Positions 1 through 64,000 of a DNA stretch of 64,000 nucleotides are shown piece by piece. Within the stretch, counting starts at the first letter, position 1; every line of letters starts with the position of its first letter. The notes below the pieces were generated by a model. The model did not search any database, was not told the origin of the DNA, and saw only the letters and a program-made list of their open reading frames with translations. The position numbers and the translations under genes are program-made. This DNA is from Candidatus Heimdallarchaeum endolithica (GTDB lineage Archaea > Asgardarchaeota > Heimdallarchaeia > Heimdallarchaeales > Heimdallarchaeaceae): positions 1,056,001-1,120,000 of the forward strand of contig CP084167.1 in assembly GCA_021513715.1 (NCBI GenBank). The letters are read 5' to 3'.

Positions 1-13
1 CATTTCTCCTTTT

Positions 14-2619
14 GTTGCAATTAGGATCTCAGAATAGTGAGAATTGAAATTTGTAGTTTTCTACTACAATATTGCATTTGGGACAATATATTGTGTTGCA
101 ATTAGGATCTCAGAATAGTGAGAATTGAAATATAAAATCGCATCTATCTCCCAAAATATATTCAAAATAATGTTGCAATTAGGATCTCAGAATAGTGAGA
201 ATTGAAATAAATTAACGATTTTGTCGCCTACAATCAACTTTTTATGACTGTTGCAATTAGGATCTCAGAATAGTGAGAATTGAAATTTTACAATTTCATA
301 ATCATATAATAAAAATCTAAATACTAGTTGCAATTAGGATCTCAGAATAGTGAGAATTGAAATACAGGATAAAAATATATAAATTCCGGATTTTTTTTAG
401 CAAGTTGCAATTAGGATCTCAGAATAGTGAGAATTGAAATATATACTCAACCAATTGTTTAACAGTATCCCTTTGTAACAAGTTGCAATTAGGATCTCAG
501 AATAGTGAGAATTGAAATTACTTACTCCTAACCTTAAAAACTCTTCTATCTGTTCTATGTTGCAATTAGGATCTCAGAATAGTGAGAATTGAAATAAAAA
601 CGCTTTTTCAAGGTCATTGTCATATTCGTTCAATTTCGTTGCAATTAGGATCTCAGAATAGTGAGAATTGAAATATCAGTGAAATTAGTAAATATGGGGA
701 AATTGTAAGAAGATAGTTGCAATTAGGATCTCAGAATAGTGAGAATTGAAATTTTATATTGACTTCAAATTCAACTTTTTTTGTTTCCTCTAGTTGCAAT
801 TAGGATCTCAGAATAGTGAGAATTGAAATTGATAGACATAGGTTTATACAAATCAGCCGGAAGATGAAGTTGCAATTAGGATCTCAGAATAGTGAGAATT
901 GAAATAAAAGCTTTGGAAGAGTGGGCCAAAGAAAATGACCAAGAAAGTTGCAATTAGGATCTCAGAATAGTGAGAATTGAAATTATAAAAAACATGTTCC
1001 AATTATAGACCACAAAACTATCGCAGTTGCAATTAGGATCTCAGAATAGTGAGAATTGAAATTAAAAAACACCCTAGCTTCACTCAAGTACTGGTTCTCA
1101 AAAACGTTGCAATTAGGATCTCAGAATAGTGAGAATTGAAATTGTATGTCCCGTTAATACTGTTGGTACTATGGGCAAAGGTGTTGCAATTAGGATCTCA
1201 GAATAGTGAGAATTGAAATTTGCGATGACCCAAATTCCCGATTTTTCAAGAGGTAAATGTTGCAATTAGGATCTCAGAATAGTGAGAATTGAAATGATGT
1301 GTCCGATAACTTTCAGGTAGGCACAAATGGAACTGTTGCAATTAGGATCTCAGAATAGTGAGAATTGAAATACCTTATTGACAAATGTAGAAAAAGCCCT
1401 TTTACAAGCAGTGTTGCAATTAGGATCTCAGAATAGTGAGAATTGAAATTTTGAATGAAGCTGATGAAAGCATTATTGTTTCGCTTGAAAGTTGCAATTA
1501 GGATCTCAGAATAGTGAGAATTGAAATTCACACTCCTTTTCATATCTAAGTTTGACTATATGTCCATTGTTGCAATTAGGATCTCAGAATAGTGAGAATT
1601 GAAATTTTACATCTTCAACATATTCAAATGAGTTTATGTCTATCAGTTGCAATTAGGATCTCAGAATAGTGAGAATTGAAATTTTCAGTAATTCAATTGA
1701 ATTATATGAAAAAGTTGTTTGTTGCAATTAGGATCTCAGAATAGTGAGAATTGAAATTTGAAAAGCACTTGTTTTTTTCAACTTTTCATACTTCTCTCTG
1801 TTGCAATTAGGATCTCAGAATAGTGAGAATTGAAATGGTGAGCATTTAGCTCTCTTCCTAGCTGTGGAAATTTTCTAGCCAGTTGCAATTAGGATCTCAG
1901 AATAGTGAGAATTGAAATTCATAATTTTTTGAATCTTTTCCATCGCTTCCTTTTTGGTTTGTTGCAATTAGGATCTCAGAATAGTGAGAATTGAAATTAA
2001 AAATAATAAACGAGTTTTTTGCTGACGAACAAAGTTCCAAGTTGCAATTAGGATCTCAGAATAGTGAGAATTGAAATTCTGAATAACTGTTATAATCGGC
2101 ATAGAAAGAAATGCTATGTTGCAATTAGGATCTCAGAATAGTGAGAATTGAAATATTAGAGAACCAAAAACGAGAGAAAAAACCGTATGGCTAAGTTGCA
2201 ATTAGGATCTCAGAATAGTGAGAATTGAAATTTTGATATTTTTAGTTCTCTGAGCATTTCTTCATTGTTGTGTTGCAATTAGGATCTCAGAATAGTGAGA
2301 ATTGAAATATATATTTCAGTTCGTAATCTCTCGCACCCTGATAGTAGCTGTTGCAATTAGGATCTCAGAATAGTGAGAATTGAAATATAAAATGAACATT
2401 CTTAGCACGAACTGAACGTCTTAAGTTGTTGCAATTAGGATCTCAGAATAGTGAGAATTGAAATACATTCGTCACCTACATTAAATTTACTCTTTCTCCT
2501 ATAAGGTTGCAATTAGGATCTCAGTATAGTGAGAATTGAAATGTTAACTGGACTATTTCAAAAATCTCCCAAGTAGAAAGATGTTACAATTAGGATCTCA
2601 TAAGAAGGAGAATTTAAAT
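14..2619 (+). CRISPR. CRISPR array, trailer end: 34 repeats and 33 complete spacers in the window; continues upstream of the window
   Basis: 37-bp repeat GTTGCAATTAGGATCTCAGAATAGTGAGAATTGAAAT starts at 14, 95, 172 ... 2428 (32 identical copies). The copy at 2506 has one substitution and the copy at 2583 is degenerate. Spacers are 38-45 nt. The repeat has a TCTCA/TGAGA stem and a 3' ATTGAAAT end typical of Cas6-processed class 1 repeats. Degeneration on the right marks the trailer. Confidence 0.99.
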
Positions 2620-2645
2620 CATTCACTTAAAAGAGAGATAAAGAG

Positions 2646-2915
2646 ATGAGTTGGGTATTATCACTTATTAAAGATTTATACTTTTATTTTTTTATTTTTG
2701 CTATTAATGGTTTGTTCTTTCATATGTTGTTTAACATTAAACAAATCGTAAAATATAATTCTTTGAAAAAAATGAGTATAAAAGAAAGGATGAATGAAAG
2801 GAAAAATTGTGAAATTATCTTAAGTACTGAATACACAAAACCTTCATTAATAACTGATCTACTTGTTATGTTTATTCTTATTGCTATAGCTATTATTTTA
2901 TATCATTATTTATGA
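2646..2915 (+). CDS. Small hypothetical membrane protein (2 TM)
   Basis: 89-aa ORF with hydrophobic N- and C-terminal segments flanking a charged loop. Confidence 0.55.
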   Translation: MSWVLSLIKDLYFYFFIFAINGLFFHMLFNIKQIVKYNSLKKMSIKERMNERKNCEIILSTEYTKPSLITDLLVMFILIAIAIILYHYL

Positions 2916-2942
2916 ACTCTTTTTTTAACACTTAATCCTCTT

Positions 2943-2978
2943 ATTACAATTAGATCTCAAAAGAAGAATAAATTCTAA
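2943..2978 (+). repeat. Highly degenerate CRISPR repeat remnant
   Basis: ATTACAATTAGATCTCAAAAGAAGAATAAATT resembles the degenerate repeat at 2583 (GTTACAATTAGGATCTCATAAGAAGGAGAATTT), including the shared G>A change in TTACAATTAG. Confidence 0.6.
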
Positions 2979-3022
2979 ACACAAAAATTATTAATATTCT
3001 CTACATTTTGTAAGTAAAAAAA

Positions 3023-3901
3023 ATGAGTGATAGTAACAATTTGTCTTCTGAATTAAATAATAATTCTGATGATTTTTCTTTTTCTGATCCTCTCTTGAAG
3101 TCAAATCTTATTAGTGGTGAAAGGGTCTTTAGCGAATTTTTTATTCCTCACAGGACTATTTCTTTATTTGGTCTTGTTGTTTTGCTATTATCTTTTCTTT
3201 TACCTTTGATAGTTATTTTAGTTGTTCAATTTGGTACTGATTTTTCTAAAGTTGTTAAATACACTATTGATATTATAATGGGTTTATGGTTATTTTTCAC
3301 TTTCTTGTTTTTCTTTTTCATTGGTTCAAGTAATCAATTTCTTGTTATTACTAATTTTCGTTTAATTTACGTTAGAGAGTATTTTCCTTTTTTCCTTAAG
3401 CGGTTTAGGATCCTCAAGGAATTTTCTACTGATATTAACAGTGTTACTCTTGTTGAGCGCAAAAAGTTTTCTCGCCCTGATCCTTTTATGTTTTTTACTG
3501 GGTTATTGATGTTTTTTGTTAGTTTATTTCTTTTCATTTCTATTAAGATCGTTGAGCAGTTTAACATTTCTTCTTTTCCTCAGTATAGAAAAACCATTCT
3601 TATTAGCAGTTCAATTCTTTTGATTCTTTCTTTTATGCTTATTATCTATGCTTTATTCTTTTTCTCCAAGAATATTTACAAGTTGGCTTTTTCCATTGGT
3701 CAAACTTATCCTTTACTTCCTGTTATTGGCAGATTTTTCTCTAGGAGTTTGAAAGCTGGTTATTGGGTTATTTACGGTTGGGAAAAAGATTCAAAGAAGA
3801 TGTATGAAGAAGCTCCTCAACTGTTTTTTTCTTTACAACTTGATGAATCACTTCTTTTTACAAAAAAAATATTAGAAAAAAAGAAGGAAGGAGAAAACTA
3901 G
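3023..3901 (+). CDS. Membrane protein, 4 TM, possible bacterial-PH-like domain
   Basis: Two TM hairpins; LVITNFRLIY...INSVTLVE resembles bPH-type strands. Confidence 0.7.
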   Translation: MSDSNNLSSELNNNSDDFSFSDPLLKSNLISGERVFSEFFIPHRTISLFGLVVLLLSFLLPLIVILVVQFGTDFSKVVKYTIDIIMGLWLFFTFLFFFFIGSSNQFLVITNFRLIYVREYFPFFLKRFRILKEFSTDINSVTLVERKKFSRPDPFMFFTGLLMFFVSLFLFISIKIVEQFNISSFPQYRKTILISSSILLILSFMLIIYALFFFSKNIYKLAFSIGQTYPLLPVIGRFFSRSLKAGYWVIYGWEKDSKKMYEEAPQLFFSLQLDESLLFTKKILEKKKEGEN

Positions 3902-4128
3902 ATCTAAATAGAAAAAAAAAGAATAAAGTAAATGATGAGTTGAAATTTAATTTAAAGCTATTACTCTTGAACAGAAACTTTTTTTACGGAGTTTTTGGTG
4001 TACACTTATTGCTAAGGTTTTTCCTGTTTGCTTCTTATTTGTTGTTTCTTTGCTTTTATTATTCTTATGCTTTTGCTCACTATTGTTAAGAAGCAATAAC
4101 AGGAGAAGCTTTTGTGTGAGGGGATAAG

Positions 4129-4386
4129 ATGTCACAAGCAAAATATCGTATTTATTGGAAGTCCTATTATCCTAAACGCATTACAGAGGAGTACATCAAA
4201 GCCAATAATCCTTGTCACGCTTTACTCTTAATTCGTGACAAGTTCATTGCTGAGCATTCTGACGATATCTATCGTACTTGTATATTTAATTTACAAGTAA
4301 TAAAAAACGGTTATTGGGCTGATTGGACTTCTGAGAATGGTTTAGACATTACTACTCTTGCTGAAGAATTAGAATTATTTACTTAA
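4129..4386 (+). CDS. Hypothetical protein
   Basis: 85-aa ORF with globular composition and GAGGGA upstream. Confidence 0.65.
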   Translation: MSQAKYRIYWKSYYPKRITEEYIKANNPCHALLLIRDKFIAEHSDDIYRTCIFNLQVIKNGYWADWTSENGLDITTLAEELELFT

Positions 4387-4543
4387 TCTTGTTCTTGTTT
4401 CCTGTGTGACAAGTGGAATAAACAAGATTAGATTTCTATGTTGACTTTATATAGACCTATTGAAAATATTCTTAGCTGTTATCAAAGTTCTTTGATTTTG
4501 TCAATTATTTCTCTTTTTTTCTTTTTTTTCCTTTATTTATTCT

Positions 4544-5566
4544 CTATTTTTCTTCTGCTGCTTTTGCTTCTTTTGTTTTTATTTTATTTGTTCTTTCTGT
4601 CTCTGTTTCTTTTCCTTCTATTTTTTTACTTTTATCTAGTATAATTATTATTACTCCTGCTATTATTCCTATTCCTCCCAGAATGTAAGATAGTGTTATT
4701 GGTTCTTTTAGTATTATTGCTCCTAATATTATTGCGAACACTGGTTCATCTAGTAGTAGTAGTGAGCTTTTTGACGACTCTTGATATTTTGCTGATATCA
4801 TTAGCAATCCGTATGGTATCACGCTTCCTGCTAGTGCGAATCCTATTCCTATCAGTATTATTTTTGTTTTCAGTATATTCTCTATTTCCATTTTTACTAG
4901 TTCTTCTGGTAGGGGTAGTAATGAGAACATTATTAATAGAGGTAGAGCTATAATTATTGCCCACGATATTACCCAAGCTATAGATAGAGAATAAGGTACA
5001 TCTTTTCTTTTTTCTGCGCTTGCTCTTCCAATTAACAAGTAAAAAGCGTAGAACAGTCCATTTAGTATTGCTAGCGTTGTTCCAACTATTGATGACATGA
5101 ATGACTCCCATTTCCACACTTCTGTCAATGTGATTAGTCCTGCTGTTGCTACAATTATTGCTATTATTTTGCTTTTTGTTATTCTTTCTTTTAGAAATAT
5201 CCTTCCTAGTATTAATGTTACGAACGGATGTATCTGTATTACCAGTGCTGCTTCTCCTGCTGGTGTTCCTACTGCTATTGAACTTAAGTATACAAATATC
5301 ATCATAACAAATAGCAAACTTTGTAACAAGTATGTTTTCTGGCTTGTTAATTTAATGGAGTTTTTCACTTGATCCTTGTTTTTCTTTAGAGTGTAGAAAA
5401 CTATTATTCCTATCCCAAATATAGAACCAAAGAATATTCTCAGCAATGATTGTTCTATGCTTGAAATATTTAGATCTCTTAATATTGCTGAGATAATAGG
5501 TATTGAACCAAAAAACAGCCCTGCTGTAATTGACGCCAGGTAGGAAAGATTAGTTTTTTTATCCAT
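4544..5566 (-). CDS. EamA/DMT family transporter
   Basis: About 10 TM in two EamA repeats; LGRIFLKERI and EPVFAIILGAIILKEPIT motifs. Confidence 0.92.
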   Translation of the reverse strand: MDKKTNLSYLASITAGLFFGSIPIISAILRDLNISSIEQSLLRIFFGSIFGIGIIVFYTLKKNKDQVKNSIKLTSQKTYLLQSLLFVMMIFVYLSSIAVGTPAGEAALVIQIHPFVTLILGRIFLKERITKSKIIAIIVATAGLITLTEVWKWESFMSSIVGTTLAILNGLFYAFYLLIGRASAEKRKDVPYSLSIAWVISWAIIIALPLLIMFSLLPLPEELVKMEIENILKTKIILIGIGFALAGSVIPYGLLMISAKYQESSKSSLLLLDEPVFAIILGAIILKEPITLSYILGGIGIIAGVIIIILDKSKKIEGKETETERTNKIKTKEAKAAEEK

Positions 5567-5782
5567 TCTTGCTATTTTTATTTTTTATATTTATCAATCT
5601 TTACTCTTCTATTAGTTTTCTACTAGTCAACTTTCGATATTCATTCTCTTATTTTTTTGTTTTTTTAGTTATTTTTAGCTTTTTCTTGTTTTTTTATTAG
5701 TTTTTCTGGTTTTTTTGTTTCTCCTTATTTATTGTTCTACTTTTTCATAATTTTCTTAAATTGATTTTTTTTCTTTCTTTTT

Positions 5783-6253
5783 ATGGGTTGTAGCTGGTGT
5801 GACTTGGATAATTCATCAAATTATTTCATTTATACCAGTGAACATTTCAATGTTTATCTTTCTGAAGATCAAAGTCTTTTGGGTAGGCTTATACTGGTTC
5901 TTAATCGTCACGCTTCTTCTTTAAGTGACTTGACTTCTGAAGAGATACAAGATTTTTTTTCTAATGTCAAAATTATCGAAAAAACTTTAGCTGAATCTTT
6001 TGGTGCTACTATGTTCAATTGGAGTTGTTTAATGAATAATTCTTACAAAGAACAACCTTGCTTTCCTCATGTTCATTGGCATTGTCGTCCTCCCTATGCT
6101 CACGATGTTTCTTTTACTGGTCAAGTTTTTTCTGACCCTGATTTCGCTCATCATTACAATAATAAGAGAAAGCTTACTGTTTCTTCAGAAGTTCAACATA
6201 TGATCATTACTTCTATCAGGACTTCTATCAAGAATAATTTCACTATTCTTTGA
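5783..6253 (+). CDS. HIT family nucleotide hydrolase
   Basis: N-terminal CxxC and HVHWH histidine-triad motif. Confidence 0.92.
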   Translation: MGCSWCDLDNSSNYFIYTSEHFNVYLSEDQSLLGRLILVLNRHASSLSDLTSEEIQDFFSNVKIIEKTLAESFGATMFNWSCLMNNSYKEQPCFPHVHWHCRPPYAHDVSFTGQVFSDPDFAHHYNNKRKLTVSSEVQHMIITSIRTSIKNNFTIL

Positions 6254-6480
6254 ACTTAGTTTATTTTTCTTTAATTTATTTTCTTCCTTCTACTTATTTG
6301 AACATATAACCTTTTCTTATTTTATTTTGTAAGGCATTTTACCAATCTTCATACATTATTTTAGGCTCCCCCAGCCATCTCGCACTTTTTTTCGAAATGC
6401 TTTTAAAGCCCCTTAAATATTTTTCATTGATTGAAGAATTTTTCTTCGGTCATAATAATAACAAATTAGAAGGAATTATT

Positions 6481-8574
6481 ATGAAAAAAAGAATATTAAT
6501 AACAAGCATTTTCATTTTTGCCTTTTTAGTAGCAGTTATTCCTTTAACTGCTAATGCTAACGTCCTTTCCACCAAAGGTACAAAGGATTTAGGCGGTGGA
6601 GATGCTTATAATGCATATAGTGCATCTAATTATGCTACTCTTATTAGTACACCTATTTCAGGTTACGGAGACATTTACTATTCTAGTGATCAATATGATC
6701 AATACAAGGTAGCAGTCAGTTCAGGAGATAAAGTAACAATTGAGTTTACTGCTCCTAGTGGAGCAACAGGAATTGATCTTCCTGTTTATGACACTGACAA
6801 GTCTCGAATACTCATTCGTTACAACATCCAGACTTTCTCCGAGACTGTTACTGCTTCGGGGAATGGCTATATTTACTTTACTATAGATGCTGATAGAACT
6901 GCAGATAGAGGTACTTATTATCTCAGTGTTTCTAAATCTGGAGCAGCTGACACTACTCCACCTACTGTAAGTATTACTGACCCTGCTGATGGAGCAACTG
7001 TTTATTCTGCTGATGTCACTGTTTCATGGACTGGTTCTGACAATGTTGGTATTGACCACTATAATGTCAGAATAGACAGTGGTTCATGGACTAATGTCGG
7101 AACAGCTACAAGTCACACCTTTACTGGTTTGTCCGATGGCAGTCACACTGTAGATGTCAACGCCTATGATGCTGCAGGAAATGTTGGTTCTGACAGCGTG
7201 ACTTTCACTGTTGACACCAGTGCTCCTCCTACAGAGTATACTTTCACTGGTTCACTTAGTGCAGGACAGGACAGTACTCAACATACTTTCAACGTTCCTT
7301 CCAACACCATTAAGATCGAAGTTCAGCTTCAAATGCCCAGTGGTGCAGATTATGATCTCAGCCTTTGGGACTCTAATGGAGCTCGAACTGGTGGTTGGAC
7401 TAACTCTGATCACAGCACTAAGACTAATATTGCCAACAGTGATTATTCTGGTTATTCTGCTAATCCTGAGTGGATTAATGTTGATCCTCCTACTGTTTTT
7501 GGCACATGGAAGACTGGTTGTTATGCTTACAGTGGTTCTGGTACTTACACCATCACTGTTACTCTAACTCTCAGTGGTCCAGATACTGCTGCACCTACTG
7601 TTACTATTACTGCCCCAACAGACGGTTCTACAGTTAATTCTGCTGATGTTACTGTCACATGGACTGGTTCTGACAATGTTGGTATTGACCACTATGAAGT
7701 TAGAATAGACAGTGGTTCATGGACTAATGTCGGAACAGCTACAAGTCACACCTTTACTGGTTTGTCTGATGGCAGTCACACTGTAGATGTCAACGCCTAT
7801 GATGCTGCAGGAAATGTTGGTTCTGACAGTGTAACATTCACTGTTGACACTACTACTAACCCTGTTGAAAAATGGGCTGTTATTGTTGGTATTAGTGATT
7901 ACAAGGCTATTAGTGATCTTTCCTATTGTGATGAAGACGCTACTGATTGGTATTACCAACTTACCAGCAGTCAAATGAGCTATGATCATGTGACTGTTTT
8001 AGGAGATGGCCATTCTAGCAACTATCCCCAATATGATGGATATGCTACAGAGTACAATGTTAAACAAGCTTTAAACAACATGGTTAATTCTGCTGACTCT
8101 AATGACATTATAGCTTTCATCAGTTCTGGTCATGGTTCGGGTAATGGTGGAGGTTCTTCCTACTTATGTATGTGGGATTGCAGTTCAGGAGAAAACGGAG
8201 AAGATGGTAATCTCTATGACACTGAATTAGCAGCTATTCTCGATGGAGCTGTTGCTGACAGGATTTTTGTCTTCTTAGACCATTGTTACAGTGGAGGTTT
8301 TGGAGATAATCTTATGAACATGCCCAACAAAGCTCATGTTTATCTTACAACCACTTGTACAGAAAATGGTTATGGTTATGATGACTCTACTCATCATAAT
8401 GGTGCTTGGACTTATTACTTCTTAGATTATTCATGGCAACAACATTTCGGTGGTGCAGCTAATGTTGCTATGGAAGATATTTTCGACTATGCTTTAGCTG
8501 CTTATCCATACAGTGGTGGAGATACTCCTCAAGAATTTGATGGAAACACTGGTGCATACTTCTACTTGGCATAA
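6481..8574 (+). CDS. Secreted caspase-like (clan CD) protease with PPC-like and Ig-like domains
   Basis: Signal peptide MKKRILITSIFIFAFLVAVIPLTANA, start after GGA RBS. Two PPC-like plus Ig-like modules. C-terminal KWAVIVGISDY...LSYCDEDA...SSGHG...LDHCYSGGF carries the His-Cys dyad. Confidence 0.88.
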   Translation: MKKRILITSIFIFAFLVAVIPLTANANVLSTKGTKDLGGGDAYNAYSASNYATLISTPISGYGDIYYSSDQYDQYKVAVSSGDKVTIEFTAPSGATGIDLPVYDTDKSRILIRYNIQTFSETVTASGNGYIYFTIDADRTADRGTYYLSVSKSGAADTTPPTVSITDPADGATVYSADVTVSWTGSDNVGIDHYNVRIDSGSWTNVGTATSHTFTGLSDGSHTVDVNAYDAAGNVGSDSVTFTVDTSAPPTEYTFTGSLSAGQDSTQHTFNVPSNTIKIEVQLQMPSGADYDLSLWDSNGARTGGWTNSDHSTKTNIANSDYSGYSANPEWINVDPPTVFGTWKTGCYAYSGSGTYTITVTLTLSGPDTAAPTVTITAPTDGSTVNSADVTVTWTGSDNVGIDHYEVRIDSGSWTNVGTATSHTFTGLSDGSHTVDVNAYDAAGNVGSDSVTFTVDTTTNPVEKWAVIVGISDYKAISDLSYCDEDATDWYYQLTSSQMSYDHVTVLGDGHSSNYPQYDGYATEYNVKQALNNMVNSADSNDIIAFISSGHGSGNGGGSSYLCMWDCSSGENGEDGNLYDTELAAILDGAVADRIFVFLDHCYSGGFGDNLMNMPNKAHVYLTTTCTENGYGYDDSTHHNGAWTYYFLDYSWQQHFGGAANVAMEDIFDYALAAYPYSGGDTPQEFDGNTGAYFYLA
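7025..7850 (+). repeat. Intragenic direct repeat (about 7025-7217 and 7658-7850)
   Basis: About 190 bp near-identical copies 633 bp apart, encoding the duplicated Ig domain WTGSDNVGIDHY...GSDSVTFTVDT. Confidence 0.92.
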
Positions 8575-8577
8575 TCC

Positions 8578-8596
8578 TTTTCTTTTTTTCTTTTTT
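8578..8596 (+). terminator. Oligo-T archaeal-type terminator
   Basis: T-tracts immediately after the stop codon of the caspase-like gene. Confidence 0.45.
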
Positions 8597-8753
8597 CAGA
8601 GATTCCTTCGAAAATCTCTTTTTTTATTTAATTTTAAACAATTTCTACATATTTTCAAAAAAGATGTTCAAAGATTACTAGAAATACATTCTTATTATAG
8701 TATCAAATATATCAGAATAGTTCATTTATTTAAAAAAATGAATAAATAATATA

Positions 8754-8975
8754 TTATTTTTGTTTAACTGTAGATATTTTGAAAACTGCATATAATTCCC
8801 AGAAACCTGTAATCCCTGTAATCAACGAGATTAATCCCACGATCAATAATATAATTAACAAGATCAAGCTTATTGGAGAACTAAATACAAAGTAGAAAAC
8901 TATTGCCAAGACAGTTAGAATTATTCCTAAAGCTACTCTTATTATTCTATCAGTTTTTCATTCATTTACTTGCTT
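8754..8975 (-). pseudogene. DUF2892 (YgaP-like) membrane protein pseudogene
   Basis: Manual translation KQVNE*KTDRIIRVALGIIL...GLISLITGITGFWELYAVFKISTVKQK*. In-frame TGA at 8958-8960 where Gly is expected, AAG in place of ATG, and FWEL in place of FCPL. Confidence 0.7.
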
Positions 8976-9073
8976 AGTGATTTAATGTTCTTTAAAGGAC
9001 TATAAATATATTAATGACTTACAAAAATTGAGAAAAAAATAATCAGTTCATTTTGTTTCTTTTTTATTAGTTT

Positions 9074-10516
9074 TTACACCCCCTCGCTCTTCTTTTGTTC
9101 TTTTGTTATATCTACAAATACAATATATTTACTTTGGTTTAACAGTGCCTTTACATTTAGTCTCTTTGACTTAGTTTTTGATCCAATTGCTTGTAAATTA
9201 ATCAAAAACCATTCAAACGAACCTTTAAAATTCACTCTTGACCACAAAAACACTATTAATTCGTAGAATAAAAATGAGAAAGCACCTACTCCTAAAGCTA
9301 TTGTAAAGTAACCGTAACCTAAACTATGTTCAAAGAGATTTTTTCCTATTTTCTTTGCAAATATTATGTTTAAAATCCATTTAGGAAAGAGATCTACTAT
9401 TTCTAGCCAAAAAATTGATAGTGAAGCTATTGCCCAGAGTCTAAAATGTTTAACAATTAGATTATTTGCAAACTTTTCCGATTTTCCTCTATACTCCACT
9501 ATTCTTAGGAAAAGCATCACTACCATTATTTGTCCTCCTAATTGGATAATAAAAGTTGAGATTTCTGGTCTCTGGTCGAATAAGGAGTATGGAAGTCCTA
9601 GAAAAATTAAAATTATTCCTATTATTATAAATATTAATCCTCCTAATGAAGCAAAAAGAGGTAGTTTTTTTGGAGGGTGATCATTTGATAGAATTATACC
9701 TATCATTGCACCTATAAAACCTGTTGCTAGACACGGGAAGATAGGTTCTAGATGTCCTGCCACAATTACTAAGAAGAACGTTCTTATTGAAGCGTTATTT
9801 GCTTGAATGTAGGGATTTGGCCAATTTGGTTCAATTACTGGAGTAACTATTCCAGGATAAACTGTTGGTTTTTCCCAATTCATATTGTCTACACAATCGT
9901 GGACAAATTGTGTTGAGACGAGAATAGCTAAAGCTAAAAAGCCGTATATGAACAAGTTTTTTCTGTCATTATCTTGTTTTCCATTTCTTAACAAATAATA
10001 GTTTATTATTGTCGTAATTATTATTGATAGAGAAATTATTTGAATTGTGCTTATTTGGAATAGTTGAGCCCAAATAAAATAAGTATTTGACCAATCTCCT
10101 GTTCTTATTGCATATCCAAGGTATCCATAATAGCCAAAAGCATCTATAAAGTAGCTGTAGAACAGTAATATCATTCCACTTAACAACCTTTTTCTGAAAA
10201 CTTCTTTTGCTTCTTTTCCATTTTTTATTCTTTTAGTCATTGAGTAGGTGTTGACTATTGAAGAGATTAATAGAAAAAAGGTATTCCAGCTCCCTAAATA
10301 AGCAATTAATGCCCCAATTCCTACTAATATTTTTGGATAGGCCAATAACAGTTCTGGATTTTCAATAGCCCAGCTATAATCATACGAATGATAAAAACAA
10401 TGAGCAAAGGTCATAAATAGAATTGCTACTCCTCGTAAAAAATCTAAAGTTACTATACGTTCTAGTGAAGAAGTATCTTCTTTTACTGGTATAGGAATCC
10501 TTTCTATGAGGTGCAT
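9074..10516 (-). CDS. HGSNAT/DUF1624-like multi-TM acyltransferase
   Basis: RIVTLDFLRGVAILFM..H N-terminal motif, multiple TMs, C-terminal GSFEW. Confidence 0.78.
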   Translation of the reverse strand: MHLIERIPIPVKEDTSSLERIVTLDFLRGVAILFMTFAHCFYHSYDYSWAIENPELLLAYPKILVGIGALIAYLGSWNTFFLLISSIVNTYSMTKRIKNGKEAKEVFRKRLLSGMILLFYSYFIDAFGYYGYLGYAIRTGDWSNTYFIWAQLFQISTIQIISLSIIITTIINYYLLRNGKQDNDRKNLFIYGFLALAILVSTQFVHDCVDNMNWEKPTVYPGIVTPVIEPNWPNPYIQANNASIRTFFLVIVAGHLEPIFPCLATGFIGAMIGIILSNDHPPKKLPLFASLGGLIFIIIGIILIFLGLPYSLFDQRPEISTFIIQLGGQIMVVMLFLRIVEYRGKSEKFANNLIVKHFRLWAIASLSIFWLEIVDLFPKWILNIIFAKKIGKNLFEHSLGYGYFTIALGVGAFSFLFYELIVFLWSRVNFKGSFEWFLINLQAIGSKTKSKRLNVKALLNQSKYIVFVDITKEQKKSEGV

Positions 10517-10638
10517 AATAATAAACTTTTGAACTTTATTTTTAAATTTGTTTAAAAGGAAATGAAGAAATTATTGTTTTAAATAAACTAAAAAAAGAGA
10601 AGTTTGCGCATATAGATGGCGTAAAAAGCAGAATAGAA

Positions 10639-11808
10639 TTAAGTTTTTGTCTCTTGTTCTGAATACATTCTTTTAGTTGTAGAGAAATATACTGCTAGTA
10701 ATGAAACAGCTAGCATATAAAATACAAGAACAATTCCCCAATATAATATCATTGTTAAATTTGAGTAGTTGCCTTCTATTAATGAATTCGCGCTATCACC
10801 ATATATTAGAGAGAGAGTATAAAATACTGTATTGACAATGATTTTTCTTGCTATGAAAATATACTCTATTATAAACGGAAACAAGAGAACAACATAAGAA
10901 ATTTGGAACTTTGGATAGAAGATTAAGAATATTAACAGAAAAGGGAATGCATCCATATAATTATTTTTTCTTCTAAATAGGAAAAAAACACCACAAATAA
11001 GTAAAATCAGTGCTGTAGTTATCTTGAAGTATAAATTAAATTTTTCTAGATTCAGACTAAAAAAGGCCTGAATAACAGATAATATCCCTTGGTTTCCTCC
11101 ATGTGTTTCTTGAACTGGATCTTTAAACTGAAAGAGAAATTCTTCTGGAGCTAGGAAATAAAAAGGAATGTATATTAAACCAACCAATAGTACGAATAAG
11201 CTTATTCCTATTGTTCTCTTTTTCCAATTTTCAAAATACACCCAAATGAGAGGAGCTAACAGAATAGGATAGTATTTTATTCCTGCTCCAAGGGCTATAG
11301 TAATCGTACCTAGTATAGGTTTATCTTTTTCAAATAAGAATATTGGAATCAAAATAAGCAATGGTAGAATACACTCATCTCCTCCCCATATAACATTTAG
11401 GTAAAGAAAAAAGGGATTTAATCCATAAACAAGGGCCATAATGAATGCCTTGGGATTATTTTTCTTTTTTTGAATTTTAAATAAAATTAAACTTGACAAA
11501 ATTAGACATAAAGCGAAAAAGAATCTTACTACAAAGTCAAATTTGACCACTAGTAAACTGGAAATCAATACTATTATTGACCAAACATATGGACTTAAAG
11601 GAGCAGCATTTGTATAAAAGTCTCTATAAGGTAAAAGTCCAGAAAGAATTCCTGACCCTCTTGTGACAAAATTTCCTTGATCTGGTACTTCAGTAACATA
11701 ATTAGGATTTATGAATATGCAGTAAAGAATAAAAACACTGTTAAGAAATAGATATGTTGAAGAAAGTATCAATAGCAATTTTGTTTCTTTTTTCAGTCTC
11801 ATAAGCAT
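10639..11808 (-). CDS. GT-C glycosyltransferase (GT87-like)
   Basis: GLLPYRDF...APLS, GLNPF, GGDE and GAGIKYYPILLAP motifs; multi-TM. Confidence 0.82.
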   Translation of the reverse strand: MLMRLKKETKLLLILSSTYLFLNSVFILYCIFINPNYVTEVPDQGNFVTRGSGILSGLLPYRDFYTNAAPLSPYVWSIIVLISSLLVVKFDFVVRFFFALCLILSSLILFKIQKKKNNPKAFIMALVYGLNPFFLYLNVIWGGDECILPLLILIPIFLFEKDKPILGTITIALGAGIKYYPILLAPLIWVYFENWKKRTIGISLFVLLVGLIYIPFYFLAPEEFLFQFKDPVQETHGGNQGILSVIQAFFSLNLEKFNLYFKITTALILLICGVFFLFRRKNNYMDAFPFLLIFLIFYPKFQISYVVLLFPFIIEYIFIARKIIVNTVFYTLSLIYGDSANSLIEGNYSNLTMILYWGIVLVFYMLAVSLLAVYFSTTKRMYSEQETKT

Positions 11809-11988
11809 TTTTACGAAATTCTTTTGATTTAAAATTGTTTTGAAATTACTGATAGGTTTTCTATTTTTAGAATTTTATTAAGAATTGACTTTGTACAAAA
11901 TGAGATAATATTGAGTGAAAATATATTCTGTTTTTTTAGAAAGATTTTAAATGTCCTAGATTAAATATTTAATAAATCAGTGATACAA

Positions 11989-12645
11989 ATGTCAAATTCA
12001 AATTTGAAAGTTAAACCAGGAGATATTAAAATTAACAATTCGATAATAAACTTTTCTTTCCTATATCCTCTAGACTTTTCTCAATTGTTTAGAATTTTTA
12101 ACGAAGCTGGCTATGAAGCAGTGATGCCAATTTTAAAAGATAAAGGATTTCAGCCATTTATTAATATAGTAGATACAGAAAAATTTAGACTGAACTATTA
12201 TCCTGAGAAAAAACTTCTCGAACTTATCTCAGATTCTAAAAACATATCAGAAGTCTTTAGCGAGATTATTGACACCATTCAACTATCTGATTACAACATC
12301 TTAAATAATTTAACGTATTGTGAAATTGTCTCAAGAACGCTAAATATTGAGTCTGAAGAATGGAAAACAAAATTAAAAGATATTAATGTTGATTTTATAA
12401 ATAAATTTGCAGAAATATTTAATTTTAAAAAACTAAATGTGAATAGAATTGGATTTACAAATAGCTTAGATCCATTAACAGTTAACTGGTTTGGTGTTAA
12501 CATTTTACCTGTTAATGCACTAGGAGAAAATTATTACACATTTGAAATTGTATATAGAAGTGATAATATAGATAGCTTTAGAAATTTCCTCAAAAGTCTG
12601 AAAGACAATAGTGATAAAAGTATATTTGGTGATAAAAGTGGATGA
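11989..12645 (+). CDS. Hypothetical protein, possibly TIGR04255-like; first gene of a 3-gene module
   Basis: About 218-aa soluble ORF; NRIGFTN strand loosely resembles the TIGR04255 RIGLRY motif. Confidence 0.6.
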   Translation: MSNSNLKVKPGDIKINNSIINFSFLYPLDFSQLFRIFNEAGYEAVMPILKDKGFQPFINIVDTEKFRLNYYPEKKLLELISDSKNISEVFSEIIDTIQLSDYNILNNLTYCEIVSRTLNIESEEWKTKLKDINVDFINKFAEIFNFKKLNVNRIGFTNSLDPLTVNWFGVNILPVNALGENYYTFEIVYRSDNIDSFRNFLKSLKDNSDKSIFGDKSG

Positions 12646-13081
12646 AACTACTAACTCAAATAGCACTTGGGAAACTTCAGAAAACATTACTCCCTTAAGA
12701 AATTTAAAGAGTAGATCAAAAGAGCCCATTCCTGGAATTCATACAATATTACAAGAGATAGAAATTAAACAAAAACAAAGTGAACAAGTAATAGAAAAAC
12801 AAAAAATACTTAGATTCAAAAAACCGAAATCTGAAAGCGATAAAATACAAAGTTTAACAATTTTTATTGAAAAAGCAATTGAAAAGAAAAAAGAAAGTAT
12901 TAAAGATATGTATGATTTTAAGATTGAATTTGACGAATATAACGGTTTATTCATAGTATCCTATTATTTTGATAGAGATTTAACATTAGAAGATGAAAGA
13001 AAAATTGCAGAATTAGAAGTTTTAATATTAGAAAAAATTGACATTTTTAGAATTGATTTTCAGAGAATATATAAGAGGTGA
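12638..13081 (+). CDS. Hypothetical protein, possible degenerate MNT-like antitoxin
   Basis: GTG start after GGTGA (ORF track starts at 12611); overlaps both neighbours; C-terminal alpha/beta domain. Confidence 0.55.
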   Translation: MDETTNSNSTWETSENITPLRNLKSRSKEPIPGIHTILQEIEIKQKQSEQVIEKQKILRFKKPKSESDKIQSLTIFIEKAIEKKKESIKDMYDFKIEFDEYNGLFIVSYYFDRDLTLEDERKIAELEVLILEKIDIFRIDFQRIYKR

Positions 13082-13491
13082 AATTTATCCCATCTCAGGA
13101 GGATCACTACAATGCTGCAATTAGCAACTTAAATTTCTATAAATTGAATAAAAATAACTTAAATAAATATCCTGATTGGGGAATTGTTATTCTGTTTTAT
13201 GAACTAATTCACTTAATTGAGCGTGTTTTAGCTATTTCTCCAATAAAAAAAGAATATCAACATTCTAGAAATCATAAACAAAGATATAGAACAATGCAAA
13301 ATATGCGAACAAAGATTCCAAAGGAGATATTAACCAAATATAGAATAATGAGCAATTTAAGTAGAAACGCAAGATATGATTATGGGAAAATAACCTTAGA
13401 AATTCTACAAAATTTTGAAAAGGAAGAATATAATGATTTGAAATATTTTTTCCAAAATTTATTTAGGGAGTTTCGAAAATATAAAAGATAA
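13078..13491 (+). CDS. HEPN-like domain protein
   Basis: PSQEDHYNAAISN...DWGIVILFY..IHLIE...H..R...LSRNARYD pattern of helical HEPN family. Confidence 0.7.
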   Translation: MKFIPSQEDHYNAAISNLNFYKLNKNNLNKYPDWGIVILFYELIHLIERVLAISPIKKEYQHSRNHKQRYRTMQNMRTKIPKEILTKYRIMSNLSRNARYDYGKITLEILQNFEKEEYNDLKYFFQNLFREFRKYKR

Positions 13492-13630
13492 TTCAAATTA
13501 AAACCTTTTTTTGATAACTATTTTTAGTCTTACAGTTTAAACAATGTATAACAAATATCTAAAGTTACTGTTATCAACAATAAAACGTGTTAGAAATGAC
13601 TTCAAGAATAGTCAATTTAACAAACACTAA

Positions 13631-14071
13631 CTATATTTTTATTGTTGACGAATCTTTTATTGTATTTAGAATTAGTTTTGTATTTGTTCTTTCTACATAT
13701 TTGTAAGCTTGAAGCTTTTTAATGAACTGATCTAATCCTTTTCTTGTCTTAAAAATAGCTAATACTACTACATCGAAGTCTCCTGTTACATCATATACTG
13801 CTATTACATTTTTTGATTTTGCTATTTCGTTTTCTACTTCAAACAATTTTCCTTTTGAAACTTTTACATCTATAATTACAGGAACATCATAACCTAAATT
13901 TGCATAATCGAGGGTTATAGTATAATCTCTTATTATCTTTTTTTCTTCTAGCTTCTTTATTCTAGACAACACTGTTGATGGAGCTATGTTCATTTTTTTT
14001 GCTATTGCTCTTGCTGACAATCTTGAGTCTGATTGTAAAATTTTGATTATTTTCTCATCTACACTATCCAT
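13631..14071 (-). CDS. Lrp/AsnC family transcriptional regulator
   Basis: DEKIIKILQSDSRLS HTH; RIKKLEEKKIIRDY; YDVTGDFD RAM domain. Confidence 0.96.
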   Translation of the reverse strand: MDSVDEKIIKILQSDSRLSARAIAKKMNIAPSTVLSRIKKLEEKKIIRDYTITLDYANLGYDVPVIIDVKVSKGKLFEVENEIAKSKNVIAVYDVTGDFDVVVLAIFKTRKGLDQFIKKLQAYKYVERTNTKLILNTIKDSSTIKI

Positions 14072-14132
14072 TTAATCACATTCTCAATTGAATATTTGTA
14101 TGGTTTTATTATTTAACACAACATTAAATAGG

Positions 14133-14224
14133 ACATATGTTTTTAAAATTTTTTTCTTTTCAAACATACGTTTCGTCTCTTTTTATAAACCCTAATAAAT
14201 ATCAGATTTATATCAAACATAAGT
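14133..14224. promoter_or_regulatory. Candidate operator sites (AAACATANGT x3) in the lrp/glnA divergent intergenic region
   Basis: ACATATGTTT at 14133-14142 (minus-strand AAACATATGT), AAACATACGT at 14162-14171, AAACATAAGT at 14215-14224. Confidence 0.35.
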
Positions 14225-14234
14225 ATATAATTGA

Positions 14235-15563
14235 ATGGTTCGAATAATGATTACAGAGGAAGTAACAAAGGAAATTGTTGAAAGTGTAAAGTATGTTAAT
14301 CTACAGTTTACTGATATAGTTGGCCACTTAAGATCTATTACTGTTACAAAGAGTGAGTTGGGGCAGAACAACTTTTTAGAATTTGGTTTAGACGGGAGCA
14401 GTATTGAAGGTTTTACTTCCGTAGATAATAGCGATTTATTACTTAAGCCTGTTCTTGACACTTTTGTAGTTTACCCTTGGGATAAAAGAATTGGACGAGT
14501 TTTTTGCGAAATTGTTGAACCTTCTGGCGAACCTTTTCTTGGAGACACCAGATTCTTGTTAAAGAGATATTTAGATAAGATAGAAAAGGAATTCAACTAT
14601 AAATATTTTACAGGAAGTGAAATAGAATTCTTCCTTATTGATGGAAAAAAGCCTTCAGATAATGCTTCTTACTTTTCTTCAGAATATCTAGACTTTCACT
14701 CTTATTTTCGTTTAGAGCTGGCTGAAATTCTTGAGCATTTTGGTATTAAACCTGAATTTCTTCATCACGAAGTTGCTCCGGGTCAACACGAAATAAACTT
14801 TAGATATGCTGAAGCTCTTAGAACTGCAGATAATATTCAAACATACAAAATTGTTGTTCGTCGGTTAGCTTCTAATTTCAATCTTATAGCAACTTTTATG
14901 CCTAAGCCTTTTATTGATTTTAATGGTTCTGGCATGCATATTCATCAAAGTTTAGTTGACACAAAAACGAACAACAACCTGTTTAATGATGAAAATGGTT
15001 TATCTGATCTAGGAAAAATGTTCATTGCTGGATTAATCAAGTATTCTAAAGAAATTCTATTTTTCCTTGCTCCTACTGTTAACAGTTATAAAAGGTTAGT
15101 TCCTGGATTTGAAGCTCCTATTTATTCTTCGTGGGGAATTGGTAATAGAAGCACTTTGATTCGGATACCTACGTATAAATTAAGGAAGAACAGAACAATA
15201 ACCGTAGAATTTAGAGCTTCTGACCCTACTTGTAATCCATATATTGCTTTCACAGTTCTTTTAGCTGCTGGAATGAAAGGAATTAGAGAAAAACTTGAAC
15301 CTCCAGAACAAGTCTCAAAGAATCTTTTCTTAATGGATGTTAATGAAAGAAGAGAAAAATATCCACTATTGCCTACTTCATTAATAGAGGCGCTTGAAAA
15401 TTCCAAAAAGAACCATTTTCTTAAAGAAGTTTTGGGAGAACACATTTTCAATTCGTTCATAGGAATAAAAGAAAAAGAGTTTCAAGAATATTCACTAGTC
15501 GAAGGAAAATCATATTCTAAAGAAATAACGAAATGGGAATGGAAGAAATATCTAAATTATTGA
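14235..15563 (+). CDS. glnA: Glutamine synthetase type I
   Basis: DGSSIEGF, EIEFFL, HHEVAPGQHEI, FMPKP..NGSGMHIHQSL, NSYKRLVPGFEAP, EFRASDPTCNPY. Confidence 0.96.
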   Translation: MVRIMITEEVTKEIVESVKYVNLQFTDIVGHLRSITVTKSELGQNNFLEFGLDGSSIEGFTSVDNSDLLLKPVLDTFVVYPWDKRIGRVFCEIVEPSGEPFLGDTRFLLKRYLDKIEKEFNYKYFTGSEIEFFLIDGKKPSDNASYFSSEYLDFHSYFRLELAEILEHFGIKPEFLHHEVAPGQHEINFRYAEALRTADNIQTYKIVVRRLASNFNLIATFMPKPFIDFNGSGMHIHQSLVDTKTNNNLFNDENGLSDLGKMFIAGLIKYSKEILFFLAPTVNSYKRLVPGFEAPIYSSWGIGNRSTLIRIPTYKLRKNRTITVEFRASDPTCNPYIAFTVLLAAGMKGIREKLEPPEQVSKNLFLMDVNERREKYPLLPTSLIEALENSKKNHFLKEVLGEHIFNSFIGIKEKEFQEYSLVEGKSYSKEITKWEWKKYLNY

Positions 15564-15582
15564 CTTTCTCCCTTTATTTTGC

Positions 15583-15867
15583 ATGAATAGTTTTAAGTAT
15601 TTGCCGAACTTAGTAATTATGAAAATGAAAAATGACTATAATTTAGCAACGATAGAAATTTTACGTGCTAAATATCCTGAACAATACATTGTTATTGATT
15701 CTAACTATAACGTTGTTGCAGTATTCAAGACTGTTGAAGAATTATATAAGTCACCATTATTATCCTCAGAAACAAGAATTATTGCACCTAAAAAAATTGT
15801 CAAATTTGATACAGCAAAAAGAAGACAATTTGGGTGGTATATGAAAAGAAGAAATGTGGAGGGCTAA
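15583..15867 (+). CDS. DUF5678-like small protein
   Basis: LRAKYPEQYIVI..YNVVAVFKTVEELYK pattern; true start may be ATG at 15619 or 15625. Confidence 0.6.
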   Translation: MNSFKYLPNLVIMKMKNDYNLATIEILRAKYPEQYIVIDSNYNVVAVFKTVEELYKSPLLSSETRIIAPKKIVKFDTAKRRQFGWYMKRRNVEG

Positions 15868-16011
15868 TTGAAATCTAGGTTTTTTTGAACAATACCTATC
15901 AAATAAAACAATTTGCAATTAACATCGATATCTTTTTTCAAAAAAAGAAGTAAAATATGGATAAAATATGAAAATGCAATAATAGACACGGGATTTAAAG
16001 GAAATATCTAA
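15854..16011 (+). pseudogene. Decayed clan AA (retropepsin-like) aspartic protease
   Basis: Manual translation ...KIWIKYENAIIDTGFKGNI* (DTG at 15985-15993), with stops and a frameshift upstream and a stop shortly after the motif. Confidence 0.6.
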
Positions 16012-16044
16012 TCTTCAAAAAGAATTTCAAAAACGGTAGATTTT

Positions 16045-17361
16045 TTATCTATTTTTCTTGAATAATACTATTCTATTCGTATTTGTTCCATATTCGTTGT
16101 TTTCTATCCCCCAGATATTTGCTGTTTTTGTAAACTCTTGAAGATTGATTACTATTCCTACTGGTTCAAATCCAACTTCTGCTCCTATTGGTACTACTTC
16201 TTCATCTAGCTTTATTTTTCCTTTTCTTACTTCTCCTACTTCAAAAGCCAGATATCCTCCTGGTTTAATTATTCTATAGAATTCCTTGAATGCTTCTTTC
16301 ATCACTTTAGTCCATTCATCTAGTTTTCTTGTTATTGTTATCTTTTTTTCTATTTCTTTCACGTCTATATCGTTAAACCAACATCTTAGCCAATTATCTT
16401 TTGAATATTGCACCACGTCTAAGAATGGTGGAGAAGTTACTATTAGTGATACTTTTTCATCTTCTATTTCTGGTGTTTTTCTTGCGTCAGATGTAAGGAA
16501 TTTAGCTGTTTTTCCTGCTTCAGCTAGTTTTATTTTCTCTTCTTTCTTCAAATTCCTTTGCAGTGCCTTTGTTTTTCTTACTATTAATTTCTTTACTTCT
16601 CTATACTCTGGCTCTTGGTTTCTTTTTTCATTAATCTTTCTTTGTCTTTCTGGTGAAACTGCTTGGTTAGGTGGAAGAGTGAAAACTGAAAAAAATCCTT
16701 TTGAGTGTCCTGATAAGCGATTTGTCGCTACCATTCTTATCCACTTATCTATTATATCTTCTTCATTTTTTTCTTTTCTTTCTAGGAGATAGTTCTTTAG
16801 AGAAACTATTTCTGCTTCTGTTTTTTTGTGATAAAACATTGACAGATCTATTTCTGCTTCAGATTTATAATCTACTTTTATCTCGCTTAACCTTTCTTCT
16901 ACTTCTTTTATTGTTTGTACAAAAAATCTAGGAACTGTTAATATCTCACTTAGAGGGTTAATATCATTTGATATCACTTTTCTTCCCATTATTCCTGCTT
17001 CTATAACTGTTGTTCCTCTTCCACTAAAAGGGTCATATACCATCTCATTTTCTTTGGTTAATAATTGGATAAAAAATTTTGGTAATTGGGCTTTAAAACA
17101 AGCCCTATAAGATATTTCGTGGATAGAAGCTGCTTGTCTTTGTTTAGAAGTCCAGAACTCATTAGTGTATCTAATAATTTTCTTTCCGTCAATTTCCAAA
17201 TAATCGATTTTCGTTGATTTTTGATTTAATTTTTTTGAGTTTTTTCGTTCTTTTTCTTTACTATACAACTTAAAATTTTTCAAATACCCATGAATAGTGG
17301 AAATTGACTTTTTGCTTATTTTATTCACCATTTTGTCATTTATCCTGTGAACACCTTTCAA
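16045..17361 (-). CDS. DNA amino-methyltransferase, likely N4-cytosine; no partner nuclease seen
   Basis: Motif I YDPFSGRGTT precedes motif IV IVTSPPF; start codon uncertain. Confidence 0.9.
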   Translation of the reverse strand: MKGVHRINDKMVNKISKKSISTIHGYLKNFKLYSKEKERKNSKKLNQKSTKIDYLEIDGKKIIRYTNEFWTSKQRQAASIHEISYRACFKAQLPKFFIQLLTKENEMVYDPFSGRGTTVIEAGIMGRKVISNDINPLSEILTVPRFFVQTIKEVEERLSEIKVDYKSEAEIDLSMFYHKKTEAEIVSLKNYLLERKEKNEEDIIDKWIRMVATNRLSGHSKGFFSVFTLPPNQAVSPERQRKINEKRNQEPEYREVKKLIVRKTKALQRNLKKEEKIKLAEAGKTAKFLTSDARKTPEIEDEKVSLIVTSPPFLDVVQYSKDNWLRCWFNDIDVKEIEKKITITRKLDEWTKVMKEAFKEFYRIIKPGGYLAFEVGEVRKGKIKLDEEVVPIGAEVGFEPVGIVINLQEFTKTANIWGIENNEYGTNTNRIVLFKKNR

Positions 17362-17435
17362 ATTACATTTTTTATCTCTTTCTAAAAAAAATAAAAAACA
17401 AGAAATAGTTTTAATGTAGAATTAGAATTTTATTT

Positions 17436-17963
17436 TTACAACTCTTTCATTTTTTCTTTAATGAAATTCCTTCTTTCTCCTCTTGTCTTCAGTTCTGCTA
17501 TTTCTTTCTTATAGCGCTCTAATATCACTTCTCTTTGGAGATAAGCATATAATATATCATAAAATGGGAACTCCAATTCCAAAGCATCGTGGTCAGACTC
17601 ACATAATAGAGGAGCTCCACTTGCAACTGCTTCCAATCCATAAGCTAGTTTTTCACTTGGTTCTCTTTCTGTATCTCCAGAACGGACTATTTTTCGCAGT
17701 TTTGCTAAAGCAGGATCTTCTGTTAGATTATACTTTTCAATAATGGAGTCAAAAGTACAATATTTTACTCCGTCACGTTCAAAGTGATCAAGTTCTATTC
17801 CTGTTCCTGTATCAAAAGGAATTGCTCCAGTTTTCTCTACAAATTCAGTTATTTCTTCTTTAGGCAAGAAGATAAATTGTGCTTTTTTGTCTACAAAGCG
17901 CTTGATCAACCAAGGACAAGCTACTCTGTCAACATGTACATAATCTCTTGTAACCCATAACAT
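17436..17963 (-). CDS. ChrB C-terminal domain protein (chromate resistance family)
   Basis: MLWVTRDYVHVDRVACPWLIKRFVD...AIPFD...CTFD. Confidence 0.9.
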   Translation of the reverse strand: MLWVTRDYVHVDRVACPWLIKRFVDKKAQFIFLPKEEITEFVEKTGAIPFDTGTGIELDHFERDGVKYCTFDSIIEKYNLTEDPALAKLRKIVRSGDTEREPSEKLAYGLEAVASGAPLLCESDHDALELEFPFYDILYAYLQREVILERYKKEIAELKTRGERRNFIKEKMKEL

Positions 17964-18121
17964 TTTGGTCAAAAAATGAAAACTTTTCACATTTAAAAAG
18001 TTTAAGCAGAAAGTTTATATTTTCTTTTATTTTTTCTTTCTCAATATTCATTTTTTTCATTTCTTTTACTACTAATTCTTTAATATTCAAAAAAAGTAAA
18101 AATGAAAAGTTACAACTATTC

Positions 18122-19522
18122 TCACTTTTCTTTATCATTTTTAGGATTAAGTTTCACAAAAAGAACAGGTTCAACGTTGTAGATTATTTCTCTTGAACGA
18201 ATTGGATCCATATGGTTAATAGTTCTTCTTCCTACAACTTTATTAAGGTAAGCCAAGCACCATTCCCATGTACCAATATATCTTGCTAAATCCCAGATTC
18301 TTATTAATGCTTCCCACATCAAAGTAAAAACAACAGCCAAGAAAAGCGCTTGAACAAAAGTCGCTTGATATCTATGAACATAATCCAGACCTGGAATAAG
18401 AGATAAGATTTTCTCTGGAATGAATATCAATACTTGAAACATATAGACTGTTAAGGACATTATTCCCCATCTACGGACAAATCTAGAGTTCTTTAACCAT
18501 TTTTCGACATCCAATTTAGGGTTGAATTCTACTTTGTGGATAATGAACAGCAATGCTGCTAGTTCTAATCCTGTGTTAGATAACATAAACCATGTTGGGT
18601 GAATGTGCTGAAAAACAAGTACACCATCTACATCATATCCATTACCGAACAAATTCTTTGTAAATAGTTTACTATCTATAAAAACGAACCAAATGGCTCC
18701 TAAAAGAAACAATCCAAGAGCTGTCCAGTAACCTCTTTTTAGAAATTTCTCAGAAGGATTATCTTGTATTAACCAATAACCTATAATTACACCTACTAAA
18801 CCAGAAGCTAACATTGGAAACAGCGGAGATTCTCTTCCTCCTAAAGCAATTATCCAATATCTTACAAACGGTTTTGTTATTGGTTTTACATAGGGAGGGT
18901 AAGCAGATGTTCTCAAGTCGACTATTTCTCCTAATCCTGTTTCTTTTCCTACAATTAAGTTTGCTAATTGTTGTACATAAGGGGATACAAAGACTATGAT
19001 AAGAGCTAAAGTACCAAGAACAATTGTATTTCTTTGAAGTTTATTCATTCCATCTTTTCTACTTAATATAAAGAACACTATACTTGCTACGATAATACTT
19101 GCAGCTATATCTTGTAAAGCTTCAACAAAGAAAACAAAATCACTAGCTACAGACCAATCCCACACTCCAGTTCTATGCCACACATCTATAATCCCAAAAG
19201 TATTAAAGATTGCATTATACAGATCTCCAATACCCCATAATATCAACCCAGCAAAGAAGTTTTGAAATAATATAACCCCTGGTCTTTTTCCTTTCTTGAA
19301 TTTTTGAGCCATTGAAAAAGTATTAACTGTAGATGAGATCATGATGAAAAAACCTCTCCAATGACCAAAAATAAAGAATAGAAAAGCAAATGGAAGTTCC
19401 CATGTTAAACTTCCTAAGTCTCCTGTTCCAAAGAAGTTCCATGAATTAAAAAAACCATGAAAAAGAGTCATTCCTAGCACAGTTAGACCTCTTGCAAAAT
19501 CAATTGACGTTATTCTCTTCAT
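18122..19522 (-). CDS. HGSNAT/DUF1624-like multi-TM acyltransferase
   Basis: RITSIDFARGLTVLGMTLFH; GTWEW near the C-terminus; paralog of 9074-10516. Confidence 0.78.
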   Translation of the reverse strand: MKRITSIDFARGLTVLGMTLFHGFFNSWNFFGTGDLGSLTWELPFAFLFFIFGHWRGFFIMISSTVNTFSMAQKFKKGKRPGVILFQNFFAGLILWGIGDLYNAIFNTFGIIDVWHRTGVWDWSVASDFVFFVEALQDIAASIIVASIVFFILSRKDGMNKLQRNTIVLGTLALIIVFVSPYVQQLANLIVGKETGLGEIVDLRTSAYPPYVKPITKPFVRYWIIALGGRESPLFPMLASGLVGVIIGYWLIQDNPSEKFLKRGYWTALGLFLLGAIWFVFIDSKLFTKNLFGNGYDVDGVLVFQHIHPTWFMLSNTGLELAALLFIIHKVEFNPKLDVEKWLKNSRFVRRWGIMSLTVYMFQVLIFIPEKILSLIPGLDYVHRYQATFVQALFLAVVFTLMWEALIRIWDLARYIGTWEWCLAYLNKVVGRRTINHMDPIRSREIIYNVEPVLFVKLNPKNDKEK

Positions 19523-19583
19523 AGTTTTTCAACTTTTAGCTAATTTAAAAAGATTATTAGCTTTTAGGCATCTTTTTTGTTAG

Positions 19584-21005
19584 TTAATCACTGTAAGAAA
19601 CTGTTTCTTGTTTATAGTTTATCCAGTAGACATTTTCTTGTATCAAATCATGTTTTAATTTATTAGACTTAATAGTTGAGAAAGCATTTAGAAGCTTTAC
19701 ATAAGCCCACTCAAAAGAACCTCTCATTTTTAATTTTAGCAGTATTTGTATAATAAGTTCATAGAAAAGGAGAACATAAAAATCTATGAAAACTATCAGG
19801 TAAAAATATTCTTTTGGGATAACATAGTGTTTCATAAGATTAATACCTGTAGATTTTCGTATTATAACAGATAATATCCATCTAGGAAGCAATTCTAAAA
19901 TATTAAAGGAATAGATTGTTAAAGATAGTGTGCTCCATCTTCTAAAGAACTTCACCATCTTTTTATTAGCGACTTTCTCTCCTCTACCTCTAAATTCTAT
20001 CTGATTTAGCAAGATCATTACCAGAATTATCTGTCCTCCCAATCTTACTAAATAAGATCCAATTGATGGGGTATTTTCAATAGTAGTAAATGTAAAAATG
20101 TGATATTTTTGCGATAAGGAAGGAAATCGAAAACCTATAACAATAAGTATTGAGCCCAAGAAAATCATTAATAATCCTGATAAAACAAAATACAACAAAC
20201 CTTTTCTTTTTGGGTTTGGTTCAGACAAGAATAGACCAATAATTGTTCCTACAAATGAAGAGACTAAAAATGGCAGTAATGGGAACTTAGGCCCAATTAC
20301 TATGTTTAGGAGCATAGTTTTAAAGGTAAAATAATGACTAACCACATATATATCTGGCCAACCAGGAATATAGTTATTAGAAATTAGATCATTAAGGAAA
20401 GGAGTAGAAAAGAGAACAAGAAAAATTAGTATAACATAGATTAGGATGTATCTCTTTATTTTTTTATAACCTTCATTTTTTAATAGAAAGAATAGTATAA
20501 AACCATTAATAATAAGAGCAAAACCTATAATTTGAAGAGTCTGTATCCAAAAATTTTCAGATAGAAAAGGTCTAAAGTTTGACCAATCTCCTGAGCGAAT
20601 AGCTGTTCCGAAATATCCCCAATACCCCAATCCTTCAACTAAATATCCTATGAATACTATAACTACTCCACCGGCTACATTTTTCTTTAATAATTTTTTC
20701 ATATCATGTTCCATTCTCGCTTTTTTGGAAAAAGTGAGTGAATTAACTATTGCAGAAATGAAAAGAAAAAAACCATGCCAGGTCCCGAAATAACCTAACA
20801 GGACTATTAAAAACCATGTAAAAGGAGAAAAACTAAGATTACCTGAATAAAAAGAGTCCATTAACCAACTAGCATCAAAGAGTTTGTAACTTACGTGTAC
20901 TAAAATTACTCCAAAGATAGCTACACCTCTTAAGATATCTAGTGAGACCAATCTTTTCGGCAGTTTATCTACAGAAATATTTGCTTTTTTCTTTTCAAAA
21001 TTCAA
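19584..21005 (-). CDS. HGSNAT/DUF1624-like multi-TM acyltransferase
   Basis: RLVSLDILRGVAIFGVILVH; GYFGTAIRSGDWSN shared with 9074-10516; GSFEW. Confidence 0.78.
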   Translation of the reverse strand: MNFEKKKANISVDKLPKRLVSLDILRGVAIFGVILVHVSYKLFDASWLMDSFYSGNLSFSPFTWFLIVLLGYFGTWHGFFLFISAIVNSLTFSKKARMEHDMKKLLKKNVAGGVVIVFIGYLVEGLGYWGYFGTAIRSGDWSNFRPFLSENFWIQTLQIIGFALIINGFILFFLLKNEGYKKIKRYILIYVILIFLVLFSTPFLNDLISNNYIPGWPDIYVVSHYFTFKTMLLNIVIGPKFPLLPFLVSSFVGTIIGLFLSEPNPKRKGLLYFVLSGLLMIFLGSILIVIGFRFPSLSQKYHIFTFTTIENTPSIGSYLVRLGGQIILVMILLNQIEFRGRGEKVANKKMVKFFRRWSTLSLTIYSFNILELLPRWILSVIIRKSTGINLMKHYVIPKEYFYLIVFIDFYVLLFYELIIQILLKLKMRGSFEWAYVKLLNAFSTIKSNKLKHDLIQENVYWINYKQETVSYSD

Positions 21006-21162
21006 GCTCTTTCAACTCAATGTTTTCTTTTGGTTTAAAAATTCATTTAAGATTTTCTATTCTTATTTACTATTCACTAGCCAATCATTTTTACAAAATA
21101 CATTTCTGTTAGTAATAAATATACCTAAATAAGAAAAACTTAATTTTTTCTATTTCAGATAA

Positions 21163-21789
21163 TTATTTTCTGTTTTCATTATTTTTCCGTCTTTTTTTCT
21201 TCCTTTCTTCTCTGTCTTTTTTTATACGGTAAGGAATTAGAAAAGGAAAACTAAACAAGAAAACAAAAAACTCGAATATAATTGACCCTTTTTCTGGAGG
21301 TTTTCCTATAAATCTACTCAAAAAAGCATCAAAAGTGTTTCCTAACAAATTTCCTATTGAAATCATCCTTATTATAATTAGTATATTCTCTGCTTCTTCT
21401 TCCCCGTAAAAATCAATCAACTGTTCTAAAGCCTCTTTTTGTGGGTTTTCCTCTGTTTCTGTGAAGTGTTGTGCAAACATTAATGCTAAACTCTCTTCTT
21501 CTGAACTGATATTAAAATTGAATTTCATTAATTCTTTTATTTCTTCTTCATTGCAGCCAGCTTTTTTAGCCCAATCAGTGTGTCCCCAAGCGCAATAGCG
21601 ACAACCATTTACCGCAGTGACTACTAACATTATTCTTTCTCGAAAAGCTTCACTTATTTTTTCAGATCGCATTGCTCTTCGAACTATCTTTCTGTTTTGC
21701 ATTATTACTTTATTAGCTTTGTAAAATGTTCTAAAAGTGAAAGTTCTTTTTGAAAAATATTTACCATATTCTATAATTTTATTTCTCAT
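21163..21789 (-). CDS. AhpD/carboxymuconolactone decarboxylase family protein with C-terminal TM
   Basis: RERIMLVVTAVNGCRYCAWGH (CxxC..H); ORF track extends to 21831. Confidence 0.88.
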   Translation of the reverse strand: MRNKIIEYGKYFSKRTFTFRTFYKANKVIMQNRKIVRRAMRSEKISEAFRERIMLVVTAVNGCRYCAWGHTDWAKKAGCNEEEIKELMKFNFNISSEEESLALMFAQHFTETEENPQKEALEQLIDFYGEEEAENILIIIRMISIGNLLGNTFDAFLSRFIGKPPEKGSIIFEFFVFLFSFPFLIPYRIKKDREERKKKRRKNNENRK

Positions 21790-22031
21790 TCGACTACCCC
21801 TTTGAAATGAAGAGATTATAAGAAAATTCATTTTACAAGAAAAATTAGAGAATTCTAAATAGTACCTTAAAATTCAGTTTTCTTAATTTATAAGCTTTTT
21901 ACTTTTTAATTATGTTTTTTCACTTGTGTAAAGTGTCCTTCTATAATAGGTGAATAATAAGTAAAAGTTTTGATAGTTTGTGTTCAGGTTCTAACAATGC
22001 AATAATCATAAAGTTGCAAAATCTGAAATAT

Positions 22032-24620
22032 TTAACTAATCCATTTAATTTTTTTCAATCCTGACCTAAAACTTAATTTTTTCTGTCCGGATAATAAAAG
22101 ATATTTATTATCCTCACTAAGCAGATTTCTATTGTTAATTAATTCCAAAAAATCTTTCAACAGTCTTTCTTCAATGTTTGTTCCCGTATTTTTATCTAAA
22201 TTTCTGTTTCTTGTTAGGAATTTAATTATAGTTTTAATAAAACTGTTTCTTGATTTTTGTTTTTTAAACAATTCATCAAAATATGTCTGTAAATAGATTT
22301 TTTCCTGAACATATAGTCTTTGATTTTTCAGAGCAAATTTTGTTGGTAGTGTTAATCTTAATGTAGACAGATTATCATTTTTTATTGAAATAAAACAAGG
22401 GATGTAACCCAATGCAATTCTTTTTGTAGTTTCATAATTTTTTAGCGGAGATAGAGAAGAATCTATTGCATATCTCCTAGCTATTTGTTGTTCATCACTT
22501 ACATCCATTATCATTTTTTCTCTAACACTAATTTTTATAGATTCTATAAGTTCCACTTTATTCTGATAATCTTTAACAAACCTCTTATTTTTTTCTTCAT
22601 TTTTTTCTAGAATTCTCATCACTTCTTGTTGTTTCTTCAACAGTCCACGTAATTGATTTTCTTGTGATAGAATTTCTTCCTCAAATTCTTTAATTTTTTT
22701 TAATTGCTCAATTTGCAATTTAGAATAGCCAGTTTTCATTCTATTTAATCTATTAACCTCATTTTCAAATTGAACTAATTTCTCTCTTAATTCATTTCTT
22801 AAGTCATTATATGTGATATTTCTTAATTGTATTCGAATTTGTTCGATGTTATTTTTTGCGTCTTTAATACGTAAGTTAGTTTTCTTTATTTCATTTTCAA
22901 TTTCTTCTACTTTATTCTTTATCCTTTCTCTATTATTTCTATTTTGAGATATTGACTTTTTAAGTTTCGAAACTTCTGTATTAATTTTTTCTAATATTCG
23001 TTGATTTTGACTGATTACATTTTTTAGAACTGCTACCTCTCTATTATAGTTCTCATACAATTTTTCAAATATTTCATCAGCTGTTTCAACAAACATTTGA
23101 AAATATGAAATAAGCCTTTCGCTTCCCACAATGTCTCCTTTTAGAATATCCCCAATGTCTTTTTTGACTAAACTATCCATTTTTTCAGCAGAATAGATTT
23201 TAGGTTCTATTAAACCGTCATATTCTTCAAAATTAACATATTCATATATTCTAATGAATGGTAAGAAATTTTCTAGATCTTGAACAAAATGTCTGAGAAT
23301 TACATTTATTGTGATATTCTTTTCAATAATATCAAGTTCTAATTCTCTTTCAAATTTTTCTAACGCAGGAAAATCATAAATTTCACTTATTTTTTCGCCA
23401 ACTTTATCTAAATTCCTGACTTGTCTATAAGAAAACGACATTGTATTTGATTCAAATAGTTGCGATATTGATATTGGTATAATTTCTTTTTCTGAAAGAT
23501 AAAATGCCATTGGAATAAATAATGGTGCTATTTTCGAGTATTTTATTTTTTCATAATTAAGAGCTTGCATTGCCAATACTAAAGACTCATCAAGGCTCCA
23601 TGTAGAAAATAATTTTTTTCCTTCGACTAATCCAAATGGAAAAGAAAATATTAGATATTCTGCATCAGGCAAAGGTTGATAGGTTTTCTTATTTTTTTGT
23701 TCTAATTTTGGTCTCGAAGGAAGAGGTTGAATTTTTTTACCTTCCCTTGGTTTGATAATATCTACAGATTCTAATTTTAGTTTATAATCTACAGAGATTT
23801 TTGCATTACCTTCTAGTTCGTAGCTATAAAAATTGTCATTTAAAGAAGGTTCGAAAAAAACACTTATATGCCCAGGATCAACAAAACCTATTTCTGGTGG
23901 AGTATAGGTAGGATCAACAGGCACCCATTTCTTTCTAGTATATATCTCTGCCCATGCATGACCACCCCAATCATCCACAATCTTACCATCTACAAACTCA
24001 AAATTTCCTGAGAAGCCAGAAACTAATCTACAAGGAATGTTTACAGCTCTGCATAAAGCAGCAAAAAGATTTGCTTTTTCATAACAAACACCCGTTTTCA
24101 AAACATAAGTATCATAAGCAGTTCGTTTCTTCCCCCCATATATTTCTGCATAAAGTATATTTCTATTTACGTACTCAGCTATCCTTGTAATTGCTTCTTC
24201 TAAATTTTTACAATTTTGAGTTAACTTCTTTGATTCATTAATTAATTGTTCATTTTCAGATTCTACTTCAAACGATGGAATTAAATAATTGTTTATCTCT
24301 GGGAGATACTTCTGAATAATTGGAAAAGGGATATTACTCATATCTTCTTTTTTAGCATTGGATATTATTTCAAGTTCTGCTTTGAAAATCACTGGATTAT
24401 CTGTGAAGTTATATGAATCGTAATGCACTTCTATTACTTGATCTTTATTTTCAATAGAAGAAGGTTCAGGTGAAATATCAATAAGTTTCACTCTTTGGTA
24501 ACGAGAATTTCCCGGCAGATACAAAGATAATTCGATAGCATCTAAAGTACCCTCAAAACAATATATATAGAAACCAAAGCTTATTTTAAATTTAGCATAC
24601 TCAGCGTTTAAAATGTCCAC
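22032..24620 (-). CDS. Transglutaminase-like protein fused to a long coiled coil
   Basis: GVCYEKANLF / HAWAEIY / WVPVDPT give a Cys-His-Asp triad; heptad-rich region about aa 520-700; no signal peptide. Confidence 0.88.
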   Translation of the reverse strand: MDILNAEYAKFKISFGFYIYCFEGTLDAIELSLYLPGNSRYQRVKLIDISPEPSSIENKDQVIEVHYDSYNFTDNPVIFKAELEIISNAKKEDMSNIPFPIIQKYLPEINNYLIPSFEVESENEQLINESKKLTQNCKNLEEAITRIAEYVNRNILYAEIYGGKKRTAYDTYVLKTGVCYEKANLFAALCRAVNIPCRLVSGFSGNFEFVDGKIVDDWGGHAWAEIYTRKKWVPVDPTYTPPEIGFVDPGHISVFFEPSLNDNFYSYELEGNAKISVDYKLKLESVDIIKPREGKKIQPLPSRPKLEQKNKKTYQPLPDAEYLIFSFPFGLVEGKKLFSTWSLDESLVLAMQALNYEKIKYSKIAPLFIPMAFYLSEKEIIPISISQLFESNTMSFSYRQVRNLDKVGEKISEIYDFPALEKFERELELDIIEKNITINVILRHFVQDLENFLPFIRIYEYVNFEEYDGLIEPKIYSAEKMDSLVKKDIGDILKGDIVGSERLISYFQMFVETADEIFEKLYENYNREVAVLKNVISQNQRILEKINTEVSKLKKSISQNRNNRERIKNKVEEIENEIKKTNLRIKDAKNNIEQIRIQLRNITYNDLRNELREKLVQFENEVNRLNRMKTGYSKLQIEQLKKIKEFEEEILSQENQLRGLLKKQQEVMRILEKNEEKNKRFVKDYQNKVELIESIKISVREKMIMDVSDEQQIARRYAIDSSLSPLKNYETTKRIALGYIPCFISIKNDNLSTLRLTLPTKFALKNQRLYVQEKIYLQTYFDELFKKQKSRNSFIKTIIKFLTRNRNLDKNTGTNIEERLLKDFLELINNRNLLSEDNKYLLLSGQKKLSFRSGLKKIKWIS

Positions 24621-24654
24621 AAAATTTTGTTCGGAAATAGTATCAGCCCCTAAT

Positions 24655-27600
24655 TTATCCTTTTCCTTTTTTTATACGTATTTTTAATATTGATCCTACG
24701 TCTATTCTATGCTTTATTCCATCTTTCTTAATAATAGGAGAAATATCTATGATATCTTCTTTATTAAAACTCCCTTTACGTACTTCCATCCTAACGTCAT
24801 TGATTTGTTTTTCCATTTCTCCTTTAACAATAATTATATCAACAAATAACAATGGCTGATTGTCTTGATAAAACATTTCATCCTCCAACTCGTATAATTC
24901 AATTAGTTTAGGATGAACTGATATTGAAGCACTACGATTATTGTGATTTGCAACTACAACCTCAACGAACTCATTCTTCATTAATTTGTCTAATCCTCGA
25001 ACGTCCAGAGTAGAATCTCTCTTTGATATTATATTTTCAGTTACTTTAGGTGGTATTCTGGAAGCTATTGTACGTTCTCTCTTTTGTGTTGAAGAGCTAG
25101 AAGTTGGAAATTGTCCATATAATCCAAGTTTTTCAGCAATTTTTTTGTTTTTTATAATATCCTTATAAAATGGATTTTCCTCTACAAAATTAGTACGACT
25201 GTCAGAATAGATGTATCGTTCTAGACTTTCTTTAAATTCATTACTACTCGAATGTGGAATTACATGAATAATATCAAACTTGGAAATTTTATAATTAATA
25301 TTAGCTCCTGAATTTTTATTTTCTCTGTATAGTACTATTGCTTGACGTAGTAAAGCTTCCAAACTGTTTTTTATATCACGAGGTGTTTGACGACCACATG
25401 ACATTTGACCAAGATGAAGGCATACATCATCTAAATTATTTTTTATGTCCTCATCATAAAGAATAGAATAAAATTTGTTTTTTAAATGCTTTTCTATATT
25501 GCTTTTCCATATTGTAGCATATACATCTTTTGTTTCTGGTGGAAGAATTTTTATTATGTCCGAGGATCTAGATTTTATAGCTTTATTCATCTGACTTGGA
25601 ATAAGATTAGTCAAAAAAATCAATCTAACATGTTCCTCCAGTCTAGATAATGAAGAAGTGCGTTCTTTTAAGACATTAATAATTTGTTTATTTTGAATAT
25701 AGTGACTATCACTTAGAAAAATATCTGCCTCATCAAAAACAGCAAAACAAGGTGAAGATGATAATATAGTATCAATCGCTTCATGCATATCTTCTGGTGT
25801 AATAATTTCTTTCAAATTAAATACAAGCACATTTAGTTCTTTTTTATAGAAGTTCTTTAAGGCAGATATCAGCATTGTTTTTCCACAACCAGGAGGACCA
25901 AATAATATTATTATTGGTATATGATCCATAAATTGTTGTTGCTCTGATAATGTAAGCATAGATTGGCCATGACAATATAAAATTACCTTTGGTTCATCTA
26001 AACCCTTAATATCTTTAAAAGTTGCTTTAGTTATTACCGTTGATTCCTTTCTTTCTTCCAAAAATCCTTTGAAAAAGTTTTCTCTCTCACTTTTGCCCAT
26101 GCTATCAACATTTGTATATTTAAAAAGTGAATATTTTTCTCGATTTTCTTTGTTATCAAAAAAATTTATGAATTCTTCTTCTCTATATCGTGCCTTATGA
26201 AATACACCTGTTCTATATCGTTCATAAATTTCCATCTTTACATTTGAACCTCTGAGCTCTTGAAATATTGAGCGCTCATTTTTTATTTGTTCAATTATTA
26301 GATTATTCAATTCATCTTTTTTATTCAACATGTTATTGTTATATGGCTCAAAATTTATATTAAATAATGCAGCTCTAATGTTTCGTGGTGCAATCTTTTT
26401 TCGCATTGCTTCTTGCGCAAATTTTTCTAAATCAAGATTAGCAATTACTTCTTCTCTAATTCCCAATTCATTACGTAGAATAACTTCAATAATATGTTGG
26501 TACTCCCATATATTATAAGGTAATCCAACGAAAATACTTCTATCAATTCGCTGAAATATTCTTCTATCCATTTTGTCTGGATGGTTTGTACAAAATACTA
26601 TCAATAGCTTATTATTAGAATGTGTTTCACCTTCAAGTTCTGATAGAAGCGTATTTAATACTTCTTCTCTAGCAACTGTACCACCGTCTTCGTGTGATGA
26701 AGAAGGAGGATGTGATATTGTATCAATATCATCAAATATTAATGCACAACCTTTACTATTTTCCATATTTGCGGCTAATCTTGCCCTCTCAAAATAGGTA
26801 GCCAAATTAGCAGCACTAGAACCCACATATCTTTCCATTATGTCACTTGGTCTTTCAATGTGAATTACATTCAATCCTAAAGCATCACATAATCTAACTG
26901 CCATAACTGTTTTTCCTGTTCCCGGAGGACCATAGAGTAGAACTTTATAACCACGTCTATTAATATCGGACATAGCTTTTTTATATGAATCAAGTATTAT
27001 ATATTTTAATTTCTCATTTCCTCCGATTTCAGAAAATGTATATTTAGGCTTAGGAGGTTCAGGATTTTGAAGGAACTTCATGTTATAAGATACAGAAATT
27101 TGATGAAAAAATTGTAAGTCCTGTTCAGGAAATTCATGTATTGACTGGATATGTGTAATAATATTATTGAAAACAAGCCTTTTTTTTGGAGAATTTTCTA
27201 GTTCAGACTCTATTATTGAAAATGAATCAATAACATTTCTTTTAGAAACTAGATCAGCTAATATTTCGACATCATCAGGAGAAATAGAAGAAATAGAATG
27301 TGTTTGAAATTTCTTTTGTATTAATTCTTTAATTCGTTCTTTTTTTAAAGGTGGAACATAAATTAAATTAAACATCTTTGCTATTCTTGAATGACCAGCA
27401 TGTCTCACAAGGTCTTGATAGTATAATTCTGAACAATATATTATTGTATAAGATCCTGTATTATCAATGCTTAAATTTTCCAATTCATTAATCAATGAAT
27501 AAAATCGCTCCTTCAATTGTTCAAATAAATTATTTCCCCCTCTTTGGTTAACAGCTAAAGGACGTTCTAGCCCATCTACTCTTATGATGTAAGGTTTACT

Positions 27601-27930
27601 CTTTAACTTTTTGTATAAATTAATAAAACTAATTCTCTGTCCAGAAGTAAAACTAGCTTGATTTTCATATAAATTTATAAATTGAGAATAAGGTGATGTA
27701 ACCGTTAATTTCTTATAAAAGCATTTAGCTAAATCCTTAACAGATGAAATTGAAGGACCAAAGAAGAATACTCCATTTTTGATTTTTGAATTTGTTTTAA
27801 TATCTTCTGCTCTTGCATTTACAATATCTTCCAACAATTTTTCAAACAAATAATCCCAAACTTCTTTAGGATAATATTCTTTTATCTCAGAACATAAATC
27901 CCTTTCTCCAACTAGTAGGTCTCTACTCAT
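24655..27930 (-). CDS. Cdc48-like multi-module AAA+ ATPase
   Basis: Walker A GPPGTGKT and GPPGCGKT; Walker B LIFDDID and AVFDEAD; pore loop IMERYVG; SRH CTNHPDKMD; a further degenerate N-terminal module (FFFGPSISSVK). ATG at 27930; ORF track starts at 27939. Confidence 0.9.
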   Translation of the reverse strand: MSRDLLVGERDLCSEIKEYYPKEVWDYLFEKLLEDIVNARAEDIKTNSKIKNGVFFFGPSISSVKDLAKCFYKKLTVTSPYSQFINLYENQASFTSGQRISFINLYKKLKSKPYIIRVDGLERPLAVNQRGGNNLFEQLKERFYSLINELENLSIDNTGSYTIIYCSELYYQDLVRHAGHSRIAKMFNLIYVPPLKKERIKELIQKKFQTHSISSISPDDVEILADLVSKRNVIDSFSIIESELENSPKKRLVFNNIITHIQSIHEFPEQDLQFFHQISVSYNMKFLQNPEPPKPKYTFSEIGGNEKLKYIILDSYKKAMSDINRRGYKVLLYGPPGTGKTVMAVRLCDALGLNVIHIERPSDIMERYVGSSAANLATYFERARLAANMENSKGCALIFDDIDTISHPPSSSHEDGGTVAREEVLNTLLSELEGETHSNNKLLIVFCTNHPDKMDRRIFQRIDRSIFVGLPYNIWEYQHIIEVILRNELGIREEVIANLDLEKFAQEAMRKKIAPRNIRAALFNINFEPYNNNMLNKKDELNNLIIEQIKNERSIFQELRGSNVKMEIYERYRTGVFHKARYREEEFINFFDNKENREKYSLFKYTNVDSMGKSERENFFKGFLEERKESTVITKATFKDIKGLDEPKVILYCHGQSMLTLSEQQQFMDHIPIIILFGPPGCGKTMLISALKNFYKKELNVLVFNLKEIITPEDMHEAIDTILSSSPCFAVFDEADIFLSDSHYIQNKQIINVLKERTSSLSRLEEHVRLIFLTNLIPSQMNKAIKSRSSDIIKILPPETKDVYATIWKSNIEKHLKNKFYSILYDEDIKNNLDDVCLHLGQMSCGRQTPRDIKNSLEALLRQAIVLYRENKNSGANINYKISKFDIIHVIPHSSSNEFKESLERYIYSDSRTNFVEENPFYKDIIKNKKIAEKLGLYGQFPTSSSSTQKRERTIASRIPPKVTENIISKRDSTLDVRGLDKLMKNEFVEVVVANHNNRSASISVHPKLIELYELEDEMFYQDNQPLLFVDIIIVKGEMEKQINDVRMEVRKGSFNKEDIIDISPIIKKDGIKHRIDVGSILKIRIKKGKG

Positions 27931-28135
27931 ATATAGCACCGATATTTATGTAAAAGAACTATATATATTCTCTTAAAAACTTTATTGTAGAAAAAATAGC
28001 GAGAGCTCTTTATGTTTATCTTGTGCTTAAATTGAAAAAACTACCAGATAAAAATTTTAGTATTTTTAGTTAACAAAATTTTTAATTAATGAAAGTTATC
28101 TACTAAAACACCTAAATGGTTTATAAAAAATAGGG

Positions 28136-31100
28136 GTGGTCAATATTAAAAGAGAAAAGATATTTAGTTATTTGATAATTTTATTGTTCTTATTAAATCC
28201 ATTCTCAACAGTTTTAATAAAGGATATTGAAAACAAAGATACTAAAAATAACGAAATAACTGACATCAAACCAGAGCATATAAATTCAAATATAAAAAAC
28301 ATAAGTAATAATCCTAAATCAGAAAATAAGAAAACTAAAATTAAAAATGATTATAATAAAAGTTCAAAAATTGAAGAAAAAAATACTAAAAAATTATCGG
28401 TGGAACTAAAAAAATACTCTAATGGATCTTACGTATCAGGAACAATTGAGCTCTATTTTACTTGTTCAGGCGTACCTAAAGCACAATCTATGACTCTATT
28501 GATAAATAATCAATTTAAAATGTGGGTATTGGGTTCAATAGGTATCTATATCTGGAATACAAAAACAATTGACGATGGAAAATATTACTTAAAATTAATT
28601 GTACATACAGAAAACAAAGACTACGCATTCTTTTGGTATATCTACGTTAGTAACAATATAACAGAAGAAAAAGTTTCTAATGAAAATGTAACTACCACTA
28701 AAAGTGATATAAAATCAGCTTTTCTCTTTATCCCCCCAATTTCAAGTAATACAATGCAATACATAAGTTCCAATATTGACATCACAATTAAAAATCCAGC
28801 TAATGATTCAACAGTAGGTGGAGATGTAACAATTGATGCCAATGCTAGTTCTAGCGTTGGAACAATAAGTGAAATGAGAATTTATATTGATGAAGAATTA
28901 AAGAAGAGCGTATTTGATATTGACAGCATAACTTATTTATGGAGTAGCTATTCAAACCCTGATGGAAATTATAATATTACAATTTATGCTAAGGATTCTG
29001 ATGGAGGAGAAAGCACAAAAACAATTTTTGTTCAAACAAACAACCACCCCGATATTAGTTTTATTTCACCAAGTAATAATGAAACAATAATCAAAGGAAT
29101 TTATTTAATTCAAGGAGAAGCAGTTTGTGAAGACACAATAAGTTGGTTTGCATTGAGAGTTGACAGTCTAACAGTTTATAACAGCTCTTCAAGTTCTATT
29201 TCGTATAACCTAGATACTGTTTCTTACTTTGATGGGAGACACACTTTAGAATTAATATGTAAGACAATTCATTCAATAGAAACAAACTTAAAATATATAG
29301 TAATAATTGATAATACAAAACCAGTTTTGTTTACTGATTATCCTACAAATAATACAGATATATATGGAACAATAACCCTAACAACTTCTGCATTTGATGT
29401 TCATTTTTCAAAAATTCAAATTATTATAAATGGAACAACAGTTTATTCTAATGGAAATGGAAGTTTTACCTGGAAAACAATCAATTATGAAGATGCTTAC
29501 TACAATGTTACAACAATAGCTAGTGACACAGTAGGTAACTCGCAAAAAGAATACTATCTTTACAAAATTGATAATGTGCCTAATTTTCATGTTAAACCAG
29601 AAAAAATAGTCATTGAAGGAAGTCAAAATTTCAATATAACAATAAATTGTGCAAATGAATTGAAATTTATCAGTTTATATTTTAATGGACTTTTATATTA
29701 TCAGACTACTAGTTATAATTTTAGTTATTTATTAGATTCTCTTGACTTTTTAGATGGAAATCTTACTGTATTAGTGAAAGCTATAGACACTGAAAATGTT
29801 GAATATTACTACTATACTTGGGTTATAGTTGATAACGATCCAGAAATCACAATTGATAATGATATAAATAATACTTATGTTCATGGGATACTTTCTTTGA
29901 ATTGTTTTTCCTCTAGTAATCATGTTACTAACATATCTGCAATCCTGGACAATACAGAAATTGCTTTTAATGATTCAAATTACCTTTCAATTAGCATTGA
30001 TACAAAAACATTGGCAACCACAAACCATAATCTTACAATAGTAATAAACGGCTTATACGGCCAAAATTCTACATACATTAATTTTTATGTCAATAATAAT
30101 CCAACAATTGATAGTTTTATTCCTCTGACGGGAACAAAGGTATTTAATGAAGTTAGTATAGAAGCATCAATAACCTTTGAGAACAATCCTGGTATAATAA
30201 TATTTTATATTAATGGAACAGTCGTTTATTCAATATCTGGAAGCAGTTCTGCGACCTACACATGGAACACTGAAAGTTATACCGATGGAACATACAATAT
30301 TTCTGTTTATTGTAAAGATGAATTTGGATTTTCTAATTTTACTTCAAACTTAATTTATTTAGAAAATACACCTGAAATATCGTTTCTTGACTGTACACCT
30401 GCAAATTCTACAGAAATCCATGCGACAGTTTTTGTTGCAGGTTATGTGACCTCGATTTTCGATATAGATTATGTTCAACTTTGGTTTAATAATTCCTTAA
30501 TAAATTCTACAAATTCAAAAAACTTCAATTTTAGTATTAATACTCTAAATTATAAAGATGGACAAAAGAATCTTACTATTATTGTAAAAACATTAAACTC
30601 TACAACAAACTATGTTTATATGCAATATTATATAAACAATGTACCAGAAATATTTCTTGATTCATTTAATGATGGAAGCAAAGTAGGGGGTAATTTTCTA
30701 CTAAAATTACATGTTGAATCTTTCTTTTCAGATCTTATACTTTCATTATATATCAATAACGAATTAAGGGAACAAATATCAAATTATCAGATTACTTATA
30801 ATTGGAATACAGAGGAGCTTTCAGATGGCAACGCAAATATCACCATTTATGCAGAGTGTACTGGAGGAAATAACATTTCAATTGCAATTGTTGAAATTGA
30901 TAATATACCAGATATCGAAATCATAAGTCCAGTTTCATTTAATGAGAAATTTATTGACAATGTTCTTTTTGATTTCATTGGGTCAGGATATTTTAATATT
31001 TCAAATGTATCATTATTTTTTGATAATAATTTAATACATTCAGTTACTGACACACAATATTTTACATATAACTTAGACACAACAAAATATGCCGACAATA

Positions 31101-34100
31101 GCTATCCTATTACTATTTATATCCAAGATACGCAAAATCATGAAAATTATTATTACTACACAATGACTATAAATAATTACCCAAATATTAACTTAAGCCC
31201 TACTACAACAATAAACGGTAGTCATGTAGCTGGTTTAATGGATATAAACGGTACAATTGACACGCAAAGATCATTAAAAAACACAACAATATACATAGAT
31301 AATATAGTTCAAGCGACATATACTGGAACATCTTTTAGTTTTGAGTGGAACACACTTTTGTTTGAAGATAATAAGCATATCATTACAATAAAATCCTATG
31401 ATTCAGAAGGCTATAATAATCAAACAACACTTGTATATGTTGTTGATAACTTACCTTCTATATGGATTACTAGTCCAGCAAACAATAGCATGATAACAAA
31501 TACTGAAAAGATAAATATTACAGTAGATTCATTTCCAATTTTAGATTCCATAAAAGTATATCTCAATTCTACCTTAATTGAAACAATTTCATCAAATAGT
31601 AGTGGAATTACATACTTTTCTGTTTCATTAGATTCAACTCTATTTGCAGATGGTTATTATATTTTAAAAGTTGAGGCAATTACTCAAATCACTACTACAA
31701 ATAGCACAAAAATACAAATTAATATCGACAACTTTCCTAATATAAATATTATTTCACCAGTAGAAAATGAAGAAGTTTATGACTTGTATCCAATAAACGT
31801 TCAAATTTCAGGCCCTCCCATCAAAAATAGTACTATAGCAATTGATGGTAAAATTGTAAGCATATTTTATCAAACAACAGGTTATATTTATTATTGGAAC
31901 ACTTCATTATACGCCGATGGTTATCACGAAATAATAGTTACTACGATTTCAGAATTTGATTTTATTAGCAGTGAAAATGTAAATGTATTTTCAAATAATG
32001 TTCCTAATCTAATTCTTTCTTCTTCATTTCCAGAAGAGGAACAAGTCTATGCGGGAACGATTGAACTTGAATGTGATGCATATTCTACCACTAGTATTAC
32101 TAATTTTAGCTTGTACATTGATAATATACTAGTTAATTCGACAAATACTAATAGATTAACTTATTCTTGGAATACTTTATCTTATTCTAACGAATATCAC
32201 ACTATTTATTACCATATAGTTAACTCAAAAAGTTTTAGTAACCAAACTTCAAAAAGAATACGCATTGCCAATAATCCCCAATTCCACACTTACTCACCCT
32301 CAAACAATACAATGGTTTATGGTACTATTTTCCTAAATACCACAATAACTTGTGGTAATGCTTATTCTTACTCACAAATTTATATTGATACAAATTTACT
32401 TACTACAACTTCAAATAGTTCTATTTATTATCCTATTAACACATGGAACTATGATGATGGTTTCCATAAGATAAAAATTATTGCATATGATTCACTAGAC
32501 AACTCCAATTCTACTTTATTCCAGCTTACTTTTTCAAATGTGGCTAATATCACAACTAGTCTTACTGATGAAGAAATAATTTATAATGATTATTTACTCA
32601 ACATTTCGATTGATAGTAATCCAGAGATATCATCATTAAAGGTTTACCTAAATGAAACAGTCATCTATTCTGGAACTTCAAAATCAATTTCATTACCCAT
32701 TGATACATTTTCATGGTCTGAGGGCAAATATAATTTTACTGTACTTGTTTTAAATGAATTTGGACAAAATTTCACAGATAAAAGATGGATATACATTAAG
32801 AATTATCCTGAACTGCAATCTATTAATATTGTGTCAAACCAGAAATTTAATGAGAATTATACTATTACTTTTGACGTATTTTCTGCACAAGGAATACAAG
32901 TGTCTGAACTTTATATCAATGGTTCATTAAAATATTCAAATTCAGGAACTTCTAATTCCTTTATTTGGCAAACGAGAAATTATGAGGATGGGATATATAA
33001 TATTACGATTTGCATCAAAGATATAGAAAATGATCAAACAATATATCAGTATATAGTAAAAGTAATTAATCACCCCCACATTATTTTCAATCAAAAACTT
33101 CCCCTAAACAATTCTATTGTTACAGAAACAATCGTTTTTGATATTTCAATCGATGCATATCCCTATATTGATCAAGCTGCTATTTATATAAATGGAACAA
33201 TAAGAACTCTAACTAATTCAGACCAATTTATATATAAATGGAATACAAAATTAGTTCAAGATAATTTATATAATGTAACAATATTTGTTGAAGATGCCAG
33301 CGGAGATAGAAAAATTTTAACTTACTTTTACACTGTAGATAACATTCCACAATTAGATTGTGAAGTTCCTCCAGAAGGATTATTGCTCGAACCTGTTTAT
33401 CTAAATGTAACCGGGAGTGGAGGAAATAATATTTCCAAAATTGAAGTTTATGAAAATGATATTTTAGTTGGCGTTGCATATTCCAACGAATATAGCTACC
33501 TATTTAATACCCTAGTCAAAAATGATGGCTTTTACACAATTTTGTTCAAGATCATTGATGAAATGGGGAATACTAACTCTTCTGCTTTTTCTTACTTAGT
33601 TGATAATTTAGCTTCTATCAACATTTCACCTGATATTACAACAGAAATTTTTGGAAATCTTACTTTATCAATAACAATCGAGTCACAGAGAGAATTTAAT
33701 TCAGAGATTTATATTAATGGAACAGTCATTTATAGTAATAATTCTTCAAGTTATGAATATCTATGGGAAACTTTTGATTATGAGGATGGTTTATATAATA
33801 TTACAGTTTTAGTAATTGACATTAAATCATTTAAAAATTCTACAACACAATTCTACAGAGTCAATAACAATCCGGATATACAATTTATTAATATTACAAA
33901 TAACGCTGTAGTATTTGACACAATTACAATCGAAGTAAATACCTCATCGTACTATAGTATTACCTCAAATAAACTATTAATAAACAGTAGTGAAGTATTT
34001 CAAACAAATAATAGCAACTTCGAATATGACTTAAACACTCTTGATTATGAAGAGGGTGTTATTATAGTACAAGTTATTTCAACGAACAACCAATCTAGAG

Positions 34101-37100
34101 TTTCTTCCTCAGAAATAACATTAATAATTGATAACTTTCCTAAGATTACACTCACACCATCAAATAATAGTATAGTTTATGCAGATACAATTATCACAAG
34201 TGAAATATCCTCTTATGTTTCAATAATAAACCAATCATTATATATTGATGGTAATTTAATTACCACTTCTACGACCACAATTTTATCATATAACTGGAAT
34301 ACTACTTTATATGCTGACGGGTTGAATAATATAACTATTGTCGCTTTCAATTCAAATGAAAGAAAAACAACATTAACTTACTTTTATTCAGTAAACAATG
34401 TACCAGATTTAACAGTTAATGTAATAACCACTCCAGCCAACAATTCTATTATTTTTGATACAATAACACTAGCTTTTGAAATTACAACCTTTAATGAATT
34501 AGATAATGTTCAGATAATAATTAACGATACAGTTGTTCTATATCAAGCATCAACAACAATTCAATATAACTGGAATACAATAGACTATCTCGACGGTACC
34601 TATAATGTTACTTTTTATGTAATAAACACTTTTGGTTTTTGGAATAAAACAACATTGGTATATCAAGTTTTCAATATTCCTGAAGTAACATATACAATCA
34701 ATGACAATAATGGTTTCTTAGTAAACGACATTAACATGCAGGTCAATAGTTCTGTAGGCCCGGGAATAAATAATATAAAAATAAAGATAAATGGGAGTTT
34801 ATTATATCAGAACTTTTCAGATAGCATAAACTTTACTTATGACAGCCATAACTTTAAAGATGGAAATTACTTAATTACAATAGACGTAGAATCCAACTCG
34901 CAAATAACAACCTCTGTATTTAATTACTACACTATTAAGAATTTACCAGAAGGATCATTTGTTACACCAACCCCAGCTAATCATTCAACAGTATTTGGAA
35001 CTATAAATACAATTAATGTTACTTCTAGTTCGCTAACAGGAATAGATAATATTACACTTCTAATTAATTCAATTCAAAGAAATATATCTTTTAGTGATAA
35101 TTTAGAATATAACTGGGATACAACTTTAGAAAGTGATGGGTTATATAACATTACTGTGGTAATTACTGACCAAGAGGGAGATAATTTTGTTCTACATATT
35201 GAAATAGAAATAAAAAATAATCCGTTTACAGCATTAACTAATCTTTATAATATGAGTGTTGTTTTCCATGATGTAAAGTTAGAAATTAGAGGAGAATCAC
35301 TTTCATCATTAAAAAAACATCAGCTGTACATTAACGGTTCACTTGTAAATTCAACAACAAGTTTAAATCTTTCTTACTTATGGAATACAGAAATTTATTC
35401 TGATAATTGCTATAATATAACTATACTGATAGAAAATATTTATGGCTTCCAAAACTCCGTTACATATTATTTGTTTGTTAGAAATGTTCCACAAATAACT
35501 CTACATTCACCTCTCAACTATCAAACGATAACTGGTGAAAATAACATTACAATAACTATTTCTATGCCCTCAGGAAGTAATTTTACTCAACTTTTTTTGA
35601 ATGGTACATTAATATTACAAACTTCGTCAACAGAGATTAACTACTTGTGGGATACCTTACTATATAATGATGGAATTTACAATTTAACAGTCTACTCTGA
35701 AACTATCTACAATTTCAACTCTACAAAACAATATATTTTTACTGTTGACAATATTCCACAGTTGACTATTATAACACCTAGTGAAGGTTCTATTCTTTAT
35801 GGTTCAGTTATCGTAACTGCTGAAGCTACAGGTGGGAACAATATTTCTAAAATAGAATTATATGTTGATGAAGAATTATATGTTTCAGAAAATTCATCCA
35901 GTTTCAATCAAACCATCTCTAGTTGGATTTTTGACGACGGAATGTATCTACTTACATTTCGCGTAATAGATGTCGAAGGAAACTATAATGACTCTGCTAA
36001 AATTTCAGTAACCATCAATAATATTCCAAATATTGATTTTGTATATCCTACACCTCCTGAAAAATCTATAATTTATGGTTATATAGAAATAAACATCTCA
36101 GTAACAGATATTAACAATCCTATCCATAATACAACATTGTTAATTAATGATCAAATAAAAGCTGTTGTTAATGATTCAATATTGTATTACCTTTTCAATA
36201 GTTCAATCTACAATGATGGAGTATGTACAATTAAAGCAATTGTCTATAACAATTATGGCTACATAAATTATACAACACATATATTACAAATAGATAATAT
36301 TCCAAATATTCAAATCGAAGGAATATCGAATAATGAAGAAATTATTGACATAAAGACCATCACAATACAAACAACTAGTGGTTCAAATATTACTAATACC
36401 TCAATCTATATTAATTCTATTCTTCAAGCTTCGAATAATAACAACAATCTTGTTTTTGATTTTAATACACTATTATATTCAGACGGCAATTATTCAATCA
36501 CTGTAACTACAGAAAATGAAGATGGATTTTACAATTCTACAACTTTATTTGTAATCATAAATAATATACCAAATTATAGTTATTCAGGACCTCAATATAA
36601 TGAAAAGATAACAAATTCCAAAGAACTTTATATTTCAGGATATTCTCCTAGAGGAGTAGACTTTATTCTACTGGAGCTAGTATCACAAGAAAACCATTTT
36701 ATTCTAGCCAATTATTCTAGTGATACATTAAGTTATACTCTTAATACTTTACTTTATCCAGATGATAACTATAATCTAACTTTAACTGTAAAAGATAATG
36801 GTGGCTTTTTAAACTCTACAGCAATTCCAATAATTATTGATAATATTCCTCAAATTCATTTAGATCAAGGAATGTTAAATCTCAATAATTCAATAGTCAT
36901 TGATGTTATATCACTAAATTGCACTGCAACAGGTGGAAATGATATTTCTCACATAAAGCTTCAAATCGATGATGAAATATATTTAATATCAAACAATAGC
37001 ACTCTCTCTTACCTTTGGGATACTATTTTAGAAACTGATGGTAATTATAAAATTGAATTAACTGTCACAGATACTTACTCTAACGAAAATAAAACAATAC

Positions 37101-40100
37101 TATATTTAACTATAGATAACTATCCAGACCTATATATTGACTCGAAGCCATCAGAATCATCTCTTATAGGGAATAACAGTTTTATTTATCATGCTACAAC
37201 TCAAAGAACAATAGCATTTATGGAAGTTTGGATCGATAGTCAACTTGTTAAAAATATTTCAGCAAGCTCTGACACTTTTATTTGGGAAACAGAATTATAT
37301 CAAGACAATATTTATTCAATTTACTTTAAAGTGTATGATAGTGCAGGATTTACAAATTACTCAAATATATATATTTATAAAATAACAAATATTCCTGATA
37401 TTAATTTCAGCCATTTTGAAGATCTTTCTAAAGATAGATTAATCGATACAATAAATGCAACAGTAACTATTTCTGAAGGATGGACAATTCAGGAGATTAG
37501 AATATTTATCGACAACGTGTTAAAGGTTTATAGTCAACCAGGAGAGAGAAATCTCATATACTATTGGAATACATTAAATTATTCAGATGGAATCCATGAA
37601 TTTAATGTTACAGTGATTGATGAACAAGATCATTATAATTCCACAGTATTATCTTGTAATATTGATAATTATCCACAAATAGATGACTATTCACCAGAAT
37701 ATGTTTATGTACGAAATTCAGTTGTTTTAACAGCTTCAGGCAGTGGAGGAAGAACTATCGATAATATTACATTACTAATTAACAATTCAATTGTACACGT
37801 CACTAATTCTCCTATATTTTCTTACGTTTGGGAAACAAATGATAGTTATTATTCGAATGGAGTATATGAAATAAAATATCTGATATATGACGTTGAAGGA
37901 TATATGAATACTACAATTATCTATTATATAGTAGATAACGAAGAGCCTATAATAACTATAACCAATTTATGTGATTATCAAGGAGTTACCTCAACATTTG
38001 AATTAATGATTAGATCTCAAGATGAAATTGGAACAAAAACAATGTATTATGAAATATACTTTGGCTTAGAATTATTGCTTCGAGAAGAGTTCATCGGTAA
38101 TGAAACTGTAATTTCTGAATGGACAATAACGGTAAAACTGGAAAACGCAAGCTTAGAAGACGAAATACTTTGGTTACAGGTTACTGTTATTGATTTAAGT
38201 GGTAATCAAAATTCAACCTGTATTTATTTAGTTTATAACGATATTCCAGATATTCAAATTTATAACGTCAATGAAGATGATGTTTTATTTAGTAGCTCTT
38301 ATTATATAAAATTAGGAATTTTTTCTGGAATTTCATCAGCAAACGTTGAAGTCCAATTATACGACATAAATACAGATAATTATACAAAAATAGTAACTTT
38401 TGTAATCGATGATGCTAATGGTCCCCTATATGCAAATGAGAGTTTTAATTTGGATACAAGAGTTTTTGATGATGGCCTTTATTATTTAAGGATTGTCGTT
38501 TTTCCAAGTGGAAATTCAGCTATTGGAATAAAAAGAATAGCAGTGGAAATTGATAATCACCCAAACATCTTAGTAGATAAGAAAGAGAACTCTGAACTCG
38601 CAGGAAACAGCGAATTTAATATCATTATTTCAACAAAAAATCCAGCTAATATCTTTGTTGTAGACTACTTTAAGATTTACATTAACGAAAAGTCATCTGA
38701 CAATTTATTATATAAAGAAGTGAGAAATGATGTATCAAAATCTTATTTTGAGTTTTATTTCTTATTTAATACAACTGCATATAACGATGGAGTTATTACT
38801 TTGATTTTTGAATTCTATGATGCAATTAATGAATATTATAACTTAACGACATTCTCCTGTTATATTCATAATAATCCTGAAATCATTCTACCAAATATTT
38901 TAGAAAATCAACTAATAGGCTTCAATTATTCAATTTACATAGATACCAACTATTATGGAGACTTCCAAAGTGGATCAATTTATATTAATGATAATTTAGT
39001 TAGCTCATTTGATACTTCAAGTTTTATTTGGCTATGGCAAACAGAAAACTATAAAGATGGAAATTATACACTAAAAATTACGGTTTCAACATTAATAAAC
39101 AATACATATTATTTCATCACAGAAAAAGAAGTAAATGTAATAATTCAAAATTATCCATCTTGGACTTTTAGTTCAACTCCACTAAATGGTTCGATAATTT
39201 TTAACACAATAGAGCTTAAATTTACTTTCATTAATGGAACACCAATTAATAATTTTTATATCTATGTTGATAATTTTCCAGCGCTAATTATTAATATGAG
39301 TGCTTATAAGGGTTCAGCAACTATAGAATTTAATACAAAGACTATTAATGATGGATGGCATACTCTTTTACTTTTATTGGAGACTTCCTACAATTACATA
39401 ATAAATAAGACTTTAACTGTGCTTTTTGATAATAAACCAAATATTTACTACGTTAGTGATAATATTAAAGAGAATGGTTTTTACAATAATGAGATCGATA
39501 TATCTTTCAAGGCCAACAGTACAACTAGCGTTTTCAGATTAGGAATAGATGTTGTTGATGATATTACAAATATATCAATTTCAGATTTTCCAATTGAGAT
39601 AAATAATAATGAAACATTCTCAACAATAATTAATACCACCAAGTACACTACAGGAAATTATCAAATACTAATATATGCTATAGATAACGAATATGATATG
39701 ATAATCATTAAGTATAAAGTTACTTTCGATAATGACATCCCTGAAATTTACTCAAATAATGGTCTGTCTTTGTATTCAAATGTTTCTGAAAAAATAGTAT
39801 TTACTTCTAGAACAGCATACATTAGCTTTACAACAGAAGATTTTTCGCCAATAGAAACTATTACAATTTATGCAAATAAAGAACAACAAATTGTTCACAA
39901 AGATTTCAATGACCCAAGAACAGTTAACTTTGGATATTATCATTATATTACTATGGATGGAGAGACTAAAATAATAAAGGTGATTATCACCGATAAAGCG
40001 GGGAATATACGAGAAGCAGAATACAAAATACAGTTTATGCTTAAGCCATTTATAAATGAAGTAAGCTTTGGTGTTGACGTAAATACAACTATAACTAATG

Positions 40101-40513
40101 TTGTTTTCAACATAAACATCTCTATACATGATGATAGAGGACTTTCATCAGTTTATGTTTTATTAATTGGAGAAGAAAGAAATTATACAATAACCACAGA
40201 ATTTGAAAACTTACCCCTAAACAAAACAGACATCAAAGAAACCATATTGTTTTCAGATACGATTATTAGAAAACTGAATAATAAAAAGTTAAAAGATGGA
40301 AACTATACCTTTGTAATAGAAGTTGTTGACATTGATGGCTACCGCACATCTTATAAGCAACCTCTTTCTATAGAACGTATAAACAGAAAATCGTTTATAA
40401 CCATAATGCTATGGATAGGTTTATCAACACTAGCTATTGGTTTGGCAGGATTTGTAATGTACAAAAAGAACTTCCCTGCAGCCCTATGGGATCGTATTAG
40501 ATATGAGTGGTGA
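28136..40513 (+). CDS. Giant (4125 aa) membrane-anchored surface protein with about 45 tandem Ig-like repeats
   Basis: N-terminal hydrophobic signal; repeating ~85-90 aa unit with WNT..Y.DG.YNITI...D..G......VDN.P; many N-x-S/T sequons; C-terminal TM FITIMLWIGLSTLAIGLAGFVMY followed by KK. Confidence 0.93.
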   Translation: MVNIKREKIFSYLIILLFLLNPFSTVLIKDIENKDTKNNEITDIKPEHINSNIKNISNNPKSENKKTKIKNDYNKSSKIEEKNTKKLSVELKKYSNGSYVSGTIELYFTCSGVPKAQSMTLLINNQFKMWVLGSIGIYIWNTKTIDDGKYYLKLIVHTENKDYAFFWYIYVSNNITEEKVSNENVTTTKSDIKSAFLFIPPISSNTMQYISSNIDITIKNPANDSTVGGDVTIDANASSSVGTISEMRIYIDEELKKSVFDIDSITYLWSSYSNPDGNYNITIYAKDSDGGESTKTIFVQTNNHPDISFISPSNNETIIKGIYLIQGEAVCEDTISWFALRVDSLTVYNSSSSSISYNLDTVSYFDGRHTLELICKTIHSIETNLKYIVIIDNTKPVLFTDYPTNNTDIYGTITLTTSAFDVHFSKIQIIINGTTVYSNGNGSFTWKTINYEDAYYNVTTIASDTVGNSQKEYYLYKIDNVPNFHVKPEKIVIEGSQNFNITINCANELKFISLYFNGLLYYQTTSYNFSYLLDSLDFLDGNLTVLVKAIDTENVEYYYYTWVIVDNDPEITIDNDINNTYVHGILSLNCFSSSNHVTNISAILDNTEIAFNDSNYLSISIDTKTLATTNHNLTIVINGLYGQNSTYINFYVNNNPTIDSFIPLTGTKVFNEVSIEASITFENNPGIIIFYINGTVVYSISGSSSATYTWNTESYTDGTYNISVYCKDEFGFSNFTSNLIYLENTPEISFLDCTPANSTEIHATVFVAGYVTSIFDIDYVQLWFNNSLINSTNSKNFNFSINTLNYKDGQKNLTIIVKTLNSTTNYVYMQYYINNVPEIFLDSFNDGSKVGGNFLLKLHVESFFSDLILSLYINNELREQISNYQITYNWNTEELSDGNANITIYAECTGGNNISIAIVEIDNIPDIEIISPVSFNEKFIDNVLFDFIGSGYFNISNVSLFFDNNLIHSVTDTQYFTYNLDTTKYADNSYPITIYIQDTQNHENYYYYTMTINNYPNINLSPTTTINGSHVAGLMDINGTIDTQRSLKNTTIYIDNIVQATYTGTSFSFEWNTLLFEDNKHIITIKSYDSEGYNNQTTLVYVVDNLPSIWITSPANNSMITNTEKINITVDSFPILDSIKVYLNSTLIETISSNSSGITYFSVSLDSTLFADGYYILKVEAITQITTTNSTKIQINIDNFPNINIISPVENEEVYDLYPINVQISGPPIKNSTIAIDGKIVSIFYQTTGYIYYWNTSLYADGYHEIIVTTISEFDFISSENVNVFSNNVPNLILSSSFPEEEQVYAGTIELECDAYSTTSITNFSLYIDNILVNSTNTNRLTYSWNTLSYSNEYHTIYYHIVNSKSFSNQTSKRIRIANNPQFHTYSPSNNTMVYGTIFLNTTITCGNAYSYSQIYIDTNLLTTTSNSSIYYPINTWNYDDGFHKIKIIAYDSLDNSNSTLFQLTFSNVANITTSLTDEEIIYNDYLLNISIDSNPEISSLKVYLNETVIYSGTSKSISLPIDTFSWSEGKYNFTVLVLNEFGQNFTDKRWIYIKNYPELQSINIVSNQKFNENYTITFDVFSAQGIQVSELYINGSLKYSNSGTSNSFIWQTRNYEDGIYNITICIKDIENDQTIYQYIVKVINHPHIIFNQKLPLNNSIVTETIVFDISIDAYPYIDQAAIYINGTIRTLTNSDQFIYKWNTKLVQDNLYNVTIFVEDASGDRKILTYFYTVDNIPQLDCEVPPEGLLLEPVYLNVTGSGGNNISKIEVYENDILVGVAYSNEYSYLFNTLVKNDGFYTILFKIIDEMGNTNSSAFSYLVDNLASINISPDITTEIFGNLTLSITIESQREFNSEIYINGTVIYSNNSSSYEYLWETFDYEDGLYNITVLVIDIKSFKNSTTQFYRVNNNPDIQFINITNNAVVFDTITIEVNTSSYYSITSNKLLINSSEVFQTNNSNFEYDLNTLDYEEGVIIVQVISTNNQSRVSSSEITLIIDNFPKITLTPSNNSIVYADTIITSEISSYVSIINQSLYIDGNLITTSTTTILSYNWNTTLYADGLNNITIVAFNSNERKTTLTYFYSVNNVPDLTVNVITTPANNSIIFDTITLAFEITTFNELDNVQIIINDTVVLYQASTTIQYNWNTIDYLDGTYNVTFYVINTFGFWNKTTLVYQVFNIPEVTYTINDNNGFLVNDINMQVNSSVGPGINNIKIKINGSLLYQNFSDSINFTYDSHNFKDGNYLITIDVESNSQITTSVFNYYTIKNLPEGSFVTPTPANHSTVFGTINTINVTSSSLTGIDNITLLINSIQRNISFSDNLEYNWDTTLESDGLYNITVVITDQEGDNFVLHIEIEIKNNPFTALTNLYNMSVVFHDVKLEIRGESLSSLKKHQLYINGSLVNSTTSLNLSYLWNTEIYSDNCYNITILIENIYGFQNSVTYYLFVRNVPQITLHSPLNYQTITGENNITITISMPSGSNFTQLFLNGTLILQTSSTEINYLWDTLLYNDGIYNLTVYSETIYNFNSTKQYIFTVDNIPQLTIITPSEGSILYGSVIVTAEATGGNNISKIELYVDEELYVSENSSSFNQTISSWIFDDGMYLLTFRVIDVEGNYNDSAKISVTINNIPNIDFVYPTPPEKSIIYGYIEINISVTDINNPIHNTTLLINDQIKAVVNDSILYYLFNSSIYNDGVCTIKAIVYNNYGYINYTTHILQIDNIPNIQIEGISNNEEIIDIKTITIQTTSGSNITNTSIYINSILQASNNNNNLVFDFNTLLYSDGNYSITVTTENEDGFYNSTTLFVIINNIPNYSYSGPQYNEKITNSKELYISGYSPRGVDFILLELVSQENHFILANYSSDTLSYTLNTLLYPDDNYNLTLTVKDNGGFLNSTAIPIIIDNIPQIHLDQGMLNLNNSIVIDVISLNCTATGGNDISHIKLQIDDEIYLISNNSTLSYLWDTILETDGNYKIELTVTDTYSNENKTILYLTIDNYPDLYIDSKPSESSLIGNNSFIYHATTQRTIAFMEVWIDSQLVKNISASSDTFIWETELYQDNIYSIYFKVYDSAGFTNYSNIYIYKITNIPDINFSHFEDLSKDRLIDTINATVTISEGWTIQEIRIFIDNVLKVYSQPGERNLIYYWNTLNYSDGIHEFNVTVIDEQDHYNSTVLSCNIDNYPQIDDYSPEYVYVRNSVVLTASGSGGRTIDNITLLINNSIVHVTNSPIFSYVWETNDSYYSNGVYEIKYLIYDVEGYMNTTIIYYIVDNEEPIITITNLCDYQGVTSTFELMIRSQDEIGTKTMYYEIYFGLELLLREEFIGNETVISEWTITVKLENASLEDEILWLQVTVIDLSGNQNSTCIYLVYNDIPDIQIYNVNEDDVLFSSSYYIKLGIFSGISSANVEVQLYDINTDNYTKIVTFVIDDANGPLYANESFNLDTRVFDDGLYYLRIVVFPSGNSAIGIKRIAVEIDNHPNILVDKKENSELAGNSEFNIIISTKNPANIFVVDYFKIYINEKSSDNLLYKEVRNDVSKSYFEFYFLFNTTAYNDGVITLIFEFYDAINEYYNLTTFSCYIHNNPEIILPNILENQLIGFNYSIYIDTNYYGDFQSGSIYINDNLVSSFDTSSFIWLWQTENYKDGNYTLKITVSTLINNTYYFITEKEVNVIIQNYPSWTFSSTPLNGSIIFNTIELKFTFINGTPINNFYIYVDNFPALIINMSAYKGSATIEFNTKTINDGWHTLLLLLETSYNYIINKTLTVLFDNKPNIYYVSDNIKENGFYNNEIDISFKANSTTSVFRLGIDVVDDITNISISDFPIEINNNETFSTIINTTKYTTGNYQILIYAIDNEYDMIIIKYKVTFDNDIPEIYSNNGLSLYSNVSEKIVFTSRTAYISFTTEDFSPIETITIYANKEQQIVHKDFNDPRTVNFGYYHYITMDGETKIIKVIITDKAGNIREAEYKIQFMLKPFINEVSFGVDVNTTITNVVFNINISIHDDRGLSSVYVLLIGEERNYTITTEFENLPLNKTDIKETILFSDTIIRKLNNKKLKDGNYTFVIEVVDIDGYRTSYKQPLSIERINRKSFITIMLWIGLSTLAIGLAGFVMYKKNFPAALWDRIRYEW

Positions 40514-41481
40514 TGATGAGTATCACAAATAGATTTATTCAAAAGAACACAATGTTTAACTTAAAAAGATTATTTTATATAATCTTAACTTTAGTTTATT
40601 TAATAGTTTATTTAGGTGTAGAGTTCGTTGCTCTATTTAAAAAATATGATTATACACATATTAAGCACGCAGTTATTTATATACTGTCATTTCTAAAATA
40701 CGTTGATACGTTTTTATACATTATCTTGTTAATCAGTCAAATACCTTTTGTTCTATTAGTGTTAAATGCTTTAGTTTTACTTTTTCTAAGCTATATCATA
40801 CCGTTAATCCCTGTTGAAAAAAGAATAAAGCAAATTCTTGGAGGTTATATGTTAAAAATTAAACATGAAAAATCTTTGATTTTTCAAATGTCTATTTTTA
40901 GCGGTTTATTTTCTTGTTTTTTTAACATTTTCTTTATTTTATTACGACAATACAACATTTTACTTTTATCAGCGACCTATGGAAATAGACTGTTTCTAAT
41001 TTTAACTCTTTTCTATATTCCACAATTCATCACGTCAATCTTAATGTTACATTTCTATTCTTCGAGCTTTTTAGATAACTTCTTGCTAAGTATAAAACGA
41101 GATATGAATTATGTAGCATATACACTAATAAATATGAAGACTGATACACAACAAAGAGAATTATTTATTCCAGTAAAACAAATTGAAGATTATATCAAAA
41201 TGGACAATCGTAATTTAAAAAAGGAACAAGAAATCATTCAAAGGATAGAGAATTGTTTTCTTGACATATTTTCTGGATCTGGTTTCACTGATTATATTTC
41301 TAAGTCAAGAGAGAGAGGAGAGACAGATTTGCCTGACATCGGAGTAACATTTGAAAAAGAAACAATAAATAATAATGAATATTTTGTGTTAAAAATAGGA
41401 ATCAGTGAAGAAAGAGTTGAGTTAATAAAAAGAATACAGGCTGAAATAATAAAATATGTATTAATAACAAAGATATACTAA
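40507..41481 (+). CDS. Membrane protein (about 4-5 TM) with soluble C-terminal domain, coupled to the giant gene
   Basis: Start overlaps the giant gene's stop; hydrophobic N-terminal half, charged C-terminal half. Confidence 0.75.
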   Translation: MVMMSITNRFIQKNTMFNLKRLFYIILTLVYLIVYLGVEFVALFKKYDYTHIKHAVIYILSFLKYVDTFLYIILLISQIPFVLLVLNALVLLFLSYIIPLIPVEKRIKQILGGYMLKIKHEKSLIFQMSIFSGLFSCFFNIFFILLRQYNILLLSATYGNRLFLILTLFYIPQFITSILMLHFYSSSFLDNFLLSIKRDMNYVAYTLINMKTDTQQRELFIPVKQIEDYIKMDNRNLKKEQEIIQRIENCFLDIFSGSGFTDYISKSRERGETDLPDIGVTFEKETINNNEYFVLKIGISEERVELIKRIQAEIIKYVLITKIY

Positions 41482-41777
41482 CTCTTATTCTTAATAATTC
41501 AAATTTATTTTTTTTAATTTTTTATGTAATACTAAACAATTAACACATTATAGTCTTGCTTTCTCTACATTTGTTATCATATTATTACTTACTCACAACA
41601 AAATTAGAAAATCTTGTTTTACTTTTTTGTACAAGTTAGTAAAAGAGAATAAATGAAGCAAAGAGAATTGAATTTAGGTTTAAATAGAGAAAAAGAGATA
41701 GAATAAGTGATAGAGAAAATTGAACAATTCTTGTTTCATTTGGAGTTAAAAAAGAGAGGGATAACTAATTTAGTTTC

Positions 41778-43865
41778 TTAAGCTATTACCTCTAATCCTT
41801 CTTCAGTTAAATAATTAATTACTTTTTCTCTGAAATTATTGTAATCTATATTCAGCTCATTTATATCTTTACCTTGATCTACTTTATCACAGAAATCTTT
41901 GAAATAAAACCCCCAAATTTCGAAAGGTGCAGATTTTTTGAAAGTATTGTAAATATTATGAAATGTCTGTAAAAACTCTTTTTCTGTTGCATTAAGGTCG
42001 TTAAAGAATCCACCAAAAAATTCATGGTTTAGCCTGTCAATACACTCTTCAAATTCATTGCCCTCTACCTTAAGACAGTTTGGTAAATTATGCACACTAT
42101 CGATAACATCTTTTATTTCTTTAAAGAACTCCGCACCTTTAATCTTAGAACCTAATCTCTTGAATTCTTCATAAATTTTGATTAAAGATTTAACAAATAA
42201 CCAACAAATTTCCAATATAAAGGGGTTTACTATTCCAATGAACACCATATTTGACTTAATATTTGGTGAATAATTTTGTGTCAAAGATTCTGAAATATAA
42301 TTATTGCCTAAACCCAAACCATATTTCTGATATAATTTTTGTTTATTTTTGTTTCCATCGTCAAGTAGTTCATAAAACTGTTTAGCTAATTTTTGTTCTG
42401 CAGTAGATGGTGCAATAATCAATCTTTTTGAATAGTTTTGTGATATAAACTCAAATTTTTCTTTAATTTTTTTCTTCACTTCTTTGCTTTTAGTATCAGA
42501 AAATTTAATCCAAATTACATCCGCAAATGTTTGTTTTGAAAGAGCAATATCCATCCATTGTAATAAATTTGTATTTTTCATATCTTTAGAATAAAAAACT
42601 GCTGGTACAATGATATAATTCCCTTTTAGAGGTCCATAATCCTTATATGTTTTTTCATCAAGCTCGTTCGGTCTCCTAAATATGTCAGTCGAGCTTATTT
42701 TAATATAATCGTTGGCCACTCGTCCTTCAAGAATATCGTTGACATCAAACATCCCAATATTCATTATTGGAGCGAGAACTAACTTTGTTATTGCTTCATT
42801 TATTTGAAAAAGTATATTATCTTCGCACTGAAAAGGATATAATATGTCATAGTTGAATGGAATAATTGTTTCTTTGATTTTTTTGTTTGTTACAAAGTAA
42901 TTCATTAAAGTCAAGGGATGTCCTATTTCACAAAACAAAACTCTTTGAAGACCAATTAAACATGAGACTTCGTCCACATAAGCGCCTTCTCCGAGAATTG
43001 AGAAAGCAATAGCTTTCTGTGGGCTCGCTTCTTTATAATGTTGTATTATTTTTAGTGATTCAAAAAATTTTTTACCTTTATTATTATAGTTTTTGTCATA
43101 TTTTAAAATAAATGGGTCATGGAGATAAGTAATTAATTTTCCTGTTAAACCAGAACCAGTTCCTCTTCCTAGTCCGTGAATATAAAAGAATATCGTTGCT
43201 TTTTTTTGTATGTCTGTTGTTTCGTCTCCATGCGAATATCTAAATAAATCAGGTGGCCAAAGACGATTAGAAATATCTTGCTCAAAAAGTTCTGTTTCGC
43301 TATAATTTTCAGGATTGAAAAAGTCTTCTGCAACTTTACGACCACCATACCAAAATCCTCCTGCACCCAATCTGTCTACAACTGTTGGATCTATACTAAT
43401 TCCTACAAAATTATACAAAAATTCTTCTTTAATTCTAGTTTTATTTAATAAATCACTTTGCTTTCTAATTCTTCGTGGAAAATCTTCTGTTGGAGGTTCT
43501 GTTTTAACATTCTGTCGCCACCAATTATACGCGTAGACCAAATATTTATTTTCTAAACGATTACTGTTTTCTGCATCATGAACAGCCCCTTCCAAGGAAG
43601 TATTTATAAACCAAGCACCAATAACCTTTGAATTCTTTTGAAATTCAATCTGGTAATTTGATCTAAGTTTAGCTTCATGATTTAGATAAGTTACCAATAC
43701 ATTGCATCCACAATCACCTACACCAAAAAGCATAGTTGCAGAATTTATATTTGTTTTATGTATTATCCAAGAATTTTTAATTCCATTTTCATTATTACTA
43801 TTTTTTTTGAAAATTTTTTTAGTTATCTTTTTAATTGCATCTAGATATGTTTTAAGTTTAACCAT
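41778..43865 (-). CDS. Divergent tubulin/FtsZ superfamily GTPase
   Basis: T1 FGVGDCGCNV, T2 FINTS, T3 GAGGFWYGG, T4 signature HGLGRGTGSG and T7-like FDVNDI, in the correct order. Confidence 0.85.
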   Translation of the reverse strand: MVKLKTYLDAIKKITKKIFKKNSNNENGIKNSWIIHKTNINSATMLFGVGDCGCNVLVTYLNHEAKLRSNYQIEFQKNSKVIGAWFINTSLEGAVHDAENSNRLENKYLVYAYNWWRQNVKTEPPTEDFPRRIRKQSDLLNKTRIKEEFLYNFVGISIDPTVVDRLGAGGFWYGGRKVAEDFFNPENYSETELFEQDISNRLWPPDLFRYSHGDETTDIQKKATIFFYIHGLGRGTGSGLTGKLITYLHDPFILKYDKNYNNKGKKFFESLKIIQHYKEASPQKAIAFSILGEGAYVDEVSCLIGLQRVLFCEIGHPLTLMNYFVTNKKIKETIIPFNYDILYPFQCEDNILFQINEAITKLVLAPIMNIGMFDVNDILEGRVANDYIKISSTDIFRRPNELDEKTYKDYGPLKGNYIIVPAVFYSKDMKNTNLLQWMDIALSKQTFADVIWIKFSDTKSKEVKKKIKEKFEFISQNYSKRLIIAPSTAEQKLAKQFYELLDDGNKNKQKLYQKYGLGLGNNYISESLTQNYSPNIKSNMVFIGIVNPFILEICWLFVKSLIKIYEEFKRLGSKIKGAEFFKEIKDVIDSVHNLPNCLKVEGNEFEECIDRLNHEFFGGFFNDLNATEKEFLQTFHNIYNTFKKSAPFEIWGFYFKDFCDKVDQGKDINELNIDYNNFREKVINYLTEEGLEVIA

Positions 43866-43872
43866 GTTTGTT

Positions 43873-45894
43873 TTACCTCCATATTAAGCGACTACTTCTA
43901 TTCGGTTTTTCCATTTCTTCAATAACAGTCTCCAAAAACTTGTTAATATTCTGATAATTTCCAATCGCAGAAACTGGATCCTTTAGCATAAGCAATTCTT
44001 GATTTACATTGTTAAGATATTTCTTTAAGAAACCAATAAAAATATAATTCAAGCTTCCTTTGTTTCTATCAATAAATTCCTCTATTTTATTTCGTAAATC
44101 AAGATATTTTTGTTTTTCTTGTGATAAACTAGTACTATAATCAGAATCGGTAATCTGAATTGAAATAAGCAAATCTTTTAAAATTGTTTGAATGTTCTGA
44201 GATAAGTCTTTTTTAGATGAAAAGTTTTCATTTGCATTAGCCAATTTAGAAATCGTTTGATCAACAATTTTTTCTAAATTCGATCCAGTACTACTTTTTC
44301 GTTCTTTACTTATTTCCTCAGATATTTTTGTTAGATATTTATCAAATTGTTCTTCTTGGGCTTTTAAGCTACGTAATAACTCAGTTTTTTCAGCTATAAA
44401 CAATTTATAATTAGACTTAATAATATATAAAACAACAGCGATAATTAAAGTATCACTAAATTCATGTTCATGCTTGTATTTATTTGCAAAAATATTACTA
44501 AAAACTGATAAAAATGAATCTTCCTTTTTAACTGGTAAAAAATTAAAAAACATATCTAAATAGTCTTGAAATTCCGTTCTTAACGCTTCATAGGATTCAA
44601 TTTGATATTTATCTAATTGAGATTCAAAATTTTCCAATATTCCTTCAACTAGAGCGATAATATCATAGAGTATATTTTTTTCATATTCAATACTCTTTAT
44701 TGCTTCTAATGCTTTAGTTTCATTCTGTGATATTATTTTTCGAATACCAATTTGTGATAATTGATTGAAATCAACTGCTTTTTTGATATCTTCACCAAAA
44801 CAGTTCTGAATAGTTTTGCAAAGTTTTTCAATATTTTCAAGCTCACTCTGGTTTATCTCAAATTCAAATAAGTGTCCAATTGCTTTTTCTGGTGTGAAAT
44901 ATGTTAACTCCTGAAATGATTCTAAAATATCCTCACTGATAATTATTTTTTCTTTCAGAAACCTATTTTTAATTGAAGAAAGATTTTTTTCTAAAATTTC
45001 AATTCGTTTTCCTAATGAGCTAGTCTCTAGTTTCTCATCTATAACCATATCTTTAACGATGTCAGAAAGTAATTTAGAGTAGTTTATCAATAACTCAAGA
45101 AAGGAGATAATTAACTTTTGAGAACAAAAAATAAAAGGATAAAAATCACCTGTATTACTTTTGTCCGCTATTGAACGTAATTTATCATGATCATCCAAAA
45201 TGTAACTTGAACCGTTGCTAATTTCTCGAAAGGTCGCAATAATACTAGATAGATATCTAGAGATATCTTTCATTACATTATGTATTTTATTCATTTCTCT
45301 ATTTATTTCTTTTAAGTTTTTTGAACTAACAATTTCTTGATATTCACTATCTGATGAAATATCAGAACGAGAAATTTCCTCTTGATCTTCATCATACTCA
45401 TCGGATTCATCCCTAACAGTTTCACTAGTGAGTCTAAAAGAATCAGAAACCATAGTATCGGATACTGAGGTAGCATCATCAGAAGTATTATGACCTACTA
45501 AAATATTCGTTATTTCTGTTTTTAGTGTTTGAAGGAAATTTATATCTTGTTTCTTTTGCTCTTCGATTTTTAAAATTAGCTTTTCTGACAACTCAAATAA
45601 TTTTTCACAAAGTTTCTTAGGATTTTTTGCCATTTTTTCATCCTTTAAATTCAGTTTATCATCAATATTATTCTTAAGTAATTCAATAATTCTCATTGAA
45701 GCATCAGATATGGTATTTCCATATAAGTGTTCAATGAAACTATCTTCAACTGAAATATTGTCTAAGTTATAATCACTAATTAATCTTGAAAACAAACGTT
45801 TTAAAAGCTCTAGATCCTGCTTTTTTGTTAAGAGAAACTTGTACCCAAAAATTGTTAATTTCAATTTTTCTTTATTATATTTGACAATTTTCAT
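43873..45894 (-). CDS. Long alpha-helical/coiled-coil protein
   Basis: 673 aa, E/K/L/I-rich heptads with an acidic linker; GGAGG RBS links it to the tubulin-like gene. Confidence 0.8.
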   Translation of the reverse strand: MKIVKYNKEKLKLTIFGYKFLLTKKQDLELLKRLFSRLISDYNLDNISVEDSFIEHLYGNTISDASMRIIELLKNNIDDKLNLKDEKMAKNPKKLCEKLFELSEKLILKIEEQKKQDINFLQTLKTEITNILVGHNTSDDATSVSDTMVSDSFRLTSETVRDESDEYDEDQEEISRSDISSDSEYQEIVSSKNLKEINREMNKIHNVMKDISRYLSSIIATFREISNGSSYILDDHDKLRSIADKSNTGDFYPFIFCSQKLIISFLELLINYSKLLSDIVKDMVIDEKLETSSLGKRIEILEKNLSSIKNRFLKEKIIISEDILESFQELTYFTPEKAIGHLFEFEINQSELENIEKLCKTIQNCFGEDIKKAVDFNQLSQIGIRKIISQNETKALEAIKSIEYEKNILYDIIALVEGILENFESQLDKYQIESYEALRTEFQDYLDMFFNFLPVKKEDSFLSVFSNIFANKYKHEHEFSDTLIIAVVLYIIKSNYKLFIAEKTELLRSLKAQEEQFDKYLTKISEEISKERKSSTGSNLEKIVDQTISKLANANENFSSKKDLSQNIQTILKDLLISIQITDSDYSTSLSQEKQKYLDLRNKIEEFIDRNKGSLNYIFIGFLKKYLNNVNQELLMLKDPVSAIGNYQNINKFLETVIEEMEKPNRSSRLIWR

Positions 45895-46523
45895 TAAATC
45901 ACATCCAATATTTTTTTGAGGTTTTTATCAAATTTAGATAAATATCTAGAAACTTTTTTTAATTCTTCTTTCAGTTCTTTGTTTTTCTTATTCAGTTCTT
46001 TGTTTTTCTCACTCAGTTCTTCGTTTATCTTATTCAGCTCTTCGTTTTTCTTATTCAGTTTCTTTATCTTATTCAGCTCTTCATTTTTCTCACTCAGTTC
46101 TTCGTTTATCTTATTCAGCTCTTCGTTTTTCTCAGTCAGTTCTTCGCTTATCTTATTCAGTTCTTTGTTTTTCTCACTCAGTTCTTCGTTTATCTTATTC
46201 AGCTCTTCGTTTTTCTCACTCAGTTCTTTGATCATTTTTACTTTTTTATACTTTAACTCATTTACCTGTTGAGATAACTCAGAACGCGCAGACTCTGACC
46301 CATTTTCTTCTTGAGTTAACTCAGAACGCGCAGACTCTGACCCATTTTCTTCTTGAGTTAACTCAGAACGCGCAGACTCTAACTCACTTTCTTCTTGAGT
46401 TAACTCAGAATTCGCAGACTCTAACTCACTTTCTTCTTGAGTTAACTCAGAATTCGCAGACTCTAACTCACTTTCTTCTCGAGATAATTCAGAATTATTG
46501 TTGGAAATTTTATTCACCACCAA
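45894..46523 (-). CDS. Coiled-coil protein built from 14-aa tandem repeats
   Basis: ELTQEESELESANS-type and ELSEKNEELNKINE-type repeats; TAATG stop/start coupling to the next gene. Confidence 0.75.
   Translation of the reverse strand: MVVNKISNNNSELSREESELESANSELTQEESELESANSELTQEESELESARSELTQEENGSESARSELTQEENGSESARSELSQQVNELKYKKVKMIKELSEKNEELNKINEELSEKNKELNKISEELTEKNEELNKINEELSEKNEELNKIKKLNKKNEELNKINEELSEKNKELNKKNKELKEELKKVSRYLSKFDKNLKKILDVI
45960..46230 (-). repeat. 21/42-bp intragenic tandem repeat array
   Basis: Recurring CTCAGTTCTTCGTTTATCTTA / TTCAGCTCTTCGTTTTTCTCA units on the + strand. Confidence 0.9.
46270..46496 (-). repeat. 42-bp intragenic tandem repeat, about 5.3 copies
   Basis: TAACTCAGAACGCGCAGACTCTGACCCATTTTCTTCTTGAGT-like units at 46275, 46317, 46359, 46401 and 46443, partial copy at 46485. 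Confidence 0.95.
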
Positions 46524-46812
46524 TATAAATCAGTTTAGTATAAATACTCATAATCTAGTAATTAATCTTTCTACTTTATCTTTGTACTAATTGTTCCTCG
46601 ATTGAGAAATAATGCATTAATTAAAAAACCACAAATAACTTTTAAATTTTATGGGATTTTGATCTAGTTTGCTTTCATACAGAATTTGGTTATAAACAAG
46701 TAAATAAGTGAAAAATAAACGAGTAAAATCTGGGCTTTATAACCTTTTCCTATTTTAGTATTTGTCTTAGTGCTTTTGAATACCTAATAACTTTTGATAT
46801 TTTTTAAATTTT

Positions 46813-47091
46813 TTAGGAACCAAGCCGCTTATGGTCGCCACTAACAGAGGAAAAATTGTTTGGGTCTTTACGTCTTTTTGGTATCCAATGGTGAGTTGTT
46901 CAATATAGAACTAGTTTTAAATTAAACAATTCATTGCCACATTTGGGATTCCGCTGGTCCAACCAACCCGTCTGTCTTTTTTCATTCTCTTTCAGAGCTA
47001 TTTATAGTTCTTAACATCTCTCAAGTTTTCTTACCATCTTTAAGCTATTAGTACATTCTTCTTCTCCACCAGTTTCTCAGACTTTCTCTAT
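46813..47091 (-). pseudogene. Possible decayed HNH endonuclease
   Basis: A single frame reads IEKV*ETG...QTGWLDQRNPKCGNELFNLKLVLY*, resembling KVWEKG...GWEIDHI.P..GG.D.L.NL..L.W; two TGA stops fall where Trp is expected. Confidence 0.35.
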
Positions 47092-47188
47092 TTATTCCTT
47101 TTCACACGGAAAGTAGTTCAACTATATATTATCAATAAATTGTATCAGAAATATTTATAAATTTTAATTGGTAGTATTTTTGATTGGT

Positions 47189-47884
47189 ATGAGCAGAAAA
47201 ACAGTCAGGCTAGATGCTAGGAAGCAACAAGAAAATGCAATAAGAGCACTTAAATTACAACTTAAAAGTTACAATAAGCTATTAGATCGCAGAGAAGAAT
47301 TCAATAAAACGTTTAAAGGGTTAGGAATTAAAAGGATTAAAAGTTCAACAGACTTTGATGACCCAAAAAGAGTTAGTATTAGAGAACTTACTGCAAAATT
47401 AAAAACAAATAATAAAAGAGGGCAACTTGAGTTAATAAAAAAAATCCAAGAAAAGTACAATGAAATTGATAAAGGGGAGAGTTATTCTGATACTTTTTCT
47501 GAAGAGGAAAAACAGATATTACAAGATGCTTTAATAGATGCAGCAGACAATTTCATTGAAAGGTTTAAACCTGGTTTAGAAATTGAAGGATTTATTATAG
47601 AGGAAAGAAAGGTATTAGATTCATTTAAAAAGAACTGGATAATAAAAGCTTCAAAAGATGATCAAATATTAACAACATATATAACAATTTTAGATGATGG
47701 CTCGATTTGGATAAGACAAGAAGAAAATTATGAACAGAATGTTTGCAAGGGTTTTGTTAAAAGAATCTACGATATTTGGCAAGATGAAGTTTTTGATGCA
47801 ACGCTTTTAGCTATTGAACAGTTAGCAGAGGAAGAAGAAACTGAAAGTGAAGAAGTAAGTCAAGTAGAATATGAACTTTCATAA
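47189..47884 (+). CDS. Hypothetical protein: helical N-terminus plus DUF2997-like C-terminal domain
   Basis: YITILDDGSIWIRQEENYEQNVCKGFVKRI resembles the DUF2997 I.I..DG.V.......G..C pattern; acidic tail. Confidence 0.6.
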   Translation: MSRKTVRLDARKQQENAIRALKLQLKSYNKLLDRREEFNKTFKGLGIKRIKSSTDFDDPKRVSIRELTAKLKTNNKRGQLELIKKIQEKYNEIDKGESYSDTFSEEEKQILQDALIDAADNFIERFKPGLEIEGFIIEERKVLDSFKKNWIIKASKDDQILTTYITILDDGSIWIRQEENYEQNVCKGFVKRIYDIWQDEVFDATLLAIEQLAEEEETESEEVSQVEYELS

Positions 47885-47945
47885 GAATTAATTTAATTAG
47901 GGGATCAACATAATAAGCTATTATCATTCTTTTTTTGGTGAAACT

Positions 47946-48425
47946 ATTGATTTTAATATAAATCTTCTCATAAGTGAATACTTAAATCTGCATAGTCTTT
48001 TTTCCAAATCCCAAGATAGCCATAAAAAAAGTAAAGAAATAAGTAATAACGAAATCAACAATCTATATTACCAGTTGATTGATTCCTTAAGATGTAATAT
48101 TATAAGAGAGCTCTCATCGTTTTCTAGCAATACAATCGAATTGTTTGGAAAACGCCAGATATGGCTCTTTTTGGGAGAAAAAGCCAGCTACATTGGTTTT
48201 CTTTCTCCTAATTGTGACTTTTCATTGACTTCCAATTACTCACATAGTAAAATAATACAGTCAGAAGATTTAGTTAGTAAGATCAATAATTCATTAATCA
48301 CTACTGTAGAAAAAACAATCGAAGAATTTGTAAATGAAAAATGTTCTATTTTGGATGAACAAATAATTTTTGAACTAATAAAAATTATAAGATTAAAACA
48401 ATCATTTAGAAGAATATTTTGTTAG
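47946..48425 (+). CDS. Hypothetical protein
   Basis: Track ORF 48075-48425 stays open upstream to an ATT at 47946 preceded by GGTGA. Confidence 0.55.
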   Translation: MDFNINLLISEYLNLHSLFSKSQDSHKKSKEISNNEINNLYYQLIDSLRCNIIRELSSFSSNTIELFGKRQIWLFLGEKASYIGFLSPNCDFSLTSNYSHSKIIQSEDLVSKINNSLITTVEKTIEEFVNEKCSILDEQIIFELIKIIRLKQSFRRIFC

Positions 48426-49409
48426 TTGATAATAATGATTATTGCTAGTGGGCCTTTTCAAGAATTGGATGAAATGAGAATACAATGTAATATATGTCCC
48501 CACAACTGTGTACTTAAAAATGGAGAAACAGGTTTATGTAAAGAAAAAATAAACATTGAAAATTCGTTATATACGTTAAATTTTCGAGAGATTACAATAG
48601 CTGAACCTAGACCTATAGAACAAACACCTTTTTTTGAGTTTTATCAAGAAACAACAGCTCTCAATTTAGGTGGATATTCATGTAATTTTTGGTGCCCTTT
48701 TTGTTTAAATTATGAAATCAGCTACAACACTTCTTCTGATTTACGTAGCAAAACTTTTTCTAATAACGATATTTTGAAACTTGTTAAAGAAACAAATAGT
48801 AAGGGAGTTGTTTTTACTTTTAACGAACCGGCAATTATGCATGAAACAGTAATAGATATTTTTTCGTTTATAAAAAGAGTTGATTCATCTATTTACACAG
48901 CAATTCACTCAAATGGTTTTATGAGTAAAAAAGTAATTGATTTAATTATAAAATATACTGATGGATTTGTTTTTGACATTAAAGGAGATGATAGTTTTTA
49001 TCTACAAATGAGCGCAACATTTGACAGTATATGGAACAATATTAGAAAGATTAACAACAAAAAAAGACATTTAGAACTTGTAATTCCATTGTTTACAGAA
49101 TTTATGAACGATAACACAATAACAAAGATAATGAATAAATTAATTAATGACAATATAAACTGCCCAATCATAATCTTAAAAGGAAGACCAATAACAAAAT
49201 ACAATAACTTTACCCAAGTTAGTCAAAAAAAGGCAGAGGATATCGTAAAGTTATTTAAAGAAAATGGTTTTCATGAAAGTTATCTAATGGGATTTCCTGG
49301 TTCTAAATATGAATCTTCTTATTGTAAAAAATGTGGAAAAATCACTTTATACAGGTACGATGCTGTACCTATGTTCAGAGAAGATATTGATTATTGCAAA
49401 TGTAAATGA
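48426..49409 (+). CDS. Radical SAM enzyme, AmmeMemoRadiSam RS-like
   Basis: N-terminal CNICPHNC...GLC, radical SAM motif CNFWCPFC, TFNEP, C-terminal CKKCG. Confidence 0.9.
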   Translation: MIIMIIASGPFQELDEMRIQCNICPHNCVLKNGETGLCKEKINIENSLYTLNFREITIAEPRPIEQTPFFEFYQETTALNLGGYSCNFWCPFCLNYEISYNTSSDLRSKTFSNNDILKLVKETNSKGVVFTFNEPAIMHETVIDIFSFIKRVDSSIYTAIHSNGFMSKKVIDLIIKYTDGFVFDIKGDDSFYLQMSATFDSIWNNIRKINNKKRHLELVIPLFTEFMNDNTITKIMNKLINDNINCPIIILKGRPITKYNNFTQVSQKKAEDIVKLFKENGFHESYLMGFPGSKYESSYCKKCGKITLYRYDAVPMFREDIDYCKCK

Positions 49410-50107
49410 TTTTTTATGTTTAAAAGATAATTTTTTGATAACAAATGAGCAATAAATAAAGGTTTTGGCAATTTGTGTTCTGGTTCTAATAACTCAATAA
49501 CCAAATTTAATGCAGAACTTACAGAAATTTTATTTCCTGGAGAAACAAATATAGGCCTCCATTTTTTTTCTGGAGGGTAGGAGATTCTATTACCTACAAC
49601 TTTTCCTTTTATCATAACATCGTCAATAATTAATTCTTTCTTTATTCTACTATTACTATATTCAAACATTTTCATAGGATTTTTTGCTACTCCAATTACT
49701 GGTTTATCTATTAAATATCCCAAAACAGTTGCTGACCCTGCATTTAGTGGGTGAGCTATTCCGTGCCCATCCACAACTATTAAATCTGGTTGATTTTCCA
49801 GCAAATCTAATATTTCTAAAAAAGCTGGTACTTCTCTTAAAAAGAGATATCCTGAAACATATTCAAATGTTGGAGTAGTTTCCAGTACTTTTTTTTCTAC
49901 TATTTTCTTTGTCTTTATTTCATATACAACTGCTGCAGTAAAAGCTTTTTCTTCTTTATAGGCTACATCTAACCCTGATATTAAATTTAGTTTTTCAAAT
50001 TCATCATCTATTCTTATCTCTCTTGCTACTTGAATTTGAAGAGCTTTAGCTTCTTTTAAACTATTAGGAAAAAAAATTTGCATAAAAAAGAAAAAAATAT
50101 TCATCAA
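49391..50107 (-). CDS. nfi: Endonuclease V
   Basis: GLDVAY, YVSGYLFLRE, VVDGHGIAHP, IGVAK, FVSPG; likely start at 50083. Confidence 0.93.
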   Translation of the reverse strand: MMNIFFFFMQIFFPNSLKEAKALQIQVAREIRIDDEFEKLNLISGLDVAYKEEKAFTAAVVYEIKTKKIVEKKVLETTPTFEYVSGYLFLREVPAFLEILDLLENQPDLIVVDGHGIAHPLNAGSATVLGYLIDKPVIGVAKNPMKMFEYSNSRIKKELIIDDVMIKGKVVGNRISYPPEKKWRPIFVSPGNKISVSSALNLVIELLEPEHKLPKPLFIAHLLSKNYLLNIKNHLHLQ

Positions 50108-50326
50108 TAAATATATTGTTCTTTTAGATAAAACTCAGCTTTCAAGAAAACATTCTCAACTATGTATGTATTTTAAAACAAATTCTATAAAGATAAAAAA
50201 TTACCATTAGAAGAGCCCACTCAGACCTTTTCCAACATTTATATATGTTTTATAAACACCTAATATATATTACAAGTTATTATTGTATGTTAAAAAATAT
50301 TATTTAACCAAAATTCAAATGAATAG

Positions 50327-50336
50327 GTTTATAAAC
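50327..50336 (+). promoter_or_regulatory. Candidate TATA box upstream of the 50368-59489 operon
   Basis: GTTTATAAAC about 30 bp before the GGTGA-ATG; a similar TTTATAAAC lies at 50249-50257. Confidence 0.35.
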
Positions 50337-50367
50337 ATCTTAACAAACATTTTTTTTCGGTGATTTT

Positions 50368-59612: not shown

Positions 59613-60641
59613 ATGAATGAACAAAATGAGATCACTTCAGAAGGGGAGTTACTAAACGAAAGAGGACATCTAAATTACAAAGGGTGGGCAAGGAAACCTT
59701 ATCTCAAGTATAATAGAGAAAATATAGGAAAAAAGTGGTTTAGGATAAAAGAATGGGATTATTATGCAATTATGCATCCTGATTATGCAATTTCTTTCAC
59801 TATTGCCGACTTAGGCATTATGGGAATATATAATGTTGTCTGGATTGATTTTAAAGAGAAGAATTTTGTTACAGGAGAAGAGTCAAAGTTATTTACAAAA
59901 GGGCAAACAAACTTACCCATTTCTTCGGAGAAAGGAGATATCCACTACAAAGGTAAAAACTTCAAAATTAGCATTTTAAAGAAAGATAATCAACGAATTA
60001 TTAATTTTGACTTTTCTAATTTTACAAAAAATTCAGATATAAGTGGAGAACTTGTTCTTTATCAAGACCCAAATATGGATACAATGGTTATCGCCACTCC
60101 TTGGAAAAACAATCCTAAATGCTTCTACTATAATCAAAAAATCAACTGCATGCCTACTGAAGGAATAGTAAAATATGTTAATAAAGAGTATAGCTTTAAA
60201 AAAGAGAATAGTTTTGCAGTCTTGGATTGGGGAAGGGGAGTTTGGCCTTATAAAGACATCTGGTACTGGGGTTCAGCTTCAGGAATACAAGATGGTGTTT
60301 CTGTAGGTTTTAATATTGGATATGGTTTTGGTGACACTTCTGCAGCAACAGAGAACATTTTTTATTACGATAACAAAGGACACAAACTTGATCAAGTAAC
60401 CTTTCATATCGACGAATCTGATTACTTGAAACCTTGGAAATTCACAAGTAATGATGGAAGATTTGAGATGGATTTCGAACCCATTATAGACAGAAATTCA
60501 AAAGTAAACTTGTTAATTTTCAAATCAATTCAACATCAAGTTTTTGGATATTTTACTGGAAAAGTCATTTTAGATGATGGAACAGAGGTTAAAGTAGACA
60601 AATTATTAGGTTTTGCTGAGAAAGTGATTAATCGGTGGTAA
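59613..60641 (+). CDS. DUF2804 family protein
   Basis: GWARKP, RIKEWDYY, FYYNQKINCMP, LDWGRGVW, QHQVFG, GFAEKVINRW. Confidence 0.85.
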   Translation: MNEQNEITSEGELLNERGHLNYKGWARKPYLKYNRENIGKKWFRIKEWDYYAIMHPDYAISFTIADLGIMGIYNVVWIDFKEKNFVTGEESKLFTKGQTNLPISSEKGDIHYKGKNFKISILKKDNQRIINFDFSNFTKNSDISGELVLYQDPNMDTMVIATPWKNNPKCFYYNQKINCMPTEGIVKYVNKEYSFKKENSFAVLDWGRGVWPYKDIWYWGSASGIQDGVSVGFNIGYGFGDTSAATENIFYYDNKGHKLDQVTFHIDESDYLKPWKFTSNDGRFEMDFEPIIDRNSKVNLLIFKSIQHQVFGYFTGKVILDDGTEVKVDKLLGFAEKVINRW

Positions 60642-60661
60642 AGAGAAATGAATTAAAGCTG

Positions 60662-61129
60662 TTATACTCTTTTTTGAATAATGTGTAAATCGATATTTAA
60701 TTCAGTTATTATTTTTCTTTGTGTTTGGGATGATAATTCTTTTTCTTCTAGAAAGTAAGCTGGTATTTTATAGATTTTAGCTATTGCTAAATTAAAACAA
60801 TCAGGTAGCGCAATAGGGATTTTGCATTTTATCAAAGCTGCAAGTTCATCAATTTCATCATTAGATACAATAATAAAAGAATTTACAAGGCTGCTTACAT
60901 ACTCTTTTGCTTTTTTCCAGCCCTTTATTCTACAACTTATATACAAAAGTTCCGTTTTTGTCAAAAAAGAAATGAATATTTGTTTATAATTATGATTTTG
61001 GAATAATTCTGAATTCAAATAATTAAAATATTTTCTTGAATCTTTTTTTGTCTTGTCTAAAGTCAAATACTCCAACAGAACACCAGTATCCACAACTGCA
61101 GCTTTAGCTTTTAGGGAGCGACTAGTCAT
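60662..61129 (-). CDS. vapC: PIN domain toxin (VapC-like)
   Basis: VVDTGVLLEY...TEL...LPDCFNLAIA; ATG overlaps the antitoxin stop. Confidence 0.82.
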   Translation of the reverse strand: MTSRSLKAKAAVVDTGVLLEYLTLDKTKKDSRKYFNYLNSELFQNHNYKQIFISFLTKTELLYISCRIKGWKKAKEYVSSLVNSFIIVSNDEIDELAALIKCKIPIALPDCFNLAIAKIYKIPAYFLEEKELSSQTQRKIITELNIDLHIIQKRV

Positions 61130-61358
61130 TTTCTCTATATTCCTTCCGTAAATTAGCGTATATTTCTTTGGCTTCAGTCTCAAGCGTTCCTGCAAATTCA
61201 CTTAATACTTTTTTTGGAAAGGTGGATTCATTTTTTTCTAATAAATATTCTATAACCTCATCATAACTTAAACGACGACCTAATTCTCTTTCTAATTTGT
61301 TTTTTATATTAAAGAGAGCTTCTTTTGTCTCTTTCTTTATTTGAATTGTCGTTGACAT
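61122..61358 (-). CDS. vapB: VapB-like RHH antitoxin
   Basis: TTIQIKKETKEAL...SYDEVIEYLL...FAGTL, directly upstream of the PIN gene. Confidence 0.82.
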   Translation of the reverse strand: MSTTIQIKKETKEALFNIKNKLERELGRRLSYDEVIEYLLEKNESTFPKKVLSEFAGTLETEAKEIYANLRKEYREND

Positions 61359-61801
61359 ATACACTATAGTAACTATAGCTTCATTAGCATTAATAGTTTT
61401 CGTAATAGTTAACTTAAATCAATTCTTTCGGTTGCAGCTCGTTTTAATAGGTTCATATTGCTAATTCTTCTTTTTCTTCTTCCATTGATTCTACAAAAGT
61501 AAGTTCTTATTCTCGTCTGTCTGCTCTAAGAGCTTTAATAAATGTTTCTGAATATCTTTTACTGATTTTTCATATTATTTTTCTTAGGCTAATGTTTGTA
61601 AATCTGGTTCGTTAGAATCAATTTTTTTATTTCTGTTCGCATTTAGATGACCTAGTTAAAACTTGCAAGTTCATTTAATGCTTTAATAGTTATTCACTAA
61701 TATCTATAGAAAAATAGTTTTATTATGCATTAGTAAAATAGACTCTTTGTATTAAAATTTCGTTAAAAAGTAAATTTAAAAAAGACTATAAAATCAAAGA
61801 A

Positions 61802-62746
61802 ATGAGATTAATGCATTATATTACTGAACTAGCTATTAGAATAGGTATTATCTACGGAGGAATATTAGCTGGTTTTCTTCTCCAATTTTTAAAAAACTCT
61901 GAAAAATTAAGTAAATGGTTGACTTTCATTGGTTTAAATATTCTTACTCCTGTTCTTCTCATTTTTGTAATGTTAGGAATTGATGATACATCAATATCTT
62001 GGGGTTATATTGTACTAGTTGGTATTCTAACTTGCATTTTTTCTATGATTATAGATTGGTTGTGGATACGAAACAGACTAGATATGACTAATGCACGAAA
62101 AGGAGCTGAAATTAGTGCAGTAAGTTTTATGAACAGTCTTTTTTACCCTTTTCCAATAATCATAGGTTTAGTAGGTAATGATGGATTACTCGCTGCTTCT
62201 ATTTTTCTAATAGTTAATGTGATCCTTAGAAACAGTTTGGGCGTTTTTATTGGCATTTATTTTGGTTCTACTGAAGGAAAGTCTTTATGGAAAATAATGA
62301 GAGGGATGCTCTTATTTCCACCTTCTATAGGTTTAATAATCGGAGCGATCTTGAGAGTTATTTTAGGAAACGTTGTTCCAAATAACATAGGAGTAGATAT
62401 TTTCAGAGATGTAACAATGTTTTTAATGTTAGCTTTAGTAGGATTAAAGTTCAGATTCCCAAAAAAACAAGAATGGAAAGAAGCAGCTATCAGTCGAGGA
62501 GTAATCACCAGATTTGGAGGAGGGTTATTAGCAACAATACCCATATTTTTCTTTCCTTTAGCAATTCCTGCTCAAGTTTCTTTAATAGTACAAAGTCTTT
62601 CTCCTCCTGCTGTAAATAATACTGCTTACGCCAACTATTTTAACTTAGATGGGACTATAACAAGCAGATATATAACGATTTTAACATTAATTGGTTTGAT
62701 TTTACTTCCCCTAGAAATCTTGGTTATAACTTATTTTGTTTTATAA
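61802..62746 (+). CDS. AEC (auxin efflux carrier) family transporter
   Basis: About 10 TM; FMNSLFYPFPI and SPPAVNNTAYA crossover motifs. Confidence 0.82.
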   Translation: MRLMHYITELAIRIGIIYGGILAGFLLQFLKNSEKLSKWLTFIGLNILTPVLLIFVMLGIDDTSISWGYIVLVGILTCIFSMIIDWLWIRNRLDMTNARKGAEISAVSFMNSLFYPFPIIIGLVGNDGLLAASIFLIVNVILRNSLGVFIGIYFGSTEGKSLWKIMRGMLLFPPSIGLIIGAILRVILGNVVPNNIGVDIFRDVTMFLMLALVGLKFRFPKKQEWKEAAISRGVITRFGGGLLATIPIFFFPLAIPAQVSLIVQSLSPPAVNNTAYANYFNLDGTITSRYITILTLIGLILLPLEILVITYFVL

Positions 62747-62952
62747 ATATCTTAACTAACGATAGAACTAAAAAAAATCAAAGAGCGTTTCTAAGCTTCA
62801 AAAACAAAATAGTGAAAAAGGATTAGAAAAAGGAGAAAAGGAAAGGCAAAATAACGTTTTAGAAAAAAGAAATTTAAAAAGACGGACTAATTAAGCATTC
62901 AAATTTGTTGTTTAAAAGAAATGTTTTTTAATAATAAATAGTTCATTTTACT

Positions 62953-64000
62953 ATGAAAATGCGTGAAATAATTAAAAATGTATATTGGTTAGGAGCTGTT
63001 GATTGGGATAGAAGGCTTTTTGACTCCCTTATTCCTTTACCTGATGGAACAAGCTATAACGCTTACTTAATTAAAGGAAAGGAAAAAACAGCGCTAATTG
63101 ACTCTGTCGACCCACCAATGACAGAGAAACTATTAGAACAGCTAAGTTCTATTTCTCAAATAGATTACATCATCTCCCATCACTCTGAACAGGATCATTC
63201 AGGAGCTATCCCTGCCGTTTTAGAGCTCTTTCCTTCTGCTACTGTACTTACTACAGAAAAAGGAAAAGACATGTTAACAAACCATCTTCTTATCCCAGAA
63301 GAACAGTTTAAAGTAGTTGAAGATGGAGAAGAAATATCCTTAGGTGATAAAACTTTACGTTTTATTCATACTCCTTGGGTTCATTGGCCTGAAACAATGG
63401 TTAGTTATCTAGTTGAAGATAAAATTCTTTTCTCGTGTGATTTTTTTGGTTCTCATATAGCTACTACAGACCTCTATGTCACTGACGAGGGGTTGGTCTA
63501 CGAAGCTGCAAAAAGGTATTTTGCAGAAATAATGATGCCCTTTAGTAACATTATCAAGCGCAACATGACTAAAATTGCAGAGTTAAAAATAAAACTTATC
63601 TGTCCGAGTCATGGACCTATTTATGATAAACCAGAATTTATCCTCAATGCTTATGAAGAATGGATCTCTGACAAAAGAGAGAATCTTGTAGTCATCCCTT
63701 ACGTTTCTATGCACGGGACAACTAGAAAAATGGTAGAATACCTTGTAGGAAAATTAGCTGAAGAAGGTATAACAGCTTATCAATTTGATTTAGTAGGAGG
63801 AGATATAGGAAAACTTGCAATAAACCTAGTGGGAGCAGCTACCGTTGTCCTTGGAACACCCACTATACATGCAGGTCCCCATCCTCTTGCAGTTTATGCA
63901 ACCTATCTACTAAATGCTATTAGGCCAAAAATAAAATTCATAACTGTAATAGGTTCCTACGGCTGGTTTTCAAATACTGTAAAACAAGTAGTTGCTATGG
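62953..64000 (+). CDS. fprA: FprA family flavodiiron protein, truncated by the window end; not in the ORF track
   Basis: Manual translation MKMREIIKNVYWLGAVDWDRRLFDSLIPLPDGTSYNAYL...HHSEQDHSG...HWPETM...SCDFFGSH...PSHGP...YVSMHGTT. Confidence 0.95.
   Translation, partial: MKMREIIKNVYWLGAVDWDRRLFDSLIPLPDGTSYNAYLIKGKEKTALIDSVDPPMTEKLLEQLSSISQIDYIISHHSEQDHSGAIPAVLELFPSATVLTTEKGKDMLTNHLLIPEEQFKVVEDGEEISLGDKTLRFIHTPWVHWPETMVSYLVEDKILFSCDFFGSHIATTDLYVTDEGLVYEAAKRYFAEIMMPFSNIIKRNMTKIAELKIKLICPSHGPIYDKPEFILNAYEEWISDKRENLVVIPYVSMHGTTRKMVEYLVGKLAEEGITAYQFDLVGGDIGKLAINLVGAATVVLGTPTIHAGPHPLAVYATYLLNAIRPKIKFITVIGSYGWFSNTVKQVVAM

Follow-up and report, generated by a model that had tools for sequence, protein, structure and literature searches.

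In the genome of Candidatus Heimdallarchaeum endolithica we found an intact gene for a 695-aa protein, P0001, which sequence comparison places, as its most diverged member, in a small undescribed family within the tubulin/FtsZ superfamily. Its place in the superfamily is nearly certain, and P0001 very probably belongs to the new family and to the gene module that goes with it, in which the tubulin-like gene lies with a large AAA ATPase gene and coiled-coil genes. This adds to the tubulin superfamily an undescribed branch that standard searches miss. Besides P0001, the host has a canonical FtsZ and a 379-aa paralogue that occurs across its family, and the genome paper of Ca. Heimdallarchaeum endolithica and H. 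aukensis makes no mention of tubulin or FtsZ (PMC8813620).

The P0001 gene is the last of a tightly spaced three-gene run in the 64,000-nucleotide stretch that we analysed (the window; Table 1). An initial annotation of the sequence had described the reading frame and three loop motifs, long insertions, a helical C-terminal extension of more than 100 aa and a possible Asgard host, and each of these points is confirmed. The motifs follow each other in the order T1, T3, T4, and the GTG(S/T)G core is present, with the first G of the GGG run changed to Arg234 (codon AGA, 43164-43166). An insertion of about 75 aa separates T2 from T3, a second of about 27 aa (aa ~253-279) comes past helix H4, and 147 mostly helical residues follow the last strand-like segment (aa 540-548), of which about 90 are specific to P0001, the corresponding stretch in its relatives being some 55-60 aa long. 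The acidic residue in the T1 loop is also found in other Asgard paralogues (GIGECGSN, AVGDAAC). T5 to T7 are placed from a multiple alignment only, in which the FDVND segment of P0001 is set against the NxDxxD of FtsZ with both acidic positions kept, and pairwise profile tests of the C-terminal half, T7 included, against the family are non-significant. Pfam Tubulin matches P0001 below its cut-off (E=1.6e-4) and over the T4 region only (aa 222-250).

Table 1. Features of the window discussed in the text, in order of position (1 is the first letter of the window).
Feature	Position	Strand	Remark
Variable island	18057..60074		Sister species has ~5 kb in its place
862-aa protein, transglutaminase domain and long coiled coil	22032..24620	minus	Downstream of ATPase; linked by eye only to the ~500-aa coiled-coil gene of the module
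1094-aa ATPase, two AAA domains behind a ~290-aa N-region	24655..27939	minus	Size and layout as the relatives' 1029-1089-aa ATPases
4125-aa membrane-anchored Ig-repeat protein	28136..40513	plus	Island neighbour, between the ATPase and P0001 genes
324-aa membrane protein, about five TM segments	40507..41481	plus	Convergent with the P0001 gene
P0001 gene, 695-aa divergent tubulin-superfamily protein	41778..43865	minus	One intact ORF
C-terminal helical region, aa 549-695	41781..42221	minus	From low-confidence model and alignment
Probable T7 loop GMFDVND (Asp374, Asp377)	42735..42755	minus	Multiple alignment only
Probable S6/T6 segment FVTNKK	42879..42896	minus	Assigned by alignment; Asn327 invariant in family alignment
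T4 signature loop IHGLGRGTGSG, aa 229-239	43149..43181	minus	Arg234 replaces Gly
T3 loop GAGGFWYGG, aa 167-175	43341..43367	minus	Family GAGKFW/SW/WW; Atub GAGNNF/GAANNW
S2/T2 segment FINTS, aa 86-90	43596..43610	minus	Family YNTS/FNTS; FtsZ INTD
T1 loop GVGDCGCN, aa 48-55	43701..43724	minus	P0001
673-aa helical/coiled-coil protein	43873..45894	minus	7 nt upstream of P0001 gene; same operon by spacing
209-aa coiled-coil protein, 21/42-nt tandem repeats	45894..46523	minus	First gene of operon
238-aa module gene X	47168..47884	plus	Divergent to P0001 operon; homologue directly upstream of the ATPase in L122 and L123
AmmeMemoRadiSam-like radical SAM gene	48426..49409	plus	Homologue beside tubulin-like pair in L115

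A direct homology search with P0001 of an index of 5.8 billion proteins and a phmmer search of 1.84 billion proteins returned P0001 itself and nothing else, and no homologue was found among PDB sequences, the genomes of 61 relatives, plasmids, or in viral and metagenome peptide scans. Relatives were found by two other routes. Searching with aa 30-400 against 400 Asgard genomes gave one weak but real match, the distantly related P0002 (616 aa, T4 loop VHGLGKGTGCG) of genome G294. Apart from this match, the search detected the gene in none of the 399 Asgard genomes other than that of the host. A degenerate DNA scan of metagenomes for the T4 loop led to locus L109 and its protein P0003 (515 aa; GVGGTGCN, GAGKFWSSG and IHGLGRGTGSG), which was the single genuine case among 13 metagenome and viral matches to the motif; a scan of GTDB genomes gave eight matches, all due to chance. 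With 44.7 bits, P0003 clears the Pfam Tubulin cut-off and, used as query, recovers five further proteins of 509-542 aa, giving a family of six (P0003-P0008).

P0003 was picked on its T4 motif; its likeness to P0001 nonetheless spans aa 45-248, with a BLAST E value of 9e-9, and hhalign aligns P0001 with the family over the same residues (96.4%, E=1.3e-9). A profile built from the six independent homologues gives P0001 19.9 bits, whereas none of 200 shuffles exceeds 5.1, and ranks it first among the 4,317 ORFs of the host proteome, above both FtsZ-type genes. Furthermore, among eight family profiles P0001 scores best with that of its own family, the others giving at most 12.3 bits (Asg.Tub 12.3, Atub/Odin 8.1, TubZ 5.3, CetZ 4.7, PhuZ -1.2). 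The best PDB matches of the family profile are BtubA, AtubA and OdinTubulin (E 3e-4 to 3e-3).

A tubulin/FtsZ fold for P0001 is supported by predicted models. Prediction from the single sequence failed (AlphaFold pLDDT 34.5). An AF2 model of aa 40-460 built from an eight-row alignment of the family, free of FtsZ and tubulin rows, reaches a pLDDT of 39 and a pTM of 0.43, with alternating strands and helices. When this model was compared with 48,161 chains, all nine top matches belonged to the superfamily: the best was CetZ (Z=10.2, rmsd 4.6, 151 residues aligned), with FtsZ and BtubA within 1 Z, and the nine also comprised OdinTubulin, alpha/beta-tubulin and AtubB2, while the first unrelated GTPase came at Z 7.7. 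Likewise, all 50 rows listed by Foldseek belong to the superfamily, none with E<0.001, the best being Bacillus TubZ (E=0.004). For P0003 the Atlas model is of better quality (pTM 0.75), with TM scores to beta-tubulin of 0.66 by query and 0.76 by target. A separate Atlas model comparison gave TM 0.59 by the CetZ row. The superfamily assignment made in the initial annotation is thus borne out by the six-homologue profile and by top structural matches that come from the superfamily alone; and where it had proposed that the assignment should fall if no tubulin Rossmann fold was predicted, the model, for all its low confidence, points to that fold.

We placed P0001 in a tree of 58 sequences and 216 columns (LG+C20+F+G4) from which its 27-aa insert was excluded. 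The tree holds one FtsZl1 and, for CetZ, haloarchaeal plasmid sequences only, and is without eukaryotic tubulins, artubulin, Halo.Tub and FtsZl2; its Atub, Odin and Asg.Tub labels are inferred from motifs, the Asg.Tub reference set being assumed to represent that group. P0001 is sister to its six relatives (90/84), with P0002 next (83/66), and lies outside the clades of FtsZ (100/99), the Atub/Odin tubulins (100/97), CetZ, TubZ, PhuZ and two Asgard paralogue groups. The P0001 terminal branch is long (1.97), the backbone of the tree lacks resolution, and FtsZl1 sits on a long branch whose placement is not resolved. The initial annotation had called for such a phylogeny; ours, covering FtsZ, CetZ, TubZ, PhuZ, Atub/Odin and one FtsZl1, puts P0001 with the new family and inside none of the described families tested, in keeping with the uncharacterised branch that had been suspected.

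Several assignments to known families were tried and dropped. P0001 is not FtsZ: it shows neither the GAGxxPxxG T3, the FtsZ_C domain, a TIGR00065 score nor nesting in that clade. Nor is it a CetZ (no PF21011 CetZ_C match at E<=1, a position outside the CetZ clade, and a low profile score), an FtsZl1 (no PF13809 Tubulin_2 match; vWA, GTPase and kinase partners absent), a TubZ or PhuZ (no TubR with centromere, no jumbo-phage context, no TubZ_C domain) or an Asg.Tub, as it falls outside the Asgard CetZ-like clade and scores 12.3 bits with what we assume to be the Asg.Tub reference set. Features of true tubulins are missing as well: it has no GQxGNQ, VDLE, Tubulin_C domain or tandem A/B genes.

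The initial annotation had likened the Trp, His and GSG of P0001 to tubulin and CetZ, and had seen a relevance to tubulin origins if the host was an Asgard archaeon. The His ahead of T4, the GSG and the T3 aromatic residue are indeed tubulin-like, but CetZ has neither the His nor the Trp. These features, the helical C-terminus past S10 and the BtubA, AtubA and OdinTubulin matches would fit P0001 as an early-branching sister, or a rapidly evolving offshoot, of the true tubulins (Atub/Odin/eukaryotic), informative on microtubule origins. AU tests tolerate the grouping (p=0.29 for P0001 and 0.24 for the whole family constrained as tubulin sister), and the tandem partner of P0002, a 569-aa protein, reaches 59 bits with the Atub/Odin profile. 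Against this, the tubulin branch of the tree, with a length of 1.14, leaves P0001 out, the GQ(A/G)GNQ and VDLE motifs are missing, the Atub/Odin profile scores far below that of its own family, and the gene is a single island-borne one with no A/B partner. A position as sister to the tubulins finds no support in the tree and no rejection in the AU tests, and we regard the offshoot reading as highly doubtful. The relevance to tubulin origins is accordingly weak, the gene being found on a species-specific island, with one distant relative in 399 Asgard genomes, and outside the Atub/Odin clade. A tubulin-looking Asgard gene may be island cargo and not inheritance, which calls for caution in accounts of eukaryogenesis.

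The G-to-R change in the T4 loop flagged in the initial annotation is real, but its weight was overstated: the Arg is invariant in the six homologues (7/7 with P0001), P0002 has Lys at the same site, and in each of the eight Heimdallarchaeaceae genomes checked the FtsZ loop is GLGKGTGTG, with Lys at that position, while FtsZs of neighbouring families retain GGG. Invariance in six of six homologues argues against a sequencing error, and the conserved Lys of Heimdallarchaeaceae FtsZ indicates that a basic T4 residue is compatible with a presumably working FtsZ. An AU test rejects joining P0001 to the host-family FtsZ (p=0.006), so the two changes to a basic residue look independent. Collectively, these sequence comparisons indicate that the G-to-R change is a family marker, and a sign neither of decay nor of special tubulin kinship. 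With a basic residue tolerated in GGGTG(S/T)G in both the new family and Heimdall-family FtsZ, motif-based surveys undercount the superfamily.

The same data bear on whether P0001 could be a degenerating or nucleotide-dead copy, derived for instance from the host FtsZ, with no polymer function. Its long branch, its many insertions, its being a singleton among ~15 billion proteins and the basic T4 residue shared with the host FtsZ could all be read in that way. We consider this very improbable, as the 695-codon frame is intact and in an operon, the T1, T3 and T4 glycines are invariant across the relatives, and the AU test above speaks against placing it with host-family FtsZ. At the second acidic T7 position, where P0001 has Asp377, the six relatives carry Asn, so GTP hydrolysis may not be constant across the family.

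We then considered the regions flanking the tubulin-like genes, where the initial annotation had overlooked conserved partner genes. In the four contigs examined, a large AAA ATPase gene stands on one side of the tubulin-like gene and a coiled-coil gene on the other. The order at L122 and L123 is X (235-249 aa), ATPase (1029-1089 aa), tubulin-like gene, coiled coil (278-301 aa) and a convergent coiled coil of 430-505 aa; L109 and L125 show the same ATPase-tubulin-coiled-coil core within the reach of their contigs (L125 by called genes), as does the P0004 contig, also by called genes. The conserved ~240-aa X gene is present in two of the four contigs (L122 and L123). At L115, in G294, P0002 is preceded by its 569-aa tubulin-like companion and has coiled-coil genes and a homologue of the window's radical SAM gene as flanking neighbours; X was not found there. 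Three further radical SAM paralogues in the host make this last link a weak one. For prokaryotes, it is unusual to see a tubulin-like gene fixed beside an AAA ATPase of its own, and no description of such a module was found in the literature searched, which did not extend to subscription journals.

In the window, the module is rearranged, with the ATPase gene 14 kb from the P0001 gene and coiled-coil partners that have no detectable homology to those of the relatives. The clearest partner is X, which is the best match in the host proteome to module X over near full length (E=6e-4; hhalign 86%, E=5e-6, shuffles <1%). Of the 4,317 host ORFs, X and P0001 each rank top with their respective profiles, and the distance between the two is 3.3 kb; by our own arithmetic, a distance of <=5 kb would arise by chance in ~0.3% of cases. 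A search of 399 other Asgard genomes did not find X, the sole match being Cdc6-like and spurious. A by-eye likeness of X to DUF2997 found no confirmation in Pfam. The 1094-aa ATPase is probably orthologous to the module ATPases, though with weak support: among host proteins it alone aligns to their profile from the N-region onward (N-region E=0.04), and its second AAA domain groups with theirs at 62/83. Both the window ATPase and those of the relatives fall outside the CDC48/PAN/Vps4 clade (99/99). No ~1050-aa ATPase is found in the sister species or in G294, the latter being 81% complete. The 209-aa and 673-aa genes overlap by 1 nt; the 673-aa protein belongs to no family and has no detectable homologue in related loci. 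Homology of the C-terminal part of the transglutaminase protein to the ~500-aa coiled-coil gene was dropped after non-circular tests proved non-significant.

All these window genes lie on the variable island, whose flanks are 90-97% identical to the sister species, three remnant genes inside it being 70-79% identical. The sub-block 22032-49409 has a GC content of 27.9%, in the lowest 2% of 27-kb windows. No integrase, tRNA site, terminal repeat or replicase was seen in the island, which by itself leaves gain here versus loss in the sister species undirected; gain is favoured in that none of 82 further genomes of the class has the P0001 gene. Reading the island as an aloposon was dropped, as it carries only one giant gene and neither a tRNA site nor a ParA gene was seen. 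A promoter scan stayed at chance level.

Such a location raises the question of a TubZ/PhuZ-type motor that segregates or positions mobile-element DNA. L122 is part of an element that includes tRNA-Ser and a XerD-type integrase, Bacillus TubZ heads the Foldseek rows, Atlas feature matches include viral and TubZ-like clusters, and P0001 has a C-terminal extension, which is typical for TubZ. Yet neither a TubR-like small DNA-binding gene nor an iteron array adjoins the P0001 gene, the island has no integrase, replicase or terminal repeat of its own, the TubZ and PhuZ profiles score low, the tree separates P0001 from both, and the viral contigs and plasmids scanned hold no relative. We therefore judge a segregation motor improbable.

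GTP binding and head-to-tail assembly are established biochemistry of tubulin and FtsZ. By analogy, we infer that P0001 binds GTP through T1-T4, with a loop backbone that would tolerate Arg or Lys, and that it polymerises head to tail, the T7 Asp pair driving hydrolysis. Under this hypothesis, the coiled-coil partners would anchor or bundle the polymer at the membrane, the ATPase would remodel or recycle it, as Vps4 does with ESCRT-III, and the module would form a local membrane-shaping or protein-sorting scaffold for surface proteins of the island such as the 4125-aa adhesin, possibly a client. Taken as a whole, the reading of an accessory, horizontally moving archaeal module of X, a ~1050-aa CDC48/Vps4-like AAA ATPase, a tubulin-like protein and coiled coils, serving as a membrane or surface scaffold, has in our view somewhat less than an even chance; its membrane or surface scaffold role, drawn by analogy, is a shade more tentative. 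With FtsZ retained for cell division, the job of P0001 would not be division, and its island location, undescribed family and company of ATPase and coiled coils suggest that it is probably an accessory cell scaffold and not a step to eukaryotic microtubules. The conserved set of partners makes the family testable, including remodelling of such polymers by the ATPase. A bolder version, in which an archaeal cytoskeletal system close to true tubulins, its polymer built and dismantled by its own AAA ATPase and coiled coils, was transferred into Heimdallarchaeia, is a long shot; if true, ATPase-driven remodelling of tubulin polymers, as by katanin and spastin in eukaryotes, would have an archaeal counterpart.

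The module could also be a defence or conflict system, in which the tubulin-like protein would act as a GTP-gated polymer or sensor and a TRIP13/IetA-like ATPase would reset its state. It is patchy, fast-evolving and on an island, its ATPases match IetA and TRIP13 profiles, and L122 lies beside DUF4145, Hypoth_Ymh and radical SAM genes in its tRNA-Ser-integrated element; DUF4145 and Hypoth_Ymh genes are frequent in defence islands. A SAMP-like neighbour suggests that the host of L122 is archaeal. The IetA and TRIP13 matches are, however, confined to the generic AAA domain, the window ATPase scores equally or higher on CdvC and CDC48 profiles, PADLOC is negative for the tubulin-like protein and for X, and the loci share no conserved nuclease, toxin or TM effector. 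On balance a defence role seems rather unlikely.

Finally, we compared P0001 with systems already described. AtubA/B/C, OdinTubulin and BtubA/B (PMC13394414) have in common with it the fold, the His before T4, GTGSG, a GAGxxW-like T3, helices past S10 and a Heimdallarchaeia host; P0001 differs by lying outside their clade, by the absence of GQxGNQ and VDLE, by the Arg in T4, by its 695 aa with large inserts and by being a single island gene with an ATPase. CetZ is the best structural match and shares GTGSG and, by the multiple alignment, an acidic T7, whereas the profile score, the missing CetZ_C match, the His/Trp difference and the separate clade set it apart. TubZ and PhuZ are likewise tubulin-like proteins on mobile DNA with a C-terminal extension, unlike P0001 in TubR or centromere, in profile scores and in clade. 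FtsZl1, for which membrane remodelling has been predicted (PMC2875224), is a precedent; FtsZl1 and FtsZl2 resemble P0001 in strong divergence, T1-T4 inserts, a helical C-terminus and being accessory to FtsZ, whereas P0001 has no Tubulin_2 match, is ~700 aa long instead of ~1000, and lacks vWA, P-loop GTPase, kinase and OmpA partners. FtsZl2, compared by description only, is proteobacterial, with a ~300-aa alpha/beta C-region and no partners.

Halo_adaptin ESCRT loci, which include a CetZ-like gene (PMC10936438), come close in gene content, with a tubulin-like gene, a MIT-less AAA ATPase, and Ig-domain, WD40 and membrane proteins; here, in contrast, the ATPase has two AAA domains and ~1050 aa, and no PspA/ESCRT-III-like or winged-helix gene was recognised near P0001 or its relatives. 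In comparison with ESCRT systems built on Vps4 with MIT and an ESCRT-III/PspA gene, no neighbour of the tubulin-like genes gives a MIT, Snf7 or PspA Pfam match, a test that diverged forms could escape. The artubulin gene adjoins Snf7 (PMC9871819). Non-canonical archaeal tubulin-like proteins with coiled-coil neighbours (Asg.Tub, Halo.Tub) are already a known category, and the CetZ-like Asg.Tub and Halo.Tub (PMC9871819) share with P0001 an archaeal host, a patchy distribution and uncharacterised coiled-coil neighbour genes. The Asgard paralogues of 440-470 aa, probably Asg.Tub, fall in the same weakly supported region of the tree (91/92, long branches) and share the acidic T1, but form their own 99/99 clade with GGGTGCGG and show no large ATPase or X at the two loci examined. 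The nearest large unnamed Atlas clusters, both euryarchaeal (572 aa, 80 members; 512 aa, 60 members), could be Halo.Tub, artubulin or Halo_adaptin CetZ-like proteins, and Pseudomonadota clusters of 604-731 aa, as leads only, may be FtsZl2. Among the neighbouring genes, hints of the membrane recur, with Band_7 and WD40/CARDB genes at L123 and giant Ig and TM proteins in the window.

In a second Asgard genome, a gene for a 569-aa tubulin-like protein stands in tandem with that of P0002, the 616-aa distant relative of the divergent 695-aa tubulin/FtsZ-superfamily protein P0001. The 569-aa protein scored 59 bits against the profile of the Atub and Odin tubulins and below 19 bits against all other profiles, carries an acidic tail and sits on a very long branch. 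It is possibly a divergent relative of true tubulins or a heterodimer partner. A further tubulin-like protein, of 469 aa, branches at the base of the Atub/Odin clade (support 100/97), and its gene lies ~10 kb away from the AtubA/B pair; this protein is probably AtubC, and its genome, G137, is probably that of Ca. Lokiarchaeum ossiferum.

Judged by structure and by features, the nearest large ESM Atlas clusters to the P0001 family are two euryarchaeal ones, the first with 80 members and a length of 572 aa, the second with 60 members and a length of 512 aa. Asgard CetZ-like paralogues carrying GGGTGCGG are preceded by a coiled-coil gene of 900-1140 aa in both loci read, one of which (L190) also has small GTPase genes close by. 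A signature-loop change is also found in FtsZ itself: all eight Heimdallarchaeaceae genomes checked (the host and loci L178-L182, L185 and L186) have GLGKGTGTG, a Gly-to-Lys change, whereas FtsZ of neighbouring families keeps GGG.

The tubulin-like operon of the window starts with a coiled-coil gene whose tandem repeats preserve the heptad phase, and a transglutaminase/coiled-coil gene lies immediately downstream of the island ATPase gene. The giant Ig-repeat gene is single, whereas the giant genes of aloposons are paired. A second block likewise has no counterpart in the sister species, and its LonB-like gene has paralogues elsewhere in the host genome. Outside the window, on its upstream side, protein N-termini point to a type I and type III CRISPR-Cas gene cluster at a distance of ~30 to 6.5 kb from the window start.

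Coordinates of the features discussed
Feature	Location	Details
CetZ-like paralogues	L190:9420-15178; L191:6473-10615	paralogues of 440-470 aa, with the preceding coiled-coil gene of 900-1140 aa
Tubulin-like protein	L115:8408-10117	569 aa; genome G294, contig C65
Tubulin-like protein	L154, from 1063	469 aa
Host FtsZ	L001:1003-2184	
Coiled coil	window 45894-46523	209 aa; 21-nt and 42-nt repeats
Transglutaminase domain fused to long coiled coil	window 22032-24620	
Membrane-anchored protein	window 28136-40513	4125 aa; bacterial Ig repeats
Second block	window 50368-59489	several membrane-anchored proteins, subtilase-like gene, LonB-like gene
CRISPR-Cas cluster	G000:C1 ~1,025,500-1,049,500	host genome
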